Shown: positions 1-64,000, counted from the first letter of the stretch. The stretch is DNA of 64,000 nucleotides from an uncultured Faecalibacterium sp. (GCA_964466825.1 CAYXQN010000001.1:112-64111), one strand, 5' to 3'. Notes: generated by a model not told the origin, from the sequence alone. Numbers and translations: made by a program.

Positions 1-1198
1 GCAGGAAGCCCTTGCGCTCGAGCTTGGCGTGATCCTCCGGGGTGGCGTGGTAGTGCATCATGGCAGCGTTTGCGCCGTAGGCGGCAATGGTGCCAAAGCT
101 TTCCACAAGGAACTTGTCCTGTGCGCTGCGGTACTTGTGCAGGATCTCGTCGATGGTCAGCTCGGTCAGCTCCTCCCCGGCGGCAAGGCGCTGCTCCAGC
201 TCGATCTGGAACCGCACCATCGCAACACCATCCCGGATGTGTGCTTCCTTCAGGTGTGCCAGCTCGGTCTCGTTCTTCACGCCCTTGAGCGGCAGCAGGG
301 GGTCGGCGGCGTTCTTCACGGTGAGGGCAGGGTTCTGCTCCAGCACCTGATACACTGCATAGTTGACCGTGGCGCTCTCTGCCAGAACGGTCTGCGGCTC
401 GGTCTCAGCGGCGAGGAAGTTCAGAACGTCATCGTATTCTGCCAGCGTCACGCCGTTGGCTTCCAGCTCTGCCTTGGCCTCGGCGGTCACACGGGAGGTG
501 TTGATGAACAGCACCGCACGATCCGGGGTGACGTAGCAATACGCCACGGCATAGGGGGTGCACTCGATGTCCATTGCGCGCAGGTTCAGCAGCCATGCAA
601 GGTTATCCAGTCTGCCCACGAGCTGTGCGGTGCAGCCTTCCTTTGCCAGCTTCTCGCGCAGCTGGGTCAGCTTTTCTGCCGGGGAGAAGCCCGCATACTC
701 CTTGCCCAGGATCCATGCCGGGGGCGTGGGCAGAGCAGGGCGGCCCTCCACCCACAGCTCGTCCTCCAGATTCAGGGTCTTGATGACAGCGCCCTTTGCA
801 TCCAGCTTTTCGCGCAGCTTGTTGACCAGCTCACAGCTTGCAGTCAGACCGCACAGGCCCAGTGCTTCGCCCTCGGACAGGACGTTGGCACAGTATTCTT
901 CCACAGTGGGCACGCCCGGCTCGCCCATGCGCTGGAGCTGGATCTCGGTGCCGGCGATCTCCTTTTCGGCCTGCACAAAATAGCGTCCGTCTGCCCACAG
1001 TGCGCTTTCGGTGCGGGTGACGACAAAGTTGGAGTTCTCGCCGTGGAAACCGGAGAAGTAGGTCAGCGAGGTGTAGTGGTCGGGCAGATACTCACTGGAG
1101 TGAGGGTCGCCCACCGGGATCAGGTAAGCGGCAACGCCGTTTTCCTCCATTGCAGCACGCAGAGCGGCGATGCGTTCGGGAACAGTGTTCATGCTCAT
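1..1198 (-). CDS. Xaa-Pro aminopeptidase (aminopeptidase P family), runs off the left edge
   Basis: Manual minus-strand translation from ATG at 1198: MSMNTVPERIAALRAAMEENGVAAYLIPVGDPHSSEYLPDHYTSLTYFSGFHGENS...LWADGRYFVQAEKE. DPHxSEY and DGRYxxQA are creatinase-N/APP motifs. RBS AGAAAGAAGG upstream. Absent from the ORF track. Confidence 0.9.
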   Translation of the reverse strand, partial: MSMNTVPERIAALRAAMEENGVAAYLIPVGDPHSSEYLPDHYTSLTYFSGFHGENSNFVVTRTESALWADGRYFVQAEKEIAGTEIQLQRMGEPGVPTVEEYCANVLSEGEALGLCGLTASCELVNKLREKLDAKGAVIKTLNLEDELWVEGRPALPTPPAWILGKEYAGFSPAEKLTQLREKLAKEGCTAQLVGRLDNLAWLLNLRAMDIECTPYAVAYCYVTPDRAVLFINTSRVTAEAKAELEANGVTLAEYDDVLNFLAAETEPQTVLAESATVNYAVYQVLEQNPALTVKNAADPLLPLKGVKNETELAHLKEAHIRDGVAMVRFQIELEQRLAAGEELTELTIDEILHKYRSAQDKFLVESFGTIAAYGANAAMMHYHATPEDHAKLERKGFL

Positions 1199-1304
1199 GA
1201 TAAAAGCCTTCTTTCTCAAGTTTTGCCGGAAGAACGTCCGGCGGCGGTGGTTTTTCTGTGTTCTATTGTATCATTCCAGCGGGCAGATTGCAACGAGCAG
1301 ACGC

Positions 1305-1346
1305 TTGACAGAATGTATCGCTTGTATTGCACTCAACAACACAAAG
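1305..1346 (+). promoter_or_regulatory. Promoter (-35 TTGACA at 1305-1310) overlapped by a YtrA-type operator TGTA-N13-CACA (1323-1343)
   Basis: Sequence cttgTATTGCACTCAACAACACAaag lies directly upstream of a YtrA-like GntR fragment. YtrA boxes are TGTA-N13-TACA; this site has one mismatch. Confidence 0.5.
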
Positions 1347-1368
1347 AAAAACAAAGGAGGAGTTCAGG

Positions 1369-1729
1369 ATGCTGTTCCGGCTGGATTTTCAGAGTGCGGT
1401 GCCCATCTACCGCCAGAGCCGGGATCAGGTGGTGCGGGCAGTCGCCAAAGGAGAACTTGTCCCCGGTGAACATCCGCTGCAGGTTGTGGACACCCGTGCC
1501 TCGGAGCAGAGCCTGCCAAAGCCTATCGGACTGTGGACACTGGTGCTGCTGTGGGTCTGCGGGCGGTGGACCTTCCGCCGCCGGGAGGATATGGTCACCG
1601 GGGATTCAGACCGCAACCAGACCCTTTTTGCAGGTGGAAGCCGCAGGGCAGACCTACTGGCTGACGGCAGAAAGCAGTACCCTGACCCGGGAATTTGCGC
1701 AGTGGCTTTCGGAACGAGAAATAAGCTGA
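1369..1729 (+). pseudogene. Collapsed YtrA/GntR regulator fused to a remnant of a downstream membrane-protein gene
   Basis: Strong RBS AAAGGAGG, then MLFRLDFQSAVPIYRQSRDQVVRAVAKGELVPGEH (YtrA N-terminus) that breaks before LPSxRxLA. An unrelated hydrophobic stretch follows, and a protein-like tail in another frame (PFLQVEAAGQTYWLTAESSTLTREFAQWL*) ends at 1729, before a terminator. Confidence 0.65.
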
Positions 1730-1750
1730 CCAGAGACAGCCTCTGTGCAG

Positions 1751-1782
1751 AGCGCTCCCGCCGTTTGGCGGGGGCGCTTTTT
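1751..1782 (+). terminator. Intrinsic terminator
   Basis: AGCGCTCCCGCC-GTTT-GGCGGGGGCGCT followed by a T run. Confidence 0.7.
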
Positions 1783-1947
1783 GCGCCGGACAAATTTTTC
1801 TGCCCGAAAACGCAAAAAAGTTACAAATTCTTCGCGAAAAACGCCCGTATCCCATTGACAACCTTGTTATAATAGGTGTGTAGGATTTTTTACAGAGCCA
1901 GCACTCTGCGGCTCTGTCTGCTTGAAAAAGAAAGAGGCATTTGAATC

Positions 1948-3267
1948 ATGACCAAAATTGATATTTTTTCCGGCTTCCTCGGTGCAGGCAAGACGACCCT
2001 GATCAAGAAGCTGATCCAGGAGTCCTTTGCCGGGCAGAAGGTCGTTCTGATCGAGAACGAGTTCGGCGAGATCGGCATCGACGGCGGCTTTTTGCAGGAG
2101 TCCGGCATCCAGATCAATGAGCTGAACGCCGGCTGCATCTGCTGCTCTCTGGTGGGCGATTTCCGCACCGCACTGGAGCAGGTGGTGGAGCAGTACCACC
2201 CCGACCGCATCGTGATCGAGCCGTCCGGCGTGGGCAAGCTGTCCGACGTGACCCGTGCAGTCGAGGGCGTTGCCGAGCATCTGGACGTGGAGCTGAGCAG
2301 CTTTGTCACCGTTGCAGATGTAAACAAGGTCAAGATGTATATGAAGAACTTTGGCGAGTTCTACGATGACCAGATCAGCCATGCAAGCTGCATCCTGCTC
2401 AGCCGTACCCAGACCGCCAGCGAGGAGAAGATCGCTGCTGCGGTCGCTCTGCTGCGCGAGAAGAACCCCACTGCGACCATCGTGACCACCGCTTGGGATG
2501 TGCTGACCGGTGAGCAGATCCTGAAGGCAATGTCCACCAAGGACGACTTCAAGGCAGAGCTGATCGAGATGGCAGCCAAGGCAAATGCGGAGCACGCCCA
2601 CGAGGACGAGGAGCATGAGCATCACCACCATCATCACGATCATGAGGAGCATGACCACGAGCACGACGAGCATTGCTGCTGTGGTCATCACTACCATGAC
2701 GAGGATGAGGACGAGGAACACGAGCATCACTGCCACCATCACCACGACCATGACGAAGATGATCACGAGCATGATGAGCATTGCTGCTGTGGTCATCACC
2801 ACCATGATGAGGATGAGGACGAGCACCACTGCCGCCATCACCATGATCACGACCACGATGAGCACGATCATGAGCATGACGAGCATTGCTGCTGCGGCCA
2901 CCACCATGACCACGAGGACGAGGATCACGAGCACCATCACCACGATCACGACGGTCACTGCTGCTGCGGTCACCATCATCACGATCATGATGCCGCTGAA
3001 GTGTTCACCAGCTGGGGCGTGGAAACGGCCCGCAAGTTCACCAAGGCAGAGATCGAACACGCACTCACCGAGCTGGATGGCGGCGCTTACGGCATGATCC
3101 TGCGCTCCAAGGGCATCGTGGACGGCGGTGCAGACGGCTGGCTGGAGTTCGACTACGTTCCCGGCGAGTGGGAAGTCCGTTCCCGCAGCGCAGATGTTGG
3201 CGGCAAGCTGGTGGTCATCGGCTCCAAGATGGACGAAAAGGCGATCGCCGCTCTGTTTGGCTGCTGA
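1948..3267 (+). CDS. COG0523/CobW-family (YeiR-like) G3E GTPase metallochaperone with a His/Cys-rich insert
   Basis: GFLGAGKTT Walker A, ENEFGE, GCICC metal motif, IEPSG, and a CobW_C domain (LRSKG). Confidence 0.93.
   Translation: MTKIDIFSGFLGAGKTTLIKKLIQESFAGQKVVLIENEFGEIGIDGGFLQESGIQINELNAGCICCSLVGDFRTALEQVVEQYHPDRIVIEPSGVGKLSDVTRAVEGVAEHLDVELSSFVTVADVNKVKMYMKNFGEFYDDQISHASCILLSRTQTASEEKIAAAVALLREKNPTATIVTTAWDVLTGEQILKAMSTKDDFKAELIEMAAKANAEHAHEDEEHEHHHHHHDHEEHDHEHDEHCCCGHHYHDEDEDEEHEHHCHHHHDHDEDDHEHDEHCCCGHHHHDEDEDEHHCRHHHDHDHDEHDHEHDEHCCCGHHHDHEDEDHEHHHHDHDGHCCCGHHHHDHDAAEVFTSWGVETARKFTKAEIEHALTELDGGAYGMILRSKGIVDGGADGWLEFDYVPGEWEVRSRSADVGGKLVVIGSKMDEKAIAALFGC
2590..2990 (+). repeat. Imperfect in-frame tandem repeat encoding four (E/G)HCCCGHH units in a His/Asp/Glu tract
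   Basis: Repeated GAGCATTGCTGCTGTGGTCATCAC-like units in the DNA and in the translation. Confidence 0.9.
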
Positions 3268-3324
3268 GCACTTCCCCGATATCTGCATTTCAAAAACACT
3301 GCAAAGGCAGTTTAAGGAGCAACT

Positions 3325-4287
3325 ATGGCAAAAGAAATTCCGGTATACCTGTTTGTGGGCTTCCTCGAAAGCGGTAAGACCAAGTTCATTCAGGAGACCT
3401 TTGAGGACCCCAATTTTGATTCCGGCGACAAGACCCTGCTGCTGGTCTGCGAGGAAGGCGAGGAAGAGTACAACGAGAAGAAGTTTGCCTTCCCCGGCGT
3501 AACGGTCGCCACCATCTCGGACAAGTCCGAGCTGAACCCCCAGAACCTCGCCCGTCTGGGCAAGGAGGCCGATGCCGGCCGTGTGGTCATTGAGTACAAC
3601 GGTATGTGGCTGCTGCAGGATCTGGCAGAGGCTGTGCCGGAGAACTGGATCGTCTACCAGTGCATCGCCACGGCAGACGGCACAACAGCCCTGACCTATG
3701 CCCGTGACAACTCGATGCGCAGCCTGCTGCTGGACAAGATCGCCCGCAGCGAGCTGATCGTGTTCAACCGCGCCGAAAAGGTCAACACCGACGAGATCCG
3801 TCAGGAGCTGCACAAGCTGGTCCGTCAGGCATCCCGCAAGTGCGACATCGCCTACGAGTTTGAAGACGGCAGCGTAGCATACGATGACATCCCCGATCCG
3901 CTGCCCTTTGACATCAATGCAGATGTCGTCGAGATCCACGATGAGGATTTCGGCATCTGGTATATGGATTGCCAGGATGAGCCGCAGAAGTACGTTGGCA
4001 AGACGGTCAAGTTCCTGGCACAGGTCTGCCAGACCAACCGCGCGGGCAAGAACAGCTTTGTTCCCGGCCGCTTTGCCATGACCTGCTGCGTGCAGGACAT
4101 CCAGTTTGTCGGTTTCCCCTGCGTGTACGACGGATACAAGGCGCTGGAGCAGCGTTCCTGGGTCACCGTGACTGCAAAGGTCAACTACAAGTTCCACAAC
4201 ATCTACCGTGGCAAAGGCCCCGTGCTGACCGCCATTGCGGTGGAGCCGGGCGAAAAGCCGCAGGATGAAGTTGTAATGTTCTCTTAA
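3325..4287 (+). CDS. Degenerate CobW-like GTPase domain fused to a DUF1980/TIGR03943 (YcgQ-like) C-terminal domain
   Basis: N-terminal GFLESGKT and IEYNG; C-terminal GRFAMTCCVQDIQFVG resembles the RFxxTCCxAD motif of DUF1980. Confidence 0.75.
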   Translation: MAKEIPVYLFVGFLESGKTKFIQETFEDPNFDSGDKTLLLVCEEGEEEYNEKKFAFPGVTVATISDKSELNPQNLARLGKEADAGRVVIEYNGMWLLQDLAEAVPENWIVYQCIATADGTTALTYARDNSMRSLLLDKIARSELIVFNRAEKVNTDEIRQELHKLVRQASRKCDIAYEFEDGSVAYDDIPDPLPFDINADVVEIHDEDFGIWYMDCQDEPQKYVGKTVKFLAQVCQTNRAGKNSFVPGRFAMTCCVQDIQFVGFPCVYDGYKALEQRSWVTVTAKVNYKFHNIYRGKGPVLTAIAVEPGEKPQDEVVMFS

Positions 4288-4310
4288 ATAAAATCAAGGG
4301 AGGTCCTGTT

Positions 4311-4769
4311 ATGAAAACCATCTTCCGTATCCTTGGCACGGCTGCAGCTGTGGCCGTTACCGGCGCTGCGATCTATGCGCTGGACAAGATCCTGAACCAG
4401 AAGGACCCGCTCCATGTGGAAGCGGTGGAGTTCCCGGAGGAGGCCGAAACCGACGCCGCTGAAGCGGAAAAGACCGCCGAAGCCTATGCCGAAGGCGAAG
4501 CCAGAGCTGAAGCTGAATCCGCTGTTTCTGCCGAGGAATCCGCCCCGGCAGAACCTGCCGCCGAGGAGCCGGAACAGGCCCACATCCCTACTCCCCTGCC
4601 CGACTGGAGCGAGGAGCGCCCCATCCATGAGGATGGCGCACCCAACCCCAACCCTGTGGAGGCAGGCCCCGCCGTTGCGCCCAAGGACGAGAACGGCAAG
4701 TTTGACCCCACCAAGATCGCAGAATCCTCGGATTTTGCCAACTGGGAAGAACAGGGCTGCCAGGGCTAA
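4311..4769 (+). CDS. Hypothetical acidic Ala/Glu/Pro-rich protein with an N-terminal membrane anchor
   Basis: RBS GGGAGG, hydrophobic N-terminal helix, low-complexity body, terminator downstream. Confidence 0.75.
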   Translation: MKTIFRILGTAAAVAVTGAAIYALDKILNQKDPLHVEAVEFPEEAETDAAEAEKTAEAYAEGEARAEAESAVSAEESAPAEPAAEEPEQAHIPTPLPDWSEERPIHEDGAPNPNPVEAGPAVAPKDENGKFDPTKIAESSDFANWEEQGCQG

Positions 4770-4779
4770 AACAGAAACA

Positions 4780-4820
4780 CAACAAAAAAGGGACCGCTTA
4801 AAGCGGTCCCTTTTTTGTTG
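4780..4820. terminator. Bidirectional intrinsic terminator
   Basis: CAACAAAAAAGGGACCGCT-TAA-AGCGGTCCCTTTTTTGTTG between convergent genes. Confidence 0.85.
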
Positions 4821-4858
4821 TGCAGACAAATTGATCGAAGGAGAATTCTTCGGGGATG

Positions 4859-6214
4859 TCAGGCAAAGAAAGAGATCACGAGTGCAACTGCAAAGCCGAC
4901 TGTGCCTACCAGAGTTTCCATGATGGTCCAGGTCTTGAGGGTGGTCTTTTCGTCCAGACCGACAAGACTCTTGACCAGCCAGAAGCCGGAGTCGTTGAAG
5001 TGAGAGCAGACGGTGGAGCCGCCTGCGATCGCAGCAGTGACACACGCCAGATACAGCGGCGAAAGCTCGCTGATGCCGGGCATAGCGGCGATGATACCGG
5101 CTGCCATGGTCATTGCGACCGTTGCCGAGCCGACCGAGACACGCACCAGTGCAGCAACGATAAAGGCCACCAGGACCAGCGGCAGGCTGGCAGAGGCAAC
5201 AGCGTTGCCAATAACATCGCCAAGACCCGAGTTCTGGAGCATATAGCGCAGTACGCCGCCGCAGGCAGTGACCAGCAGGATCATACCGGTAGGTTCCAGA
5301 GATTTGGTCAGGATCGTCTCCAGCTGCTGGTTGGAGTAGCCGTGGCGGGTGCCCAGCAGATACATCGCTGCGATAACAGCGAGGGTCAGCGCAACGAACG
5401 GCTCACCGAGGAAAGCAAGGATGGGCTGGATGCCTGCCAGAGCGGGCACGACCTTAGCGACCGAGTTCGCAATGATGAGGACCAGCGGGATCAGGATGAT
5501 TCCAACGATGGTGCCAAAGCCGGGCAGCTTGCTCTCGTCAAAATCCTCCTGCCGGGCAACGTGCTCCGGCACCGCGACCATGTACTTTTTACCGCAGATG
5601 CTGCCCCAGATGGGACCAGCCACGATCATGGCAAACAGACCGCAGAAGATGCCGACCAGAATGACCCAGCCCAGATCCACGCCCAGCATGGTAGCGACCA
5701 GCACCGGGCCCGGTGTGGGCGGGATAAAGGCATGACCGACCGCAAGGCCTGCCAGCAGAGGGATAACGTAGTACAGTACCGAACGGTTGGTGCGCTTTGC
5801 CAAAGAGAATGCAAGCGGGATCAGGATGATCAGACCGGCATCAAAGAATACCGGGATGGAGACAACCAGACCGGTAAGACCCAGTGCCCACGCCGCTTTT
5901 TCATCGCCAAATTTACGCACCATGGTCACAGCCAGGGTCTGTGCACCGCCGGAAACTTCCAGAATGGCACCAAACATGGAGCCCAGACCCACCAGAAGGG
6001 CGATACCCTTCAACGTGTTGCCAATGCCTTCGTTGACCGAGCCGACGATGGCATCCAACGGCATCCCGGACATCAGACCGATGGCAACTGCACCGACCAG
6101 AATGGAGATCATAGCGTGTACTTTGAATTTGATAATGAGGACCAGCAGTAAGATAAGACCTGCAACGGCGGCAAAGACCAGCCGGGCAGCATCCGGGTTT
6201 GCAAGAGTCGTCAT
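4859..6214 (-). CDS. gntP: GntP-family gluconate/sugar-acid:H+ symporter
   Basis: SIPVFFDAG, HAFIPPTPGP, SHFNDSGFWLV and TLKTWT motifs. Confidence 0.92.
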   Translation of the reverse strand: MTTLANPDAARLVFAAVAGLILLLVLIIKFKVHAMISILVGAVAIGLMSGMPLDAIVGSVNEGIGNTLKGIALLVGLGSMFGAILEVSGGAQTLAVTMVRKFGDEKAAWALGLTGLVVSIPVFFDAGLIILIPLAFSLAKRTNRSVLYYVIPLLAGLAVGHAFIPPTPGPVLVATMLGVDLGWVILVGIFCGLFAMIVAGPIWGSICGKKYMVAVPEHVARQEDFDESKLPGFGTIVGIILIPLVLIIANSVAKVVPALAGIQPILAFLGEPFVALTLAVIAAMYLLGTRHGYSNQQLETILTKSLEPTGMILLVTACGGVLRYMLQNSGLGDVIGNAVASASLPLVLVAFIVAALVRVSVGSATVAMTMAAGIIAAMPGISELSPLYLACVTAAIAGGSTVCSHFNDSGFWLVKSLVGLDEKTTLKTWTIMETLVGTVGFAVALVISFFA

Positions 6215-6245
6215 TCAGTTTTCCTCCCTGTAAATCAGATGACAA

Positions 6246-8051
6246 TTATTCCATATAAGCGCCCTTCATAGGGCTGACTGCATGCTGAGAGTAAAATTTG
6301 AGCAGACCGTGCGGATACTTCGGCGCTTTGGGCTGCCAGTTGGCACGGCGCTGGGCGAGGATCGCGTCCATCTCGGCGGGGGTCTTAGGCTCGCCCTTAA
6401 CGCCCACGATGGCAAGCAGACGGTTCGGGATATCGATCTGGACCAGATCGTCCTTTTCCACCAGTGCGATGGGTCCGCCGACCGCTGCCTCCGGGCTGAC
6501 ATGCCCGATCACCGGGCCACGGCTTGCGCCGGAAAAACGCCCGTCGGTGATGAGGGCTACGCTGGCGGCAAGCTTCGGGTCGGCGCAGATCGCTTCGCCG
6601 GTGTAGAACATTTCCGGCATACCGCTGCCGCGAGGGCCTTCGTAGCGGATAAAGATGGCATCGCCGGGTTGAACATCACCATGCAGAACGGCTGCGATGC
6701 ACTCCTCCTCGCTGTCGTACGGCTTGGCGCGCAGAGTTGCAGCGAACATATTCTTGGGGCAGGCGGTGTGCTTGATCACACTGCCCTCCGGGGCGAGGTT
6801 ACCCTTCAGGATGGCGATGCTGCCATCGGTGCCTTTGGCGTTGTCGAAGCTGTGGATGATTTCCTCCCGGCTGACGGAGATACCCAGACCTCTGGTCTTT
6901 TCCCGCAGGATCTGGTCGCAATGGTCATAAAAACCGCTGCGCTTCAGCTCTTCGAGATTTTCACCCAGCGTCTTGCCGGTAACGGTCATCACATCCAGAT
7001 GCAACATGGATTTGATCTCCTCCATGACACGGGGCACACCGCCGGCATAGTAGAAATACTGGGCAGGCCAGTCGCCAGAGGGGCGGATGTTCAGCAGGTA
7101 ATGTGCCCCCCGGTGCATTCGGTCAAAGGTCTCTGCGTCGATCTCAATGCCGAACTCATGGGCGATGGCAGGCAGGTGCATGGTGGCGTTGGTGGAGCCG
7201 GAGATGGCTGCGTGCACCATAATCGCGTTTTCAAAGCTCTTGCGGGTCACGATGTCCTTGGCACGGATGCCCTGTGCCACCAGCTTCATGAGCTGTGCGC
7301 CTGCATCGTAGGCGGCCTGTTTCAACTCAGGAGCGGTGGCAGGCATCAGAGCGGTGCCGGGCAGCATCAGACCCAGTGCCTCTGCCATGATCTGCATGGT
7401 GGAGGCTGTGCCCATAAAGGAGCAGGCACCGCAGCTGGGACAGGCGTGCTGCTTGTAGTAGTCCAGCTGATCGTTCTGGATCACGCCGGTCTTTTCCCAC
7501 GCATCGAACTTGCCGATCTGCTCCAGCGTCAGCAGCTCGTTGATCGCGCAGGCAGAGTCGCTGACCACATACTTGTCGGGCAGGGAGTGAGCTTCCATCA
7601 CACCGCCGGTGACGACGATGGCGCTCATCTCCTTCAGTCTGCCGATGCTCATCAGCATAGCAGGCACCGACTTGTCGCAGCTTGCCACGAATACGCCGCC
7701 GTCATAGACGGATGCGTTGGCCTGTGCTTCCACAAGGTTGACGATGGCATCACGGTGGGGCAGCGAATAGTTGATGCCATCATGTCCCTGTGCAATGCCG
7801 TCGCACATATCGGTGGCATAGTAGCGCGCAGCCTTGCCGCCGTGAGCGTTCACCGCACGGACAGCCTCCTGCACGAACTGGTCGAGGTGGGCACTGCCGG
7901 GGTGACTGTCACCAAAGGTGCTTTCCACAAAGATCTGCGGTTTTGCCAGATCTTCTACCTGCCAGCCCATACCGATCTTCAAAGGATCATTTTCCGGTGC
8001 AAGAGTGCGTACCACTTGCGAACGCAGTTCCATCATTTCCATTGCCTCCAT
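6246..8051 (-). CDS. IlvD/Edd-family [Fe-S] dehydratase, probably a sugar-acid (gluconate-type) dehydratase
   Basis: MCDG, SCDK, CGACSFMGTASTM, GSTNA, GPRGSGMPEM, ITDGRFSG and GHVSPEAA motifs; co-oriented with gntP. Exact start among the N-terminal Mets is uncertain. Confidence 0.9.
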   Translation of the reverse strand: MEAMEMMELRSQVVRTLAPENDPLKIGMGWQVEDLAKPQIFVESTFGDSHPGSAHLDQFVQEAVRAVNAHGGKAARYYATDMCDGIAQGHDGINYSLPHRDAIVNLVEAQANASVYDGGVFVASCDKSVPAMLMSIGRLKEMSAIVVTGGVMEAHSLPDKYVVSDSACAINELLTLEQIGKFDAWEKTGVIQNDQLDYYKQHACPSCGACSFMGTASTMQIMAEALGLMLPGTALMPATAPELKQAAYDAGAQLMKLVAQGIRAKDIVTRKSFENAIMVHAAISGSTNATMHLPAIAHEFGIEIDAETFDRMHRGAHYLLNIRPSGDWPAQYFYYAGGVPRVMEEIKSMLHLDVMTVTGKTLGENLEELKRSGFYDHCDQILREKTRGLGISVSREEIIHSFDNAKGTDGSIAILKGNLAPEGSVIKHTACPKNMFAATLRAKPYDSEEECIAAVLHGDVQPGDAIFIRYEGPRGSGMPEMFYTGEAICADPKLAASVALITDGRFSGASRGPVIGHVSPEAAVGGPIALVEKDDLVQIDIPNRLLAIVGVKGEPKTPAEMDAILAQRRANWQPKAPKYPHGLLKFYSQHAVSPMKGAYME

Positions 8052-8074
8052 TGCTCTATAAATCGTGGTGTTTT

Positions 8075-8125
8075 CCGTAGGACGTCTTACGGTTTTATTG
8101 TAATTTGCGCAAAGAGGTTTTGCAA
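8075..8125 (-). promoter_or_regulatory. Sigma-A promoter (TTGCAA-17-TACAAT) of the dehydratase-gntP operon with a palindromic operator over the start site
   Basis: Minus strand -35 at 8120-8125 and -10 at 8097-8102; near-perfect palindrome CCGTAGGACGTCTTACGG at 8075-8092. Confidence 0.65.
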
Positions 8126-8250
8126 GTCATCCCGGACAAGACCCACTTTTCGCCCAAAAAAGAGCGTTTCTTTGTTGCAGTTCGCTCAAAAAATCAGGAT
8201 ATCCTTGGCAAAAGTGCCAGAAGAACGGTGCGAAAACGATTCGGGAACAA

Positions 8251-8269
8251 AAAGTTGTCAGACAACTTT
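8251..8269. promoter_or_regulatory. Perfect palindrome AAAGTTGTC-A-GACAACTTT, candidate FadR/GntR operator
   Basis: Fits the GT-Nx-AC pattern of GntR-family operators; adjacent to the FadR gene. Confidence 0.5.
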
Positions 8270-8287
8270 GCATAAAAAAAGAGCCGG

Positions 8288-9004
8288 TCATTCGACCGGC
8301 TCGCCATCGTTCAGTTTTTTGATATAGGTGCGGTTGAAGTTCAGGTGCATCACCATTGCAGAGCGCGCCCCGATGGGGTCGTGCCGTGCAATGGCATCCA
8401 CCAGCATCCTGTGGGTCAGGATGGTCTCGTCCAGCAGTTTTTTGTGGGTAACATTGACGAACATTAGCACTGCTGTGTCGATGATGGGGATCAGCTGTTC
8501 CACCACCATGTTCTTACTGCTTTCTGCAATACAGGTGTGGAAGGCAATGTCATCTTCAATATAGCGCTCACCGCTCTGGATCTTAGACTCCACCCGGTCG
8601 CACAGGCGGCGGATCCGGTCGATGTCTTCTTCGGTGGCGTTCAGCGCCGCCATTTCTGCCATGCCGGGTTCCAGCAGGAGCCGCACATTGACAAGATCCA
8701 GCGCAAGAGCATTTTTGTCCTGCACTGAGCGCAGCCCCAGCGGATCAGACAGGCCTTTGGCCGTGGTCACAACATAAGTGCCGGAGCCGCGGCGCACCTC
8801 CACAATGCCCTTGCTGGACAGCAGCTTGATCGCTTCCCGGATGGTGCTGCGCCCCACGCCGAACTTTTCGCCCAACGCAAACTCATTTGGCAGCTTTGCG
8901 CCCGGCTCCAGAGGTGTGTCCAGAATGTAATGATAGATCTGGTCCTCCACCTGCTCGGCCAGGAGGGCGTGTTTCAGGTGTGAAAGTTCCCCCACAAAAA
9001 TCAC
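8288..9004 (-). CDS. FadR/GntR-family transcriptional regulator (FCD domain)
   Basis: PGAKLPNEFALGEKFGVGRSTIREA...RRGSGTYV HTH; DIAFH...N FCD motif. Confidence 0.92.
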   Translation of the reverse strand: MIFVGELSHLKHALLAEQVEDQIYHYILDTPLEPGAKLPNEFALGEKFGVGRSTIREAIKLLSSKGIVEVRRGSGTYVVTTAKGLSDPLGLRSVQDKNALALDLVNVRLLLEPGMAEMAALNATEEDIDRIRRLCDRVESKIQSGERYIEDDIAFHTCIAESSKNMVVEQLIPIIDTAVLMFVNVTHKKLLDETILTHRMLVDAIARHDPIGARSAMVMHLNFNRTYIKKLNDGEPVE

Positions 9005-9029
9005 CTGCCTGTTCTGTCTGCATAGCGGC

Positions 9030-9476
9030 TTACTTTTGCAAAGCGTTCAGCTCCGGCATCAGCTCGCCGCTGATAATGGTCAGCATTTCTTCCAGCTTTG
9101 CGCACTCCTCCGGGCTGAACCGGCTGCGGGCGCGCTCCACCACCGTGTTAAGGTATGCATAACTGATGTTATAATAGTCGATATATTTTTGGGTCGGGCG
9201 CAGATGGTATTCTCTGCGGTCAATGGAAGACTGCAGTTTTTCCAGATAGCCCTTGCGCACCAGGCAGCCGATCTTGTAGGCTGCATTGGGGGTGGAGATC
9301 TGCATCATGCGGGCAAACTCCGCAATTGTCGGCTCTCCCATCGCCATAATGCCTTCCATGCAAAAGGTCTCCACAGTTGTCAGCGGCGCATCCTTTTCGG
9401 TAAAGTGCTGGAAGACGTTTTGATAAAAGTGCAGTTTGAATTTGGTGTATACGTCCCGAAATGCTTTTTCCAGCAT
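9030..9476 (-). CDS. MarR-family winged-helix regulator
   Basis: PTIAEFARMMQISTPNAAYKIGCLVRKGYLEK...DRREYHL; RBS GGAGG before ATG at 9476. Confidence 0.85.
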   Translation of the reverse strand: MLEKAFRDVYTKFKLHFYQNVFQHFTEKDAPLTTVETFCMEGIMAMGEPTIAEFARMMQISTPNAAYKIGCLVRKGYLEKLQSSIDRREYHLRPTQKYIDYYNISYAYLNTVVERARSRFSPEECAKLEEMLTIISGELMPELNALQK

Positions 9477-9562
9477 GAGGCTGTGTCCTCCCTGTAAAAT
9501 CATTTTTCTTCAGTATACCACAAACAGCCCTCTGCGGAAAAGTATGATTTTTTGTGCAAAAA

Positions 9563-11242
9563 TCATTCTGCGTTTCCGGCCGGGTCCACAGGCTGTGCGG
9601 TACGGGCACGGATGATGCTCAGCACCACCAGTTCCAGCACAATGGCCGCTGCCAGGAACACCAGCGAGGTAAGCACGTTGGCTCTTGCGCCCAGCAGCAT
9701 CTGTGCCAGACCGGTCACCACATAGCATACCGCCGAGCACACCGCCACCGTAGCTGCGTAGGGCAGCTGAGTGGACACATGGTTCACATGGCTGCAATGC
9801 GCACCGGCCGATGCCATGATGGTCGTGTCCGAAATGGGCGAGCAATGGTCGCCACACACTGCACCGGACAAGCAGGCCGCAATGGAGATCACCAGCATTT
9901 CACCCTCCGGGAAGGCGTGGCATACGATGGGGATCAGAATGGAGAAGGTACCCCAGGAGGTACCGGTAGCAAATGCCAGGAACACTGCCACCAGGAAGAT
10001 GATAAAGGGCAGCAGATACTGCAGCGCCGCTGCACTGCCATTGAGCAGGTTTGCCACATAGTATTTTGCACCCAGCAAGCCGGTCATACCGGAAAGAGTC
10101 CATGCCAGGGTCAGGATCAGCATGGGGCTGACCATAGCCTTAAAGCCCTCCGGGATGCAGTCCGCAAATTCCTGGAAGGTCATGACCTCGCGCACCTGAT
10201 AGAACACAAAGGTGAACATCAATGCCATGCTGCTGCCCATCACAAGGCCCACCGAAGCATTGCAGTCCGCAAAAGCAGAGATGAAGTCGTTGCCCTCAAA
10301 AAAGCCGCCGGTATAGACCATACCAAAGATACACCCTGCGATCAGCACCAGCACCGGGGCCACCAGATCGATCACATGGCCTTTGCCCTCTGCGGTATCC
10401 TCCAGATCATCGCCATAGGGACGGTCCTCCGTGGTGAACAGATCACCCTTGACAGCGTTCTGCTCATGGAGCTTCATGGGGCCAAACTCCATCCCTGTAA
10501 AGATAAGAAACAGGCTCATGACCATGGTCAGGATCGCATAGTAGTTATAGGGGATGGTGCGCAGGAACATGGAAAAACCATTGATGCCAGAACTTTCCGG
10601 CACCGAGGAAGTAACCGCTGCTGCCCAGCTGGACACCGGCGCAATGATGCAGATGGGGGCGGCCGTAGAGTCGATCAGATAGGCCAGCTTTGCGCGCGAG
10701 ACGTTCTGACGATCGGTGACCGGGCGCATGACCGAACCAACAGTCAGGCAGTTGAAGTAGTCGTCCACAAAAATCATCACGCCCAGCAGCAGGGTCGCAA
10801 ACTGTGCCCCCGCACGGGTGTGGATATGGGTGGAGGCCCAGCGGCCAAAGGCCGCACTGCCGCCCGCCTTGTTCATCAGCGCCACCAGGATCCCCAGCAT
10901 GACCAGGAACACCAGGATGCCCACATTACTGGGGTCGGACAGTTTTGCGATCATACCGCCTTCTTCGTGGAAGAACAGCGTGTTGATCGTCAATTCCAGA
11001 TTGCCGTTTGCATACAGCAATGCACCAGATGCAATGCCCACCAGCAGCGAGGTATAGACCTCTTTGGTGTTAAGTGCCAGCACGATGGCAATGACCGGCG
11101 GCAGCAGCGAGAACGGCGTACTGTAAACGATACAGGTATAGGTAGACGGGTCGGCGATCTTGCCGGGAGTCGCCGCGCTGCACCACAGCAGCAGGGCAAA
11201 CACAAAGAGCGCGCCTGCCCAGGAGAGATTTTTGCTTTTCAT
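9563..11242 (-). CDS. NhaC-family Na+/H+ antiporter-like transporter
   Basis: IFVDDYFNCL, IDSTAAP, TGTSWGT and GDHCSPISDTT motifs. Confidence 0.9.
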   Translation of the reverse strand: MKSKNLSWAGALFVFALLLWCSAATPGKIADPSTYTCIVYSTPFSLLPPVIAIVLALNTKEVYTSLLVGIASGALLYANGNLELTINTLFFHEEGGMIAKLSDPSNVGILVFLVMLGILVALMNKAGGSAAFGRWASTHIHTRAGAQFATLLLGVMIFVDDYFNCLTVGSVMRPVTDRQNVSRAKLAYLIDSTAAPICIIAPVSSWAAAVTSSVPESSGINGFSMFLRTIPYNYYAILTMVMSLFLIFTGMEFGPMKLHEQNAVKGDLFTTEDRPYGDDLEDTAEGKGHVIDLVAPVLVLIAGCIFGMVYTGGFFEGNDFISAFADCNASVGLVMGSSMALMFTFVFYQVREVMTFQEFADCIPEGFKAMVSPMLILTLAWTLSGMTGLLGAKYYVANLLNGSAAALQYLLPFIIFLVAVFLAFATGTSWGTFSILIPIVCHAFPEGEMLVISIAACLSGAVCGDHCSPISDTTIMASAGAHCSHVNHVSTQLPYAATVAVCSAVCYVVTGLAQMLLGARANVLTSLVFLAAAIVLELVVLSIIRARTAQPVDPAGNAE

Positions 11243-11331
11243 TGAATTCCTCTGATTTCTTTTGGATTTGAGTTCTATATGGACCGGCCGGTGGACACAC
11301 TAGCCCTATGGGCTGAAAGGAGGTGTATCCC

Positions 11332-11487
11332 GTGCCGGACTATAAAGCCATGTATTTCGAGTTGTTCCGTGCCAGTGTAAAGGCATCCGAACTGCTCCAG
11401 CAGGCCCAGCTGCGTGCGGAACAGCGCTATATTACCGACGAACCGCCGCTGCAGCTGGACAAAACAGAAATTGAGCCGGAAATATAG
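11332..11487 (+). CDS. Small 51-aa hypothetical protein (not in the ORF track)
   Basis: Perfect RBS AAAGGAGGTG, GTG start, MPDYKAMYFELFRASVKASELLQQAQLRAEQRYITDEPPLQLDKTEIEPEI*. Confidence 0.7.
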   Translation: MPDYKAMYFELFRASVKASELLQQAQLRAEQRYITDEPPLQLDKTEIEPEI

Positions 11488-11560
11488 ATCGACTCAGCCC
11501 GTCTTTCTCCTGCCAGGTGCTCAGAATGGCCCTGACAAGCATAACCGGGCGATGCATTTT

Positions 11561-11950
11561 TTATTTCCGCTTGCTCTCTGCTTTTGCAGCAAACTTTTCG
11601 TTATGGATCACAAAGCGCTCGTGGGTGCCGTGGCCAACAGCACCAACTTCGTCGTGCAGCTCCACACGGAAGATCAGCTTGCGGCCTTCCACTGCCACCA
11701 GCTCACTCTCGCAGGTAACAGTCATACCCACAGGGGTGGGGGCTGTGTGCTCCAGCTCCAGCTTTGTTCCCACCGAACCATAGCCTTCGTCCAGAGCTGC
11801 CGCCACACTCTGCCAGCAGGTCTTTTCAGCCAGTGCGACCAGTGCAGGGGTAGCAAACACTTCCAGCGTACCGCTGCCCATGGTTTTGGCCGTGTTTTCA
11901 GCAGTGACCAACTGGCTGCCAACACCGCGGATCCCAGATTCCAACATCAT
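11561..11950 (-). CDS. Hot-dog-fold thioesterase (FlK/fluoroacetyl-CoA thioesterase-like)
   Basis: VFATP..L.E, SVGT....HTAPTPVG and GHGTHER motifs; RBS AGGAGG. Confidence 0.88.
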   Translation of the reverse strand: MMLESGIRGVGSQLVTAENTAKTMGSGTLEVFATPALVALAEKTCWQSVAAALDEGYGSVGTKLELEHTAPTPVGMTVTCESELVAVEGRKLIFRVELHDEVGAVGHGTHERFVIHNEKFAAKAESKRK

Positions 11951-12340
11951 ATCGTATCCTCCTAAATGCGCATCTCCTGCGCCCAAAATTGCACAACGCT
12001 TTATAGAATACCATATTCTCGACGCAAATGCACCTGTTTTTTGCGAATCTGAGTGAAAATTTTCTCATTTTTGCTTCTCTCTGCTCCGCAGATCTTCCCT
12101 GAATTTTGCAAAGTCCTTGTGCAGACCTGTCATTGCTGCACCGTCACAGCCCCACCGTATTGCAGTCCAGCCGCTCCAATCCCCGAAAAAGGGCACTTTT
12201 CCCCTTTTTCGGGGATTTTTTTACCCAAACCGAAGCCACTCAGATACGCACCCTTATTGCAAATTAAAAATGCAATTTTCTTGCGTTTTATCGCAAAAAC
12301 AAAACGATTTATTTCTTTTCAAAAACTTGTGTCAAATCCC

Positions 12341-12396
12341 TTGACAGCAGCTGCAGGTCATGGTATCATGAACACATGAACAGTTGTTCATATATT
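12341..12396 (+). promoter_or_regulatory. Sigma-A promoter (TTGACA-17-TATCAT) plus SmtB/CzrA-type 12-2-12 operator AACACATGAACAGTTGTTCATATATT (12371-12396)
   Basis: ATGAAC-AGTT-GTTCAT core inverted repeat just downstream of the -10, in front of an ArsR/SmtB gene. Confidence 0.85.
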
Positions 12397-12416
12397 AAAG
12401 TAAAGGAGCTGAGCCA

Positions 12417-12746
12417 ATGGCTACTGCACAAGATCCCAACCGCTCCTCTGCCCCAGAAGAAATGCCGGACGATGAGGTATTGTATGAGCTGGCAGACCTG
12501 TTCCGGGTATTTGGAGACTCTACCCGCATCAAGATCCTGTATGCATTGCACGACAGCGAACTGTGTGTGCAGGACATTGCAAACGCTGTGCAGCTGAGCC
12601 AGTCTGCCGTGAGCCATCAGCTGCGTGTCCTCAAGGATTCCAAGCTGGTGCGGTTCCGCCGGGAAGGCAAGACCGTATTTTATGCACTGGACGACGACCA
12701 TGTGCGCAGCATCCTGTCCATGGGCATGGACCATATCGAGGAATAA
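12417..12746 (+). CDS. ArsR/SmtB-family metal-sensing repressor with an alpha5 site
   Basis: FRVFGDSTRIKIL, ELCVQDIA and SQSAVSHQLR motifs; alpha5 ligands DDH...HIEE. Confidence 0.93.
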   Translation: MATAQDPNRSSAPEEMPDDEVLYELADLFRVFGDSTRIKILYALHDSELCVQDIANAVQLSQSAVSHQLRVLKDSKLVRFRREGKTVFYALDDDHVRSILSMGMDHIEE

Positions 12747-12775
12747 TTTTTTTAATAGAAAGGCTGGTATCTCTT

Positions 12776-12997
12776 ATGAAAAAGACCTACAAGATCGAAG
12801 TGGACTGCGCAAACTGCGCCGCAAAGATGGAGCACGCTGCCAACACCGTTCCCGGTGTGGCCAAGGCGACTGTCAGCTTTATGACTCAGAAGATGAGCGT
12901 GGAGTTTGCTGAAGGGGCCGATCCTCACGCCACCATGGAAAATGTCCTCACCGCTTGCAAGAAGGTGGAGGACGACTGCGAGATCTTTGGCATCTGA
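12776..12997 (+). CDS. Small heavy-metal-associated (HMA) domain protein
   Basis: MKKTYKIEVDCANCAAKME (CxxC); RBS GAAAGG. Confidence 0.88.
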   Translation: MKKTYKIEVDCANCAAKMEHAANTVPGVAKATVSFMTQKMSVEFAEGADPHATMENVLTACKKVEDDCEIFGI

Positions 12998-13032
12998 GCC
13001 TCTCCTGCTTTTTTTCTGCGCAGCTGACATCT

Positions 13033-13061
13033 CCCTCTCTGTAATTCGCAGAGAGGGTTTT
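13033..13061 (+). terminator. Hairpin/terminator after the HMA gene
   Basis: CCCTCTCTG-TAATTCG-CAGAGAGGG-TTTT. Confidence 0.6.
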
Positions 13062-13062
13062 C

Positions 13063-13229
13063 TGTGGAAAAGTAAACGAGTTTTCCACAGTTTCCACCAG
13101 GTTTTCAACATCATTTGCGCAAAACCTTAAAATTCTGCGTGAAAAAGCGGTTTTTCATCTGGAAAACCCTGTGGAAAAGACGGTTAAAACTGTGGAATTT
13201 CCATTTTGAACCGAAAAACCTGTTGAAAC
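13063..13229. promoter_or_regulatory. Cluster of DnaA-box-like 9-mers
   Basis: TTTTCCACA (fits TTWTNCACA) at 13063-71(-), 13081-89(+) and 13170-78(-); near matches at 13090(+), 13102(+), 13158(-), 13191(-) and 13221(-). Confidence 0.65.
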
Positions 13230-13266
13230 CTTTCGTTCTGCCCGACAAATCAAAGGAGAAACTCCC

Positions 13267-15162
13267 ATGAACAAAAAACAAAAAAAGACCTTGCGGCAGA
13301 TCCTGATCTCTCTGGTGCTGTTGGTCATTCTTCAGCTTGCATTAGCGCTGCTTCCGCCGCTGCCTGCCCTTGCGGAGCTTGCACTCTATCTCATCCCTTA
13401 CCTTGTCGTCGGCAAGGATATCCTGCGCAAGGCGGCAAAGGGCATCAAAAACCGTCAGCCTTTTGATGAGTGTTTTCTGATGGCAGTTGCTACCGTGGGT
13501 GCTTTTCTTCTGGGCGAGTATCTGGAGGGCTGTGCCGTTATCCTGTTCTATCAGATAGGAGAGCTGTTCCAGAGCGTGGCAGTCGGAAAAAGCCGCCAGT
13601 CCATCAGCGCTTTAATGGACATCCGCCCGGACTATGCCAACATCGAAAGCTGCGACGGTCAACTGGAACAGGTAGATCCGGATGAAGTAGAAGTGGGCAG
13701 TATCATCGTGGTACAGCCCGGTGAACGTGTACCCATCGACGGTGTGGTGGTAGAAGGCACCTCTGCACTGAACACCGCCGCCCTGACCGGCGAAAGCCTG
13801 CCCCGGGATGTTGTTGCTGGCGACGAGATCATCAGCGGCTGCGTCAACATGACCGGCCTGCTTCGGATCCGGACCACCAGGGAATTTGGCGAATCCACCG
13901 TTTCCAAGATCCTGGATCTGGTGGAGAATTCCAGCATGAAAAAGGCCCGCACCGAAAACTTTATCACCCGCTTTGCACGGGTCTACACCCCCGCCGTATG
14001 CTACGGCGCATTGGCTCTGGCGATCCTTCCGCCACTGGTCCTGCTGCTGATGGGTCAGCCCGCCCGCCTTGGAGACTGGATCTACCGTGCACTCACCTTC
14101 CTGGTCATTTCCTGCCCTTGCGCACTGGTCATTTCGATCCCGCTGAGCTTCTTTGGCGGAATCGGCGGCGCAAGTGCCTGCGGTATTCTGGTCAAAGGCT
14201 CCACCTATCTGGAGGAGCTTGCCCGCACCGGTATCGTAGTCTTTGACAAGACCGGCACCCTGACCCAGGGCCGCTTTGCTGTGACCCAGCTCTGCCCTGC
14301 TCCGGGCGTGGCCGAAGACGTTTTGTTGGAGACCACCGCACTGGCAGAAAGCTGGTCCAAACACCCCATTTCCCTCAGCATCAAAACAGCTTGCAGTAAG
14401 GAGCTTGATACGTCCCGGGTCACCGACGTTGAGGAACTCGGCGGCCACGGCATCACTGCACAGGTGGACGGCCGGCAGGTGGCTTGCGGCAATGCCCGCC
14501 TGATGGAAAAGCTAGGGCTCACCGTTCCAGCTGCAGAGGCCATCGGCACAGTGATCCATGTTGCCATCGACGGCAGCTATGCCGGTTATCTGCTTATCTC
14601 AGATGTTGTAAAAGCCGGCAGTGCCGACGCCATTCGTGCACTGAAAGCTTCCGGTGTCCGCAAGACCGTCATGCTCACTGGCGATGCCGAGCCTGTAGCA
14701 AAAGCGGTAGCTGCCCAGCTTAGGCTTGACGAGTTCCACGCCGGATTGCTGCCCGGTGACAAGGTGGACAAGATCGAGACCCTTCTGGCTGAAAAAAAGT
14801 CCAAAGAGAATCTTGTCTTTGTGGGAGACGGCATCAATGACGCACCCGTGCTGAGCCGTGCCGACATCGGCATCGCTATGGGCGCCCTTGGCTCGGACGC
14901 TGCGATCGAAGCAGCCGACATTGTCCTGATGGACGACGACCCGGCCAAAATCGCACTGGCCATGCGCATTGCCCGCCGGACATTGCGCATCGTGTATCAG
15001 AACATCGTGTTTGCCCTTGGCATCAAGGCTGCCTGCCTCGTGCTGGGCGCACTGGGTCTGGCCAGTATGTGGACCGCCATCTTTGCCGATGTGGGCGTGA
15101 TGGTCCTGGCCGTGCTCAACGCCACCCGTGCACTGTACACCAAAGACCTCATCAAGAAATAA
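13267..15162 (+). CDS. cadA: Heavy-metal-translocating P1B-type ATPase (Zn/Cd/Pb, CadA/ZntA-like)
   Basis: TGES, SCPC, DKTGTLT, HP, GDGINDAP and FADVG motifs. Confidence 0.93.
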   Translation: MNKKQKKTLRQILISLVLLVILQLALALLPPLPALAELALYLIPYLVVGKDILRKAAKGIKNRQPFDECFLMAVATVGAFLLGEYLEGCAVILFYQIGELFQSVAVGKSRQSISALMDIRPDYANIESCDGQLEQVDPDEVEVGSIIVVQPGERVPIDGVVVEGTSALNTAALTGESLPRDVVAGDEIISGCVNMTGLLRIRTTREFGESTVSKILDLVENSSMKKARTENFITRFARVYTPAVCYGALALAILPPLVLLLMGQPARLGDWIYRALTFLVISCPCALVISIPLSFFGGIGGASACGILVKGSTYLEELARTGIVVFDKTGTLTQGRFAVTQLCPAPGVAEDVLLETTALAESWSKHPISLSIKTACSKELDTSRVTDVEELGGHGITAQVDGRQVACGNARLMEKLGLTVPAAEAIGTVIHVAIDGSYAGYLLISDVVKAGSADAIRALKASGVRKTVMLTGDAEPVAKAVAAQLRLDEFHAGLLPGDKVDKIETLLAEKKSKENLVFVGDGINDAPVLSRADIGIAMGALGSDAAIEAADIVLMDDDPAKIALAMRIARRTLRIVYQNIVFALGIKAACLVLGALGLASMWTAIFADVGVMVLAVLNATRALYTKDLIKK

Positions 15163-15216
15163 AAAACAGGTGCTCCCCTCCCCGTATCAACCGGGCAGAT
15201 GGAGCACCTGTTTTTT
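15161..15216. terminator. Bidirectional terminator
   Basis: AAAAAACAGGTGCTCC...GGAGCACCTGTTTTTT between convergent genes. Confidence 0.75.
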
Positions 15217-15218
15217 GT

Positions 15219-15668
15219 TTATCGATTTTTGAGCCGTGCATGGAGCTTGCGGTTCAGATCCACAAGACACCAGGCCACAGCCATGCCGCCGGATATACCC
15301 AGTGCCACCAAAAAGGTGTCTCGGCCGTACTGTTGTGCCAGGGCCAGGTCGTTGTGTACGACTGCATTCATGCAATAATACAGCCCGCGGCCCGGGATCA
15401 GCGGGATGGCCGAAATGATAAAAAACGGCGTAGAGGGCGCATTGTAGGTGCGGGCCAAAATCTCCGCATAAATGGCTGCTGCGCAGCCTGCCAGCAGATT
15501 TGGCATCAGCACCGTGCCCAGCCAATAGTAAGTTACCAGATAAACGAACCAGCCCAGCACGCCGCCCAGCGCTGCCGCCGGCAGATAGCGCCGATTCAGA
15601 TTGAACATGATACCAAACCCAATGGAGCCAAGGCCGCCCATGATCAGCTGCACGATCGCCTGTGTCAT
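15219..15668 (-). CDS. Threonine/serine exporter family, small subunit (ThrE_2/YjjB-like)
   Basis: Hydrophobic; IPLIPGRGLY motif; overlaps the partner gene. Confidence 0.85.
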   Translation of the reverse strand: MTQAIVQLIMGGLGSIGFGIMFNLNRRYLPAAALGGVLGWFVYLVTYYWLGTVLMPNLLAGCAAAIYAEILARTYNAPSTPFFIISAIPLIPGRGLYYCMNAVVHNDLALAQQYGRDTFLVALGISGGMAVAWCLVDLNRKLHARLKNR

Positions 15669-16441
15669 AAGATCCCTCCCACCAGCCAGATGGCTGCCAT
15701 AATGCCCAACGCCAGCGCTGCCGCCAGCAACAGCGCTTCGGTCAGCCGCAGCAAGCCGGAAATAATATCTCCCAGCAGGATATCCCGAATCGAGTTGGTC
15801 AGCATAATGCCGGGGATCAGCAGCATGATATCCCCGATCATGACCCGGTCTGCATTGAACAGCGGCAGCACCGAGCAGAGCAAAAACACCACCGCTCCAC
15901 TGGTAAAGGACGCCACAAACTGGAACTCCAGCTCGTTAAGGCAAAAAGGTGCTATCTTTTCCTGCATCAGCCAGATCAGCACCGCTACTGCCGCTGCCAA
16001 TCCACCATCCCATACCGTGCCGCCAAAAAACACCGCAAAGCTGGCGGCCGCCAGAACCCCGCCAAACAGCCTTTGCCGCGGGTCAAAAGACTGTTCCAGG
16101 ATCTCGTCCAGCTGGCGGTTGATCTTTTCCACCGAAGGAGTGGTAACGCAGATCTGCCGGCTGAACGCATTGAGCCGCTCCAGCATCAACAGATCGTTGC
16201 CAGAGTTTTTGACCAGACGGCAGGTCTGGGTCTGCGGCTCCTGATCCGGCATTTTTATAGTAAGAACGATGCTGGAGGTAATTACGAACACGTTTACATC
16301 CTCTGCCCCATAGGCGTAGCCAATACGGTTCAGCGTATCCTCCACACGGTATACCTCTGCGCCGCAGTTTTGCAGTGCTTCGCCCATACGGATCATCACA
16401 CCCAAAAACCGGCTGGTCTCCCTTTCCTGCATGATCTGCAT
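15665..16441 (-). CDS. Threonine/serine exporter family, large subunit (ThrE/YjjP-like)
   Basis: GAEVYRVEDT and LIPGIMLTNSIRD motifs. Confidence 0.88.
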   Translation of the reverse strand: MQIMQERETSRFLGVMIRMGEALQNCGAEVYRVEDTLNRIGYAYGAEDVNVFVITSSIVLTIKMPDQEPQTQTCRLVKNSGNDLLMLERLNAFSRQICVTTPSVEKINRQLDEILEQSFDPRQRLFGGVLAAASFAVFFGGTVWDGGLAAAVAVLIWLMQEKIAPFCLNELEFQFVASFTSGAVVFLLCSVLPLFNADRVMIGDIMLLIPGIMLTNSIRDILLGDIISGLLRLTEALLLAAALALGIMAAIWLVGGIL

Positions 16442-16620
16442 CCATTTCCCTCCTTGCGTATCCCTTATGGGTTAATCATAGCACAGTTCCTGCCAAAGGA
16501 AAAGAGCGTTTTTATTCCGAAAAATCATCTTGCAAAAGCAGGATTCCTGTTTATAATAGAGCTTGTGCCCCGGTGTGCGCGGGCCGGTTTTGTCTTGTTT
16601 GATTGAAGGAAATACGAACT

Positions 16621-18000
16621 ATGGATTCAACTGCAAAAACCATGACCGAAGGCCCTCTGGCCAAACAGATCCTTCTGGTCAGCATCCCTCTGGCCCTGTC
16701 CAATCTGCTGCAGGTGCTGTTCAATATGTCGGACGTTGCGGTCGTCGGACGCTTTGCCGGCTCCACAGCACTGGGCGCCGTAGGCTCCACCAGCACCCTT
16801 GTCACCCTGTTTACCGGCTTTCTCATTGGATTGAGCAACGGCATCAATGTGCTGGTGGCCCGTTTTTATGGCGCACAGCACAAAAACGATGTGCACAAAG
16901 CAGTACACTCCGCCATCCTCATCAGCCTGGCTGCGGGTGTGATCCTGCTGTTTGTGGGACTGTTTGGTTCGCCCCTGATGCTGCAGCTGCTGAACACCAA
17001 AGAGGATCTGCTGCCCGGCGCAGTGCTGTATCTGCGCATTTATTTTTTAGGCATGCCTGCCCTGGCGCTTTATAATTTTGGCAACGCTGTCTTCAGTGCG
17101 ATCGGTGAGACCAAAAAGCCCCTGCTCTATCTGTCCATCGCCGGCGTTCTGAACGTTCTGCTCAACCTGTTTTTTGTCGTTTTCTGCAATCTCAGCGTAG
17201 TGGGCGTCGCTCTGGCCAGTGCCATCTCCCAGTGCGTGTCTGCCGTTCTGATCCTGCGGGCTCTGATCCGGGTGCAGGACTGCTATGCACTGGACCTCAA
17301 ACAGGTCCAGCTGGACCCTGCCATGACCAAAAGCATCCTCAGTCTGGGCGTACCCGCCGGGCTGCAGAATGCCATCTTTGCCATTGCCAACCTGTTCATC
17401 CAGGCAGGTGTCAACTCCTTCGACTCCCTCATGGTCAAGGGCAACTCTGCTGCCGCCAACGCCGACGCTCTGATCTACGATTGTATGGCAGCCTTCTACA
17501 TGGCCTGTGCCAGCTTTATGAGCCAGAACTTTGGTGCCGGTAAGCTGGACCGGGTCAAAAAAAGCTTTTTCATCAGTCTGGCCTACTCCTTTGGCGTGGG
17601 GCTTGTGCTGGGCGGCGGACTGTTCTTTTTTGGCCGCACCTTCCTGGCCCTGTTCACCACTGAAGCCGCAGTTATCGAGGCCGGCATGAAGCGTATTGCC
17701 GTCATGGGCTTTGCTTACTGCATCTCCTGCCTGATGGATTGCACCATCGCCGCCTCCCGCGGGCTTGGCAAGACGGTCGTTCCCACCATCATCGTGGTGC
17801 TCGGCTCCTGCGTGTTCCGGGTGATCTGGGTATACACCATCTTTGCCCACTTCCACACCATCCCTGCTCTGTACCTGCTGTATCCCTGCTCCTGGCTGAT
17901 CACCGGCGTTGCCGAAGCCATCTACTTTGTCCACATCTACAAACAGGCCATCCGCCTGTATGACTCCGATCACCCTGCCGCTGCAAAGGTAACTGCATAA
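16621..18000 (+). CDS. MATE family efflux transporter
   Basis: P.ALSNLLQVLFNMSD..VVG and GETKKPL motifs, about 12 TM; promoter TTGCAA(16530)-16-TATAAT(16552). Confidence 0.92.
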   Translation: MDSTAKTMTEGPLAKQILLVSIPLALSNLLQVLFNMSDVAVVGRFAGSTALGAVGSTSTLVTLFTGFLIGLSNGINVLVARFYGAQHKNDVHKAVHSAILISLAAGVILLFVGLFGSPLMLQLLNTKEDLLPGAVLYLRIYFLGMPALALYNFGNAVFSAIGETKKPLLYLSIAGVLNVLLNLFFVVFCNLSVVGVALASAISQCVSAVLILRALIRVQDCYALDLKQVQLDPAMTKSILSLGVPAGLQNAIFAIANLFIQAGVNSFDSLMVKGNSAAANADALIYDCMAAFYMACASFMSQNFGAGKLDRVKKSFFISLAYSFGVGLVLGGGLFFFGRTFLALFTTEAAVIEAGMKRIAVMGFAYCISCLMDCTIAASRGLGKTVVPTIIVVLGSCVFRVIWVYTIFAHFHTIPALYLLYPCSWLITGVAEAIYFVHIYKQAIRLYDSDHPAAAKVTA

Positions 18001-18001
18001 C

Positions 18002-18046
18002 AAAGCCCCCTGCGCCAGAAGCTTTTCCGGGCGCAGGGGGCTTTTT
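18002..18046. terminator. Bidirectional terminator
   Basis: AAAGCCCCCTGCGCC...GGCGCAGGGGGCTTTTT. Confidence 0.8.
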
Positions 18047-18053
18047 GCGTTAT

Positions 18054-19082
18054 TTACACCTTGACCTCTCCGGCCAGAACCCGCTTATAATCTTCGTAGT
18101 TCTTTGCCAACAGCGCAGGCGTGTCCAGACCAAAGGGGCACTTTGCCTTGCACTGATTGCAATGCAGGCAATTTTCGATCTTTTTCATCTTGGCCTGTCC
18201 CTCCTCGTTGAGCTGGGCAGCCGAAGGCGACCGGCGCAGCAGCAGGCTCATGCGGGCACAGTTGTTGATCTCGATCCCCACCGGACAGGGCATACAATAC
18301 CCACAGCCGCGGCAGAAGTCTCCGCACAATTCCTCTCTGTCCTTTGCGATCACTGCACTCAGTTGTGCATCCATGTGCGGCGGGTTATCGATGTAGGACA
18401 AGAACTCATCCAGCTCCTTTTCCCGCTGCACACCCCAGATGGGCAGCACGTTCTCAAACTGTGCCTCAAAGGCATAGGCCGCCGCACTGTTTGTGATCAG
18501 GCCGCCGGACAGCGCCTTCATGGCAATAAAGCCTATCCCCTTCTCCTTGCAGGCATTGACCAGAGCAAGCTCCTGCTCGCCGGAGATGTAGCAGAAGGGG
18601 AACTGCAGCGTCTCGTACAGGCCACTGTCGATGGCCTCCTGCGCCACCGACAGGCGGTGGTTGGTGATGCCGATGTGGCGCACCATGCCCTTTGCCTTTG
18701 CTTCCAGCATTGCTTCATACAAGCCGGAGCCGTCACCGGGCCTGGGGCAGAAGGCGGGGTTGTGGAACTGGTAGATATCCACATAGTCGGTGCGCAGATT
18801 TGCAAGCGAGGTGTGCAGGTCCTTCCAGAAGACCTCCACATTGTCCGCCATGGTCTTAGTTGCAATGTAGACCTGCTCCCGGATGCCGTCAAAGGCTTCG
18901 CCCAGCTTCACTTCGCTGTCCGTATAAGCGCGTGCGGTATCAAAAAAGCGGATGCCCGCATGATATGCCTTGCGGGCCAGCGCCACTGCATCCTCCTGCG
19001 AGATGCGCTGGATCGGCAATGCTCCAAAGCCGTTTTTGTTCACCGTAATACCGGTGGTGCCCAATGTGACCATATCCATCAT
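18054..19082 (-). CDS. Aldo/keto reductase with a C-terminal 4Fe-4S dicluster domain
   Basis: FFDTARAY, IATK and IYQFH motifs; CRGCGYCMPC and CLHCNQCKAKCP. Confidence 0.9.
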   Translation of the reverse strand: MMDMVTLGTTGITVNKNGFGALPIQRISQEDAVALARKAYHAGIRFFDTARAYTDSEVKLGEAFDGIREQVYIATKTMADNVEVFWKDLHTSLANLRTDYVDIYQFHNPAFCPRPGDGSGLYEAMLEAKAKGMVRHIGITNHRLSVAQEAIDSGLYETLQFPFCYISGEQELALVNACKEKGIGFIAMKALSGGLITNSAAAYAFEAQFENVLPIWGVQREKELDEFLSYIDNPPHMDAQLSAVIAKDREELCGDFCRGCGYCMPCPVGIEINNCARMSLLLRRSPSAAQLNEEGQAKMKKIENCLHCNQCKAKCPFGLDTPALLAKNYEDYKRVLAGEVKV

Positions 19083-19197
19083 TTGTACCTCCATCCGGGG
19101 CGTACCCCTTTTACTCTCTTTGCTCCATTATAAAACGGATATCTGCCCGGTGCAAGATGCAAAACAGCCCGCCCGGAAAACCGGGCGGGCTCTCTGC

Positions 19198-20214
19198 TTA
19201 CTGATAATCGTGATTCAGGAACATTGCCTTGATGACCACGACCTCATCGTATTCTTCCTGGTCCACCTGCACATCGGCGTTCAGCTCCTTCAGGCGGGCT
19301 TTGACTGCCTCCAGTGCCTGGGGAACGGTAAACGCTCTGCCCTCCTCCAGCGCATCCATCATCTGCTTGAGCACGACGGGATGTGCGTAATAGCCCGGCA
19401 CCGGGAATGTGCCATGCGCATACTTTTTGACATACTCCGCCATAGCCTGCTCTGCCTTGTCTGCACGCTTCATGATAGCGGCATTGTTGTTGCGGGCAGT
19501 GGGCAGCATACTGTAGCTGGAGAACAGGAAGATGGCCGCAAAACCAAACAGCGCAAAGTAAATACCATAGCTGCCGGTCCCGTTCAGCAGCGAGACCACA
19601 CCATACACCGCTGCCGCAATGCCCAGCAGGAAGATAGCCAGTGCCACATAACGGTAAGCAGGCTTGCTTTGCAGCTGTGCACGCTTACGCCGCTGGGCAT
19701 CGCTCAACTCATCTGCCAGCTCCGGCTTTGCGTCCAGATGTTCCTTTGCTTTTTTCAGCACCGACATACTGTGACGGGCTTCCTCACTCAGCACAGGCAG
19801 CTTGCGGGCAGCACGCTCTGCTTCCCGCTTGGCCAGCGCTTCTTCACCCGCTGCGCTCAGACGGCGGATCTGCGGCTGTTCGTTTGCCAGAACTTCCAAC
19901 AGACGGTCCACATCCTGCTCATACTTAAAGTTGCACTGCTTCTGCTTGCCGTTGTCGTACTCCACCACAAGGTATGCCATAGAGGCAAACATCCCTTTGC
20001 CGGTAAAGCCGCCCTTGCTCATCGCCACACGCTTGTACACACGGGAGATGCTGCCAAAGGGCAGATAGTAGCGGCGGTCAATGTAAAAGCTGTTGAGATA
20101 CAACGCCTTTTTGCCAACGCCGCAGGGGCCGATCTTCCGGCAGGACTTTTTGTCCTGTTCCAGCTCGGCAGTGTCCAGAGTTGCCAGTCCCAACTGTGCA
20201 GGTTTGAAGATCAT
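19198..20214 (-). CDS. Conserved hypothetical membrane protein (soluble N-domain, two TM helices, helical C-domain)
   Basis: Long ORF with host-like codon usage, RBS AAGAAGGGA, downstream terminator at 19161-19191. Confidence 0.75.
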   Translation of the reverse strand: MIFKPAQLGLATLDTAELEQDKKSCRKIGPCGVGKKALYLNSFYIDRRYYLPFGSISRVYKRVAMSKGGFTGKGMFASMAYLVVEYDNGKQKQCNFKYEQDVDRLLEVLANEQPQIRRLSAAGEEALAKREAERAARKLPVLSEEARHSMSVLKKAKEHLDAKPELADELSDAQRRKRAQLQSKPAYRYVALAIFLLGIAAAVYGVVSLLNGTGSYGIYFALFGFAAIFLFSSYSMLPTARNNNAAIMKRADKAEQAMAEYVKKYAHGTFPVPGYYAHPVVLKQMMDALEEGRAFTVPQALEAVKARLKELNADVQVDQEEYDEVVVIKAMFLNHDYQ

Positions 20215-20363
20215 GGAAGTTCCCTTCTTTTTTATAAAATTTAATTTTATTTTCTCACCGATGCCGCCAAAACGCAAGGGTTTTGGAACAACAAAACCCC
20301 GCTGCTGTCGATGAAGACAGCAGCGGGGCATAGTTCAGGTTCTAGCTGCTGCGCAGAAAGAAG

Positions 20364-21863
20364 TTATGCCTTCTTTGCAGTTTCCTTCTTGGTTGCCCAG
20401 ATGAACAGAGCCAGCATTGCAACTGCAAAGATCACACCAACCGGGTAAGCCACAGCGGTGTTGTAAACGGTCACGCCGTCCACAGTCTTGTTGATCATGC
20501 CGCCCAGGCACTCAGGTGCCAGGATAAAGTAAGTAGCAGACACAGCACTCATAAAGGTTGCGGGAACAGCGGTGATCCAGTAGTTCTTCTTGTCCTTGAA
20601 CAGGTACATGGAAGCTGCCCACAGAACGATCATAGCCAGAGTCTGGTTGGTCCAGCTGAAATAACGCCAGATGATGGTGTAGTCGATGAAGCCCAGTGCG
20701 TTGCCGATGCCCAGAACGGCGCCGACACCCAGAACGGGGATGCAGAGCTTCAGGCGGTTCTGCCAGCTGTTCTGGTCGATCTTAAGCCAGTCGGCCAGGG
20801 TCAGACGAGCGGAACGGAAGGCGGTATCGCCAGAGGTGATGGGGCAGACAACAACGCCGATCATTGCCAGAGCAATGCCGATGCCGCCCATGGTCTTGGA
20901 GCAAACGTCATAGATCGCTGCAGACTGACCGCCTGCCAGAACTGCTGCCAGACCGGTGTTCAGACCACCAGTGGTCTCGTACAGAGCGCAGCCAGCAGCT
21001 GCCCAGATCAGAGCAATGACACCCTCGCAGACCATTGCGCCGTAGAAGACGAAGTGGCCCTGCTTCTCACTCTTCAGGCAGCGAGCCATCAGAGGAGACT
21101 GGGTGGAATGGAAACCGGAAATAGCGCCGCAGGCGACGGTGATGAACATAAAGCTCCAGATCGGAGTTCCGGAAGGATGCATGCTGCCAAAGTGCTCCCA
21201 AATCTCCGGGATGGTGTAGGCGGGGTTGGTATAGATACCAAAGATAACGCCGATCGCCATGATGATCAGGCAGATGCCGAACAGAGGATAGATCTTACCG
21301 ATGACTGCATCGATGGAGATAAAGGTAGCGATAAAGTAGTACACCAGGATGATGATCAGCCAGAACAGCGTCTGGGTCAGAACGCCATCCATGCCGCTGT
21401 TCTTGCACAGGGTCACGATCAGACCTGCGGGGCCGACTGCAAACACGGTACCGACCATGATCAGCAGCACGACCGAGAACACACGCATGACATTCTGCAT
21501 GACAGGCCCCAGATACTTACCGGTGATCTCAGCGATGGAAGCGCCGTCGTTGCGCTCGCTCATCATACCGGAGAAGTAGTCATGGACACCGCCTGCAAAG
21601 ATGGTGCCGAAGGTGATCCACAGGAACACCACAGGGCCCCACAATGCACCCTGCAATGCACCAAAGATGGGGCCCAGACCTGCGATATTCAGCAGCTGGA
21701 CCAGGAACAACTTCCACTGAGGCATCACAACGTAGTCAACACCGTCGTTGATGCGCACAGCCGGAGTCTCACGGTCATCCGGGCCAAATGTGTTGTCAAC
21801 GATCTTGCCGTAGACAACGTAGCCGCCGATCAAGAGCGCCAGACAGAGTAGGAAACTAATCAT
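20364..21863 (-). CDS. cstA: Carbon starvation protein A family transporter
   Basis: NIAGLGPIFG, GGVHDY, ACGAISGFHSTQ, ITSGDTAFRSAR and W.NQTLA motifs. Confidence 0.93.
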   Translation of the reverse strand: MISFLLCLALLIGGYVVYGKIVDNTFGPDDRETPAVRINDGVDYVVMPQWKLFLVQLLNIAGLGPIFGALQGALWGPVVFLWITFGTIFAGGVHDYFSGMMSERNDGASIAEITGKYLGPVMQNVMRVFSVVLLIMVGTVFAVGPAGLIVTLCKNSGMDGVLTQTLFWLIIILVYYFIATFISIDAVIGKIYPLFGICLIIMAIGVIFGIYTNPAYTIPEIWEHFGSMHPSGTPIWSFMFITVACGAISGFHSTQSPLMARCLKSEKQGHFVFYGAMVCEGVIALIWAAAGCALYETTGGLNTGLAAVLAGGQSAAIYDVCSKTMGGIGIALAMIGVVVCPITSGDTAFRSARLTLADWLKIDQNSWQNRLKLCIPVLGVGAVLGIGNALGFIDYTIIWRYFSWTNQTLAMIVLWAASMYLFKDKKNYWITAVPATFMSAVSATYFILAPECLGGMINKTVDGVTVYNTAVAYPVGVIFAVAMLALFIWATKKETAKKA

Positions 21864-22334
21864 ACAAAAACCTCCTTTTGGAATTTGCCGTCAACAGCTA
21901 TTCAGCCTGCTTGACAGCTTCGACTGAACTCTAGGCTTATGTTAACACTTTTTTCATGTTTTTGATAATATATATCCGGTATATCGCACATATCAAAAAG
22001 TATATACCAGTGTCACCCATCCAGTCATTTTGTATCACAGTTTTCTCGTTGATTCGCAAGATTTATCTTTCAGGAGGAATTATTGTTATTCCATTAACGA
22101 CAATACAACCGCTCCCAAATTTTCCCGCCGCTTTTTGTGCACAATTACGGCCCTTCCCGGGAAATCTCCCAAGTTCCGCAATTTTTCCATCATCCCGTTC
22201 CATTTTCGTTTCTTTTGCAGGAATACAACGCTCCTGAAAAGTCATTGTGCATTTTGCTCACACAAAAAACTCCCCCGGGACGGGGGAGTTTTGCAAACAC
22301 AGTTCCCTTGTTTTGTTTTTGTCCTGAACCGTGC

Positions 22335-23246
22335 TCAGATGGCTGTCGCTGCCTGACGGCGAAGCAATTCCACAAACGTTTCTTCCTCCGGGCGCAGACC
22401 GCTTTGCGCCGGATAGACCAGAACATCCTTCATGCGGCGGCACTGCTCCGGGCAGCTCTTGAGCACCAGCTGATATTGTTCCAACGCCCTTTGCGGCATA
22501 GGGGACACCCACATATAAGCATCCGGCAGATTTTGCAAAATGGAAAACTGGCTGCAGCGCTCGTAAACATATACCCTGCGGCGCGAGTCCGCTTCTTCTC
22601 GTATTGCACTGCCTTCCTCACCCGGCATCAAAAAGTTGCCGTGCAGGATCTGGGTATAATCATTCAGCTCTGCAAGCGTTTTGATCTCCCGCTTTGCCAG
22701 CAGCCCGGTACGGCTGGTCAGCAGCCGGTACTCAAACTCCAAGATCGCCTCCTGTCGCAGCCCATGGTGCTGGCAGTACCTCCGAAAATAATCCTCGTCT
22801 TCTTCGTCGTAGCGCAGCAGCGCCATATGATAGCCCTGCCGCTGCACACAGTCCAGTGCCTCGTTTGCGCCGCCCTCCCGCAGATAGATCTGCAGCTCCG
22901 GGCTTTGCACCTGCTTCAAAAAATCCACCGCCGCATAGGACGCATAGGTAGCATGCGGGATCACCACCCGCAGCTCGGTATAACCGCCCTGCTGGCGGCG
23001 GGCATCTGCCTCCAGCCGGTCGATCTCCTCCAGCACTTTCTGTGCGTGTTCAATAAACCGCTCGCCCTGTTCCGTTGGGATCATACCGGTGGAGGACCGA
23101 TCAAAAATACGCAGATCGTACTCTGCCTCCAGGTTCTTCAGCGCTTTGCTCATATTGGGCTGGGCAACGTACAGCTGCTTTGCCGCCGCACTCACCGACC
23201 CAAATTTCCGGATCGCCACAAGGTAGCGCAGCTCGGTAATATTCAT
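22335..23246 (-). CDS. LysR-family transcriptional regulator
   Basis: GSVSAAAKQLYVAQPNMSKALKNLE...IFDR HTH; terminator at 22262-22291. Confidence 0.93.
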   Translation of the reverse strand: MNITELRYLVAIRKFGSVSAAAKQLYVAQPNMSKALKNLEAEYDLRIFDRSSTGMIPTEQGERFIEHAQKVLEEIDRLEADARRQQGGYTELRVVIPHATYASYAAVDFLKQVQSPELQIYLREGGANEALDCVQRQGYHMALLRYDEEDEDYFRRYCQHHGLRQEAILEFEYRLLTSRTGLLAKREIKTLAELNDYTQILHGNFLMPGEEGSAIREEADSRRRVYVYERCSQFSILQNLPDAYMWVSPMPQRALEQYQLVLKSCPEQCRRMKDVLVYPAQSGLRPEEETFVELLRRQAATAI

Positions 23247-23352
23247 GGAGCATCCCTCCTGTTCTGTGTTGATTTTATTCTAGCCTCTTTGCATCAAAGC
23301 GTCAACCGGTCAGCTTTGAGAAACAGGCCTTGCCGCAAATGCTCCTCCCCTG

Positions 23353-23381
23353 TTGACGGTAGAGATTTTGCGTTCTATAAT
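23353..23381 (+). promoter_or_regulatory. Sigma-A promoter TTGACG-17-TATAAT
   Basis: Near-consensus hexamers upstream of the 23412 operon, divergent from the LysR gene. Confidence 0.75.
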
Positions 23382-23411
23382 AAACACAACAACATCAAGG
23401 AGGAGCCAGTG

Positions 23412-23627
23412 ATGGAGCATTTTCGGGTCTTGCGCATCGACGAACAGATGTATGGCTGTGAGGAACTGCCCGAGGGACAGCCGGTGTTGTGCGACCTGCT
23501 GCTGGAAGCTGAAGACGGCAGCCGCCGCACCCTCGCCTACCCGGATAAAAAGCTGACCGTTCTTGGCATCGACGAAGGCGATACGGTTCTGTTGCAGGCT
23601 GATGGCACCCTGAAAAAGCATGGCTGA
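23412..23627 (+). CDS. Small 71-aa hypothetical protein
   Basis: RBS AAGGAGGAG; MEHFRVLRIDEQMYGCEELPEG...; the 3' end of the 22137..23627 ORF. Confidence 0.75.
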   Translation: MEHFRVLRIDEQMYGCEELPEGQPVLCDLLLEAEDGSRRTLAYPDKKLTVLGIDEGDTVLLQADGTLKKHG

Positions 23628-23664
23628 ACCGCCCCCAACGGACGAAAAAAGGAGGACTTTTTCT

Positions 23665-24567
23665 ATGAGACCCATCCAATCTTCCGCATTGATCGGTCTG
23701 GGTGCGCTGGGCATCCTGTTCGGCCGCAAAATGCCCGGCGTGCAGGTCATCGCTCAGCCCGATCGCATCGCACGCTATGCCGCCGAGCCGGTCATCTGCA
23801 ACGGCGAGGAATGTTCGTTCCGGTATGTTACTCCCGCCGAGGGCAAGCCGGTGGATCTGCTGCTCGTCGCAGTCAAGGCAACTGCGCTGGACGCTGCTCT
23901 GCCCGATCTGCGCAATTTCATCGGGGAAGACACCATCATCCTCAGCGTACTCAACGGCATCCAGAGCGAGGAGCGCATCGAGGCCATGTACCCCGGCCAC
24001 ACCCTGTGGAGCGTCGCTGTTGGCATGGATGCCACCCGCAAGGGCCGTACCTTGAGTTTTGCTTCGGCGGGCGAGATCCAGTTTGGCGAAAAGAATGGCG
24101 AGATGTCCCTGCGGGTACAGGCCGTGGCGGAGTATCTGACCGCCTGCGGTATCCAGAACGACCCCTGTTCCGACATTCTTTATAAGCAGTGGCTCAAACT
24201 GATGGTCAATGACGGCCTGAATCAGGCCACCGCCGTATTCGATCTGCCCTACGGCGGCATCATGCAGCCGGGTGAACCATTCGACACCATGCTTGCCGCC
24301 ATGCGGGAAGTCATCCGGCTGGCCAACGCCGAAGGCGTTCCCCTGCCTGCAGACTCTGCCGAAAACTTTCTCCGGGCCACCATGCACAATTTTGACCCCG
24401 AGGGAATGCCCAGTATGCGGCAGGACGTACTTGCCAAACGCCCCACCGAGGTGGAGGAGTTTGCCGGCGTGGTACGGCAGCTGTCTCAAAAGCACGGCCT
24501 GCCCTGCCCGACCAATGATTTTTTCTATGACCGCCTCCACCAGATCGAAGCCGGTTATCACCACTGA
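23665..24567 (+). CDS. panE: Ketopantoate reductase family (PanE/ApbA)
   Basis: GLGALG, AVK, LNGI, WLKL..N and SMRQD...RPTEVE motifs. Confidence 0.85.
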   Translation: MRPIQSSALIGLGALGILFGRKMPGVQVIAQPDRIARYAAEPVICNGEECSFRYVTPAEGKPVDLLLVAVKATALDAALPDLRNFIGEDTIILSVLNGIQSEERIEAMYPGHTLWSVAVGMDATRKGRTLSFASAGEIQFGEKNGEMSLRVQAVAEYLTACGIQNDPCSDILYKQWLKLMVNDGLNQATAVFDLPYGGIMQPGEPFDTMLAAMREVIRLANAEGVPLPADSAENFLRATMHNFDPEGMPSMRQDVLAKRPTEVEEFAGVVRQLSQKHGLPCPTNDFFYDRLHQIEAGYHH

Positions 24568-24576
24568 GGAGGGCGT

Positions 24577-25119
24577 ATGCACAAACTGTATTTTACCCGA
24601 CACGGTGAGACCGTGTGGAACGTAGAAAACAAGATCTGCGGCATGACTGACAGTCCCCTGACCGAGCGCGGCCGCCAGCAGGCCGCCGCCCTGGGACAAA
24701 AGGTCCGGGCCAGCGGGCTGCAGATCGACGAGATCCTCTACTCGCCCCTGTCCCGTGCGGCAGACACCGCCCAGGCCATTGCAGCCGCCACCGGTCTCCC
24801 GGCCCGCTGCGAGCCACGGCTGCGGGAACAGTGCTTTGGCCGATACGAAGGCACCCCCCGCAATGGCACAGCCTTTCTGCAGTCCAAAACGCATTTTGCA
24901 GACCGTTACGGCAATGGCGAAAGCATGATGCAGCTTGCCCAGCGCATCTACAATCTGCTGGATGAGCTGAAGGCTCAGCCGGATAAAACCTACCTTCTGG
25001 TGGCCCACAACGGCATTGCCCGGGTGGTGGAATCCTACTTTCACGACATGACCAACGAACAGTACGCTATGGCTGGCATCCGCAACTGTCAGTTGGTGGA
25101 GTACGAGTTCGAGCACTAA
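24577..25119 (+). CDS. Histidine phosphatase (phosphoglycerate mutase) family protein
   Basis: RHGET, SPLSRA, LRE, GES and VAHNG motifs. Confidence 0.9.
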   Translation: MHKLYFTRHGETVWNVENKICGMTDSPLTERGRQQAAALGQKVRASGLQIDEILYSPLSRAADTAQAIAAATGLPARCEPRLREQCFGRYEGTPRNGTAFLQSKTHFADRYGNGESMMQLAQRIYNLLDELKAQPDKTYLLVAHNGIARVVESYFHDMTNEQYAMAGIRNCQLVEYEFEH

Positions 25120-25144
25120 AATTTAATTTTTTCTGCGCAGTTTT

Positions 25145-25189
25145 TAACAAAAAGAGCGGCTTGACACAAAGCCGCTCTTTTGTTATAAT
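25145..25189 (+). promoter_or_regulatory. Consensus promoter TTGACA-17-TATAAT (extended -10) embedded in a long inverted repeat
   Basis: -35 at 25161-66 and -10 at 25184-89; arms TAACAAAAAGAGCGGCTT / AAGCCGCTCTTTTGTTA. Confidence 0.8.
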
Positions 25190-25194
25190 TTTCC

Positions 25195-25346
25195 CGGTCA
25201 TCGGAGGACCGTTTTCAACGTAATTGAAACGGCCCGGATAAGATGCCGTGCAGACAGCGCTCCACCGGAGGTCTTGTTGCCGTAGCAGCAAGGTAGAAAA
25301 GGCCGGGCGTGTACACGGAATTCTTGTCCGGGTCGTTTTTCTTTTT
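25195..25346 (+). ncRNA. Structured 5' leader (candidate attenuator/riboswitch) of the MATE gene
   Basis: 17-bp helix 25227-43/25322-38 followed by a U tract, enclosing a branched domain; competing hairpin 25209-25232. Confidence 0.55.
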
Positions 25347-25368
25347 GTTATTTTTACAAGGAGTATTT

Positions 25369-26718
25369 ATGAACAAGCAACCTATTCAGCTGTCCGATCA
25401 TTTCACCTATTCCCGTCTGGTACAATTTGTTCTGCCCTGCATCGGCACCATGTTGTTCACCTCCATCTACGGCATCGTGGACGGTCTGTGTGTGTCCAAC
25501 TTTGTGGGCAAGACCGCCTTTGCAGCGGTCAATTTTATTATGCCGCTGCCCATGCTGCTGGGTGCTGTAGGCTTTATGCTGGGTACCGGCGGCAGCGCCA
25601 TCGTCGGCATCACTCTAGGTGAGGGCGACGAGAAAAAAGCAAACCGCTTTTTCACCCTGTTTGTGTTGGCGGCAGTCGTAGCCAGCAGCGTACTGGCTGT
25701 TCTGGGCGTCCTCTTTCTGCGCCCTGTTGCCATCCTGATGGGCGCCGAGGGCGAAATGCTGGAATACGCTGTGCGTTACGGCCGCATCCTGATGATCTCC
25801 ATGCCCACCTATGCGCTGCAGAATATGTTCCAGAGCTTTTTTGTTACCGCTGAAAAGCCTAACCTCGGTTTCCTGGTCACGCTGGCAGCCGGCTGCACCA
25901 ACATCCTGCTGGACATCCTGTTCGTCGGCGTGCTTGGCTGGAGCGTGGAGGGCGCCGCCATTGCCACCTTTATCAGCCAGATCGTAGGCGGTGTGATCCC
26001 GCTGTTCTATTTCCTCAACCACAAAAACTCCAGCCGCCTGCACCTGTGCAAGACCCAGTTCCATGGCAGCGTTCTGAAGAATGCCTGCATCAACGGCTCC
26101 TCCGAATTGATGACCAACCTCTCCTCCTCGCTGGTGAATATCCTCTACAACTACCAGCTCATGCGCTTCGTAGGCGAGGACGGCGTGTCCGCTTATGGCG
26201 TTATCATGTATGCTGCCTTCCTGTTTGTAGCTGTGTTCGTTGGATATGCCGTCGGCAGCGCACCGCTGGTGAGCTATCATTACGGTGCACGCAATCATGC
26301 TGAGCTGAACAACCTATACACCAAGAGTCTCAAGCTCATTGGGATGGTCGCCGTGGTCATGACCGGCATTGCCATGCTGCTGATCCCCACCGTATCCCGC
26401 ATCTTTGTGGGTTACGATGCCGACCTGCTGGCCCTGACCATCCGGGCATTCCGTCTGTATGGGTTGAGTTTCCTCATTATGGGCTTTAACGTGTATGCAT
26501 CGTCCTTCTTTACTGCGCTGGGCGACGGCGTGACCAGTGCCCTGATCTCTTTCCTGCGCACCCTGCTGTTCCAGCTTGCCGCCGTTCTGATCCTGCCGGA
26601 GCTCCTTGGCATCGACGGTGTCTGGCTCGCTATTACCGTTGCCGAAGGCATGGCTTTGGTGGTGAGCATTTTCATGCTTCTCACCAAGGACAAGGTGTTC
26701 CACTATCGCAAAATCTGA
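25369..26718 (+). CDS. MATE family efflux transporter (MepA-like)
   Basis: MLFTSIYGIVDG..VSNFVG motif, about 12 TM; RBS AAGGAG. Confidence 0.92.
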   Translation: MNKQPIQLSDHFTYSRLVQFVLPCIGTMLFTSIYGIVDGLCVSNFVGKTAFAAVNFIMPLPMLLGAVGFMLGTGGSAIVGITLGEGDEKKANRFFTLFVLAAVVASSVLAVLGVLFLRPVAILMGAEGEMLEYAVRYGRILMISMPTYALQNMFQSFFVTAEKPNLGFLVTLAAGCTNILLDILFVGVLGWSVEGAAIATFISQIVGGVIPLFYFLNHKNSSRLHLCKTQFHGSVLKNACINGSSELMTNLSSSLVNILYNYQLMRFVGEDGVSAYGVIMYAAFLFVAVFVGYAVGSAPLVSYHYGARNHAELNNLYTKSLKLIGMVAVVMTGIAMLLIPTVSRIFVGYDADLLALTIRAFRLYGLSFLIMGFNVYASSFFTALGDGVTSALISFLRTLLFQLAAVLILPELLGIDGVWLAITVAEGMALVVSIFMLLTKDKVFHYRKI

Positions 26719-26845
26719 TCTTTGCCTCCGTTTTTTGCAAAACAGCAAAAAGCGGGGGATTTTTTTGTCTATTATGGCTCTGCCTTCCCGCCGTGAATCG
26801 TGTTAGAATAGGGCTGTCTGCATCTACTTTTTATGAGGTTCATTT

Positions 26846-27583
26846 ATGACCGTTTTTTTGACCAGCAGCCCCTGCGGCTGCCCCCTTGAGCCAAGCTCTG
26901 CTGCGCCCGCACTGGACCAGCGCAATCACCTTGTTACAAACCTGCGGGCTGTCTGGCCGCAGCATCCCATTACGGGCCTTGCCCTCGCTGCCGACCCGCT
27001 GGCCTACGAACAGAACGATGCATTCTGCCGCAGCTTCCGGCAAAGCCTTGCAGATGCCAACCTGCCCCTGACCGATCTGATCCCCTGTGACGCCCGCAAT
27101 CAGGACGAGATCGCCACCCTGCTGCCGCAAAGCGGCTTTTTACTGTTGTGCGGCGGTCATGTTCCCACACAAAATCACTTTTTTGCACAGCTGGGCCTGG
27201 CCGCCCTGCTGCACGATTACCACGGCATCGTGCTGGGCATCAGTGCCGGCTCCATGAACGCCGCACGGCTGGTTTATGCGGCGCCGGAAGAACCCGGCGA
27301 GGCTTCCGACCCGCATTTCTGCCGCTGGCTGCCGGGCCTCGGGCTGACGGACACCCGCATCCTGCCCCACTACCAGTTCATCCGCGGGACCCTGCTGGAT
27401 GGCCAACGCATGGAAGATATTGCCCTTGCCGACAGCCACCGGCATCCCTTTTTAGCCCTGCCGGACGGCTCCTATCTGATGTGCTCGGATGGACATGAGG
27501 CTCTGTATGGAAAAGCCTGGTATTTTACCGGCGGTACTGCCGAGGAGATCAACGAAGACGAAGATGTTCTTCCTCTGCGGTAA
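26846..27583 (+). CDS. Peptidase S51/dipeptidase E-like (class I glutamine amidotransferase-like fold)
   Basis: L.GGH, GISAGS nucleophile and GLGL...ILPHY motifs. Confidence 0.82.
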   Translation: MTVFLTSSPCGCPLEPSSAAPALDQRNHLVTNLRAVWPQHPITGLALAADPLAYEQNDAFCRSFRQSLADANLPLTDLIPCDARNQDEIATLLPQSGFLLLCGGHVPTQNHFFAQLGLAALLHDYHGIVLGISAGSMNAARLVYAAPEEPGEASDPHFCRWLPGLGLTDTRILPHYQFIRGTLLDGQRMEDIALADSHRHPFLALPDGSYLMCSDGHEALYGKAWYFTGGTAEEINEDEDVLPLR

Positions 27584-27636
27584 TGCCCTTATCACAGCAA
27601 AAAAGAGTGCGCATAAAATGCGCACTCTTTTTGTTT

Positions 27637-27974
27637 TCAGCGTACCTTGCCGCAGTTCTTGCAGCTCCGGTCATCAGCAGTATTCAGGGTACGCAGTCCG
27701 GGCAGTACCAGCGTCCGTCCGGCATCGGGTCCACCGGCACAGCCGTTGGTTTGAGCTGCCCCCCCACCTGCTCCACAGTGTCCTTTGTCTGGATGCAAAA
27801 CAGCGCCCCCAATTGCATCTGTTTTGGATTTGCACCCGTAAGGCTTTCCGGCTTTAAGGAACGGAGCTGATCTGCCAACGACTTTTTTCCCATAACAGAT
27901 TGGCCGCACCGCTGACAAAAACGGGTCCCAGCCGCATTTTTGTGTTCACAATTGGGGCAAACAAGCTCTTTCAT
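27637..27974 (-). pseudogene. Double zinc-ribbon protein with a single-base frameshift (or a sequencing error)
   Basis: N-terminal CPNC..FCQRCG; WYCPDC in one frame continues as TLNTADDRSCKNCGKVR* in another (TGC GT ACC; one G missing at about 27692). Confidence 0.75.
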
Positions 27975-28155
27975 ATCTCATTCCTCGCATCTGGCTGCTG
28001 CTACGCCATCAGCGGCCGGCTGCCGCTGCAGAAACGCAGCTCGTTATTATTTTTGTCAATTTGAGGACACCATTTTTTTGACGCTGTCAACCAATTCCTC
28101 TCTCATCCGTAAAAAATCCCCCTTCCGGATCGGAAGGGGGAGCACCGTTTTCAGA

Positions 28156-29811
28156 TCACAGTTCCTGATAAGCGGTCATCAGTTCCGGGATGAACTGCTT
28201 TTTGCGGCTGACCACGCCCGGCAGTGTAAAGCTGCCGTCCGCTGCGGGAGCCGCATCAAAGCCCTCGGCCAGCACATTGGCCGCATAACGGCCGGTGCTG
28301 ATCACAACGCTTTCTTCCTTCGGCACATCGGTCAGCAGAACATACAGGTCCTCCACGTTCTGCTTGTTGCGCGCCTCCTCCAGATACGGTGTCAGTAAGA
28401 TCTGCGCCGCCTGCAGATTGGTGCGGGTCATATAGCTGCCCTGGGCCACACCAAAGCGGATATCGCCGCACATAAACACCTTAAAGTCCTGCAGGAATAC
28501 TTCCTCTGCAGTCTTTCCGTCCAGTTTTTCGCCAGCCTCAAACATCTCAGCTGCAAACTCCTCGATCTCCACCCCGGCGATCTTGGCCAGACGCTTGGCC
28601 GTGATCTCGTCAATAGGAGTGCAGGTGGGGCTGCGGAATACCAGCGTATCGGACAGGATGGCTGCCAGCAGCAGGCCTGCGATCTTTTGCGGGATCTCCA
28701 CGCCATTTTCGTCATACATCTGGGTAACGATGGTCGCCGTGCAGCCCACCGGTTGGTTGCGGAAATACACCGGTCCGCTGGTCTCCAGGTTGCCAATGCG
28801 ATGATGGTCGATGATCTCCAGGATCTCGGCCTGCTCAAAGCCTTCCACTGCCTGGGTGGATTCGTTGTGGTCCACCAGGATGATCCGGCGTTTGCGCAGG
28901 TTGATGATGTTACGGCGGCTGATCATACCGCAGAACTTGCCTTCCTCGTCCAATACCGGGAAGTAGCGGTGGCGCAGTTTTGCCATGACCCGGGTGACAT
29001 CTGCCACCGGAGTGACCAGTGTAAACTTGACCAGATTTTCGCAGGTCATATAGTAGGAGATGGGTACGCACTGGCTGATCAGCTTGCCCACGGCATAGGT
29101 GTCGCAGGGGGTGGTCATGATCGCCACACCGGTCTCCTCTGCAATGTGCTGGATGGTACGGCCCACCTTTGCACCGTTGCAGATGATCATCAGCGACGCT
29201 TCTTTTTCGATCGCACACAGCTGGCTCTCGTAACGGTTGGTCAGGATCACGATATCGCCCTTTTCCACCGTATTTTCCATCATTTCCGGCGTTGCTGTTC
29301 CGATCCGGATGTTGCCCGTGGTGCAGATCGCATTTTCATCGCCCACCACCATGGTGCCCCCCAGCGTCTCCAGCACATTTTTGTAGCTGGTGCGGCTCTT
29401 GGCCAGAATGCCTGTATCAAACAGGTCCATATTTGCAGTAGCAATGTCCTTGACCGTGATCAGGCCTTCCAGCTCATTGTCCGCATTGGTCACCGGGATG
29501 GTATCGATCTTGCGGTCCCGCATCAACTCCCACGTTTTGCGCAGACTGGTGCTGCCGGGGATACCGGTCATCTCGCGGTAGTCCACATCCCGGATCTTCG
29601 GGTTCACATCGGTACACATCCGGGGCGGTGTAACACCAAACTTTTTGAGCACAAATTCCGTTTCCTGGTTCATCCTGCCGGCACGGCGTGCCTCACAAAC
29701 CAGCGAGCTTGTTTTGTTTTTCAGCTCTGCATACGCAATGGCAGAGCAGATAGAGTCCGTGTCCGGATTGCGATGTCCGATCACTACGACTTTATGGGCT
29801 TCTTTCGCCAT
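28156..29811 (-). CDS. ppaC: Family II Mn-dependent inorganic pyrophosphatase with a CBS-DRTGG insert
   Basis: GHRNPDTDS, LVDHNE, IDHH, AILSDT and VVSRKKQ motifs; central CBS/DRTGG region. Confidence 0.93.
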   Translation of the reverse strand: MAKEAHKVVVIGHRNPDTDSICSAIAYAELKNKTSSLVCEARRAGRMNQETEFVLKKFGVTPPRMCTDVNPKIRDVDYREMTGIPGSTSLRKTWELMRDRKIDTIPVTNADNELEGLITVKDIATANMDLFDTGILAKSRTSYKNVLETLGGTMVVGDENAICTTGNIRIGTATPEMMENTVEKGDIVILTNRYESQLCAIEKEASLMIICNGAKVGRTIQHIAEETGVAIMTTPCDTYAVGKLISQCVPISYYMTCENLVKFTLVTPVADVTRVMAKLRHRYFPVLDEEGKFCGMISRRNIINLRKRRIILVDHNESTQAVEGFEQAEILEIIDHHRIGNLETSGPVYFRNQPVGCTATIVTQMYDENGVEIPQKIAGLLLAAILSDTLVFRSPTCTPIDEITAKRLAKIAGVEIEEFAAEMFEAGEKLDGKTAEEVFLQDFKVFMCGDIRFGVAQGSYMTRTNLQAAQILLTPYLEEARNKQNVEDLYVLLTDVPKEESVVISTGRYAANVLAEGFDAAPAADGSFTLPGVVSRKKQFIPELMTAYQEL

Positions 29812-30076
29812 GGATCTTCCCCCTTTACTTGGGTCATTTCTGTTATCATTTCCCTTATCATCAATTTATGCGAAGGCCACGCCCCATTTCCTGCACAGAG
29901 GCATAGCACAAGGTTATTCTACCACAATCCGGCGCAGGGGTAAAGTGCACACACAACGCTATGACGCTTGTTTGGAAACTGATATACTTGTATACATTCT
30001 CTTGTATTTCCCGCCGTATCGGAGTATCATAAAAGCGCTGCCCGTCCGGGCGGCACCAGGAGAAAGAGGGGCATTT

Positions 30077-31435
30077 ATGACATCGTCCAAATTTGATACA
30101 AAACCATTGTTTACCCGTCAGCAGCTGATCGCATTGCTTCTGCCGCTGATCGCAGAGCAGGCGCTGAATGTGACCATCGGTCTGGCCGATACACTGATGG
30201 TCTCCTCCGTAGGCGAGGCAGCTGTTTCCGGCGTCAGTCTGGTGGACAGTTTCAACACCCTGATGATCCAGATCATGAGTGCGCTGGCCACCGGAGGCGC
30301 CGTAGTTACCAGCCAATACATCGGACACCGCGAGCCGCGCAACGCCAAAGCTACCGCCGCCCAGATCCTGCTGGTACTGGCCAGCTTTGGTTCCCTGATC
30401 GCTGCGATCGTCCTGCTGGGGCGGCACCGCATCCTGCAGGGGATCTTTGGCGCCATTGATGCGGATGTCATGCGCTATGCAGAGACCTACTTTTTGTTAT
30501 CGGCGCTGAGTTATCCTTTTATCGGCCTGTACAATGCCGGTGCGGCCCTGTTCCGCGCTCAGGGCAACAGCCGCATCAGCATGATGTCCAGTCTTGTAAT
30601 GAACGTTATGAACATTGGCGGAAACGCCGTGCTGATCTATGGCTTTGGCATGGGCGTTATGGGTGCGGCATTGGCCAGTCTGATCTCCCGTGCTGTCGCC
30701 TGCATCGCCGTGCTGTTTTTGCTGCAGGCCCCTCATTGCGCCCTGCGGGTGGATGGCCTGCACGCCCTGAAGCCGGACCTGCAGCTGATCCGGCGCATCC
30801 TGCGGGTCGGCATCCCTGCCGGCATCGAAAACGGAATGTTCCAGATCGGCAAACTGGCTGTTTCCAGCCTGACCAGCACCCTTGGCACCGCTGCCATTGC
30901 AGCCAATGCCGTTGCCAATACCACTACGACCTTTCTGAACATCCCCGCCAATGCTGTGGGTATGGCCGTGCTGACCGTTGTTGGCCAGTGTCTGGGCGCC
31001 AACGAAAAGGAACAGGCGGTGTATTACTCCCGCCGGATGCTCCTGGTCGCCTATTGCGGCGCATGGATCATGAATCTTTCCGCCTTTGCATTTGCCAACC
31101 GGATCGCCCTGGGCTGGTTCAACCTTTCGCCGGAGGCCAGTGCGATGGCGCTGGAGGTCATGGTATGGTTCAACATCATGTCCCTGCCCTTCTGGCCTTC
31201 CAGTTTTACATTGCCCAACATCCTGCGCGCCGCCGGGGATGCCCGCTTTACCATGACCGTCAGCGTACTTTCCATGTGGATCTTCCGGGTGGGCTTTTGT
31301 TATGTAGCCGTCAATGTGTTTGGCGGCGGTCTGTTGTCTATCTGGTGCGGAATGTTCCTGGACTGGGTGTTCCGTTCGCTGGCCTTCTTTATCCGCTTTT
31401 TGCGGGGCAAATGGCTGCAACAGGTTGTTATTTAA
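30077..31435 (+). CDS. MATE family efflux transporter
   Basis: PLIAEQ....IGLADTLMVSSVGEAAVSGVSL and LRAAGD motifs. Confidence 0.92.
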   Translation: MTSSKFDTKPLFTRQQLIALLLPLIAEQALNVTIGLADTLMVSSVGEAAVSGVSLVDSFNTLMIQIMSALATGGAVVTSQYIGHREPRNAKATAAQILLVLASFGSLIAAIVLLGRHRILQGIFGAIDADVMRYAETYFLLSALSYPFIGLYNAGAALFRAQGNSRISMMSSLVMNVMNIGGNAVLIYGFGMGVMGAALASLISRAVACIAVLFLLQAPHCALRVDGLHALKPDLQLIRRILRVGIPAGIENGMFQIGKLAVSSLTSTLGTAAIAANAVANTTTTFLNIPANAVGMAVLTVVGQCLGANEKEQAVYYSRRMLLVAYCGAWIMNLSAFAFANRIALGWFNLSPEASAMALEVMVWFNIMSLPFWPSSFTLPNILRAAGDARFTMTVSVLSMWIFRVGFCYVAVNVFGGGLLSIWCGMFLDWVFRSLAFFIRFLRGKWLQQVVI

Positions 31436-31457
31436 GTACCATCAAAATCGGCCAAAC

Positions 31458-31597
31458 ACAAAAAGAGCTGGTGCACTGAGGGTGACCTCTTGCAGCAGCT
31501 CTTTTTGCTCTTTCTATTTTCTCACTTCAAGGGGGAGTGTAGTTTCTTTTCATATCGCCTGTCGGACCCGGGCCATCAGGACCATCTTTGATCCTGA
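31458..31597 (-). ncRNA. Candidate sRNA (about 140 nt) with a C-rich anti-SD loop
   Basis: Extended -10 TGCTAAAAT (31602-10, minus), 5' hairpin TCAGGATCA-AAGA-TGGTCCTGA, CACT-CCCCCTTGA-AGTG loop, ends at the bidirectional terminator 31459-31507. Confidence 0.4.
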
Positions 31598-31841
31598 CCT
31601 TATTTTAGCAGGCAAAGATGGTAAAATTGTGTAAATCCGCAATTATCTTCAGAAAATCTTCCACAAATAGAAGAACCGGATTTCAGCATTCTGCCCGACT
31701 GTTTTTTGGGCCCGATAAAACCGGACTGTTCCCTGCCCCAAAACAGTCTTTTCTCTGCAAACCCCGCCCGAACCAGTGCAAAAGCCGCCATTCTGTGGTA
31801 CAATAAAAGGGTATCCGATACCAAAAGGAAAGGATGTTTCC

Positions 31842-33272
31842 ATGCAGCTGTTTGAACGGATAAGCCCACGGCTGTTCCGCCCGTTGGCGGGGCGCAACCG
31901 GGCTTTTTATGCGGAGCTGTTGCTCCTGCTTTGGGAAGAATGCCGCCACACGGCAGATTACAGTATCTCTCGGGCCGAGGCGGTAAGCCGTGCCGAGGAT
32001 TATTTTGCGGCACTGGCAAAACCGCTTGCACTGGATGCGGACGACGCCGGGGACGAGGACGAACAGCCCACCCGGGACCCGCACACCCTGGCGCTGGGCT
32101 TTTTGCTGCGGCTGCGGCGCACCGGCTGGCTGGAAGAACAGCCCGGCAGCTACGAGTCGGAACCGACCCTCGCTTTTGTGCCGGAGGTCACCCCGCTGCT
32201 AGAGGCGCTGGAGGAGATCATGAACCCCCGCATCGTCACCTACACCGGCAAGCTCTACAAAGCGTGGCAGCTGCTGCGGGGCATCGGGGAAGAAAAAAGC
32301 CCCTACGAAAACGTCCTGCGGGAGGTGTCGGGCGATCTTGACACCCTCAACCGCAGCCTGCGTGCGCTGAATGCGTCCATCGGGCATTACATCGACCGCC
32401 TGACCCGCAACCGCACCCCGCAGGAGGTACTGGAGCTGTTTGACCAGTACGAAGAAAAGGTGGTCGCAGCGGCATATCACCGCTTTAAGACCAGCGATAA
32501 CCTGTTCAACTACCGTGCTTACCTGGAAGAAGGTCTGGACGACTGCGAGGCAAACTATCTGCCCCAGCTGGCACTGGACTATGCCCGGGTGGAACGCTGC
32601 GCTCCGAACGAGGCTGCCCCCGCCGTGCGGGCACTGATCCAACAGCAGCGGGATGCACTGGAAGAAATGAGCGATCTGCTGCGCCAGATCGATTCCAGCC
32701 ATATCCGTTACCGTAAGCGTGCAGTGCAGCGGGCGCAATTTTTGCTGCTCAGCGACCGTTCCGCACAGGGCAGCGTGACCGCATTGCTGCGCCGCTATGC
32801 GGAAGAGATCCGCACCCCGGACCAGCTCTTCGAGTTGGATGACGGCCCGGTGGCACAGCATCTGCATCTCTACCCGGCGGCAGTGTTCGGCGCAAAGCCG
32901 CTCTATCCGCCCGCTGCACCCCGTTCCACTGCGCCGCTTGCTCCGGTGCGCACCGAAACATTCGACCCCGAACAGCTGCAAAAAGAACAGCAGCTGCTGC
33001 TGGAGTATGCCCGCCTTGCCGTGACCGAAGAAAACGTCGGGCTGCTGGCGCAGCAGGCTTTGGCGGCCCGTCCCCGGGTTGCAGCATCCACACTGGCAGA
33101 GGAATACCCTGCCGACTTTGCCCGTATCATCGGGCTGCACACCTATTCTCAGTCGCCCCACCGGGACTACGACATTGAACTGACCGGGAACTGGGTGGAG
33201 CGCAGCGGGTTCCGCTTTGAGGAATTCATCCTGACCCGCCGTAAGGAGGACACGAACGATGGCAACCATTAA
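31842..33272 (+). CDS. jetA: Wadjet JetA / MksF-like kleisin (DUF5716-like)
   Basis: MQLFERI...FRPLAGRNR.FY...L N-terminus and LRRTGWL winged helix; first gene of the kleisin-KITE-SMC triad; RBS GGAAAGGA. Confidence 0.8.
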   Translation: MQLFERISPRLFRPLAGRNRAFYAELLLLLWEECRHTADYSISRAEAVSRAEDYFAALAKPLALDADDAGDEDEQPTRDPHTLALGFLLRLRRTGWLEEQPGSYESEPTLAFVPEVTPLLEALEEIMNPRIVTYTGKLYKAWQLLRGIGEEKSPYENVLREVSGDLDTLNRSLRALNASIGHYIDRLTRNRTPQEVLELFDQYEEKVVAAAYHRFKTSDNLFNYRAYLEEGLDDCEANYLPQLALDYARVERCAPNEAAPAVRALIQQQRDALEEMSDLLRQIDSSHIRYRKRAVQRAQFLLLSDRSAQGSVTALLRRYAEEIRTPDQLFELDDGPVAQHLHLYPAAVFGAKPLYPPAAPRSTAPLAPVRTETFDPEQLQKEQQLLLEYARLAVTEENVGLLAQQALAARPRVAASTLAEEYPADFARIIGLHTYSQSPHRDYDIELTGNWVERSGFRFEEFILTRRKEDTNDGNH

Positions 33273-33855
33273 CATGCTGGAAGAGACCGCAAACTATCTG
33301 CTCAACCACTGCTTCGTGCTGGGCGGAGTTGAAGATCAGCGGGCAAAATATCTCTATGTGCAGGATCATCTGGACGAAGTGCGGGCGGTGTTTGCACCGC
33401 TGGGCTACTCGGTGCTGCTGTATCCGGCTCCGCTGCAGGCTGCAGCGCTGGTCAACGAGCACGAAGGCAGCCAGGCCCGGCTTTTGAAATACGAAAGCAT
33501 TTTGCTTTTGGTGCTGCGGCTGCTCTACCTGCAAAAGCGCGAAAGCCTTGCCGCCAGTGCTGATGAGGTGCTGGTGACTGTGGAAGAAGTGCAGACCGAG
33601 CTGCAAAAGATGAACCTGCCCCGCCGGCTGGATCAGCTTACGCTGGAAAAACTGCTGCGCACCCTGCGCCGCTACAATCTGGCCCGTCCGGTAGGGCGGC
33701 TGACCGGACTGGACAGCCGTATTGAGGTGTTCCCGACTGTGCTGCTGGCGCTGCCGGATGCCGACCTTGCGGATGCCGCCGCCGAGAGCACCCGCACCCG
33801 CACCGAGCTTGGCCTGTATGAACGTGCAGAGGATGCACCGGAGGTGGAAGAATGA
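33259..33855 (+). CDS. jetB: Wadjet JetB / MksE-like KITE subunit (DUF4194-like)
   Basis: About 200 aa; ESILLLVLRLLY, LRRYNL and IEVFPT motifs; overlaps both neighbours. Confidence 0.82.
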   Translation: MATINMLEETANYLLNHCFVLGGVEDQRAKYLYVQDHLDEVRAVFAPLGYSVLLYPAPLQAAALVNEHEGSQARLLKYESILLLVLRLLYLQKRESLAASADEVLVTVEEVQTELQKMNLPRRLDQLTLEKLLRTLRRYNLARPVGRLTGLDSRIEVFPTVLLALPDADLADAAAESTRTRTELGLYERAEDAPEVEE

Positions 33856-36800
33856 TCGAACTCAAACGGCTCAAGCTCATCAACTGGCACAACTTTGAAA
33901 ATGCCACCTTCGACTGCTCCCGTCTGACCTACATGATCGGTGTCAACGCCGTGGGCAAGACCACCATTCTGGATGCCATCCGCTACTGTCTGACCACCAA
34001 CCGCAACTTCAATGCGCTGGGCAACAAAAAGAGCGGGCGCACCCTGCAAGGCTCGGTCCATGCAAAGCAGCGCGGCGAAAATGCCTACCGCCGCCCGGGA
34101 CATACTGTGGCCTACATCGGTGCAGAGTTCTGGGATACGGTCAAGCGCTGCCCCTTTGTTATCGCCGTGCGGGTAGAGTCCGAAGGCCCCATGCAGGAGC
34201 TGCACCCCGGCGACCAGACATGGTATCTTTCGGAGGACGGCTGCACGCTGGAGCAGCTGCCCTTCATTGACCCCAAGACTGGCGCACCCAGCGCCAAAGA
34301 AGACTTCAAGCCTGCCTCCGGGCGGCTGTCCTATACCCGCAGCCCCAGCGAAGCGCGTGACCGCATCTGCCGCGCGCTGGGCATCGGACGGGCCTCCAGT
34401 CCGCTGGGCAAAAAGTTCAACGAGGTGTTCCAGATGGGCACCAGCATGGACGAGATCCCGAACTTCCGGGAGTTTTTGTATCAGTACATCCTGCCCCAGC
34501 CGGAACTGGATCTGGAAGCACTGCAGGGCGACCGCCTGGAGCTGGAAAACCTGCACGCTGTTTTAGCCGAAGCACAGACCCGTGCAAATGCGCTGGATGA
34601 GATCGTCTCCTTTGGGCGGGAAGCCGCCGAAAAGCAAACGCAGGCGCTGGTCAACCGTGGTGCAGCTCTGCTGGCCCGGGCCGAAGCCGATGAGGCCGAG
34701 CAGGCTGTCTGGCAGGAGCATCTTGCCGCCGGTCAGCGCCAGAAAGAGCAGCTCACCGCCCGCTATGCCGAAGCAAAGGCAGCCGAAGCCGAAGCCCGCC
34801 GCAGCTATCTTGCAGCGCACGGGGCGGCATCCGCCAGCGGCGAAGGACGTGCGCTGGATGCCATGACCGAGGAACTGACCCGCCGGCAGAACGCACTTCA
34901 GACCGCACAGCGCCGTGCATCGCAGACTGAGGCTGCCGCCGAGCGGACCGATACCCTGCTTGCCATCCTGCGGCGCAGCGGCTTTACCGATGCACCCGCT
35001 GCCAACACTGCGGTGGTCACAGCAGAAACCCTGCCCGCACTGACCAACTGGCTTGCTGCGCAGGAAAAACCGCTGGAAGAAGCCTACCTTGCGGCACGCC
35101 AGAACACCGCCGCTTTGCAAAAGGAGCAGACCCAGCGCCGCACCGAGTTGGATGCCGTGTCCGGCGGCAAGTGGGTCTATCCCCATGGTGATGCCGCCAC
35201 CCGTGTGCGGGACGCAGTGAACGCTGAGCTGAAAAGCCGCGGTATGCAGCCAGACGCAAAGATCTTCTGTGAGCTGCTGAGCGTGGAGGACGAGAGCTGG
35301 CAAGACTGCGTGGAAGCCTGCCTTGGCGACCGCCGGTTCGATATCCTTGTGCCGCCCGCCCATTATGAAGCCGCCAAGAGCGCATTCGTGGCGCTGAAAG
35401 AAAAGGTAGGCCCCATCAGTCTGCTGGACACTCCGGGCATCCGCAAGGCGAGCCGCCGTGCGGATACTGCCCCGGCCGACAGCCTTGCCGCACAGGTCTC
35501 CAGTGAGAACCCTCTGGCGGCACAGTACGCTGACACCATCCTGCGGCGGATCGTCTGCTGCGATACTCCTGACACGCTGGAAAACCACCCCGACAGCGCA
35601 ACGAGAGACCTGCTGCGCCACCACCCCTTCCGGTTGGAGCGTCTGCGCACCCCGCAGCGCTACATCGGTCTGGAAGCCCGCCGCAGCCGTGCCGAAGCAC
35701 TGGCGCAGCAGCTTGCTGCCCTGGGCGAGGAGGTCAAGGCGGCAGCGCAGACCGAGCAGAATCTCAAAGCTGCCTACCACCAGCACCAGAGTTTGCTGCG
35801 GGGCAGCAGCCTGGACGAGCTGACCGGTTTGTGGGATGCCCGCACCGCCCTTGCCGCAGCACAGGCAGCGGTCTCTGAGCAGGAAAAGACCCTTGCCGAA
35901 GCAAAAGAGAACCCCATGCTGCAGCAGCTGTACCGGGAGGAAGAAGCCCGCGAGGCTGCGTGGGAGGCAGCCCGCACCGCTGTCGAGCAGGTGGGCGGCG
36001 ATCTGCGCGTGTGCGAAAAGCAGCTGGCTTCCTGCGAGGCAGAGCAGGCCAAGGCCGGCGAGACCGCCCAGAACAGCCGCTCTGCCGCCGAACGATTCTT
36101 TGCCGGGTATCCGCTGGTAGAGCCGCTGGCACGCACCCGGATGCAGACATTGACCGGACCGGACAAAACGCCCCGTGCCGCTGCGCAGGCAGCCGAAAAG
36201 GCACAGGCAAAGCTGGACGATGCGCTGGCACTCTATCTCTCCGGCACGCTGGAACCGGCACAAAAAACCTACAACGAGCGCTACGTCTGCGACTATCCGC
36301 TGGGGCTTGCCGGGCTTGATCAGTACCGCGCCCAGTACGAGAGCCTTGTGCGCATCGACCTGGAGCGCTATGCTGCCCGCCTGGAACAGGCACAGCGGGA
36401 CTGCAAAGACCGTTTCCGCAAGGACATCCTGTTCCGCATGAAGGATGATATCTTCAACGCACGCCGCCAGTTCCGGGAGCTGAACAAGGTGATGGAGCAG
36501 CTCACCTACGGCGAGGAGGTCTACCGCTTTGAGCTGGAACCCAGCCGTGACCCGCAGCTTGCCGCCTTCTATCAGGTCATCGTGGACAAGGGCAACCAGC
36601 AGATGACCGAGGGCGACAGTCTGGACAACCTTGCCGCCACCGCCGACCCCGCCTACGAGCGTCAGGTGGACGAGCTGATGGAAAAGATCATGGCCGATGT
36701 GGACGAGAACACCCGTGCCCGGCAGGAAGGCCGCCGTGCCGAAGGCGTCACCCTGTCGGACTATGTGGATTACCGCACCTATCTGGACTATGATATCAAG

Positions 36801-37154
36801 GTCACCAACCGTGTCACCGGACAGCAGGCCTACCTGTCCCGGGTCAGCCGGGATTCCTCCGGCGGCGAGAATCAGGCCCCCTTCTATGTGGCCATCTGCG
36901 CTTCTCTGCTCCAGATCTATCAAAAGAGCGAGAACAGCGTCCGTCTGGTGCTGCTGGACGAGGCCTTCAGCAAGATGACCAGCGACCGTATCCGCCCCAT
37001 GATGGAGCTGTTCCGCCGTCTGCAGCTGCAGGTGCTGCTTATTTCCACGGTCGAAAAGAGCACCGCCATCCAGCCCTACTGCGACATCACTTACTCCATC
37101 GTGCGCCACGGCGATGCCAACGCTATCGCACCGTTTGTAAAAGTACGGGAATAA
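33852..37154 (+). CDS. jetC: Wadjet JetC / MksB-like SMC ATPase
   Basis: LINWHNF, Walker A GVNAVGKTT, long coiled coils with a hinge, signature SSGGE, Walker B LLDEAF. Confidence 0.9.
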   Translation: MIELKRLKLINWHNFENATFDCSRLTYMIGVNAVGKTTILDAIRYCLTTNRNFNALGNKKSGRTLQGSVHAKQRGENAYRRPGHTVAYIGAEFWDTVKRCPFVIAVRVESEGPMQELHPGDQTWYLSEDGCTLEQLPFIDPKTGAPSAKEDFKPASGRLSYTRSPSEARDRICRALGIGRASSPLGKKFNEVFQMGTSMDEIPNFREFLYQYILPQPELDLEALQGDRLELENLHAVLAEAQTRANALDEIVSFGREAAEKQTQALVNRGAALLARAEADEAEQAVWQEHLAAGQRQKEQLTARYAEAKAAEAEARRSYLAAHGAASASGEGRALDAMTEELTRRQNALQTAQRRASQTEAAAERTDTLLAILRRSGFTDAPAANTAVVTAETLPALTNWLAAQEKPLEEAYLAARQNTAALQKEQTQRRTELDAVSGGKWVYPHGDAATRVRDAVNAELKSRGMQPDAKIFCELLSVEDESWQDCVEACLGDRRFDILVPPAHYEAAKSAFVALKEKVGPISLLDTPGIRKASRRADTAPADSLAAQVSSENPLAAQYADTILRRIVCCDTPDTLENHPDSATRDLLRHHPFRLERLRTPQRYIGLEARRSRAEALAQQLAALGEEVKAAAQTEQNLKAAYHQHQSLLRGSSLDELTGLWDARTALAAAQAAVSEQEKTLAEAKENPMLQQLYREEEAREAAWEAARTAVEQVGGDLRVCEKQLASCEAEQAKAGETAQNSRSAAERFFAGYPLVEPLARTRMQTLTGPDKTPRAAAQAAEKAQAKLDDALALYLSGTLEPAQKTYNERYVCDYPLGLAGLDQYRAQYESLVRIDLERYAARLEQAQRDCKDRFRKDILFRMKDDIFNARRQFRELNKVMEQLTYGEEVYRFELEPSRDPQLAAFYQVIVDKGNQQMTEGDSLDNLAATADPAYERQVDELMEKIMADVDENTRARQEGRRAEGVTLSDYVDYRTYLDYDIKVTNRVTGQQAYLSRVSRDSSGGENQAPFYVAICASLLQIYQKSENSVRLVLLDEAFSKMTSDRIRPMMELFRRLQLQVLLISTVEKSTAIQPYCDITYSIVRHGDANAIAPFVKVRE

Positions 37155-37166
37155 GGAGGTCTCCTT

Positions 37167-37493
37167 ATGTTCGATTTTCTCAAAAAGAAGGACCAGACCC
37201 CGCCTGTTCTGCCGGAAGGCACTGTTCGGCGGCGCTATTCCATCCAGGGTCAGGTACAGGGTGTCGGCTTCCGCTATCGGGCACAGTATGCCGCCCAGAA
37301 CCTTGACCTGACCGGCTGGGTGCAAAACGAAGATGACGGCAGTGTAACGCTGGAAGTGCAGGGTGACCCGGAAAAGTTCATGGCAATGTTTGCAATGATC
37401 CAAAAAAGCGATTACATCCAGATCACCTCCATCCGGCACACGGACTGTGCCCCCGATCCCTGGGAGCGCCGCTTTGCGGTGCGGGGCTACTGA
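37167..37493 (+). CDS. acyP: Acylphosphatase
   Basis: GQVQGVGFRY and GWVQNEDDGSV motifs. Confidence 0.92.
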   Translation: MFDFLKKKDQTPPVLPEGTVRRRYSIQGQVQGVGFRYRAQYAAQNLDLTGWVQNEDDGSVTLEVQGDPEKFMAMFAMIQKSDYIQITSIRHTDCAPDPWERRFAVRGY

Positions 37494-37537
37494 GCACCTC
37501 TGCCAGTTCAGCCCGGTCTTCTCTTACATCTATCGCC

Positions 37538-37567
37538 AGGCAGCTGCATTTTGCAGCTGCCTTTTTT
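37538..37567 (+). terminator. Intrinsic terminator of the jetABC-acyP unit
   Basis: AGGCAGCTGCA-TTT-TGCAGCTGCCT-TTTTT. Confidence 0.8.
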
Positions 37568-37748
37568 GCGCTGCTGCATATTTTTAAGTCTTTTCCGTGA
37601 AAATCACGGCCGTGGGTTTGATTTTTTTGCTATTTTCATGTAAACTATTAGTAGCTATGCCCATTGCCCTGTTTGTCTGCACAAGCCGCCAAATCAGGCT
37701 CCGCATAGTAATACAAATCTTTAGATCAACGGAGCGTAAAGAACCATT

Positions 37749-38399
37749 ATGGCGATCGTAAGTCCTTCCATTCTTTCCGCAGATTTTACAACCCTTGGCG
37801 CAGACTGCCGCACCGTGCTGGATGCCGGTGCCCAGATGCTCCATTATGATGTGATGGACGGTCACTTTGTGCCCAACATCAGCTTTGGCGTGCCGGTGCT
37901 CAAAAGCCTGCACAAGGGCCTGCCCGAAGCATTTTATGACGTACACCTGATGATCAGCCACCCGCTGACCTATGCCGAACCTTTTGCCAAGGCCGGTGCC
38001 ACCCTGCTCAATTTCCATCTGGAATGTGAGGATGACATCCGTCAGACTTTGGATGCCATCAAAGCGCTTGGCTGCAAAGTCGGCCTGACCATCAAACCCG
38101 GCACTCCTGCCCAGGCACTGGAGCCATATCTGGACGAGCTGGACCTGGTGCTGGTCATGAGCGTTGAGCCCGGCTTTGGCGGGCAAAAGTTCATGCCTTC
38201 GGCTCTGGACAAACTGCGCTGGCTCAAGGAGCAGCGTCAGGCAAGGGGTGCGCACTTCCTGCTGGAAGTAGACGGCGGTGTGGACGACACTACCGCTCCC
38301 CTGTGTGTAGAGACCGGCGCTGATGTTCTGGTCGCCGGCAGCGCCGTGTTTGGCGCAGCAGATCCTGCAGCGGCGGTACGCCGTCTTGCTGCACTTTGA
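37749..38399 (+). CDS. rpe: Ribulose-phosphate 3-epimerase
   Basis: PSILSADF, HYDVMDGHFVPN, DVHLM, MSVEPGFGGQ and EVDGG motifs. Confidence 0.96.
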   Translation: MAIVSPSILSADFTTLGADCRTVLDAGAQMLHYDVMDGHFVPNISFGVPVLKSLHKGLPEAFYDVHLMISHPLTYAEPFAKAGATLLNFHLECEDDIRQTLDAIKALGCKVGLTIKPGTPAQALEPYLDELDLVLVMSVEPGFGGQKFMPSALDKLRWLKEQRQARGAHFLLEVDGGVDDTTAPLCVETGADVLVAGSAVFGAADPAAAVRRLAAL

Positions 38400-38412
38400 G
38401 AGGTGCCCTTGT

Positions 38413-39432
38413 ATGGATGAGATTCAGATCCAATTGCAGGAGCAGGAGCTGCAAAAGACCGGCAGATACTACAAGCACATCTGCTGGATGACCATCCCCC
38501 TGCTGTGCATGGCCTGTTTTTTGTACGGCCTGCGCCCTCTGGTACTGTGCGGCATTGCACTGCTCACCGGCAACCTTTGTGACCGTCTGGTGTCCCTGCT
38601 GCGTCACCGGGTCTACCAGAACAGCGACCTTTCCAACGAGAGCTTTGCGCTGCTCATTGCCCTTTTAATGCCTGCCACTGTGGACATTTATGTTCTGGTG
38701 GCTGCCGTTGTTGCGGGTGTTCTTGTTGGCAAAGAGATTTTTGGCGGCTACGGCAGCTATCCCTTCCACCCTGCCGCCGTCGGCTATGTGATCGCAGCGG
38801 TGTCCTGGCCGGAGCAGGTCCTGCTGTATCCGCAGCCCTACACGATCATCCCCCTGTGGGACACCGCCGGCATTCCCCTTTCCGCCGCATTGGAGGAGAC
38901 CCTGCGCAGCGGCGGTATGCTGAACATCAGCCCCATGGCCCTTGGCCTTGGCGAAGTTGCCGGTCCCATGGGCACCGGCGCTGCCCTGATCATTCTGGCC
39001 TGCTGCCTGTTTTTGTGGACGCAGGGCGACATCCGTCTCAGCGCTTCTTTCAGCTTTGTGCTCACCTGCGGCCTGGTAGCCTTTTTCTTCCCCCGTCAGG
39101 TGGGTCTGGCCGACACCTCCTTTTTGCTGAACTATGCCGCCCGGTTTGCCGGTGTCCGGGACGAGCTGCTCAGCGGCGCCGTCCTGTTCTGCGCTGTGTT
39201 CCTGCTCAACGAACCCTACACCTGTGCCCATCACCGGATCGGCCGTATCCTGTACGGTGTACTGGTGGGTCTGGCAAGCATGGGCTTCCGGTATTTTGGT
39301 GTATACGATACCGGCGTGTGCTTTGCACTGCTGGCGGTCAACAGCGTATCTGCCTGGATCGACCGTACCGAGCTGCAGGTGTACAAACTGCTGCACCATG
39401 GCAGCAAAAACAAAAAGGAGGCCGCACGATGA
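38413..39432 (+). CDS. RnfD/NqrB-like membrane protein, divergent (no FMN-attachment motif)
   Basis: KEIFGGYG.YPFHPAAVG, LLSG, GRILYG and FGVY..GVCFALL..N align with RnfD; the (S/T)xATPL motif is absent. Confidence 0.8.
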   Translation: MDEIQIQLQEQELQKTGRYYKHICWMTIPLLCMACFLYGLRPLVLCGIALLTGNLCDRLVSLLRHRVYQNSDLSNESFALLIALLMPATVDIYVLVAAVVAGVLVGKEIFGGYGSYPFHPAAVGYVIAAVSWPEQVLLYPQPYTIIPLWDTAGIPLSAALEETLRSGGMLNISPMALGLGEVAGPMGTGAALIILACCLFLWTQGDIRLSASFSFVLTCGLVAFFFPRQVGLADTSFLLNYAARFAGVRDELLSGAVLFCAVFLLNEPYTCAHHRIGRILYGVLVGLASMGFRYFGVYDTGVCFALLAVNSVSAWIDRTELQVYKLLHHGSKNKKEAAR

Positions 39433-40145
39433 GAAAACAGATTGCAGAACTGATCGTGCAGGACCCCGGCAAGTACGCCCACCACGACCGTATCTTTTTG
39501 AACAACCCCGTCGTCATGCAGGGCATGGGCCTGGCACCCTTGGTGGTGCTGGCTACCAGCGGTAAAAACGCTTTGCTGATGGCTGCTGCAGTGGCCCTGC
39601 TGCTTACACCGTCCCGTCTGCTGGCCTGTCTGGTCAGCAAACTGGCCCCCCTGCCGGAAGACCCTTCGCCGGAGCTTCTGGAAAAGCGGCTGCTGCCCCG
39701 GGCCATCCTTTACTGCCTGAGCACCTCGGTCGTATACCTGGCTGTCTACTGGCTGCTGAACCGTTTTTTTGGCACCGACCTGCTGAGCCTTGGCATCTAT
39801 CTGCCCATGCTGGTGGTCGAACCCCTGATGATCTATCGCTTTGGCCGTGTGCAGGAGCCTGCTTATAAGGCACTTTCCAAGGGCATCCGCATTACCCTTG
39901 GCTATGCTTTGCTTCTGATCATCGTTGGCTGCCTGCGGGAATGGCTTGCCGTCGGTTCCATGTTCGGGCTGGCGATCAGCCGCCCGGTTCTGCCTGTAGC
40001 CAGTATGCCGGCTGGCGGTTTTATCGTGCTGGGCGTTTTGTGCGCTGTCTGGCGCGCACTGGCCCAGAGCCGCCGTGATTTCCTGGAAAAAGAGGCCAAT
40101 GAAGTGCTGGCTGTGCACGGCCAGCAGGAGGAGGAACTGCAATGA
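39429..40145 (+). CDS. RnfE/NqrD-like membrane protein, divergent
   Basis: NNPVVMQGMGLAPL, SLGIYLPMLVV, GCLREWL and PAGGFIVLG align with RnfE. Confidence 0.8.
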   Translation: MRKQIAELIVQDPGKYAHHDRIFLNNPVVMQGMGLAPLVVLATSGKNALLMAAAVALLLTPSRLLACLVSKLAPLPEDPSPELLEKRLLPRAILYCLSTSVVYLAVYWLLNRFFGTDLLSLGIYLPMLVVEPLMIYRFGRVQEPAYKALSKGIRITLGYALLLIIVGCLREWLAVGSMFGLAISRPVLPVASMPAGGFIVLGVLCAVWRALAQSRRDFLEKEANEVLAVHGQQEEELQ

Positions 40146-40753
40146 GAGACGTTGTTGTGACCAGTGCGGTCTTTTTCTCCTATGCACTCCTGGCCATTTT
40201 TGCGCAAAATGCAGTATTCACCCGTGCGCTGGGCGTATCCCGCCTGGTCCAGCTGGTGGGCGATGACCGCACCAGCAGCTGGCTGTTTGGTTTTCAGCTG
40301 TGCATCACCCAGCTGTGCGTTGCGCCGCTGGCCTGGTGGGCCGGCAGCTTTATCGCTTCGCTGGAAAACCGCGCACAACTGCGGCCGCTGGTCTATGTGC
40401 TCTGCATCGTTGCCGTCTGTGCCGTGGAACACGGTATCCTGTGGTTTTGCAAGGCACTGCCCCACCGCAGTGCTCTGCTGCGCATCGTTCCGCTTGCAGG
40501 CCTGAACAGCTGTGTGCTGGGCACCGTGCTTGTGGAGCGCACCCAGAGCTTTACCCTGGGACAGTCTTTGGGCTTTGGCTTTGGCAGCGGCGTGGGTTAT
40601 ATCCTGGCCGTGCTCCTGATCACTGAGGCCCGCACCCGCCTGCGCAGCCCTGCCATCCCCCGGACGTTCCGCGGCCTGCCCATCACTCTGGTATATATCG
40701 GCGTGCTGGCACTGGCCATCTATGGCTTTACCGGCCATGCTGTGATCCTGTAA
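40142..40753 (+). CDS. RnfA/NqrE-like membrane protein, divergent
   Basis: QNAVFTRALGVS, PLAGLNSCVLG and RL....IP..FRGLPITL..IG..ALAIYGF align with RnfA. Confidence 0.82.
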   Translation: MRDVVVTSAVFFSYALLAIFAQNAVFTRALGVSRLVQLVGDDRTSSWLFGFQLCITQLCVAPLAWWAGSFIASLENRAQLRPLVYVLCIVAVCAVEHGILWFCKALPHRSALLRIVPLAGLNSCVLGTVLVERTQSFTLGQSLGFGFGSGVGYILAVLLITEARTRLRSPAIPRTFRGLPITLVYIGVLALAIYGFTGHAVIL

Positions 40754-40776
40754 CTATCGGCTGGAGGGAAAATACG

Positions 40777-41886
40777 ATGGCAAAATACAAACGCAAAAAA
40801 GTCAAGCGCTACCACCGCAGCTTTTACACCGGCACTGCCCGGATCCGGCTTGTTGCCGGCATCCTTCTGCTGCTGGTGGTGGTTCTTGGTGCTGCATGGT
40901 TTGCAGCACCCCATGTTCTGGACTGGGCGACCCACACCTGGTATACCGTGGTAAAGGGCCGCGATCTGGCTGCAGAAGCCTCTTCGGCGGTTTCTTCGGC
41001 AGCTTCCCAGGTGCAGAACGAGGCTGCAGCCTCCTCCAGTACTGCCGAACCGGTGGACCCGCAGCCCGAACCGCAGCCGGAGCCCTTGGACGGCAAAGCC
41101 ATGGACAAGGGCAGCTGGACTGTGCTGGACCGCAGTCTGCTGACCGACGAGGACAGCATTACGGCCGCTGCCCGGCAGCTGGCACAGCAGGGCACTGCCT
41201 ACGCCCTGATCACCTTTAAGGACGAAAGCGGCAGCATCTATTATGCTTCTGCTGTGGCCAATGCCGCAGACAGTATTGCAGAGCAGACGGTGGACGCAGG
41301 CCGCATCGCCGCCCTGCTGCGGCAGCAGGGCATTATCCCTGTGGCACAGCTCTGTGCCTTCCAGGACCCGGTCGCTGCATACACCGACCGCAGCATGGCC
41401 ATCCACTACAGTGCGGAGATGCTCTGGCTGGACAACGTCAGTGCAGCAGCAGGCGGCAAGCCCTGGCTCAACCCTTATGCGGACAGTGCTGTTCAGTTTG
41501 TGGGCGACCTGGTGGAGGAGCTGCGGGACCTGGGCTACGAACAGATGGTCCTGACCGGAGTGCAGTTCCCCAAATATATCAGCGCCAAACAGGATTTTGG
41601 CGCCACCAATGGCAAGGGCCGTGCGGCCCAGCTCCAGGCGGACATTGCCGCCTGGCAGCAACGCTTTGGCGACAGTGTTGTTCTGTGGCTGAGTTACCCG
41701 CTCCAGCAGTGCACCACCGCCAGCAACGCACTGGAAGTGCCCGCTGTGCAGCTGGGCATGACCCATCTGCTTGCAACTGCAGATGATCCTCTGGATGCTG
41801 CGGCCCGCAGCAGACTGGAACAGGCTGCCGCCGCTGCCGGCATCCAGCATCTGGTGATCCGCCAGGATCCCAGCGATTTTCAGTAA
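40777..41886 (+). CDS. Membrane-anchored putative glycoside hydrolase (DUF4015-like TIM barrel)
   Basis: Basic N-terminus plus TM helix; FKDESG.IYY, GIIPVAQLCAFQD, WLNPY and LGYEQMVLTGVQFP motifs. Confidence 0.7.
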   Translation: MAKYKRKKVKRYHRSFYTGTARIRLVAGILLLLVVVLGAAWFAAPHVLDWATHTWYTVVKGRDLAAEASSAVSSAASQVQNEAAASSSTAEPVDPQPEPQPEPLDGKAMDKGSWTVLDRSLLTDEDSITAAARQLAQQGTAYALITFKDESGSIYYASAVANAADSIAEQTVDAGRIAALLRQQGIIPVAQLCAFQDPVAAYTDRSMAIHYSAEMLWLDNVSAAAGGKPWLNPYADSAVQFVGDLVEELRDLGYEQMVLTGVQFPKYISAKQDFGATNGKGRAAQLQADIAAWQQRFGDSVVLWLSYPLQQCTTASNALEVPAVQLGMTHLLATADDPLDAAARSRLEQAAAAAGIQHLVIRQDPSDFQ

Positions 41887-41935
41887 GCGATCGTTCGACG
41901 CATCTGCGCCTTTTTGTGAGAGTGAGGAATGAATC

Positions 41936-43228
41936 ATGAACCAGACATCCTGCTTTACACCCGCATCGATCCTTCTGCCTGACGAGCGCATCCCTCTGGA
42001 ACAGTGGGGCTGCATCGCCTGCGACCAGTTTACCAGTGACCTGGCCTACTGGCAGCGTGCTCAGCAGACCGCTGCCGGCAGCCCCAGCACGCTGGACCTG
42101 ATCCTGCCGGAGGTCTATCTGGAAGAAGGCGATGTGGACCAACGGGTCCAGACGATCCACTCTGCCATGGACACCGCCCTGCGCGAGGTGTTGACCCGCA
42201 CGGTCAATGGCTTTGTTTATGTAGAGCGCACCGAGCAGAGCGGCCGGATCCGGCAGGGCCTTGTGGGCAAAGTCGATCTGGAAAGCTACAACTTCCGCCC
42301 GGGCGCAGGCTGTGCGGTGCGCCCCAGCGAACGCACTGTAGAAAGCCGCATCCCTCCCCGCATGAAGGTCCGCACCGGTGCCGCACTGGAAACGCCGCAT
42401 ATCATGATGCTGGCCGATGACCCGGACTGCACTGTGGTGGAACCCATTGCTGCCCACAAGGCGGATCTGCCCAAGTTGTACGAGGGCGAGCTGATGCTGG
42501 GCGGCGGCCATATTGCAGGCTGGGCAGTGGAAGACCCTGCCCTGCTGGAGCAGGTGCAGCAGGCTCTGGCCATCCTTGGCTCTGAACAGACCATGCTCCA
42601 GCGGTATCCACAGGCAAAAGGCCGTGCACCCCTGACCCTTGCGGTGGGCGACGGCAACCATTCGCTGGCTACGGCCAAGGCCTGCTGGGAGGAATTGAAA
42701 AAGACCCTTACCCCCGAACAGGCCGAGACGCATCCGGCACGCTGGTGCCTTGCTGAGCTTTGCAATGTACATTCCCCCGCCATCGAGATCGAGCCCATCC
42801 ATCGGGTTCTGTTCAATGCAGACTGCACCTCGGTCCTGCTGAGTCTGATGCGCTGGAGCGATGAAAACATGACCGGCATCTGCTTTGGACGCGAAAAGAA
42901 GCAGCCCTTCAAGCTGGCCGGCCCCCGCATGACCAACGACCTCTGCTTTGAGGACCCCACTGCCACCCTGACCGTAGGCACCATCGACGAATTTATCGAA
43001 TATTTCCTTGAGCGCCATCCGGAGGCCAAGGTGGACTATGTCCACGACGAGCCGGCTGTGCGCGCATTGTGCCAGAAAGGCGCTGTTGCCTTTTTGATGC
43101 CGCCCTTTGCCAAGAGCGACCTGTTCAAAGGCGTTGTGCTGGGCGGCGTGCTGCCCCGCAAGACCTTTAGCATGGGGCACGCCGAGGAAAAACGTTACTA
43201 CCTCGAGTGCCGTAAGATCATAGAATGA
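41936..43228 (+). CDS. DUF1015 family protein
   Basis: IACDQFTS, E.T...R...R, AVGDGNHSLATAK and LPRKTFSMG motifs. Confidence 0.85.
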   Translation: MNQTSCFTPASILLPDERIPLEQWGCIACDQFTSDLAYWQRAQQTAAGSPSTLDLILPEVYLEEGDVDQRVQTIHSAMDTALREVLTRTVNGFVYVERTEQSGRIRQGLVGKVDLESYNFRPGAGCAVRPSERTVESRIPPRMKVRTGAALETPHIMMLADDPDCTVVEPIAAHKADLPKLYEGELMLGGGHIAGWAVEDPALLEQVQQALAILGSEQTMLQRYPQAKGRAPLTLAVGDGNHSLATAKACWEELKKTLTPEQAETHPARWCLAELCNVHSPAIEIEPIHRVLFNADCTSVLLSLMRWSDENMTGICFGREKKQPFKLAGPRMTNDLCFEDPTATLTVGTIDEFIEYFLERHPEAKVDYVHDEPAVRALCQKGAVAFLMPPFAKSDLFKGVVLGGVLPRKTFSMGHAEEKRYYLECRKIIE

Positions 43229-43240
43229 CCTAGGAGTATA

Positions 43241-45229
43241 ATGACATTTAACGAACTGAATCTTTCCGCCCCGCTCCTGCGCGCTGTGCAGGAAGCCGGC
43301 TACGAGACCCCGTCCCCCATTCAGGCAGCGGCTATCCCGCCGGTGCTGGCCGGCCGGGATCTGATGGGCTGTGCCCAGACCGGCACCGGCAAAACGGCAG
43401 CCTTTGCGCTGCCCATGCTGGACCGCCTGACCGCCGCACAGCCCCGCAAACAGGGTGCCGTCCGTGCCCTGATCCTGACCCCCACCCGTGAGCTGGCCCT
43501 GCAGATCGGCGACAGCTTTGCGGCCTACAGCAAGTATCTGCATCTGCGCAGCGCCGTCATCTTTGGCGGTGTTGGTCAGGCACCGCAGGTCGAGACCCTG
43601 AAAAAAGGTGTCGATATCCTCATCGCCTGCCCGGGCCGTCTGAACGACCTGATCGGTCAGGGCCATGTTGACCTGTCGGACCTTGAGATCTTTGTTCTGG
43701 ACGAAGCCGACCGTATGCTGGACATGGGTTTTGTCCACGACGTCAAAAAGGTGATCGCAAAGCTGCCCCAAAAGCGGCAGAACCTGATGTTCAGCGCCAC
43801 AATGCCCACGGAGATCGAGCAGCTTGCCGCCGGCATCCTGCACGACCCTGCCTTTGTCAAAGTAGACCCGGTCTCCAGCACGGTAGAGCGGATCCAGCAG
43901 ACTCTTTATCATGTAGAAAAAGGCAACAAAAAGCTGTTGCTGCCCTGGCTGATCAAAAAGTTGGACCCTCCGGTGATCAACGCCCTGGTCTTCAGCCGTA
44001 CCAAATACGGCGCTGATAAGATCGCCAAGGACCTGACCAAGCAGGGCATCCCCGCTGCTGCCATCCACGGCAATAAAAGCCAGACCGCCCGTGTTACCGC
44101 CCTGGAAAATTTCAAGGCCGGCAAAACCCGTGTGCTGGTGGCCACCGACATTGCAGCCCGGGGCATCGATATCAGCGAGCTGAGCCATGTGTTCAACTAC
44201 GATCTGCCGGAAGTGCCTGAAACCTACGTCCACCGCATTGGCCGCACCGCCCGTGCCGGAGCCGATGGCACTGCCATCAGCTTCTGTGCCCCGGAGGAAC
44301 AGGAATATTTGGCCGGCATTGAAAAGCTCAACCGCCGCAAGATCCCGGTGATCTCCGGCCATCCCTGGGACGGTGTGCCCGCCCCGGTCAAAACAGCCCC
44401 GCCGGTACGGGGCCGCAAACCCAAAGCGGAAGCACAGCCCGCTGCTGTGCCCGCCAAGCCCGAAACCAAGGCTGCCCCGGCAAAGCCTGCCGCAGCGCTG
44501 CCGACCGAACATCAACAAGAGGAACGATCCATGGAAAATACCAAACGCAATCCCGGCAGCCGCAATGACGGCCGCCGTTCCAATAATAACCGCCGCCCCC
44601 GTCAGGAAGCCGGCAATCCCCCCGCACGGGGCAGCAATGCACAGCCCAAATTTGACCCCCACTTTGTCACCGCACCGGAGGCCACGCCCCTGCGTCCGGC
44701 CAAAAAGGCCCCCGCACAGCCTGCTGCTCCTGCCGCACGCGCACCGCAGAACAACCAGAACGCAGCTGCCGCCCAGACTCCGTCCGCTGCACAGAACAAG
44801 AACCGTTCCAATCAAAAGGCGTCCTCTGCTGCCCGCAGTGCACAGCCTGCCCGCGGCAACCGCCAGGAGCGCCCCGCTCAGAAGAACAACAATCCGTCCG
44901 CTTCCGGCAGCAATTCCAAACAGAACCGCAGTGCCGAGCGCGCCCCCCGCAGCAACGAGCGCAGTGACCGTGCCCGCAATGCGGCCCGTGTGGAGCAGAT
45001 GCTGCAGAAAAACCAGGCTGCCAGCCGCAACGCACAGCCTGCCCGCAGCCAGAATGCCCCCCGCACCAAAGAGCAGCCTGTCCGCAGCCGTCGTAGCGCC
45101 CGGGATGACGATCCGGGTCTGGTGCTGATCAGCCGCCGCCCGCCGCAGCAGAAGTTCACCAGCTTTGAGGAGTATATGAGCGCCCATGGCGGCGCTACCG
45201 CTCCCATCGAGGATCATAGCGAAGAATGA
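43241..45229 (+). CDS. DEAD-box RNA helicase (RhlE-like) with a long basic disordered tail
   Basis: Q motif, [26 protein letters not shown] and HRIGRTAR motifs. Confidence 0.95.
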
Positions 45230-46071
45230 GCACAATCTTGCACACCCCCTGGCAGTGTCCCCTGTGTGGTGCGCCATTGACCGGCGACACCACCTTGAAG
45301 TGTCCCAAAGGCCACAGCTTTGACCGCGCCAAAGAGGGCTATTGGCACCTTTTGCCGGTGCAGAGCATGCGCACCAAAGCCCCCGGCGACAGCAAGGAGA
45401 TGGTCGCCGCCCGCCGTTCCTTTTTGAATGCGGGCTACTATGCCATCTTTGGTCAGGCGCTGGCAGAGATCTGCCAACAGTATGGCGTTCCTGCGGCTTC
45501 CGACGAGCCTCTTCATCTGCTGGATGCCGGCTGCGGCGAGGGCTGGTACGACCGCTGCATTGCACACCAGTTTGAGCAGTCCGGCCTGCCGCTGGCACTG
45601 GCCGGCTTTGACATCGCCAAACCCGCTGTCCGGCTGGCTGCCAAGGCACTGCCCACCGCACAGTATGCAGTTGCTTCCAGCTTCAGTCAGCCTGTGCGCA
45701 CCGGCTGGGCCGACCTGCTGTTGAACTGTTTTTCGCCGTTTGCACAGGAGGAGTTCACCCGTGTTCTGCGGCCCGGCGGACGCATGATCTATGTAGTGCC
45801 CGGTGCCGAGCACCTTTACCAGATGAAGGCCGTCCTGTACGAAAAGCCCTATAAAAACCCGGTGCAGCAGGTGGAATACCCTGGCTTTACCGCCATTGCA
45901 CAGCGGGAGGTCAGCGGCACGATCACCGTGCCCGCCGCTCAGTTGGAGGCCCTGTTCGCCATGACTCCTTATTACTGGAAAACGCCCCGGGATGGTGCCG
46001 CACGGCTTGCCGCCCTGCCGGAGTTGACCACTGAGATCTCATTCCGCTTTCTTGTATTTGAAAAGCAGTAA
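45226..46071 (+). CDS. RlmA-like rRNA (guanine-N1) methyltransferase
   Basis: CPLC...C.KGHSFD zinc finger, [15 protein letters not shown] and MTPYYW motifs. Confidence 0.85.
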
Positions 46072-46138
46072 CTTCCTCAAACAAAAAGCATCCGCTGCCT
46101 TCCCATTGTCCTTGGGAACCGCCGCGGATGCTTCTTTT

Positions 46139-46966
46139 TTAGTCCGATCTCTCCTGCGCAGGCAGAGCATAGGCTTCTACCGTGACCGGGCCATTGGCCA
46201 AAAATTCCAGGATCCGTTCCAGCTCTGCATAATCCAATGCGGTAAGGTCGGTCAGAAAGCCGGAGCTTTCGCGCCGCAGAGCTGCCGGAAGTGTCGCGGG
46301 CAAAAGCTCTATCGACTGCCGGAAAAACGCATCCCACACCGTGGCACGCACTGCTGCTGTGTGCTGGGGCTGAACTGCCGTGTCCGCATCCAGTGCAGAC
46401 AACAGCCGTTGGACATCGGCTGCCAGCATCGCCTGCACCGCTCCGCTCTGCCCGCAGCGCTCCAGTTCTTCAGCGGTCAACGCTCCCGTCAGGCTGACCC
46501 GCAGTGCGCCATAGCGGTCAGCAATGGTCTGCAGCACCGTTGCAGACAGCGCCAGATAATGCGTATCTTCCGGCAGCGGCATCCCCTGCGCCAGCGCCTG
46601 CCGGCAGCGGGCCGGCCCTGCCGCCCGGTAACATTCTGCCAGGCTGGTCTGTGCCTGCGCAAATTCCACCTGCAGCTGTGCCGGAATGCTCAGCACTGCG
46701 ATGTGCCGGGCTGCAGCGTCCAACTCGATCAGCACAAACCCCGGCAGCCCTTCCGGCTGTTCCGGCACCGTGCACACCAGCACGGCCATACGGTCCTCGG
46801 CATCTGCCGTGTGCACCGGCACCCCGCTCTGGCTTTGTGCTGCCTGCCGCAGCTGCCGGGTCAGCTGCTGACGGCTCAACAGCACTGTACCGCCTACCAG
46901 CGGCAGCAGCACCAGCAGCGCCGCACCCAGCGATGCCCAAAAAGGCTTCCACCCTCCATTGCGCAT
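46139..46966 (-). CDS. Membrane-anchored LytR/CpsA/Psr (LCP)-like protein, degenerate
   Basis: N-terminal TM; FVLIELD....IAVLSIP and TDLT..D patterns of the LCP fold; the SIPRD arginine is absent. Confidence 0.55.
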   Translation of the reverse strand: MRNGGWKPFWASLGAALLVLLPLVGGTVLLSRQQLTRQLRQAAQSQSGVPVHTADAEDRMAVLVCTVPEQPEGLPGFVLIELDAAARHIAVLSIPAQLQVEFAQAQTSLAECYRAAGPARCRQALAQGMPLPEDTHYLALSATVLQTIADRYGALRVSLTGALTAEELERCGQSGAVQAMLAADVQRLLSALDADTAVQPQHTAAVRATVWDAFFRQSIELLPATLPAALRRESSGFLTDLTALDYAELERILEFLANGPVTVEAYALPAQERSD

Positions 46967-47082
46967 CCTTGCCGACCATCCTTTCCTGTCCTTCTTGCAA
47001 AAGGATGGCCCCAAATCCGCCCGGTTATTCAGCTCAGACACAAAAGAGGCATCGCCATTCCGGCAATGCCTCTTTACAGTTC

Positions 47083-47757
47083 TTACATTTGTACCTTTGT
47101 CTCACGGGGCAGCAGCTTTGCCCGTTCCAGCGCCGGGCGCAGTGCGAGATACAGGATGACCACGCAAACTGTAGAGGCCACACTGTTAAAAAACGTAACA
47201 CCGCCCGCAACCTTGGTCAGCGCCTGCGCCACCGTGTATTCCTGCCCAAAAATATACACATTGCGGAAATAGCCCAGCAGCGGATCGGTAAGCACATTCA
47301 GCAGCAGACCCGAAGCTGCACTTACCGTTACCTTTGCCAGATAGCCCGGGCTGTTCTTTTCCAGACGGCGCAGTCTGAACACCTTGTGTGCCACCGTGCC
47401 GCAGGCAATGCCAATGATGAACTTGAGCACAAAAGTGGTCACTGCATAGCCCGGATCCCCAGCCAGGATATCTGCCAATGCCAAACCCATCGCACCTGCC
47501 AGCCCGCCGGACACGCCATCCAGCAGCAGCGCCGTCAGAGCCGTAAAGGTATTGCCCAGGTGAAACGAGGAGCCGCCATAGAACGGCACCCGGAAAAACA
47601 GATACGCCACCAGGCTGAGTGCCGCCATCACGCCCGTAAGTGCCAGCTCATGGACCGTGAAGGTACGCTTGTACATCACACTGGCAAACACGATGACGAT
47701 GATCACAACGATCAGCAACAGCCACATTGCAGCTGCAGACATCAAGATCCCTCCCAT
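47083..47757 (-). CDS. ECF transporter S component (possibly for vitamin B6)
   Basis: LALTGVMAAL, FHLGN and G.ALADI..G...YA..TF..K motifs; divergent from a PdxR-like gene. Confidence 0.82.
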   Translation of the reverse strand: MGGILMSAAAMWLLLIVVIIVIVFASVMYKRTFTVHELALTGVMAALSLVAYLFFRVPFYGGSSFHLGNTFTALTALLLDGVSGGLAGAMGLALADILAGDPGYAVTTFVLKFIIGIACGTVAHKVFRLRRLEKNSPGYLAKVTVSAASGLLLNVLTDPLLGYFRNVYIFGQEYTVAQALTKVAGGVTFFNSVASTVCVVILYLALRPALERAKLLPRETKVQM

Positions 47758-47825
47758 TCAACTGTATCCCCGCAAAGCCGGGGATCCTTCTTGACATTTT
47801 ACTCTCCACCAGGTATGCTCCTATT

Positions 47826-47883
47826 ATACCCATAACTGATACCATGAAAATACCCAGAATATAGTTTTTTTATGGGTTCAGTT
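47826..47883. promoter_or_regulatory. Candidate MocR/PdxR operator
   Basis: Inverted repeat AACTGATACCATGAAAA...TTTTATGGGTTCAGTT (47834-47883) plus ATACC(C)A direct repeats in the divergent intergenic region. Confidence 0.55.
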
Positions 47884-47914
47884 TTACAAATCATCCAAAC
47901 AGGAGGAGGCTTTT

Positions 47915-49333
47915 ATGGTCCATTTGACGACTGCCCTGGACCCATGTTCCGGGATACCCCTGTATGAACAGCTCTACCGCAGCCTCGCCGGAGAAGTCCG
48001 CAGCGGCACTCTGGCCGCAGGCACCCGAATGCCCGGCAAGCGGCGGCTGGCTGCAGAGCTTTCGGTCTCGGTCAACACCGTGGATACCGCCTATCAGCTC
48101 CTGACCGCAGAGGGGTACCTTGTCCCACGGGAACGCAGTGGGTTTTATGTTCAGGAATACCCTGCCCTTCCTCCTCACAGTGCTCCCCTGCCCGCACAAG
48201 CCTCCGCTGCTGCTCCGGACGCTCCGCCCCCGCAGTTCGACCTGTCCACCCGCGGTGTGGACCCTTCGCTGTTTCCGTTCCGCACCTGGGCGCGGCTGCA
48301 AAAGGAGCTGCTCTACTCCTGCCCGGAACTGCTGACGCCCGGCGATGCTCAGGGAGACCTGTCCCTTCGGCAGGCGCTGGCAGACTACCTGGCCGAGTAC
48401 CGCGGCGTCCAGTGCAGTCCGGAGCAGATCGTCGTCGGGGCCGGCATGGAATATCTGCTGGGGCTTCTGGCCCCCCTTTTGCCCGGCACCGCCGCTGTGG
48501 AGACCCCCGGATATCCCCGTGCCAAACAAGTGCTGGAAAACAACGGCGTGCTCTGCCGGTGTCTCCCGGTGGATGAGGACGGCCTGTCCATCCAGGCGCT
48601 GTATGCCTCTGACGCTGCCGTATGCTATGTCACGCCCAGTCATCAGTTCCCCACCGGCGTGACCATGCCCGCCGGCCGTCGTGCCGAGCTTTTGCACTGG
48701 GCAGCCCGCCGCCCCGGCACACGTTACATCATCGAGGACGATTACGACTCCGAATTCCGCTTTGACACCCGTCCTCTGCCCAGCCTGCAGGGGATGGCCG
48801 GAGCCAACGGTCCTGTGGTCTATCTGTCCACCTGTTCCCGCAGTCTGGCACCCGGCATCCGCATTGCGTATATGGTACTGCCCCGGCAGCTTCTGGCTCC
48901 CTGGCAGGCAAAGTATCGGTTCTATTCCGGCACGGTCAGCCGCTTTGAGCAGCAGACTCTTGCCCGTTTTATCACGGAGGGCTATTTCACCCGGCATCTG
49001 GCACGGGAGCGTGTGGCCTACAAAGCCCGGCGGGATGCCCTGACCACCGCCCTGACCGCCGCTTTTTCGCCCGGCGACATCACTCTGAGCGGCCTGCACA
49101 CCGGCCTGCATCTGCTGCTCCGGCTGAAGGACGCCCCGCCGGACGATGCTCTGCGCCGTGCTGCTGCCGAGCATCAGGTGCGTCTGAGCCTGCTGAGTGA
49201 CTACGACCTGACCGGCTGCCGCCCGGACGAGATCTCCGGCACGCTGGTGCTGGGTTACGGCTCTCTGCCGGATTCCGACTGCCCCGCCGCCGGCCAGGCG
49301 CTGTACCAGCTTTGCTGCAGCGCTGCCCGATAA
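47915..49333 (+). CDS. MocR/GabR-family PLP-dependent regulator (PdxR-like)
   Basis: PLYEQLY GntR HTH; YVTPSHQFPTG and IIEDDYDSEFR motifs. Confidence 0.92.
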   Translation: MVHLTTALDPCSGIPLYEQLYRSLAGEVRSGTLAAGTRMPGKRRLAAELSVSVNTVDTAYQLLTAEGYLVPRERSGFYVQEYPALPPHSAPLPAQASAAAPDAPPPQFDLSTRGVDPSLFPFRTWARLQKELLYSCPELLTPGDAQGDLSLRQALADYLAEYRGVQCSPEQIVVGAGMEYLLGLLAPLLPGTAAVETPGYPRAKQVLENNGVLCRCLPVDEDGLSIQALYASDAAVCYVTPSHQFPTGVTMPAGRRAELLHWAARRPGTRYIIEDDYDSEFRFDTRPLPSLQGMAGANGPVVYLSTCSRSLAPGIRIAYMVLPRQLLAPWQAKYRFYSGTVSRFEQQTLARFITEGYFTRHLARERVAYKARRDALTTALTAAFSPGDITLSGLHTGLHLLLRLKDAPPDDALRRAAAEHQVRLSLLSDYDLTGCRPDEISGTLVLGYGSLPDSDCPAAGQALYQLCCSAAR

Positions 49334-49406
49334 AAAAGCCGCAAAGCACAACACCCGCAGTATGGCAGGATATGCCGTACTGCGGGTGTTGTTTATCCAA
49401 AGGTCT

Positions 49407-49724
49407 TTAATCCAGCCGGAACACCTGTTCCAGCTTTGGATGTGCGCCGGTCTCGGGGTCCATCTCCAGCTCAAGGATGTCCTTCATGTACTCGTTCCAG
49501 CGGTCCACGACCGGGCTTTCTGCCTGTACTTTTTCCGCATAGGCAACGCCCTTTTCACATTCGTAGTAGCCAAACAGCTCATCGTTGCAATAGAAAATAC
49601 TGTAATTGCAGATACCCGCCGCCTTCAGCACCTCGACCATCTCGGGCCAGATCTCGTTATGGCGTTTCTGGTACTCTGCCTTGCAGCCGGGCTTGATGCG
49701 CCCCTTCCATGCCATGTGCTCCAT
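49407..49724 (-). CDS. rhaM: L-rhamnose mutarotase
   Basis: EYQKRHNEIWPEM, GI.NYSIF and W..YM motifs. Confidence 0.92.
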   Translation of the reverse strand: MEHMAWKGRIKPGCKAEYQKRHNEIWPEMVEVLKAAGICNYSIFYCNDELFGYYECEKGVAYAEKVQAESPVVDRWNEYMKDILELEMDPETGAHPKLEQVFRLD

Positions 49725-49734
49725 TGCGTTCTCC

Positions 49735-50562
49735 TTAGTCGAGGAAGGCCTCGTTCAGCTGCACGCCAAAGTCACGGGCGATGGCACGCAGATTGTCATC
49801 GGTGATGGTCTGGCGGATCTTGCCCTGACCAGCGGACAGCACCTTGACGTAGATCTCGGCACTCTTTTCAATGGTGTGTGCCAGACCAAAGGTGATGTCG
49901 AAGTCCGGGCCGGATGCAAACAGACCATGCTGTGCCCAGACCGCCGCCTGATAGTGCTTCATCAACTCGCTGGTCGCCATGGCGATGTCTGCACCGCCCG
50001 GCACCATCCAGGGGCAGACGCCCACGCCCTCAGGGAACACCACCGGGCACTCGGTGGCACTCTGCCACAGCGCACGGGAGAAGTCACGGTCGGTCAGGGG
50101 CAGGATGTAGGTCAGGGCGATGATATTGGTGGCATGGCAGTGGTAGATGACACGGTTTGCACCGTTGGTCGCTGCCTTGCGCACACTGTGGTTCATAAAG
50201 TGGCTGGGGAACTCAGATGTGGGCTTTGCGCCGCCCTCCAGACCCCAGACGATGCGCCAGCTGTCGCCCTTATCGTTGATCTCTACAATGCCGATGCTGT
50301 GGATGGGGTCCAGCTCCACATTGCGGAAGAACTTGCCGGAACCGGTGGTGATAAAGTATTCGCCTGCCAGGTTGTCTGCCTGCACGCCCATGTTGACCCA
50401 TGCACCCGGCTCCGCATTGAAGAAGGGACGGCACTGTGCCACTTCCTCCTCCTTCATGCGATAGGTCAGGTTGCCGCCGTTGCGCTCATGCCAGCCCTGC
50501 AGCCAGCCGTCGTTGCACATCCGGATGTAGCCCTGCATGATCTCGATATCAAAAATGCTCAT
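49735..50562 (-). CDS. rhaD: Rhamnulose-1-phosphate aldolase
   Basis: GWHERNGGN, TGSGKFF, PTSEFPSH, HCH, TECPVVFPEG and HG motifs. Confidence 0.94.
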   Translation of the reverse strand: MSIFDIEIMQGYIRMCNDGWLQGWHERNGGNLTYRMKEEEVAQCRPFFNAEPGAWVNMGVQADNLAGEYFITTGSGKFFRNVELDPIHSIGIVEINDKGDSWRIVWGLEGGAKPTSEFPSHFMNHSVRKAATNGANRVIYHCHATNIIALTYILPLTDRDFSRALWQSATECPVVFPEGVGVCPWMVPGGADIAMATSELMKHYQAAVWAQHGLFASGPDFDITFGLAHTIEKSAEIYVKVLSAGQGKIRQTITDDNLRAIARDFGVQLNEAFLD

Positions 50563-50605
50563 TGTGTTATTCCTCTCTTTTCTTGTATCGTTCCCGGAAC
50601 GGTTC

Positions 50606-52024
50606 TCAGCGGGTGATAATGTCCACCGACACATTGAAGATCTTTGCCACCTTCAGAATGGTGTCGATGTGGCGGCCGGTTGCTGCCGCCATGTGGTGGG
50701 TAGGGCCTGCCTCGCTCCAGCGGTTGCAGAACTCCCGTGCGCCGCAGGTAAAGCGGGTGCGCATATTGGTGTCGCCAAAGGTGAAGATGGGACCCGGCTC
50801 GTTGACGCCCTCTGCCACCACAAACTTGAAGCGGCCGTCCTTATCCTGCGTGATTCCCAGATAGGTCACAGGGCCAAGGTGGGGATAGAACTGGGTCAGG
50901 TAACCGCCGCCGGTCTTGCCATGGAACACCGGGACGATCTTCATGGTAGGCTTTTTCTCCGAGATATCTGCATCGCCGGAGCCGGAATGGCCAATGATAC
51001 AGATATCCTCGTTAAAGTCGATGGAATACATCTCGGAGAGCTGGCCGCAGCCGGCAATGGTCTTGAGGATGCTCATTGCCATGGACACCTTGATATCACC
51101 CTCCACTGCACAGGCCACGCCCTGTTTGATCAGCATGGAGAACGCCGGGATCAGCATGCTGTCCAGCACGCCCGCCTTGCCCTGTGCAAAGCCATCGTAA
51201 TGGGAAGCGATAAAGGCAATCTTCTCGTCCTTGACCCACTGCTCAAAGGCAACGACATACTTTGCCATCTCCCAGACCTTTTCAATGGTGCCGCCGCCCT
51301 CGATGTCAAAGGTATCCAGGATATCCTGTGCCTTGGCACGGATGGCCTCCTCGTCGGTGATATTATCCGCAATGGCCCACATCTTTTCCCAGTCGAACTG
51401 CTTGGTGTACAGCCACATACGGTTATAGAGGTTGGTCTCGTCAATGTAAAGATCCATCATGCCGGGGTACGGACGGCCGATCTGGGCAAGGTTCGTATCC
51501 CGGAAGCGACGGCGCACCTGCGCAGCACGGCACCAGTCCTCGATCTCTGCCTGCACATAGGGGTCGCCGCCTTCCACCACACCGGTGATCACTGCGTGGC
51601 GCTTGCCGGCACGCTCCAGGTCCGCCACCATCTCGCCCACGGCACCGCAGGCGTACAGCTCGCCCAGCCAGGTGGGGGTGTCGGTGTTGGCGTAATCCGG
51701 GGCCTTCTTTTTCTGAACATTGACCAGCACCACCGGCACATCCAGATCCCGCACGGCGGGCAGCATATTGTAGCTGGTAGCGTAGGTCAGCAGCTGCAGG
51801 ATGACAAGATCCACATCTGCGGCGCGGAACTTATCTCCTGCCGCCATGGACAGCTCCTTGGTGGTGACGATGCCGCCGTCCACCAGCTCCACCGTATCCG
51901 GCAAAGTCTTTTTGAAGTCTGCATACTGCTGCTCAAACTCCGGCACCAGTGTGGGGAACTGGGGCAGATAGGCCCCCAGTGCAATGGCGAACACGCCAAC
52001 TCTTGCTTTGGTCTCTACTAACAT
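50606..52024 (-). CDS. L-fucose/L-arabinose isomerase family protein (putative L-rhamnose isomerase)
   Basis: YPGMMDLY, AVEGD, SEMY..DF, GHSG and GPTHH motifs of the FucI/AraA-like fold; lies between rhaB and rhaD. Confidence 0.82.
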   Translation of the reverse strand: MLVETKARVGVFAIALGAYLPQFPTLVPEFEQQYADFKKTLPDTVELVDGGIVTTKELSMAAGDKFRAADVDLVILQLLTYATSYNMLPAVRDLDVPVVLVNVQKKKAPDYANTDTPTWLGELYACGAVGEMVADLERAGKRHAVITGVVEGGDPYVQAEIEDWCRAAQVRRRFRDTNLAQIGRPYPGMMDLYIDETNLYNRMWLYTKQFDWEKMWAIADNITDEEAIRAKAQDILDTFDIEGGGTIEKVWEMAKYVVAFEQWVKDEKIAFIASHYDGFAQGKAGVLDSMLIPAFSMLIKQGVACAVEGDIKVSMAMSILKTIAGCGQLSEMYSIDFNEDICIIGHSGSGDADISEKKPTMKIVPVFHGKTGGGYLTQFYPHLGPVTYLGITQDKDGRFKFVVAEGVNEPGPIFTFGDTNMRTRFTCGAREFCNRWSEAGPTHHMAAATGRHIDTILKVAKIFNVSVDIITR

Positions 52025-52072
52025 CCGAGGTTCCTCCTTTGTATCATCTGTGTTCTGCTCACTGATTTGTAA

Positions 52073-53386
52073 TCAGTGGGTCCCGATCGCCATCTGGATC
52101 TTCAGGTTTCCAATGGCGGTAGCTTCAATGGGCAGGGCGATCACCTGCTTGCCGGTGTACCGAGCCGTCAGCTCGTTGAGGGTGGCGTTCTTTGCACCGC
52201 CGCCTGCAATGTACAGCTTGTCCCAGCTTTGCCCGGTAATAGCCTCCATCTCACGGTACGCCTTGCCGTAGCAGTACGCCAGCGAGTGGTACACGCTGTT
52301 GATCAGGTCTGCATCGGTCGCAGGGGCTGCACCGGTCTCTCCCAGTGCAGTGCGGATCTCGGCACTCATGTCTGCCGGGGCCGAAAAACGGGCATCGTTC
52401 ACGTCAAAAATGCGCTCGTACTGGCTGGTTTTCGCCAGTTCGACCATTTCCGCAAAGGAAATGCCCAGCTGCTTTTGCACACACTGGATGATCCAAAGCC
52501 CCATGATATTTTTCAGATAGCGGATATAGCCCACGCCGCCCTCATTTGTAAAATTCGCCTTGCAGCTTTCCTTGCTGGCAACAGGCTGCGGCAGCTTGAC
52601 TCCCAGCAGGCTCCATGTACCGGACGAAAGGAACGGTGCATCCCCCTGTTCCATAGGGATGCCCTCCACCGCACTGGCCGTGTCGTGGGTTGCACAAAGC
52701 ACCACCTTCATCTGTCCGCCTACCTCGGCGGCAACTTCATCGGTCAGGCTGCCCAATACAGTGCCCGGGGCGGTCAGCCTGGGGAACAACTGCTCCGGCA
52801 GCTCCAGCGCCCGCAGGATCTCCGGGTCATACTCCCGGCTCCCGGCATTGACAAGCCCGGTGGAAGTGGCGTTCGTATACTCTCTTGCCTTCACGCCGCA
52901 CAGCTTCCACAGCAGATATTCCGGCACCATCAAAAAATCTTCCGCCTGTGCCAGCCGTCCGGACTTTTTGTCCTCATAAAGCTGATAAATGCTGTTGAAC
53001 GGCTGGAACTGGATGCCGGTGCGCTCATACAGTGCCTCAAACGGGAGGATACTGTGCACCTCATCCAGCACCGCCTGTGTACGGCTGTCCCGGTAGGCGT
53101 AGCAGGGATAGATCGGCTGATCGTTTTTCAGCAGCACATAGTCCACCGCCCATGTATCAATGGACACGCTCTCGATGACCGGGTGCTTTGCCAGCGCCGC
53201 CTTGATGCCCGCTTTAACGTGCGCAGTGATGCTGTCGATGTCCCAGATCAGATGGCCGTCCACCCGTTGGACCCCATTGGGGAAACGGTAGACTTCCTCG
53301 GTCTGCAAAACGCCGCCGTCCATCCAGCCAACGATATGTCGGCCGGACGAGGCCCCAATGTCCACCGCAAGAAATTTTTTCTGCAT
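52073..53386 (-). CDS. rhaB: Rhamnulokinase
   Basis: AVDIGASSGR, IDTWAVDY, HDTASAV, SSGTWSL, NIMGLW and EATAIGN motifs. Confidence 0.92.
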   Translation of the reverse strand: MQKKFLAVDIGASSGRHIVGWMDGGVLQTEEVYRFPNGVQRVDGHLIWDIDSITAHVKAGIKAALAKHPVIESVSIDTWAVDYVLLKNDQPIYPCYAYRDSRTQAVLDEVHSILPFEALYERTGIQFQPFNSIYQLYEDKKSGRLAQAEDFLMVPEYLLWKLCGVKAREYTNATSTGLVNAGSREYDPEILRALELPEQLFPRLTAPGTVLGSLTDEVAAEVGGQMKVVLCATHDTASAVEGIPMEQGDAPFLSSGTWSLLGVKLPQPVASKESCKANFTNEGGVGYIRYLKNIMGLWIIQCVQKQLGISFAEMVELAKTSQYERIFDVNDARFSAPADMSAEIRTALGETGAAPATDADLINSVYHSLAYCYGKAYREMEAITGQSWDKLYIAGGGAKNATLNELTARYTGKQVIALPIEATAIGNLKIQMAIGTH

Positions 53387-53540
53387 AGTATTCCTCCCTT
53401 TGCGGAACTTCTTGTTTTCAGTATAGCCGGAAATCACTGCGGATTCCATCCGCAAAGGTGACTTGTTTTTTGTGAAAAGTCCACTCTTGCCCCCACAGCA
53501 TTGCTGCGCTATACTGAAAGCAGAAAGGCAGGCGACGGAT

Positions 53541-54410
53541 ATGCTCACTTACAATATGGATGTTACGCCGGAAAGCATCTGGAAGCGCACCACCCCCGGT
53601 GCTGCCGAGCTGGCACAGCCCTACTACTGCACCGAGGCAGGGCTGTTCTATGCCCAGCAGCATTTTTCCACTGCACGCACCGACAAGGAAAGCTACCTGC
53701 TGTTTTTCACCCTGCGGGGCGCCGGGCTCATCGAGCAGAACGGCAGCCGGGTAGTCCTGCGCACCGGACAGGCGCTTCTGCTCAATTGCCGCACTGCCCA
53801 AAGCTACTGTACCGCTCCCGGACAGAGCTGCTGGCATCACTATTGGGTGCATCTGGACGGTGCCGGAGTCGCTGCACTGGAACCGCTTCTGATCCCGGAC
53901 AAAAAACTGACCCCGGTCCAACTGACCGGGGCCAAAATGCAGGACCGTTTTGAGGCAGTCCTGCAATCGATGGAGCAGGGCACGGTGGACTGCATGGTAC
54001 AGACGGGCCTTGCCCTGCACCAGCTGCTGGCCCTGTGTGCGCAAAGTCTGTTCGCCCAGGCAGAGACCACCAGTGCACGACAGGTGATCCTGCAGGCTGC
54101 CGAGACCCTGCGCCAGAACTACCGGCAGGAACTGTGCCTGGCCGATTTGCTGGAACAGGCGCACATGAGCAAAAGCTATTTTCTGCGGCTGTTCCGCCGG
54201 TATATGGGCACCACGCCCTACAATTATCTGGTCAATTACCGGATCACACAGGCCAAGGAGCTGCTGGTCCTCACGGACCACAGCATCAGCGATATTGCAC
54301 ATGAGGTGGGTTTTGGCGATGCCAGCAATTTCTCCACCCGATTCTCTGCCGCCACCGGGCAAAGCCCGCTGCAATACCGCAAAAGTGCTCTGAAAAGCGC
54401 CGAGGGCTGA
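53541..54410 (+). CDS. AraC-family regulator (likely activator of the rha operon)
   Basis: Cupin domain plus double HTH (MSKSYFLRLF, IAHEVGF.DASNFS..F...TG.SP.QYR); divergent from rhaB. Confidence 0.9.
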   Translation: MLTYNMDVTPESIWKRTTPGAAELAQPYYCTEAGLFYAQQHFSTARTDKESYLLFFTLRGAGLIEQNGSRVVLRTGQALLLNCRTAQSYCTAPGQSCWHHYWVHLDGAGVAALEPLLIPDKKLTPVQLTGAKMQDRFEAVLQSMEQGTVDCMVQTGLALHQLLALCAQSLFAQAETTSARQVILQAAETLRQNYRQELCLADLLEQAHMSKSYFLRLFRRYMGTTPYNYLVNYRITQAKELLVLTDHSISDIAHEVGFGDASNFSTRFSAATGQSPLQYRKSALKSAEG

Positions 54411-54415
54411 ATTAT

Positions 54416-55822
54416 TCAGTCCTCCTGCTCCCGCCGCATAAGATACTCCTGTGTTTCCGTCTCCACTCTGCGGTGCAGTGCCAGCACTCCGGCCAGATTG
54501 GGAAGCATCATAAGCCCGTTGAAGGCATCCGACAGTTCCCACGCAAGGTCCAGCCGGATCAGCGCCCCCACAGCAGTTGCCCCTACAAAAAACAGCAGGT
54601 AGACGGCTGCCCCTACCGGTCCAAAAAGATATTCGGCAGCGGTGCAGCCGTAATGGCTCCAGCCCAGCACGGTGGAATAAGCAAACAGCAGCACTGATAC
54701 CGCTATGAATTTTGGCCCAAAACTGCCAAAGGCCGTCCCAAACGCCTGCCCTACCAGTGCACTGGCTGGCACTCCATCCCGGGCAGCACCGGTCAGCGGG
54801 TCTACCACGCCTGTGGTCAGCAGCACCAGTGCGGTCAGGGTGCAGACCACCAGCGTATCCGCAAAGACCTCAAAAATACCCCACATCCCCTGCTGAGCCG
54901 GTTCCTGCAGGTTTGAGGACGCATTGACCATCACGGTGGAGCCAAGCCCCGCCTCGTTGGAAAAGGCTCCGCGTTTTGCGCCCCACACAATGGCCTGTCC
55001 CATTGCACCGCCTCCTACCGCCCGCAGCGAAAAAGCCCCCTGCAGGATCGCTCCCATTGCAGCAGGCAGCTGCCGCCAATGCACCGCCAGCACAACGACT
55101 GCACCGCCCAGATAGAACAGTGCCATCAACGGTACCAGTCGTTCTGTGACCGCCGCCACCCGCTGCACCCCGCCCAACAGGATTCCGCCCGTTACCACTG
55201 CCAACACCGGAGCCGTCAGCGCAGGCGGCACCCCAAAGGCCGTGTCCAGATTGCCTGCAATGGCATTGGTCTGGCTCATATTCCCCATTCCAAAGCTGGC
55301 CAGCATACAAAACACCGCAAACAGCACCGCCAGCACCCGGCCAAGGGTGCGGCAGCCCGGCTTTGCACCCAAACCATCGGACAGATAATACATTGCGCCG
55401 CCCAGCCAGCGTCCGTCTGATCCCCGGCGGCGGTAACAGGCGCCCAGCAGATTTTCAGCATAGCTGGTCATCATGCCCAGCACCGCCATGACCCACATCC
55501 AGAACACCGCTCCCGGCCCGCCGCCCACAATGGCGGCCGCCACCCCCACCAGGTTCCCGATCCCCAGTGTGCCCGCCAGCGCCGTGCATAAGCTCTGAAA
55601 CGGTGTGATCGCCCCGTCCTGCCGGGCAGAATGGTCCATTACGCTGCGGTCTGTCAACAGGGCACCCAGCGTCTTTTGCATCCAGAGGGCAAGGTGCCGG
55701 AACTGAAAAAAACCGGTGCGCACACTCATCCACATCCCTGTTCCCAACAGCATCGCCAGCCCCACCGGCCCCCACACCACACTGCTGACCCACACACAGC
55801 CCTGCCGGATCCCTTCTGCCAT
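54416..55822 (-). CDS. Alanine/glycine:cation symporter (AGCS/AlsT family)
   Basis: TALAGTLGIGN, GGPGAVFWMW, RGAFSNEAGLGS and EVFADTLVVCT motifs. Confidence 0.93.
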   Translation of the reverse strand: MAEGIRQGCVWVSSVVWGPVGLAMLLGTGMWMSVRTGFFQFRHLALWMQKTLGALLTDRSVMDHSARQDGAITPFQSLCTALAGTLGIGNLVGVAAAIVGGGPGAVFWMWVMAVLGMMTSYAENLLGACYRRRGSDGRWLGGAMYYLSDGLGAKPGCRTLGRVLAVLFAVFCMLASFGMGNMSQTNAIAGNLDTAFGVPPALTAPVLAVVTGGILLGGVQRVAAVTERLVPLMALFYLGGAVVVLAVHWRQLPAAMGAILQGAFSLRAVGGGAMGQAIVWGAKRGAFSNEAGLGSTVMVNASSNLQEPAQQGMWGIFEVFADTLVVCTLTALVLLTTGVVDPLTGAARDGVPASALVGQAFGTAFGSFGPKFIAVSVLLFAYSTVLGWSHYGCTAAEYLFGPVGAAVYLLFFVGATAVGALIRLDLAWELSDAFNGLMMLPNLAGVLALHRRVETETQEYLMRREQED

Positions 55823-55996
55823 GCACACCACCTCTTTCCATCTTCAGTCTATGCCTCTCCCCCTGCAAAAAGAAGCTCCGGGCATCCCCGCATAAAACAT
55901 CGCACAAACAAAAAGCGCCTGCACGCCAAATCAGAACGTGCAAGCGCCTTTTTTATATTTGCATCAATGAGAAACTACTTTTGCTTTTCGGACCGC

Positions 55997-57187
55997 TCAC
56001 CATGCAAAGGAAACGCCATTCTTTTCGTAGCTCTTTTCCTGCAGACCCAGACGGCTCTCGATAAAGTTGACGGACATCTCAGGCCACTGCGCGATCTGCG
56101 TATAGCCATCGACATAATTCTTGATTCCGGTGCCCAGGCCAATGCCATGGGGTGCATCCGGTGCCAGATAGAAGCTGAAATCACTAAAGGTCTTGTAGTG
56201 AGAATTCAGTGCGTTCATCGTGAAGGCGGTCAGTGCGTCCTTGCCGCCTGCCACTGCAAACAGTGCGGGCAGATTCTTGTTCTTGCTGTAGTCCATCTCG
56301 TAGAACAGGCCGTAGACCGGGATAGCCACCTGGATATCTGCGCTCTCGTGGTCCACTGCATCGCAGACATAATCGGGGTAGACCAGGTCCGGGGTCTGGC
56401 CGCCAAAGTGGTTTGCAATGACCTGCATGATGTTGTTGCCGCCTGCAGAGAAGCCCACTGCAATAACCACATCTGTCTTGGCAATGTTCTTTTCTTCTGC
56501 GTAGTAGCGGATATAGCGGATGGCGCGTGCCAGATCCAGTGCCTGGTCTGCTGCTGCATAGGGGTTGACACGGCGCTGCAGAACAAAAGCGTTGTAGCCG
56601 TTCTTGTTGTAGAACTCTGCAACCGGATAGCCTTCAACCACGTTGTTGCGGTGGCTGCTGCCGCCGCCTGCAATAATGATGACATTGCCCTTGACCTTCT
56701 TCTGGTTCTTGAGCAGATACGGGTTCAGGAAGGGACGGAAGCCCTCGTTATCGTAGCTGATCTCCCAACCAGTGGTGGGCAGGGGGCTTTCCACTGCCAT
56801 CTTCTCGCCCCAGATCTCCCAGACGGTGCTCTTGGGGTCCTTTACCACCTGACGCAGAGACTCGCGTGCCTCGGTCAGCGCAACGCACATATCGTAGTCG
56901 TCAGCGGTGATGCCGGCCGGCTTGCCGTCCACCGTCTCGTACTGATGACGGCTCAGCTTGTGGAACAGCACATAGAACTGGTCAAAATCGCCCTTGAATG
57001 CCTTGGGGTAAAAAGCAACTTCACGAGCCTTTTTCAGCTCAACAGCCACCATAGCCTGCACTTCCGCATCGGTGTGGATAGCGTTGACTTCTTCCACCTC
57101 AGCTGCCGATGCAGCGGGTGCAATGACAGTTGCTGCCGTCACCGCAGCGGTTGCAGCAGATGCCTTCAAAAATTCACGACGGTCCAT
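55997..57187 (-). CDS. Secreted alpha/beta hydrolase (carbohydrate esterase-like) with a twin-arginine-type signal
   Basis: MDRREFLK signal and AxA site; AGGG, EG.PVA, GFSAGG nucleophile, G.KD and APHG motifs. Confidence 0.82.
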   Translation of the reverse strand: MDRREFLKASAATAAVTAATVIAPAASAAEVEEVNAIHTDAEVQAMVAVELKKAREVAFYPKAFKGDFDQFYVLFHKLSRHQYETVDGKPAGITADDYDMCVALTEARESLRQVVKDPKSTVWEIWGEKMAVESPLPTTGWEISYDNEGFRPFLNPYLLKNQKKVKGNVIIIAGGGSSHRNNVVEGYPVAEFYNKNGYNAFVLQRRVNPYAAADQALDLARAIRYIRYYAEEKNIAKTDVVIAVGFSAGGNNIMQVIANHFGGQTPDLVYPDYVCDAVDHESADIQVAIPVYGLFYEMDYSKNKNLPALFAVAGGKDALTAFTMNALNSHYKTFSDFSFYLAPDAPHGIGLGTGIKNYVDGYTQIAQWPEMSVNFIESRLGLQEKSYEKNGVSFAW

Positions 57188-57539
57188 AACGATTCTCCTT
57201 TATTGATCCATTGCAGCCGATCCTTTTCCCTGCTGCAAAAGGGCCCTGTCTTTTCCCAAAGCAACGGTGCTTCGGTTTTTCTGCACAGGGATTTTCTAAT
57301 AAGAGAGTAGCAAATTTCCTCAACGGTGTAAATGGATGGCGGACATTTTCAGCAAAGCTGATATACTAGTATATTCTTCTTTGTGCATTGCTCCAAACAT
57401 TTTAACCATCTGTTGGAAGGGTTGTCAAAAGGCGTTGTTCTTTTCTTTCCGACACTCTTCACAATTTGTTCGAAAGCTCTATGCAGAGACCTTTCTTTAT
57501 GCTACAATGAAAATATCAACAAAAGAAGGAGAACCTCGT

Positions 57540-60539
57540 ATGAAAAAACCGTACAAAACAGAAAAGAAAGCCTACAAGCAGGTCAAGCGAAAACTTGTTC
57601 TGCCCTGGAAGCTCACGGCGATCCTGTGCGCCGTTGTCATGATCATTTCGATCCCCCTGACTGTCCTGTTGAGTATGTTCGACAACACGGTGGCTGCTTT
57701 TGTGGGCGGCTCGTTCCACAAGCTGGTCAACGAGGATCCCAATGCCCTCTACTACACCACCGACTTTGGCTCGGTCGAGGAGATGGTCACCACTGGTGAC
57801 CTGCTCTGCCGTCAGGTAGAAGCCGAGGGTGCCGCACTGCTGCTGAACAACGGCGCACTGCCGCTGGCTCAGGGTGCAAAGGTCAGCACCCTGTCCTCCA
57901 GCTCGGTCAATCTGGTCTACGGCGGCACCGGCTCGGGCAACGTAGACGCCTCCAATGCCGACAGCCTGAAGGTCGCACTGGAAAAGTCCGGTCTGGTGGT
58001 CAACCCCACCTTGTGGGACTGGTATCTCTCAGATGAGGGCAAGGTGTATAACCGCAGCGCTTCTTCCGGCGAGAGCGCCATTCTGGCCGGTCAGGCATCC
58101 ATTGCAGAGGTACCGGTGGATGTGTACCCCGCTGCAGTCAAGGACTCCTTTGCGCAGTACGGCGATGCCGTCATCATTACCCTGTCCCGCGTGGGCGGCG
58201 AGGGCTATGACCTGGAGTTTACCGCTTACAACTATCTGGCGCTGAGCGCCGAAGAACAGCAGATGCTGGCATGGGCCTCCGAAATGAAAAAGGCCGGCAC
58301 CATCCAGAGCATCATCGTGCTGATCAACACCTCCAACGCTCTCCAGCTCGATTTCCTGAAGAATAATCCCTATGATGTGGACGCCTGCCTGTGGATCGGC
58401 GGCGTTGGCATCAGCGGCACCAATGCTGTCGCCGACATCCTGGCGGGCAAGGTCAACCCTTCCGGCAGTCTGGTAGATACCTACTGCTACGACAACTTCT
58501 CCTCCCCTGCCATGCAGAACTTTGTGCCGGTGACCTACGCAGGCGACACCAGCACCATCCCCTCCAGCGCCGATACCTACATGGTCTATCAGGAAGGCAT
58601 CTACGTTGGCTATAAGTATTACGAGACCCACTACGAGGACTACGTTATGGGTACCGGCAATGCCGGCAAGTATGCCTATGGCGAGGATGTCGCATATCCC
58701 TTCGGCTTTGGTCTGAGCTATACCGAATTTGTCTACTCCAACATGACCACCCGCTACAACGCTTCTACCGACCAGTATGAGGTCAAGGTGACTGTCACCA
58801 ACACCGGCGATACCGCAGGCAAGGAGACGGTACAGGTGTATGTGCAGTCCCCCTATACCGACTACGACAAGGACAACGGCGTAGAAAAGGCTTCTGTAGC
58901 ACTGTGCGGCTTTGGCAAGACCCAGATCCTGGAGCCGGGTAAGAGCGAGACTCTGACCATTCTGGTGGACAAGCGCGACCTTGCCTCCTATGATACCTAC
59001 GGCGCTGGCACCTACATTCTGGATGCTGGCGACTACTACCTGACCGCTGCCACCGATGCACACAACGCTGTGAACAATGTGCTGGCTGCCAAGGGCTATA
59101 CCCCGGGGAACACCGCCGGCCGGATGGACGGCGAGGGCAATGCAGCGCTGACCTATCACTGGACCGAAAATGCGCTGGATACCAAGACCTATTCCACCTC
59201 TCTGAACGGCACCGAGATCAAGAACCAGCTCTCCAATGCAGATATCAACCTCTATGAGGGCACCAAGCAGACGGTCACCTACCTGTCCCGTTCGGACTGG
59301 GAGGGCACCTGGCCCTCTGAGACCCTTGTGCTGGAACTGACCGAACAGCTCATCGCAGACCTGCAGGATATCCAGTACGACCCCGCCGACTACGAAACCA
59401 TGCTGCTGCCCAAGATGGGCGCCCACAACGGCCTGACCCTGTACAACATGATCGGCAAGGACTATGACGACCCCGATTGGGAAAAACTGCTGGACCAGCT
59501 CACCTTTGATGAGATGGTCACCATGATCGGCGACTCCTTCCACTGGCGTATGCCGGTGGAGTCGGTACAGGCTCCCGGTACCCGTGACGAAAACGGCCCG
59601 CAGGGCCTGACCGCATCCCTGATCGGCTCGGACGCTTCCCAGATGGATGCTACCGCCTTTACCTCTGAGGACGTAATGGCCGCCACCTTCAACACTGAGC
59701 TGATGTATCAGGTCGGCAATATGATCGGCAACAACTGCCTGGCAGCAGATGTCGTCTGTCTGTACGGCCCCGGCGCCAACACCCACCGCACTCCCTACGG
59801 CGGCCGTAACTTTGAGTACTATTCTGAGGACAGTTTCCTCTCCGGCGAGATCGGCGGCGCCGAGGTCCAGGGCATCCAGGACAAGGGCGTGGATGTTGTG
59901 ATGAAACACTTTGCGCTGAACGATTGTGAGCAGGACCGTCTGGGTCAGGCCGCATGGGTCGGCGAGCAGGCCGCCCGCGAGATCTATCTCAAGGCCTTCC
60001 AGAAGCCGCTGGAGGAAGCCGGCGGCAACGGCGTAATGACCGCTTACACCCGCTGGGGCACCATCTGGTCCGGCGGCCACAAGGGCCTGATGACCGGCAT
60101 CATGCGTGAGGAATGGGGCAACAACGGTATGTCCATCACCGACAATATCCTTGTCACCTACTGCAACGGCGCCGACCTTGTAATGGCAGGCGGCGTGACC
60201 ACCGCTGACGCAATGCTGCCCTATGTCACCAACCTGCTGCCCAAGTACAAGAACGATGGTGTGATCGTGAATGCTATGCGTGAGGCCTGCCACCATAACC
60301 TGTATGCATTGGCAAACTCCTCCGGCATGAACGGTGTGGGCGCAAACACTACCATTGAAAAGGTCACTCCGGCGGTCATTACCATCTGCATGATCCTGGC
60401 CTGTGCATCAAGCTTCTTCTTCCTTGTGTTCACCGCTTTGTGGGTCATGGGCAGCCGCAAGCTGCGCAAAACCCCTGAGTACCGCACCTATAAAGACGCC
60501 AAAAACGCTTATAAGCAGGCCAAAAAGGTCAAAGCCTGA
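57540..60539 (+). CDS. Glycoside hydrolase family 3 (beta-glucosidase-like), C-domain/Fn3/N-domain order, TM anchors at both ends
   Basis: EGAALLLN, VNPSG.L.DT, YPFGFGLSYT, ENGPQG, RNFEYYSED, KHFALN and ITD motifs; RBS GAAGGAG. Confidence 0.92.
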   Translation: MKKPYKTEKKAYKQVKRKLVLPWKLTAILCAVVMIISIPLTVLLSMFDNTVAAFVGGSFHKLVNEDPNALYYTTDFGSVEEMVTTGDLLCRQVEAEGAALLLNNGALPLAQGAKVSTLSSSSVNLVYGGTGSGNVDASNADSLKVALEKSGLVVNPTLWDWYLSDEGKVYNRSASSGESAILAGQASIAEVPVDVYPAAVKDSFAQYGDAVIITLSRVGGEGYDLEFTAYNYLALSAEEQQMLAWASEMKKAGTIQSIIVLINTSNALQLDFLKNNPYDVDACLWIGGVGISGTNAVADILAGKVNPSGSLVDTYCYDNFSSPAMQNFVPVTYAGDTSTIPSSADTYMVYQEGIYVGYKYYETHYEDYVMGTGNAGKYAYGEDVAYPFGFGLSYTEFVYSNMTTRYNASTDQYEVKVTVTNTGDTAGKETVQVYVQSPYTDYDKDNGVEKASVALCGFGKTQILEPGKSETLTILVDKRDLASYDTYGAGTYILDAGDYYLTAATDAHNAVNNVLAAKGYTPGNTAGRMDGEGNAALTYHWTENALDTKTYSTSLNGTEIKNQLSNADINLYEGTKQTVTYLSRSDWEGTWPSETLVLELTEQLIADLQDIQYDPADYETMLLPKMGAHNGLTLYNMIGKDYDDPDWEKLLDQLTFDEMVTMIGDSFHWRMPVESVQAPGTRDENGPQGLTASLIGSDASQMDATAFTSEDVMAATFNTELMYQVGNMIGNNCLAADVVCLYGPGANTHRTPYGGRNFEYYSEDSFLSGEIGGAEVQGIQDKGVDVVMKHFALNDCEQDRLGQAAWVGEQAAREIYLKAFQKPLEEAGGNGVMTAYTRWGTIWSGGHKGLMTGIMREEWGNNGMSITDNILVTYCNGADLVMAGGVTTADAMLPYVTNLLPKYKNDGVIVNAMREACHHNLYALANSSGMNGVGANTTIEKVTPAVITICMILACASSFFFLVFTALWVMGSRKLRKTPEYRTYKDAKNAYKQAKKVKA

Positions 60540-60575
60540 GTTCTCTGATCCGCTCCCAGAACCGTAAGTGTTCCT

Positions 60576-60609
60576 ACGCAGGGCCTTTTGAAAAGGCCCT
60601 GCGTTTTTT
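60576..60609 (+). terminator. Intrinsic terminator
   Basis: ACGCAGGGCCTTTT-G-AAAAGGCCCTGCGT-TTTT. Confidence 0.8.
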
Positions 60610-60710
60610 ATCCAAATTCCCCGGAACGGCCTTTTTCCTATATTTTTCCGCCGGGTATGCTATAATAGTTCCATCGTTTATCGCACTCTTTTTTATCGAG
60701 GTACCATACC

Positions 60711-61715
60711 ATGATCATTGCTTACGAAGATCTACTTGCCAAATTCGAACAGATCCTGCTGAGCCGCAAGATCGAGCCGCAGCTGGCACATGCCTGTGCC
60801 GAAAACTTTGCCCAGAGCAGTCTGGATGGCATTTACAGCCACGGGGTCAACCGTTTCCCCCGCCTGATCCACTATCTGGACAAGGGTGTTGTAGACGGCA
60901 ATGCCAAGCCGGAATGTATCGCCTCCCTCGGCGCTCTGGAGCGCTGGGACGGACATCTGGGACTGGGCAATGTCAATGCCCGACTGGCAATGGACCGTGC
61001 CTGCACGCTTGCCCACGAGCACGGTATGGGCGTCGTAGCGATCGGCAACACCAACCACTGGATGCGCGGCGGTGCCTACGGCTGGCAGGCAGCAAACAAC
61101 GGCTGCATTGGCATCTGCTGGACCAACACCACCCCCAATATGCCGGTATGGGGCGGTGTTGAACCAAAGATCGGCAATAACCCCTTCATCATCAGCATCC
61201 CCAAGAGCGATGGGCACCACATCGTGCTGGACTGCTCTATGAGCCAGTTCGCTTACGGCCGGATCGAGATGGCGCGTATGAAGGGCGAAACGCTGCCCGT
61301 GCCCGGCGGCTTTGATGAAAACGGCAAGCCGACCTGCGACCCCGCTGCCATTGAAAAGACCGGTCGTGTACTGCCCATCGGCTACTGGAAGGGCAGCGGG
61401 CTTTCTCTGGTGCTGGACCTGGCCGGTGCTATCCTCTCCGGCGGCAACACCGTTACCGATGTCGGCCGCAAATACACCGATGAAATCGGCTCCACGCAGG
61501 TTATGATCGCGCTCGACCCCACCCACCTGCAGACCGCCGCCCTGACCGATGAGATCATCGACCGCGTGCTGGAGGATATCAAGTCCTCTACTCCCACTGA
61601 ACCCGGCGGCACCATCCGTTACCCCGGTGAGCGGGAACTACAGACCCGGACAGAAAACCTCAAAAACGGTATTCCTGTTCTGGACGAGGTCTGGGCACAG
61701 ATCGAAGCGTTGTAA
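60711..61715 (+). CDS. yiaK: 2,3-diketo-L-gulonate reductase (3-dehydro-L-gulonate 2-dehydrogenase; Ldh_2 family)
   Basis: SHGVNRFPR, NTNHWMRGG.YGWQAA, GNNP and GYWKGSG motifs. Confidence 0.92.
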   Translation: MIIAYEDLLAKFEQILLSRKIEPQLAHACAENFAQSSLDGIYSHGVNRFPRLIHYLDKGVVDGNAKPECIASLGALERWDGHLGLGNVNARLAMDRACTLAHEHGMGVVAIGNTNHWMRGGAYGWQAANNGCIGICWTNTTPNMPVWGGVEPKIGNNPFIISIPKSDGHHIVLDCSMSQFAYGRIEMARMKGETLPVPGGFDENGKPTCDPAAIEKTGRVLPIGYWKGSGLSLVLDLAGAILSGGNTVTDVGRKYTDEIGSTQVMIALDPTHLQTAALTDEIIDRVLEDIKSSTPTEPGGTIRYPGERELQTRTENLKNGIPVLDEVWAQIEAL

Positions 61716-61828
61716 CTGCTCCTGAAAAGCCATTCGCACCGGTTTGCAGTTCCCTTTTGGCACAAGTGTGCAAAACGGTTTCCTCATTTTGTACATCCCC
61801 AGAAAACTCCTCCTTTCTCTGAAGCTGC

Positions 61829-61868
61829 AAAAAGGCTGCCTGCCGGAACTTCCGGCAGGCAGCCTTTT
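61829..61868. terminator. Bidirectional terminator
   Basis: AAAAAGGCTGCCTGCCGGAA-C-TTCCGGCAGGCAGCCTTTT. Confidence 0.85.
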
Positions 61869-61874
61869 CCTTGT

Positions 61875-62309
61875 TTATTCCTCAGTCAACGCAGCAACAT
61901 CCGCCGCATCCACTACACGCAATCCACGCTCGGCCAGTGCCTTTGCCAGCAGCCCCATCCCGGGGATCTTTTTACCGGTAAAACTGCCGTCGTAGATCTC
62001 TTTTACGCCGCAGGTCGGGCTGCGGGACTGTAATACCGCCAGGTCGATCTGTTCCCCTTCCAGCTGTTCCAACGCTTTCGCCACGCCGCTGCGGAACTGT
62101 TCGTCAATGTTGTTTCCGTTCTGATCAAAGGCGACGCCCTCCCGCAGCTCCACACAAGGGCGCGGGCAGCCCAGCTCTGCCAGCATCTCCGGGCAAACAG
62201 CGATGATCTCTTTATCCCGGACAAACTCCATGACCGCCGGGTTTGCATTGTTCTTGCCGTTGTATTTGCAGTTCTCGCCCAACAGGCAGGCGCTGACCAG
62301 TACCTTCAT
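61875..62309 (-). CDS. DUF523 family protein (thiouracil desulfidase TudS/YbbK-like)
   Basis: VSACLLG.NCKY.G, VCPE...LG.PR and SRSPTCG motifs. Confidence 0.88.
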   Translation of the reverse strand: MKVLVSACLLGENCKYNGKNNANPAVMEFVRDKEIIAVCPEMLAELGCPRPCVELREGVAFDQNGNNIDEQFRSGVAKALEQLEGEQIDLAVLQSRSPTCGVKEIYDGSFTGKKIPGMGLLAKALAERGLRVVDAADVAALTEE

Positions 62310-62321
62310 TGTTGCCTCCTG

Positions 62322-63689
62322 TCAACCCTTCTGCGCACCCTTGTCCAGGATCTTATTGAACCGGGTAAAGAAGATGACCGTTGTTACCGTCGCAGCGATC
62401 ACATCGCTGACCGGCTCTGCCAAAAACACGCCAAACACCTTGTTCTCCATCAGCATCGGCAGGATAAAAATGAGCGGGATCAACAGGATGATCTTGCGCA
62501 GGCAGGCCAGCAGCAGGCTGACCTTTGCCTGACCCAGCGCCATAAAGCTCTGCTGGCAGGCGATCTGAAAGCCGATCGCAAAAATGCCCGCCATGTAAAT
62601 GCGCATAGCCCAGGTGGTGTATTCCACCAGACTTGCATCCGAAGTAAAAATACCCGCCACCATGCCGGGGACCAGCATCATAGCCAGCCAGAACAAACAG
62701 GAATAGCCTGCACAGATCGTAAACTGAAAACGGAACGCCTCCTTGACACGGTCTTTTTTACCCGCACCAAAGTTAAAACTCATCACAGGCTGGCCGCCCT
62801 GACAGATGCCGTTCAGCGGCATGGTGCACAGCTGCGAGGCGCTGGTAATGACCGTCATAGCACCCACTGCAAGGTCACCGCCATAACGGGCAAGGCTGGA
62901 GCTGAAACTGATAGATAGAAGACTCTCGGTCGCCAGCATAACAAAGGTAGAAATACCAAGAGACAACACCGGAAGGATCACTGCCTTTTCCAGCTTGAGG
63001 CAGTCGCGGCGCAGGTGCAGAATCGTCTTGTCACCGGTAAGGAACAACAGGATCCAGACAGCACCCACCGCCTGGCTGAGTACCGTCGCAACGGCCGCAC
63101 CCTTGACCCCCATGCCAAAGCCAAAAATCAGGATAGGGTCAAGAATGATGTTGATGACCGCACCGATCACCGTGGTGAGCATACTGATCTTGGCAAAGCC
63201 CTGCGTGGTGATAAAGGGGTTCATGCCCATTACGATCAGCACGAACACTGTGCCCAAAATATAAATGCGGCTGTAATCCAGCGCATAAGGCAAAGTCGTT
63301 TCGCTTGCGCCAAACAACTGCAGCAAGGTCGGCGCCCCCACATAAAACCCGATGGTCAGCACCACCGCAAATATCATCAGCAGTGTAAAACTGTTGGAAA
63401 CGATCTTCTCCGCAAGCGGCTTATCGCCCTGACCCATCGCAATCGCAGTACGGGGTGCGCCGCCTGCGCCCACCAGCATTGCAAATGCGTTCAAAAGCAT
63501 CAGGATCGGAGTAAACAGTCCTACACCCGTCAGCGCTGCTGCTCCGATCCCCTCGATGTGGCCAATGTAAATACGGTCCACGATGTTGTACAGCAGGTTG
63601 ACTACCTGCGCCACGATCGCCGGGATCATCAGCCGAAGCATCAGTTTTTTGACGCTGCCGGCTCCCATGTCCTGTTTTGCCTGTGCCAT
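62322..63689 (-). CDS. MATE family efflux transporter (MepA-like)
   Basis: LYNIVDRIYIG and NIILDPILIF motifs, about 12 TM. Confidence 0.92.
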   Translation of the reverse strand: MAQAKQDMGAGSVKKLMLRLMIPAIVAQVVNLLYNIVDRIYIGHIEGIGAAALTGVGLFTPILMLLNAFAMLVGAGGAPRTAIAMGQGDKPLAEKIVSNSFTLLMIFAVVLTIGFYVGAPTLLQLFGASETTLPYALDYSRIYILGTVFVLIVMGMNPFITTQGFAKISMLTTVIGAVINIILDPILIFGFGMGVKGAAVATVLSQAVGAVWILLFLTGDKTILHLRRDCLKLEKAVILPVLSLGISTFVMLATESLLSISFSSSLARYGGDLAVGAMTVITSASQLCTMPLNGICQGGQPVMSFNFGAGKKDRVKEAFRFQFTICAGYSCLFWLAMMLVPGMVAGIFTSDASLVEYTTWAMRIYMAGIFAIGFQIACQQSFMALGQAKVSLLLACLRKIILLIPLIFILPMLMENKVFGVFLAEPVSDVIAATVTTVIFFTRFNKILDKGAQKG

Positions 63690-63816
63690 AGAAGCCCCCC
63701 TTTAGTTCAAATTTGAATCATCCTCCTCCGTATTATACACGAACCTCCTAAAAAAGTACAGTCCTTTTTGCTACGCTGCTAAAAACACATTCCTGCCTGC
63801 ACACCGCAAAAAACGG

Positions 63817-63845
63817 TTGACGAGAAATCTCTTTTTTGCTATACT
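63817..63845 (+). promoter_or_regulatory. Sigma-A promoter of the tRNA gene (TTGACG-17-TATACT, extended -10)
   Basis: Hexamers at 63817-22 and 63840-45, about 22 nt upstream of the tRNA 5' end. Confidence 0.75.
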
Positions 63846-63867
63846 ATAAAGGCTAAATAGTTCCTGT

Positions 63868-63908
63868 GGAGCATTACTCAAGTGGTCGTAAGAGGTCGCA
63901 CTCGAAAT
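63868..63908 (+). tRNA. 5' half of tRNA-Ser(CGA), interrupted just after the anticodon loop
   Basis: GGAGCAT-TA-CTC-AAGTGGTCGTAA-GAG-G-TCGCA-CTCGAAA-T, then CCTG instead of the expected GCGA; no T-arm GTTC follows within the window. Confidence 0.8.
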
Positions 63909-64000
63909 CCTGCTGGCAATTCGGAAGCAGATTTCCGATTTTTCTAGGATTCAAGCCACTTTTCGGCTCTCGATTCGCAACGATTTTGGGGGATTCTCTC
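63901..64000 (+). mobile_element. Probable att junction/left end of an integrative element inserted in tRNA-Ser
   Basis: Abrupt loss of tRNA similarity at CTCGAAAT|C followed by non-coding sequence; the element body would lie beyond the window. Confidence 0.5.

Follow-up and report, generated by a model that had tools for sequence, protein, structure and literature searches.

Can a cell keep the membrane core of a redox-driven ion pump once the cofactor sites of that core are gone, and what would the core then do? The Rnf complex (RnfCDGEAB) is a Na+/H+-translocating ferredoxin:NAD+ oxidoreductase whose C, D, G, E, A and B subunits are encoded together, whereas a locus of an uncultured Faecalibacterium sp. 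(GCA_964466825.1) carries D-, E- and A-like genes only (here D', E' and A'). Few human gut bacteria are more abundant than Faecalibacterium and its relatives, and models of their energy metabolism are built from annotation, where this trio is annotated as Rnf. The stretch of DNA that was analyzed (the window; 64,000 nucleotides, CAYXQN010000001.1:112-64111) had been described in an earlier note, made from the sequence alone, as holding an apparently cofactor-less Rnf core turned to a non-redox task. We compared the locus with solved Rnf subunits, with the canonical rnf genes of the same genome, with 63 Faecalibacterium loci, and with the D'-E'-A' loci of 112 genera.

Locus organization

An intrinsic-terminator-like hairpin 3' of acyP (positions 37538 to 37562; an 11-bp stem with 7 GC pairs, followed by TTTTTT) would mark the upstream limit of the rpe-D'-E'-A' transcription unit. 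It is followed, all on the plus strand, by rpe for ribulose-phosphate 3-epimerase (37749 to 38399; TIGR01163, 254 bits, cut-off 213) and directly afterwards by D' (38413 to 39432; an RnfD/NqrB-like polytopic membrane protein of 339 aa), E' (39429 to 40145; RnfE/NqrD-like, 238 aa), and A' (40142 to 40753; RnfA/NqrE-like, 203 aa). The three ORFs are intact and translationally coupled, with ATGA overlaps at D'/E' and E'/A' and a GGAGG-type ribosome-binding site upstream of each, and gene calls and Pfam agree with the coupled RnfD/E/A-like trio first noticed from the sequence alone. The gene of a DUF4015-like membrane-anchored protein of 369 aa (40777 to 41886) follows A' after 23 nt, behind a GGAGGG ribosome-binding site. 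With this layout, rpe, D'E'A' and, in this genus, the DUF4015-like gene would be transcribed together. Gene calls and Pfam/NCBIfam profiles detected no rnfC, rnfG, or rnfB at the D'E'A' locus. Across the comparison set, the proposed synteny holds firmly on one side, with rpe directly upstream of D' (or of the RnfC-like C' described below) in 103 of 112 genera, and only partly on the other, where the DUF4015' gene comes after A' in 78. Beyond these two, no conserved flanking genes were found, as the flanks differ between genomes (four loci).

Family assignment and the canonical Rnf of the same genome

D' matches PF03116 (NQR2_RnfD_RnfE) with 177 bits over profile positions 12-289 of 296, and E' and A' match PF02508 (Rnf-Nqr) with 88 and 79 bits, all above the gathering thresholds. 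Profile matches of D' to the solved subunits 8ahx_D, 9eri_D, and 7zc6_D had E-values of 1e-13 to 5e-10, and all three proteins are homologous over their full length to RnfD, RnfE, and RnfA of the complexes of A. vinelandii (8AHX), A. woodii (9ERI), and C. tetanomorphum (7ZC6), sharing with them the D-E-A order (save for the missing G), KxxFGG, NPA, the RE pair of E, and PxxFxGLP of A. While the Pfam superfamilies were recovered, the scores on the NCBIfam subunit models fell far under the cut-offs (D' vs. rnfD 118 bits, cut-off 207; E' vs. rnfE 46.6, cut-off 213.4; A' vs. rnfA 72.3, cut-off 229.3). A complete canonical set is present on other contigs of the same genome, rnfC-D on C164 and rnfG-E-A-B on C120, and these genes pass the NCBIfam cut-offs, the exception being RnfG, which has an ORF truncated at the edge of the fetched locus and falls short of its cut-off. 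We confirm that the trio is a distinct and intact paralogue of the Rnf membrane core, separate from the Rnf complex of the cell, with whose genes it co-exists. Unlike Rnf, the pseudo cluster has no RnfG or RnfB and, in the genome of the window, no C'.

Another derivative of the Rnf core is Na+-NQR (membrane core NqrB/D/E; 7XK3), in which the RnfC homologue NqrA likewise lost its cofactors. The trio has weak matches to NqrD and NqrE and scores lower on Nqr than on Rnf models; in contrast to the trio, Na+-NQR has retained its [2Fe-2S] cysteines and covalent FMNs as well as NqrC/NqrF. Mislabelling of the trio, which the earlier note had foreseen, is a fact: public annotation names D', E', and A' as Rnf subunits, and at least one transcriptome paper takes them for a second rnf operon, a "putative rnf operon" (PMC10781979), a mention beyond which we found no published description of the D'E'A' paralogue in the literature. 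The electron-transport label given by databases is almost certainly wrong, and the trio very probably serves a purpose that has yet to be described.

Loss of cofactor sites

Ligand positions were read by alignment to solved subunits (9eri_A, 7zc6_E) and to the genome's own canonical genes. In A. woodii, the [2Fe-2S] cluster AE1 is held by C25 and C113 of RnfA and by C25 and C108 of RnfE (PMC11889175). All four ligands are replaced in the window's trio: S33 and S123 of A' align to C25 and C113 of RnfA, and A36 and P132 of E' occupy both RnfE cysteine positions. C124 of A', beside S123, aligns to A114 of A. woodii RnfA and is unconserved in the genus (C in 36 and G in 25 of 63 loci). The loss of the cluster cysteines, claimed at first from motifs, is thereby borne out against solved structures, and it reaches well beyond the genus: in a family alignment of ~110 genera, Cys is absent from both ligand positions of E' and from the first one of A', the second one of A' being variable. 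Among the 63 Faecalibacterium loci, A36, E131, and P132 of E' as well as S33, R34, and N122 of A' are invariant. Glu131 of E' takes the place of the Asn just before the second lost Cys, and Arg34 of A' adjoins the first (S33).

RnfD of A. woodii carries covalent FMN on T156 (PMC11889175), and the flavinylation context of RnfD, [ST]-x-A-[ST]-P-L, is absent in D', which reads LSAALEETL (GIPLSAALEETL vs. DQLSKATPL in the canonical protein). D' also has FHPA for FNPA, MGT for LGE, LNE for ATD, and YDTG for YTEG. The FMN-Thr position is unconserved across the D' family, and the Thr loop of D' does not align with confidence, so the secure claim is that the canonical motif is absent; that D' has no Thr there, as first supposed, is insecure, since T163, one residue off the FMN-Thr register, is invariant in the 63 loci. 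The riboflavin ligands of RnfD are N123 and D249 in A. woodii (PMC11889175), and H119 and E267 stand at these positions in the window. Of 63 Faecalibacterium species, 42 carry N and 21 carry H at position 119, and all carry E at position 267; given the Asn of these 42 species and the conservative Asp-to-Glu exchange, a non-covalent binding of riboflavin by D' (H119, E267) is possible.

A non-redox translocation module as the preferred reading

We hold, with a probability of about 45% and as our best guess, that the D'E'A' trio, a lineage-specific paralogue of the Rnf core and not an Rnf complex, most likely serves as a non-redox module that translocates or gates an ion, probably a cation, or a small solute. 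In Rnf, the A/E pair would open alternately to the inside and the outside around the [2Fe-2S] cluster, carrying Na+ past it. In the trio, the cluster may have been replaced by a buried acid/base pair, Glu131 of E' and Arg34 of A', whose contact we infer from their places beside the cluster ligands, and the proteins would keep the same alternating-access motion to move or gate a cation or small solute. An acidic residue at the former cluster site is, however, confined to one subclade of 22 genera, and thus cannot account for what the family as a whole does. Against a purely non-redox role stand the invariant T163 in the genus, one residue from the FMN-Thr register, and the Fe-S clusters of C' together with the riboflavin ligands of basal lineages, both pointing to a redox-linked ancestral role. 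Arg34 of A' is common also elsewhere in the family, outside the acid subclade.

The DUF4015-like protein

The DUF4015-like protein matches PF13200 with 48.8 bits (cut-off 27), at profile positions 31-165 of 313 only. Its AF2 model (pLDDT 84.6) has an N-terminal helix at residues 21-64, and an outward orientation is predicted because the N-terminus is rich in Lys/Arg (positive-inside rule). Foldseek returned 4s1a (E 7e-14, TM 0.84 on the 4s1a length) and Cwp19 (5oq2, E 1e-9), the nearest folds being Cwp19, GH20 hexosaminidases, dispersins, and PgaB, and the DUF4015' family profile matches 4s1a at E 7e-36. The barrel is of the same glycoside-hydrolase type as in Cthe_0052 (4S1A; DUF4015, PF13200) and in the GHL10 protein Cwp19 of C. 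difficile (5OQ2), a peptidoglycan lytic transglycosylase (PMC6016235), and K148, D197, W217, D219, and E248 are shared with DUF4015 / Cwp19. Unlike in these proteins, an N-terminal membrane anchor replaces the signal peptide or cell-wall-binding repeats, and alignment to 4s1a upholds the TGVQFP reading of the earlier note: LTGVQFP stands for FDYIRFP, with T260-G261 in place of the Asp-Tyr of the FDYxRFP motif. By motif, this Asp-Tyr corresponds to Asp196-Tyr197 of Cwp19 (PMC5765458), so that by analogy with Asp196 the FDY Asp is a candidate catalytic residue in DUF4015. The position varies across the family (D in 27, E in 7, and others in 44 of 78 orthologues) and in the genus (T in 31, E in 17, and S in 11). 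In the literature, we found a single incidental mention of DUF4015.

The best surviving alternative, which we nevertheless regard as unlikely, has the trio anchor this glycosidase-like protein in the membrane and relay force or signals for it, as FtsEX does with its hydrolases, steering cell-wall or exopolysaccharide remodelling instead of moving ions. It draws on the frequent adjacency (78/112 genera), on the N-terminal anchor helix, and on the nearest folds listed above. RnfG, likewise held in the membrane by one N-terminal helix, sits in the RnfA/E cavity (PMC11889175), a place vacated here that DUF4015' could fill. Envelope-glycan genes neighbour the locus in some genomes (MBOAT+DHHW, an HGSNAT-like acetyltransferase, GT2, GlmS), but these flanking genes are not conserved between loci, and just 27 of the 78 sequences retain the presumed catalytic Asp, with Glu in 7 more. 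Moreover, the D' tree implies at least 16 changes of state for DUF4015', and most of the 22-genus subclade keeps D'E'A' without it; such repeated loss beside a retained trio indicates that the role of the trio is independent of DUF4015'. Of the link between trio and glycosidase suggested at the outset, the adjacency in this window stands, and the association is facultative in the family. A complex prediction of D', E', and the DUF4015-like protein, with A' left out, scored 0.00 and speaks neither for nor against binding. If the trio is a non-redox translocation module, the outward glycosidase-like protein would serve it as an optional accessory, with an N-acetylhexosamine-type envelope glycan as its target, and in this genome would probably bind that glycan and not cleave it.

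C' and the history of the family

In 45 of the 112 genera, an RnfC-like gene, C', lies between rpe and D'. Both 4Fe-4S motifs (eight Fe-S cysteines) are kept in 45/45, while the FMN/NADH loop is replaced, which leaves no pyridine-nucleotide site. The D' of C'-bearing genera has the riboflavin-ligand Asn in 44/45 and Asp or Glu as second ligand in 43/45; the Asn is found in 6/24 in the window's clade. This association of C' with Asn is descriptive only, as independent contrasts of C' presence against the ligand Asn or Asp had no power (2 supported contrasts only). On a D' tree rooted on canonical RnfD, the C'-bearing lineages are basal, and the window falls inside a C'-less clade of 60 genera (branch value 98), within which the 22-genus acid clade (97), the window included, is nested and shows a relaxed riboflavin-ligand Asn. 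Comparison across genera thus shows the trio to descend from a C'D'E'A' cluster whose C' was lost only in the derived clade that holds the window. The conserved 4Fe-4S motifs and riboflavin Asn of the C'-bearing genera suggest that the ancestral C'D'E'A' module was probably still redox-linked, and the description of the system as cofactor-less fails for the family as a whole. The C'D'E'A' ancestry, the C'-less clade, the acid subclade, and the facultative DUF4015' emerge as new from the 112 genera.

These data also bear on a rather improbable alternative, that the trio is still a redox device, though with fewer cofactors, whose D' would hold riboflavin non-covalently and accept or donate electrons via C' where present, and in Faecalibacterium via the canonical RnfC or another Fe-S protein, e.g., a ferredoxin-linked flavin/quinone reductase. 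The intact Fe-S motifs of C' and the ligand conservation in C'-bearing genera favor it, as do Asn119 in 42 of 63 and Glu267 in all 63 Faecalibacterium species. In Na+-NQR, the riboflavin of NqrB, the homologue of D', donates electrons to quinone. On the other hand, C' itself has no pyridine-nucleotide site, no C' was detected at the locus or elsewhere in the window's genome (83% complete), and with H119, no AE1 ligands, no G, and no B, the window offers no route across the membrane.

It is possible, if doubtful, that living genomes record a stepwise conversion from a redox-driven Na+ pump through the C'D'E'A' module to a cofactor-site-free transporter with a Glu-Arg pair. If this holds, the first stage would be an unrecognised membrane module with two 4Fe-4S clusters and a riboflavin site and without a pyridine-nucleotide site, AE1 cluster, or periplasmic flavins, and the second, represented by the window's trio, an alternating-access transporter whose Glu-Arg pair replaces the mid-membrane iron-sulfur cluster. 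The A/E pair could then translocate ions in the absence of any redox centre, which would bear directly on electron-ion coupling in Rnf and Nqr. For work on Rnf and Nqr, the cofactor-stripped A/E/D core and the Fe-S-bearing C' intermediates provide a natural control for the redox-free steps of the ion pathway.

Distribution and selection

A D'-type match occurs in 144 of the 151 genera of the window's family. Within this large gut family, most genera share D'E'A' as a conserved membrane system. At class level, the D' profile fails to separate pseudo from canonical RnfD (canonical proteins at 210-246 bits), so the A' profile, which does separate pseudo (≥ 199 bits) from canonical (≤ 136 bits) proteins, was used for the distribution. 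Among the 30 families of the order, it matched in the window's own family and two others only (f1, f3, and f91), and no pseudo-A' match appeared in other orders of the class. E' and A' are kept with D' in 107-110 of the 112 loci. In genomes of 0.7-0.9 Mb, D' is the sole RnfD-type match and retains the riboflavin-ligand Asn and Asp, and E' and A' were not found within the fetched loci. An ORF upstream of D' in one of these tiny genomes (L105) was considered as a diverged C' and rejected, having neither Fe-S motifs nor a Pfam match.

The D' of the smallest genomes, with both riboflavin ligands and as the only RnfD-type match, would suit a D'-centred importer or binding protein for flavin or another small molecule, with E'A' as accessories, and the NqrB/RnfD fold is channel-like. 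We give this little credence, since E' and A' accompany D' almost throughout under similar constraint, and the riboflavin ligands are the very positions relaxed in the window's clade.

D'E'A' is under purifying selection: NG86 dN/dS values, which are pairwise, partly saturated, and non-independent, were 0.24 for D', 0.29 for E', 0.28 for A', and 0.34 for DUF4015', against 0.14 for rpe, and none comes near the value of 1 expected under decay. That the trio is a decaying, functionless rnf duplicate, as its lost cofactor ligands and evolution faster than rpe might suggest, is contradicted by the conservation data and highly improbable, given the intact and coupled ORFs, from which the earlier note rightly argued against decay, the D'-type match in nearly every genus of the family, and the new family-specific invariant residues.

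Gene organization and the canonical rnf set

Three Rnf-like genes lie on the forward strand in the order D' (RnfD-like, 38413–39432, Pfam PF03116), E' (RnfE-like, 39429–40145, PF02508) and A' (RnfA-like, 40142–40753, PF02508), together the trio, preceded by rpe (37749–38399) and followed by the gene of a DUF4015-like protein (369 aa; 40777–41886), both on the same strand. ATGA overlaps join D' to E' and E' to A', a GGAGG-type ribosome-binding site precedes each of these two junctions, and the DUF4015-like start, 23 nt after A', is preceded by GGAGGG. A terminator-like hairpin (37538–37562, forward strand) is located upstream of rpe; 31776–37493 holds three long ORFs that share one direction (498, 198, and 1100 aa) plus one of 108 aa that stops at this terminator, all listed in the earlier note as a jetABC/acyP cluster. 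Downstream, 41936–45229 on the same strand encodes a DUF1015 protein (430 aa) and then a DEAD-box helicase with a low-complexity tail of ~280 aa rich in Ala, Pro, Gln, and Asn, and no terminator-like site was detected between the DUF4015-like, DUF1015 and helicase genes (window to 45229). The same cluster–DUF1015 order was seen in the close relatives L090, L091, L093, L094, and L189.

D' is labelled an RnfD subunit in public annotation, and the trio scores fall far below the NCBI curated cut-offs (rnfD 118 vs. 207, rnfE 47 vs. 213, rnfA 72 vs. 229). Canonical rnf genes are also present in this genome, a Faecalibacterium MAG of 83% completeness: rnfC–rnfD on contig C164, and rnfG-E-A-B on C120. 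Their products score above the respective cut-offs apart from RnfG, whose reading frame runs off the end of the sequence retrieved for that locus. The trio thus forms an additional paralogous set, distinct from the Rnf complex of the cell. The sole literature mention of this paralogue that we found is for F. duncaniae, described with "two putative rnf operons (rnfDEA ..., rnfCDGEAB ...)" (PMC10781979); in its strain A2-165 the trio is encoded by CG447_09840–09830.

Cofactor-site residues of the trio

In Acetobacterium woodii (A. woodii), RnfA C25 and C113 together with RnfE C25 and C108 are the ligands of the membrane [2Fe-2S] cluster; RnfD bears covalent FMN on T156 and binds riboflavin through N123 and D249 (PMC11889175). 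Direct alignment of E' and A' to the chains of solved structures placed RnfA C25 at A' S33, RnfA C113 at A' S123 (with A114 at A' C124), and the two RnfE cysteines at E' A36 and P132; Glu131 of E' occupies the Asn position just before the second RnfE cysteine. Among 63 Faecalibacterium loci, E' A36, E131, and P132 as well as A' S33 and R34 were all invariant. Across ~110 genera, cysteine was found at neither E' ligand position in any genus and never at the first A' position, and it was retained at the second A' position in only about six of ten. An Arg directly after the first lost A' cysteine is widespread in these genera and was mostly in place already where E' gained its acidic residue.

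D' has GIPLSAALEETL at the place of DQLSKATPL in the genome's own RnfD, and its riboflavin-ligand positions are H119 and E267. Since the Thr loop alignment is unreliable and T163 stands one residue off the register of the FMN-bearing Thr (invariant in the 63 Faecalibacterium loci, variable at the same position across the family), the claim is limited to what the sequence can safely be taken to indicate, namely that D' lacks an [ST]-x-A-[ST]-P-L motif.

Distribution, cluster composition, and phylogeny

In a single-protein search, D'-type matches were found in 144 of the 151 genera of the GTDB family to which the window belongs, usually two per genome, the strong one being the paralogue and the weak one canonical RnfD. 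An A' profile, which separates the paralogue (≥ 199 bits) from canonical RnfA (≤ 136 bits), detected no paralogue in other orders of the class (400 genomes of the class), and within the 30 families of the window's order it was present only in f1 (14/18), f3 (3/18), and f91 (1/5, borderline). Contigs with D' 71–77% identical to that of the window (L008, L010, L017, L021) are titled Bacteroides sp. CAG:545, Barnesiella intestinihominis, Bacteroides uniformis, and Oxalobacter sp., among others, and look like mislabelled or mis-binned MAGs with Faecalibacterium-type DNA.

One locus per genus (n = 112) was analyzed, with every ORF classed using HMMs built for this analysis: rpe was directly upstream in 103 loci, E' was present in 110, A' in 107, and an RnfC-like gene, C', stood between rpe and D' in 45. 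In L104 (11822–15596) and L099 (3672–5141), which represent two distant genera, an HtrA-type protease gene closely precedes rpe, accompanied only in L104 by a HAMP histidine kinase and an OmpR-type regulator, an envelope-stress-type context that is not conserved in the window.

In a quick IQ-TREE phylogeny of D', rooted on canonical RnfD, the paralogue was monophyletic (SH-aLRT 99), with C'-bearing lineages at the base. The window falls within a 60-genus clade without C' (98) and, nested in it, a 22-genus clade (97) in which Asp or Glu replaces the Asn before the second lost cysteine of E' and the DUF4015-like gene is mostly lost. The tree implies at least 5 state changes for C' and at least 16 for the DUF4015-like gene.

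Possible functions of the trio

It is secure that the trio derives from the Rnf membrane core, is conserved and under selection, and cannot work as Rnf. The A/E pair of Rnf opens inward and outward in turn around the cluster, passing Na+ beside it (PMC11889175); at the former cluster site the trio would hold a buried Glu adjoining an Arg in place of [2Fe-2S]. Because of these two features, we rate as most likely, with a probability of roughly 0.45 and a mechanism that we infer, that the trio acts as a non-redox module translocating or gating a cation or solute.

Alternatively, the trio could be a transducer for its glycosidase-like partner, encoded after A' in 78 of the 112 loci; this is rather unlikely, and the repeated loss of the partner weakens it.

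An AF2 model of the DUF4015-like protein from 78 orthologues (pLDDT 84.6) has an N-terminal helix (21–64) joined by a disordered Ser/Ala/Pro linker to a barrel of eight strands, which is predicted to face outward because the N-terminus is Lys/Arg-rich. The family profile matched the solved DUF4015 protein 4s1a (E 7e−36), which also headed the Foldseek matches, followed by Cwp19 of C. difficile, then GH20 hexosaminidases, dispersins, PgaB, and TM1410. Cwp19, whose candidate catalytic pair is Asp196-Tyr197 (PMC5765458), acts as a lytic transglycosylase on peptidoglycan (PMC6016235). This pair resembles the Asp-Tyr of the DUF4015 motif FDYIRFP, whereas the window's protein reads T260-G261; the motif Asp is kept in only 27 of the 78 orthologues (Glu in 7 more), its position varies within Faecalibacterium, and K148, D197, W217, D219, and E248 are nearly invariant. 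It is reasonable that the window's protein may bind glycan rather than cut it.

That the trio is a residual redox device with non-covalent riboflavin seems rather improbable, and would suit the C'-bearing genera better than the window. C' matches rnfC best (135–154 bits vs. a cut-off of 246) and retains SLBB and two ferredoxin-type motifs (both CxxCxxCxxxCP motifs intact in 45/45 sequences); its FMN loop G(L/M)GGAGFPT is gone, with a conserved I(V/I)DExDG in its place. The riboflavin-ligand Asn and Asp are present in 27/27 and 27/27 canonical RnfD, in 44/45 and 33/45 (plus 10 Glu) D' of C'-bearing loci, in 26/43 and 32/43 of other C'-less D', and in 6/24 (His in 16) and 9/24 (plus 12 Glu) in the window's clade. 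This descriptive pattern is consistent with a remnant C'(Fe-S)–riboflavin module, which would have decayed upon C' loss, with just two supported independent contrasts between C' and ligand residue on the tree, too few for a statistical test.

A D'-centred importer of flavin or another solute, which we find improbable, was prompted by genomes of 0.7–0.9 Mb in which D' is the sole RnfD-type match (L105 of G116, 0.9 Mb, 5451–10704; L106 of G086, 0.7 Mb, 7938–8870) and E' and A' were not found in the fetched loci. D' in these tiny genomes keeps the riboflavin-ligand Asn and Asp, and in L105 it is flanked by a GT2 glycosyltransferase and a 384-aa unknown protein on one side and GlmS on the other.

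Pairwise NG86 dN/dS over 62–63 Faecalibacterium loci, rough values given non-independent pairs and high dS, was 0.24 for D', 0.29 for E', 0.28 for A', and 0.34 for the DUF4015-like gene, vs. 0.14 for rpe and 0.18 for DUF1015; the trio is under constraint, weaker than that on its housekeeping neighbours, and neutral decay is highly improbable.

In the ~1.0 Mb genome of G136 (L107, 7415–10402), a C'-D'-E' cluster lacks A', and a topoisomerase IV/gyrase A-type gene begins 25 nt after E'; without its inverted-topology partner, this E' would have to self-associate or act alone. In L268 (G015, genome 65% complete), D' and E' are each split into two HMM matches (200 + 104 and 67 + 61 bits, respectively), pointing to frameshifts or a disrupted copy in that single genome.
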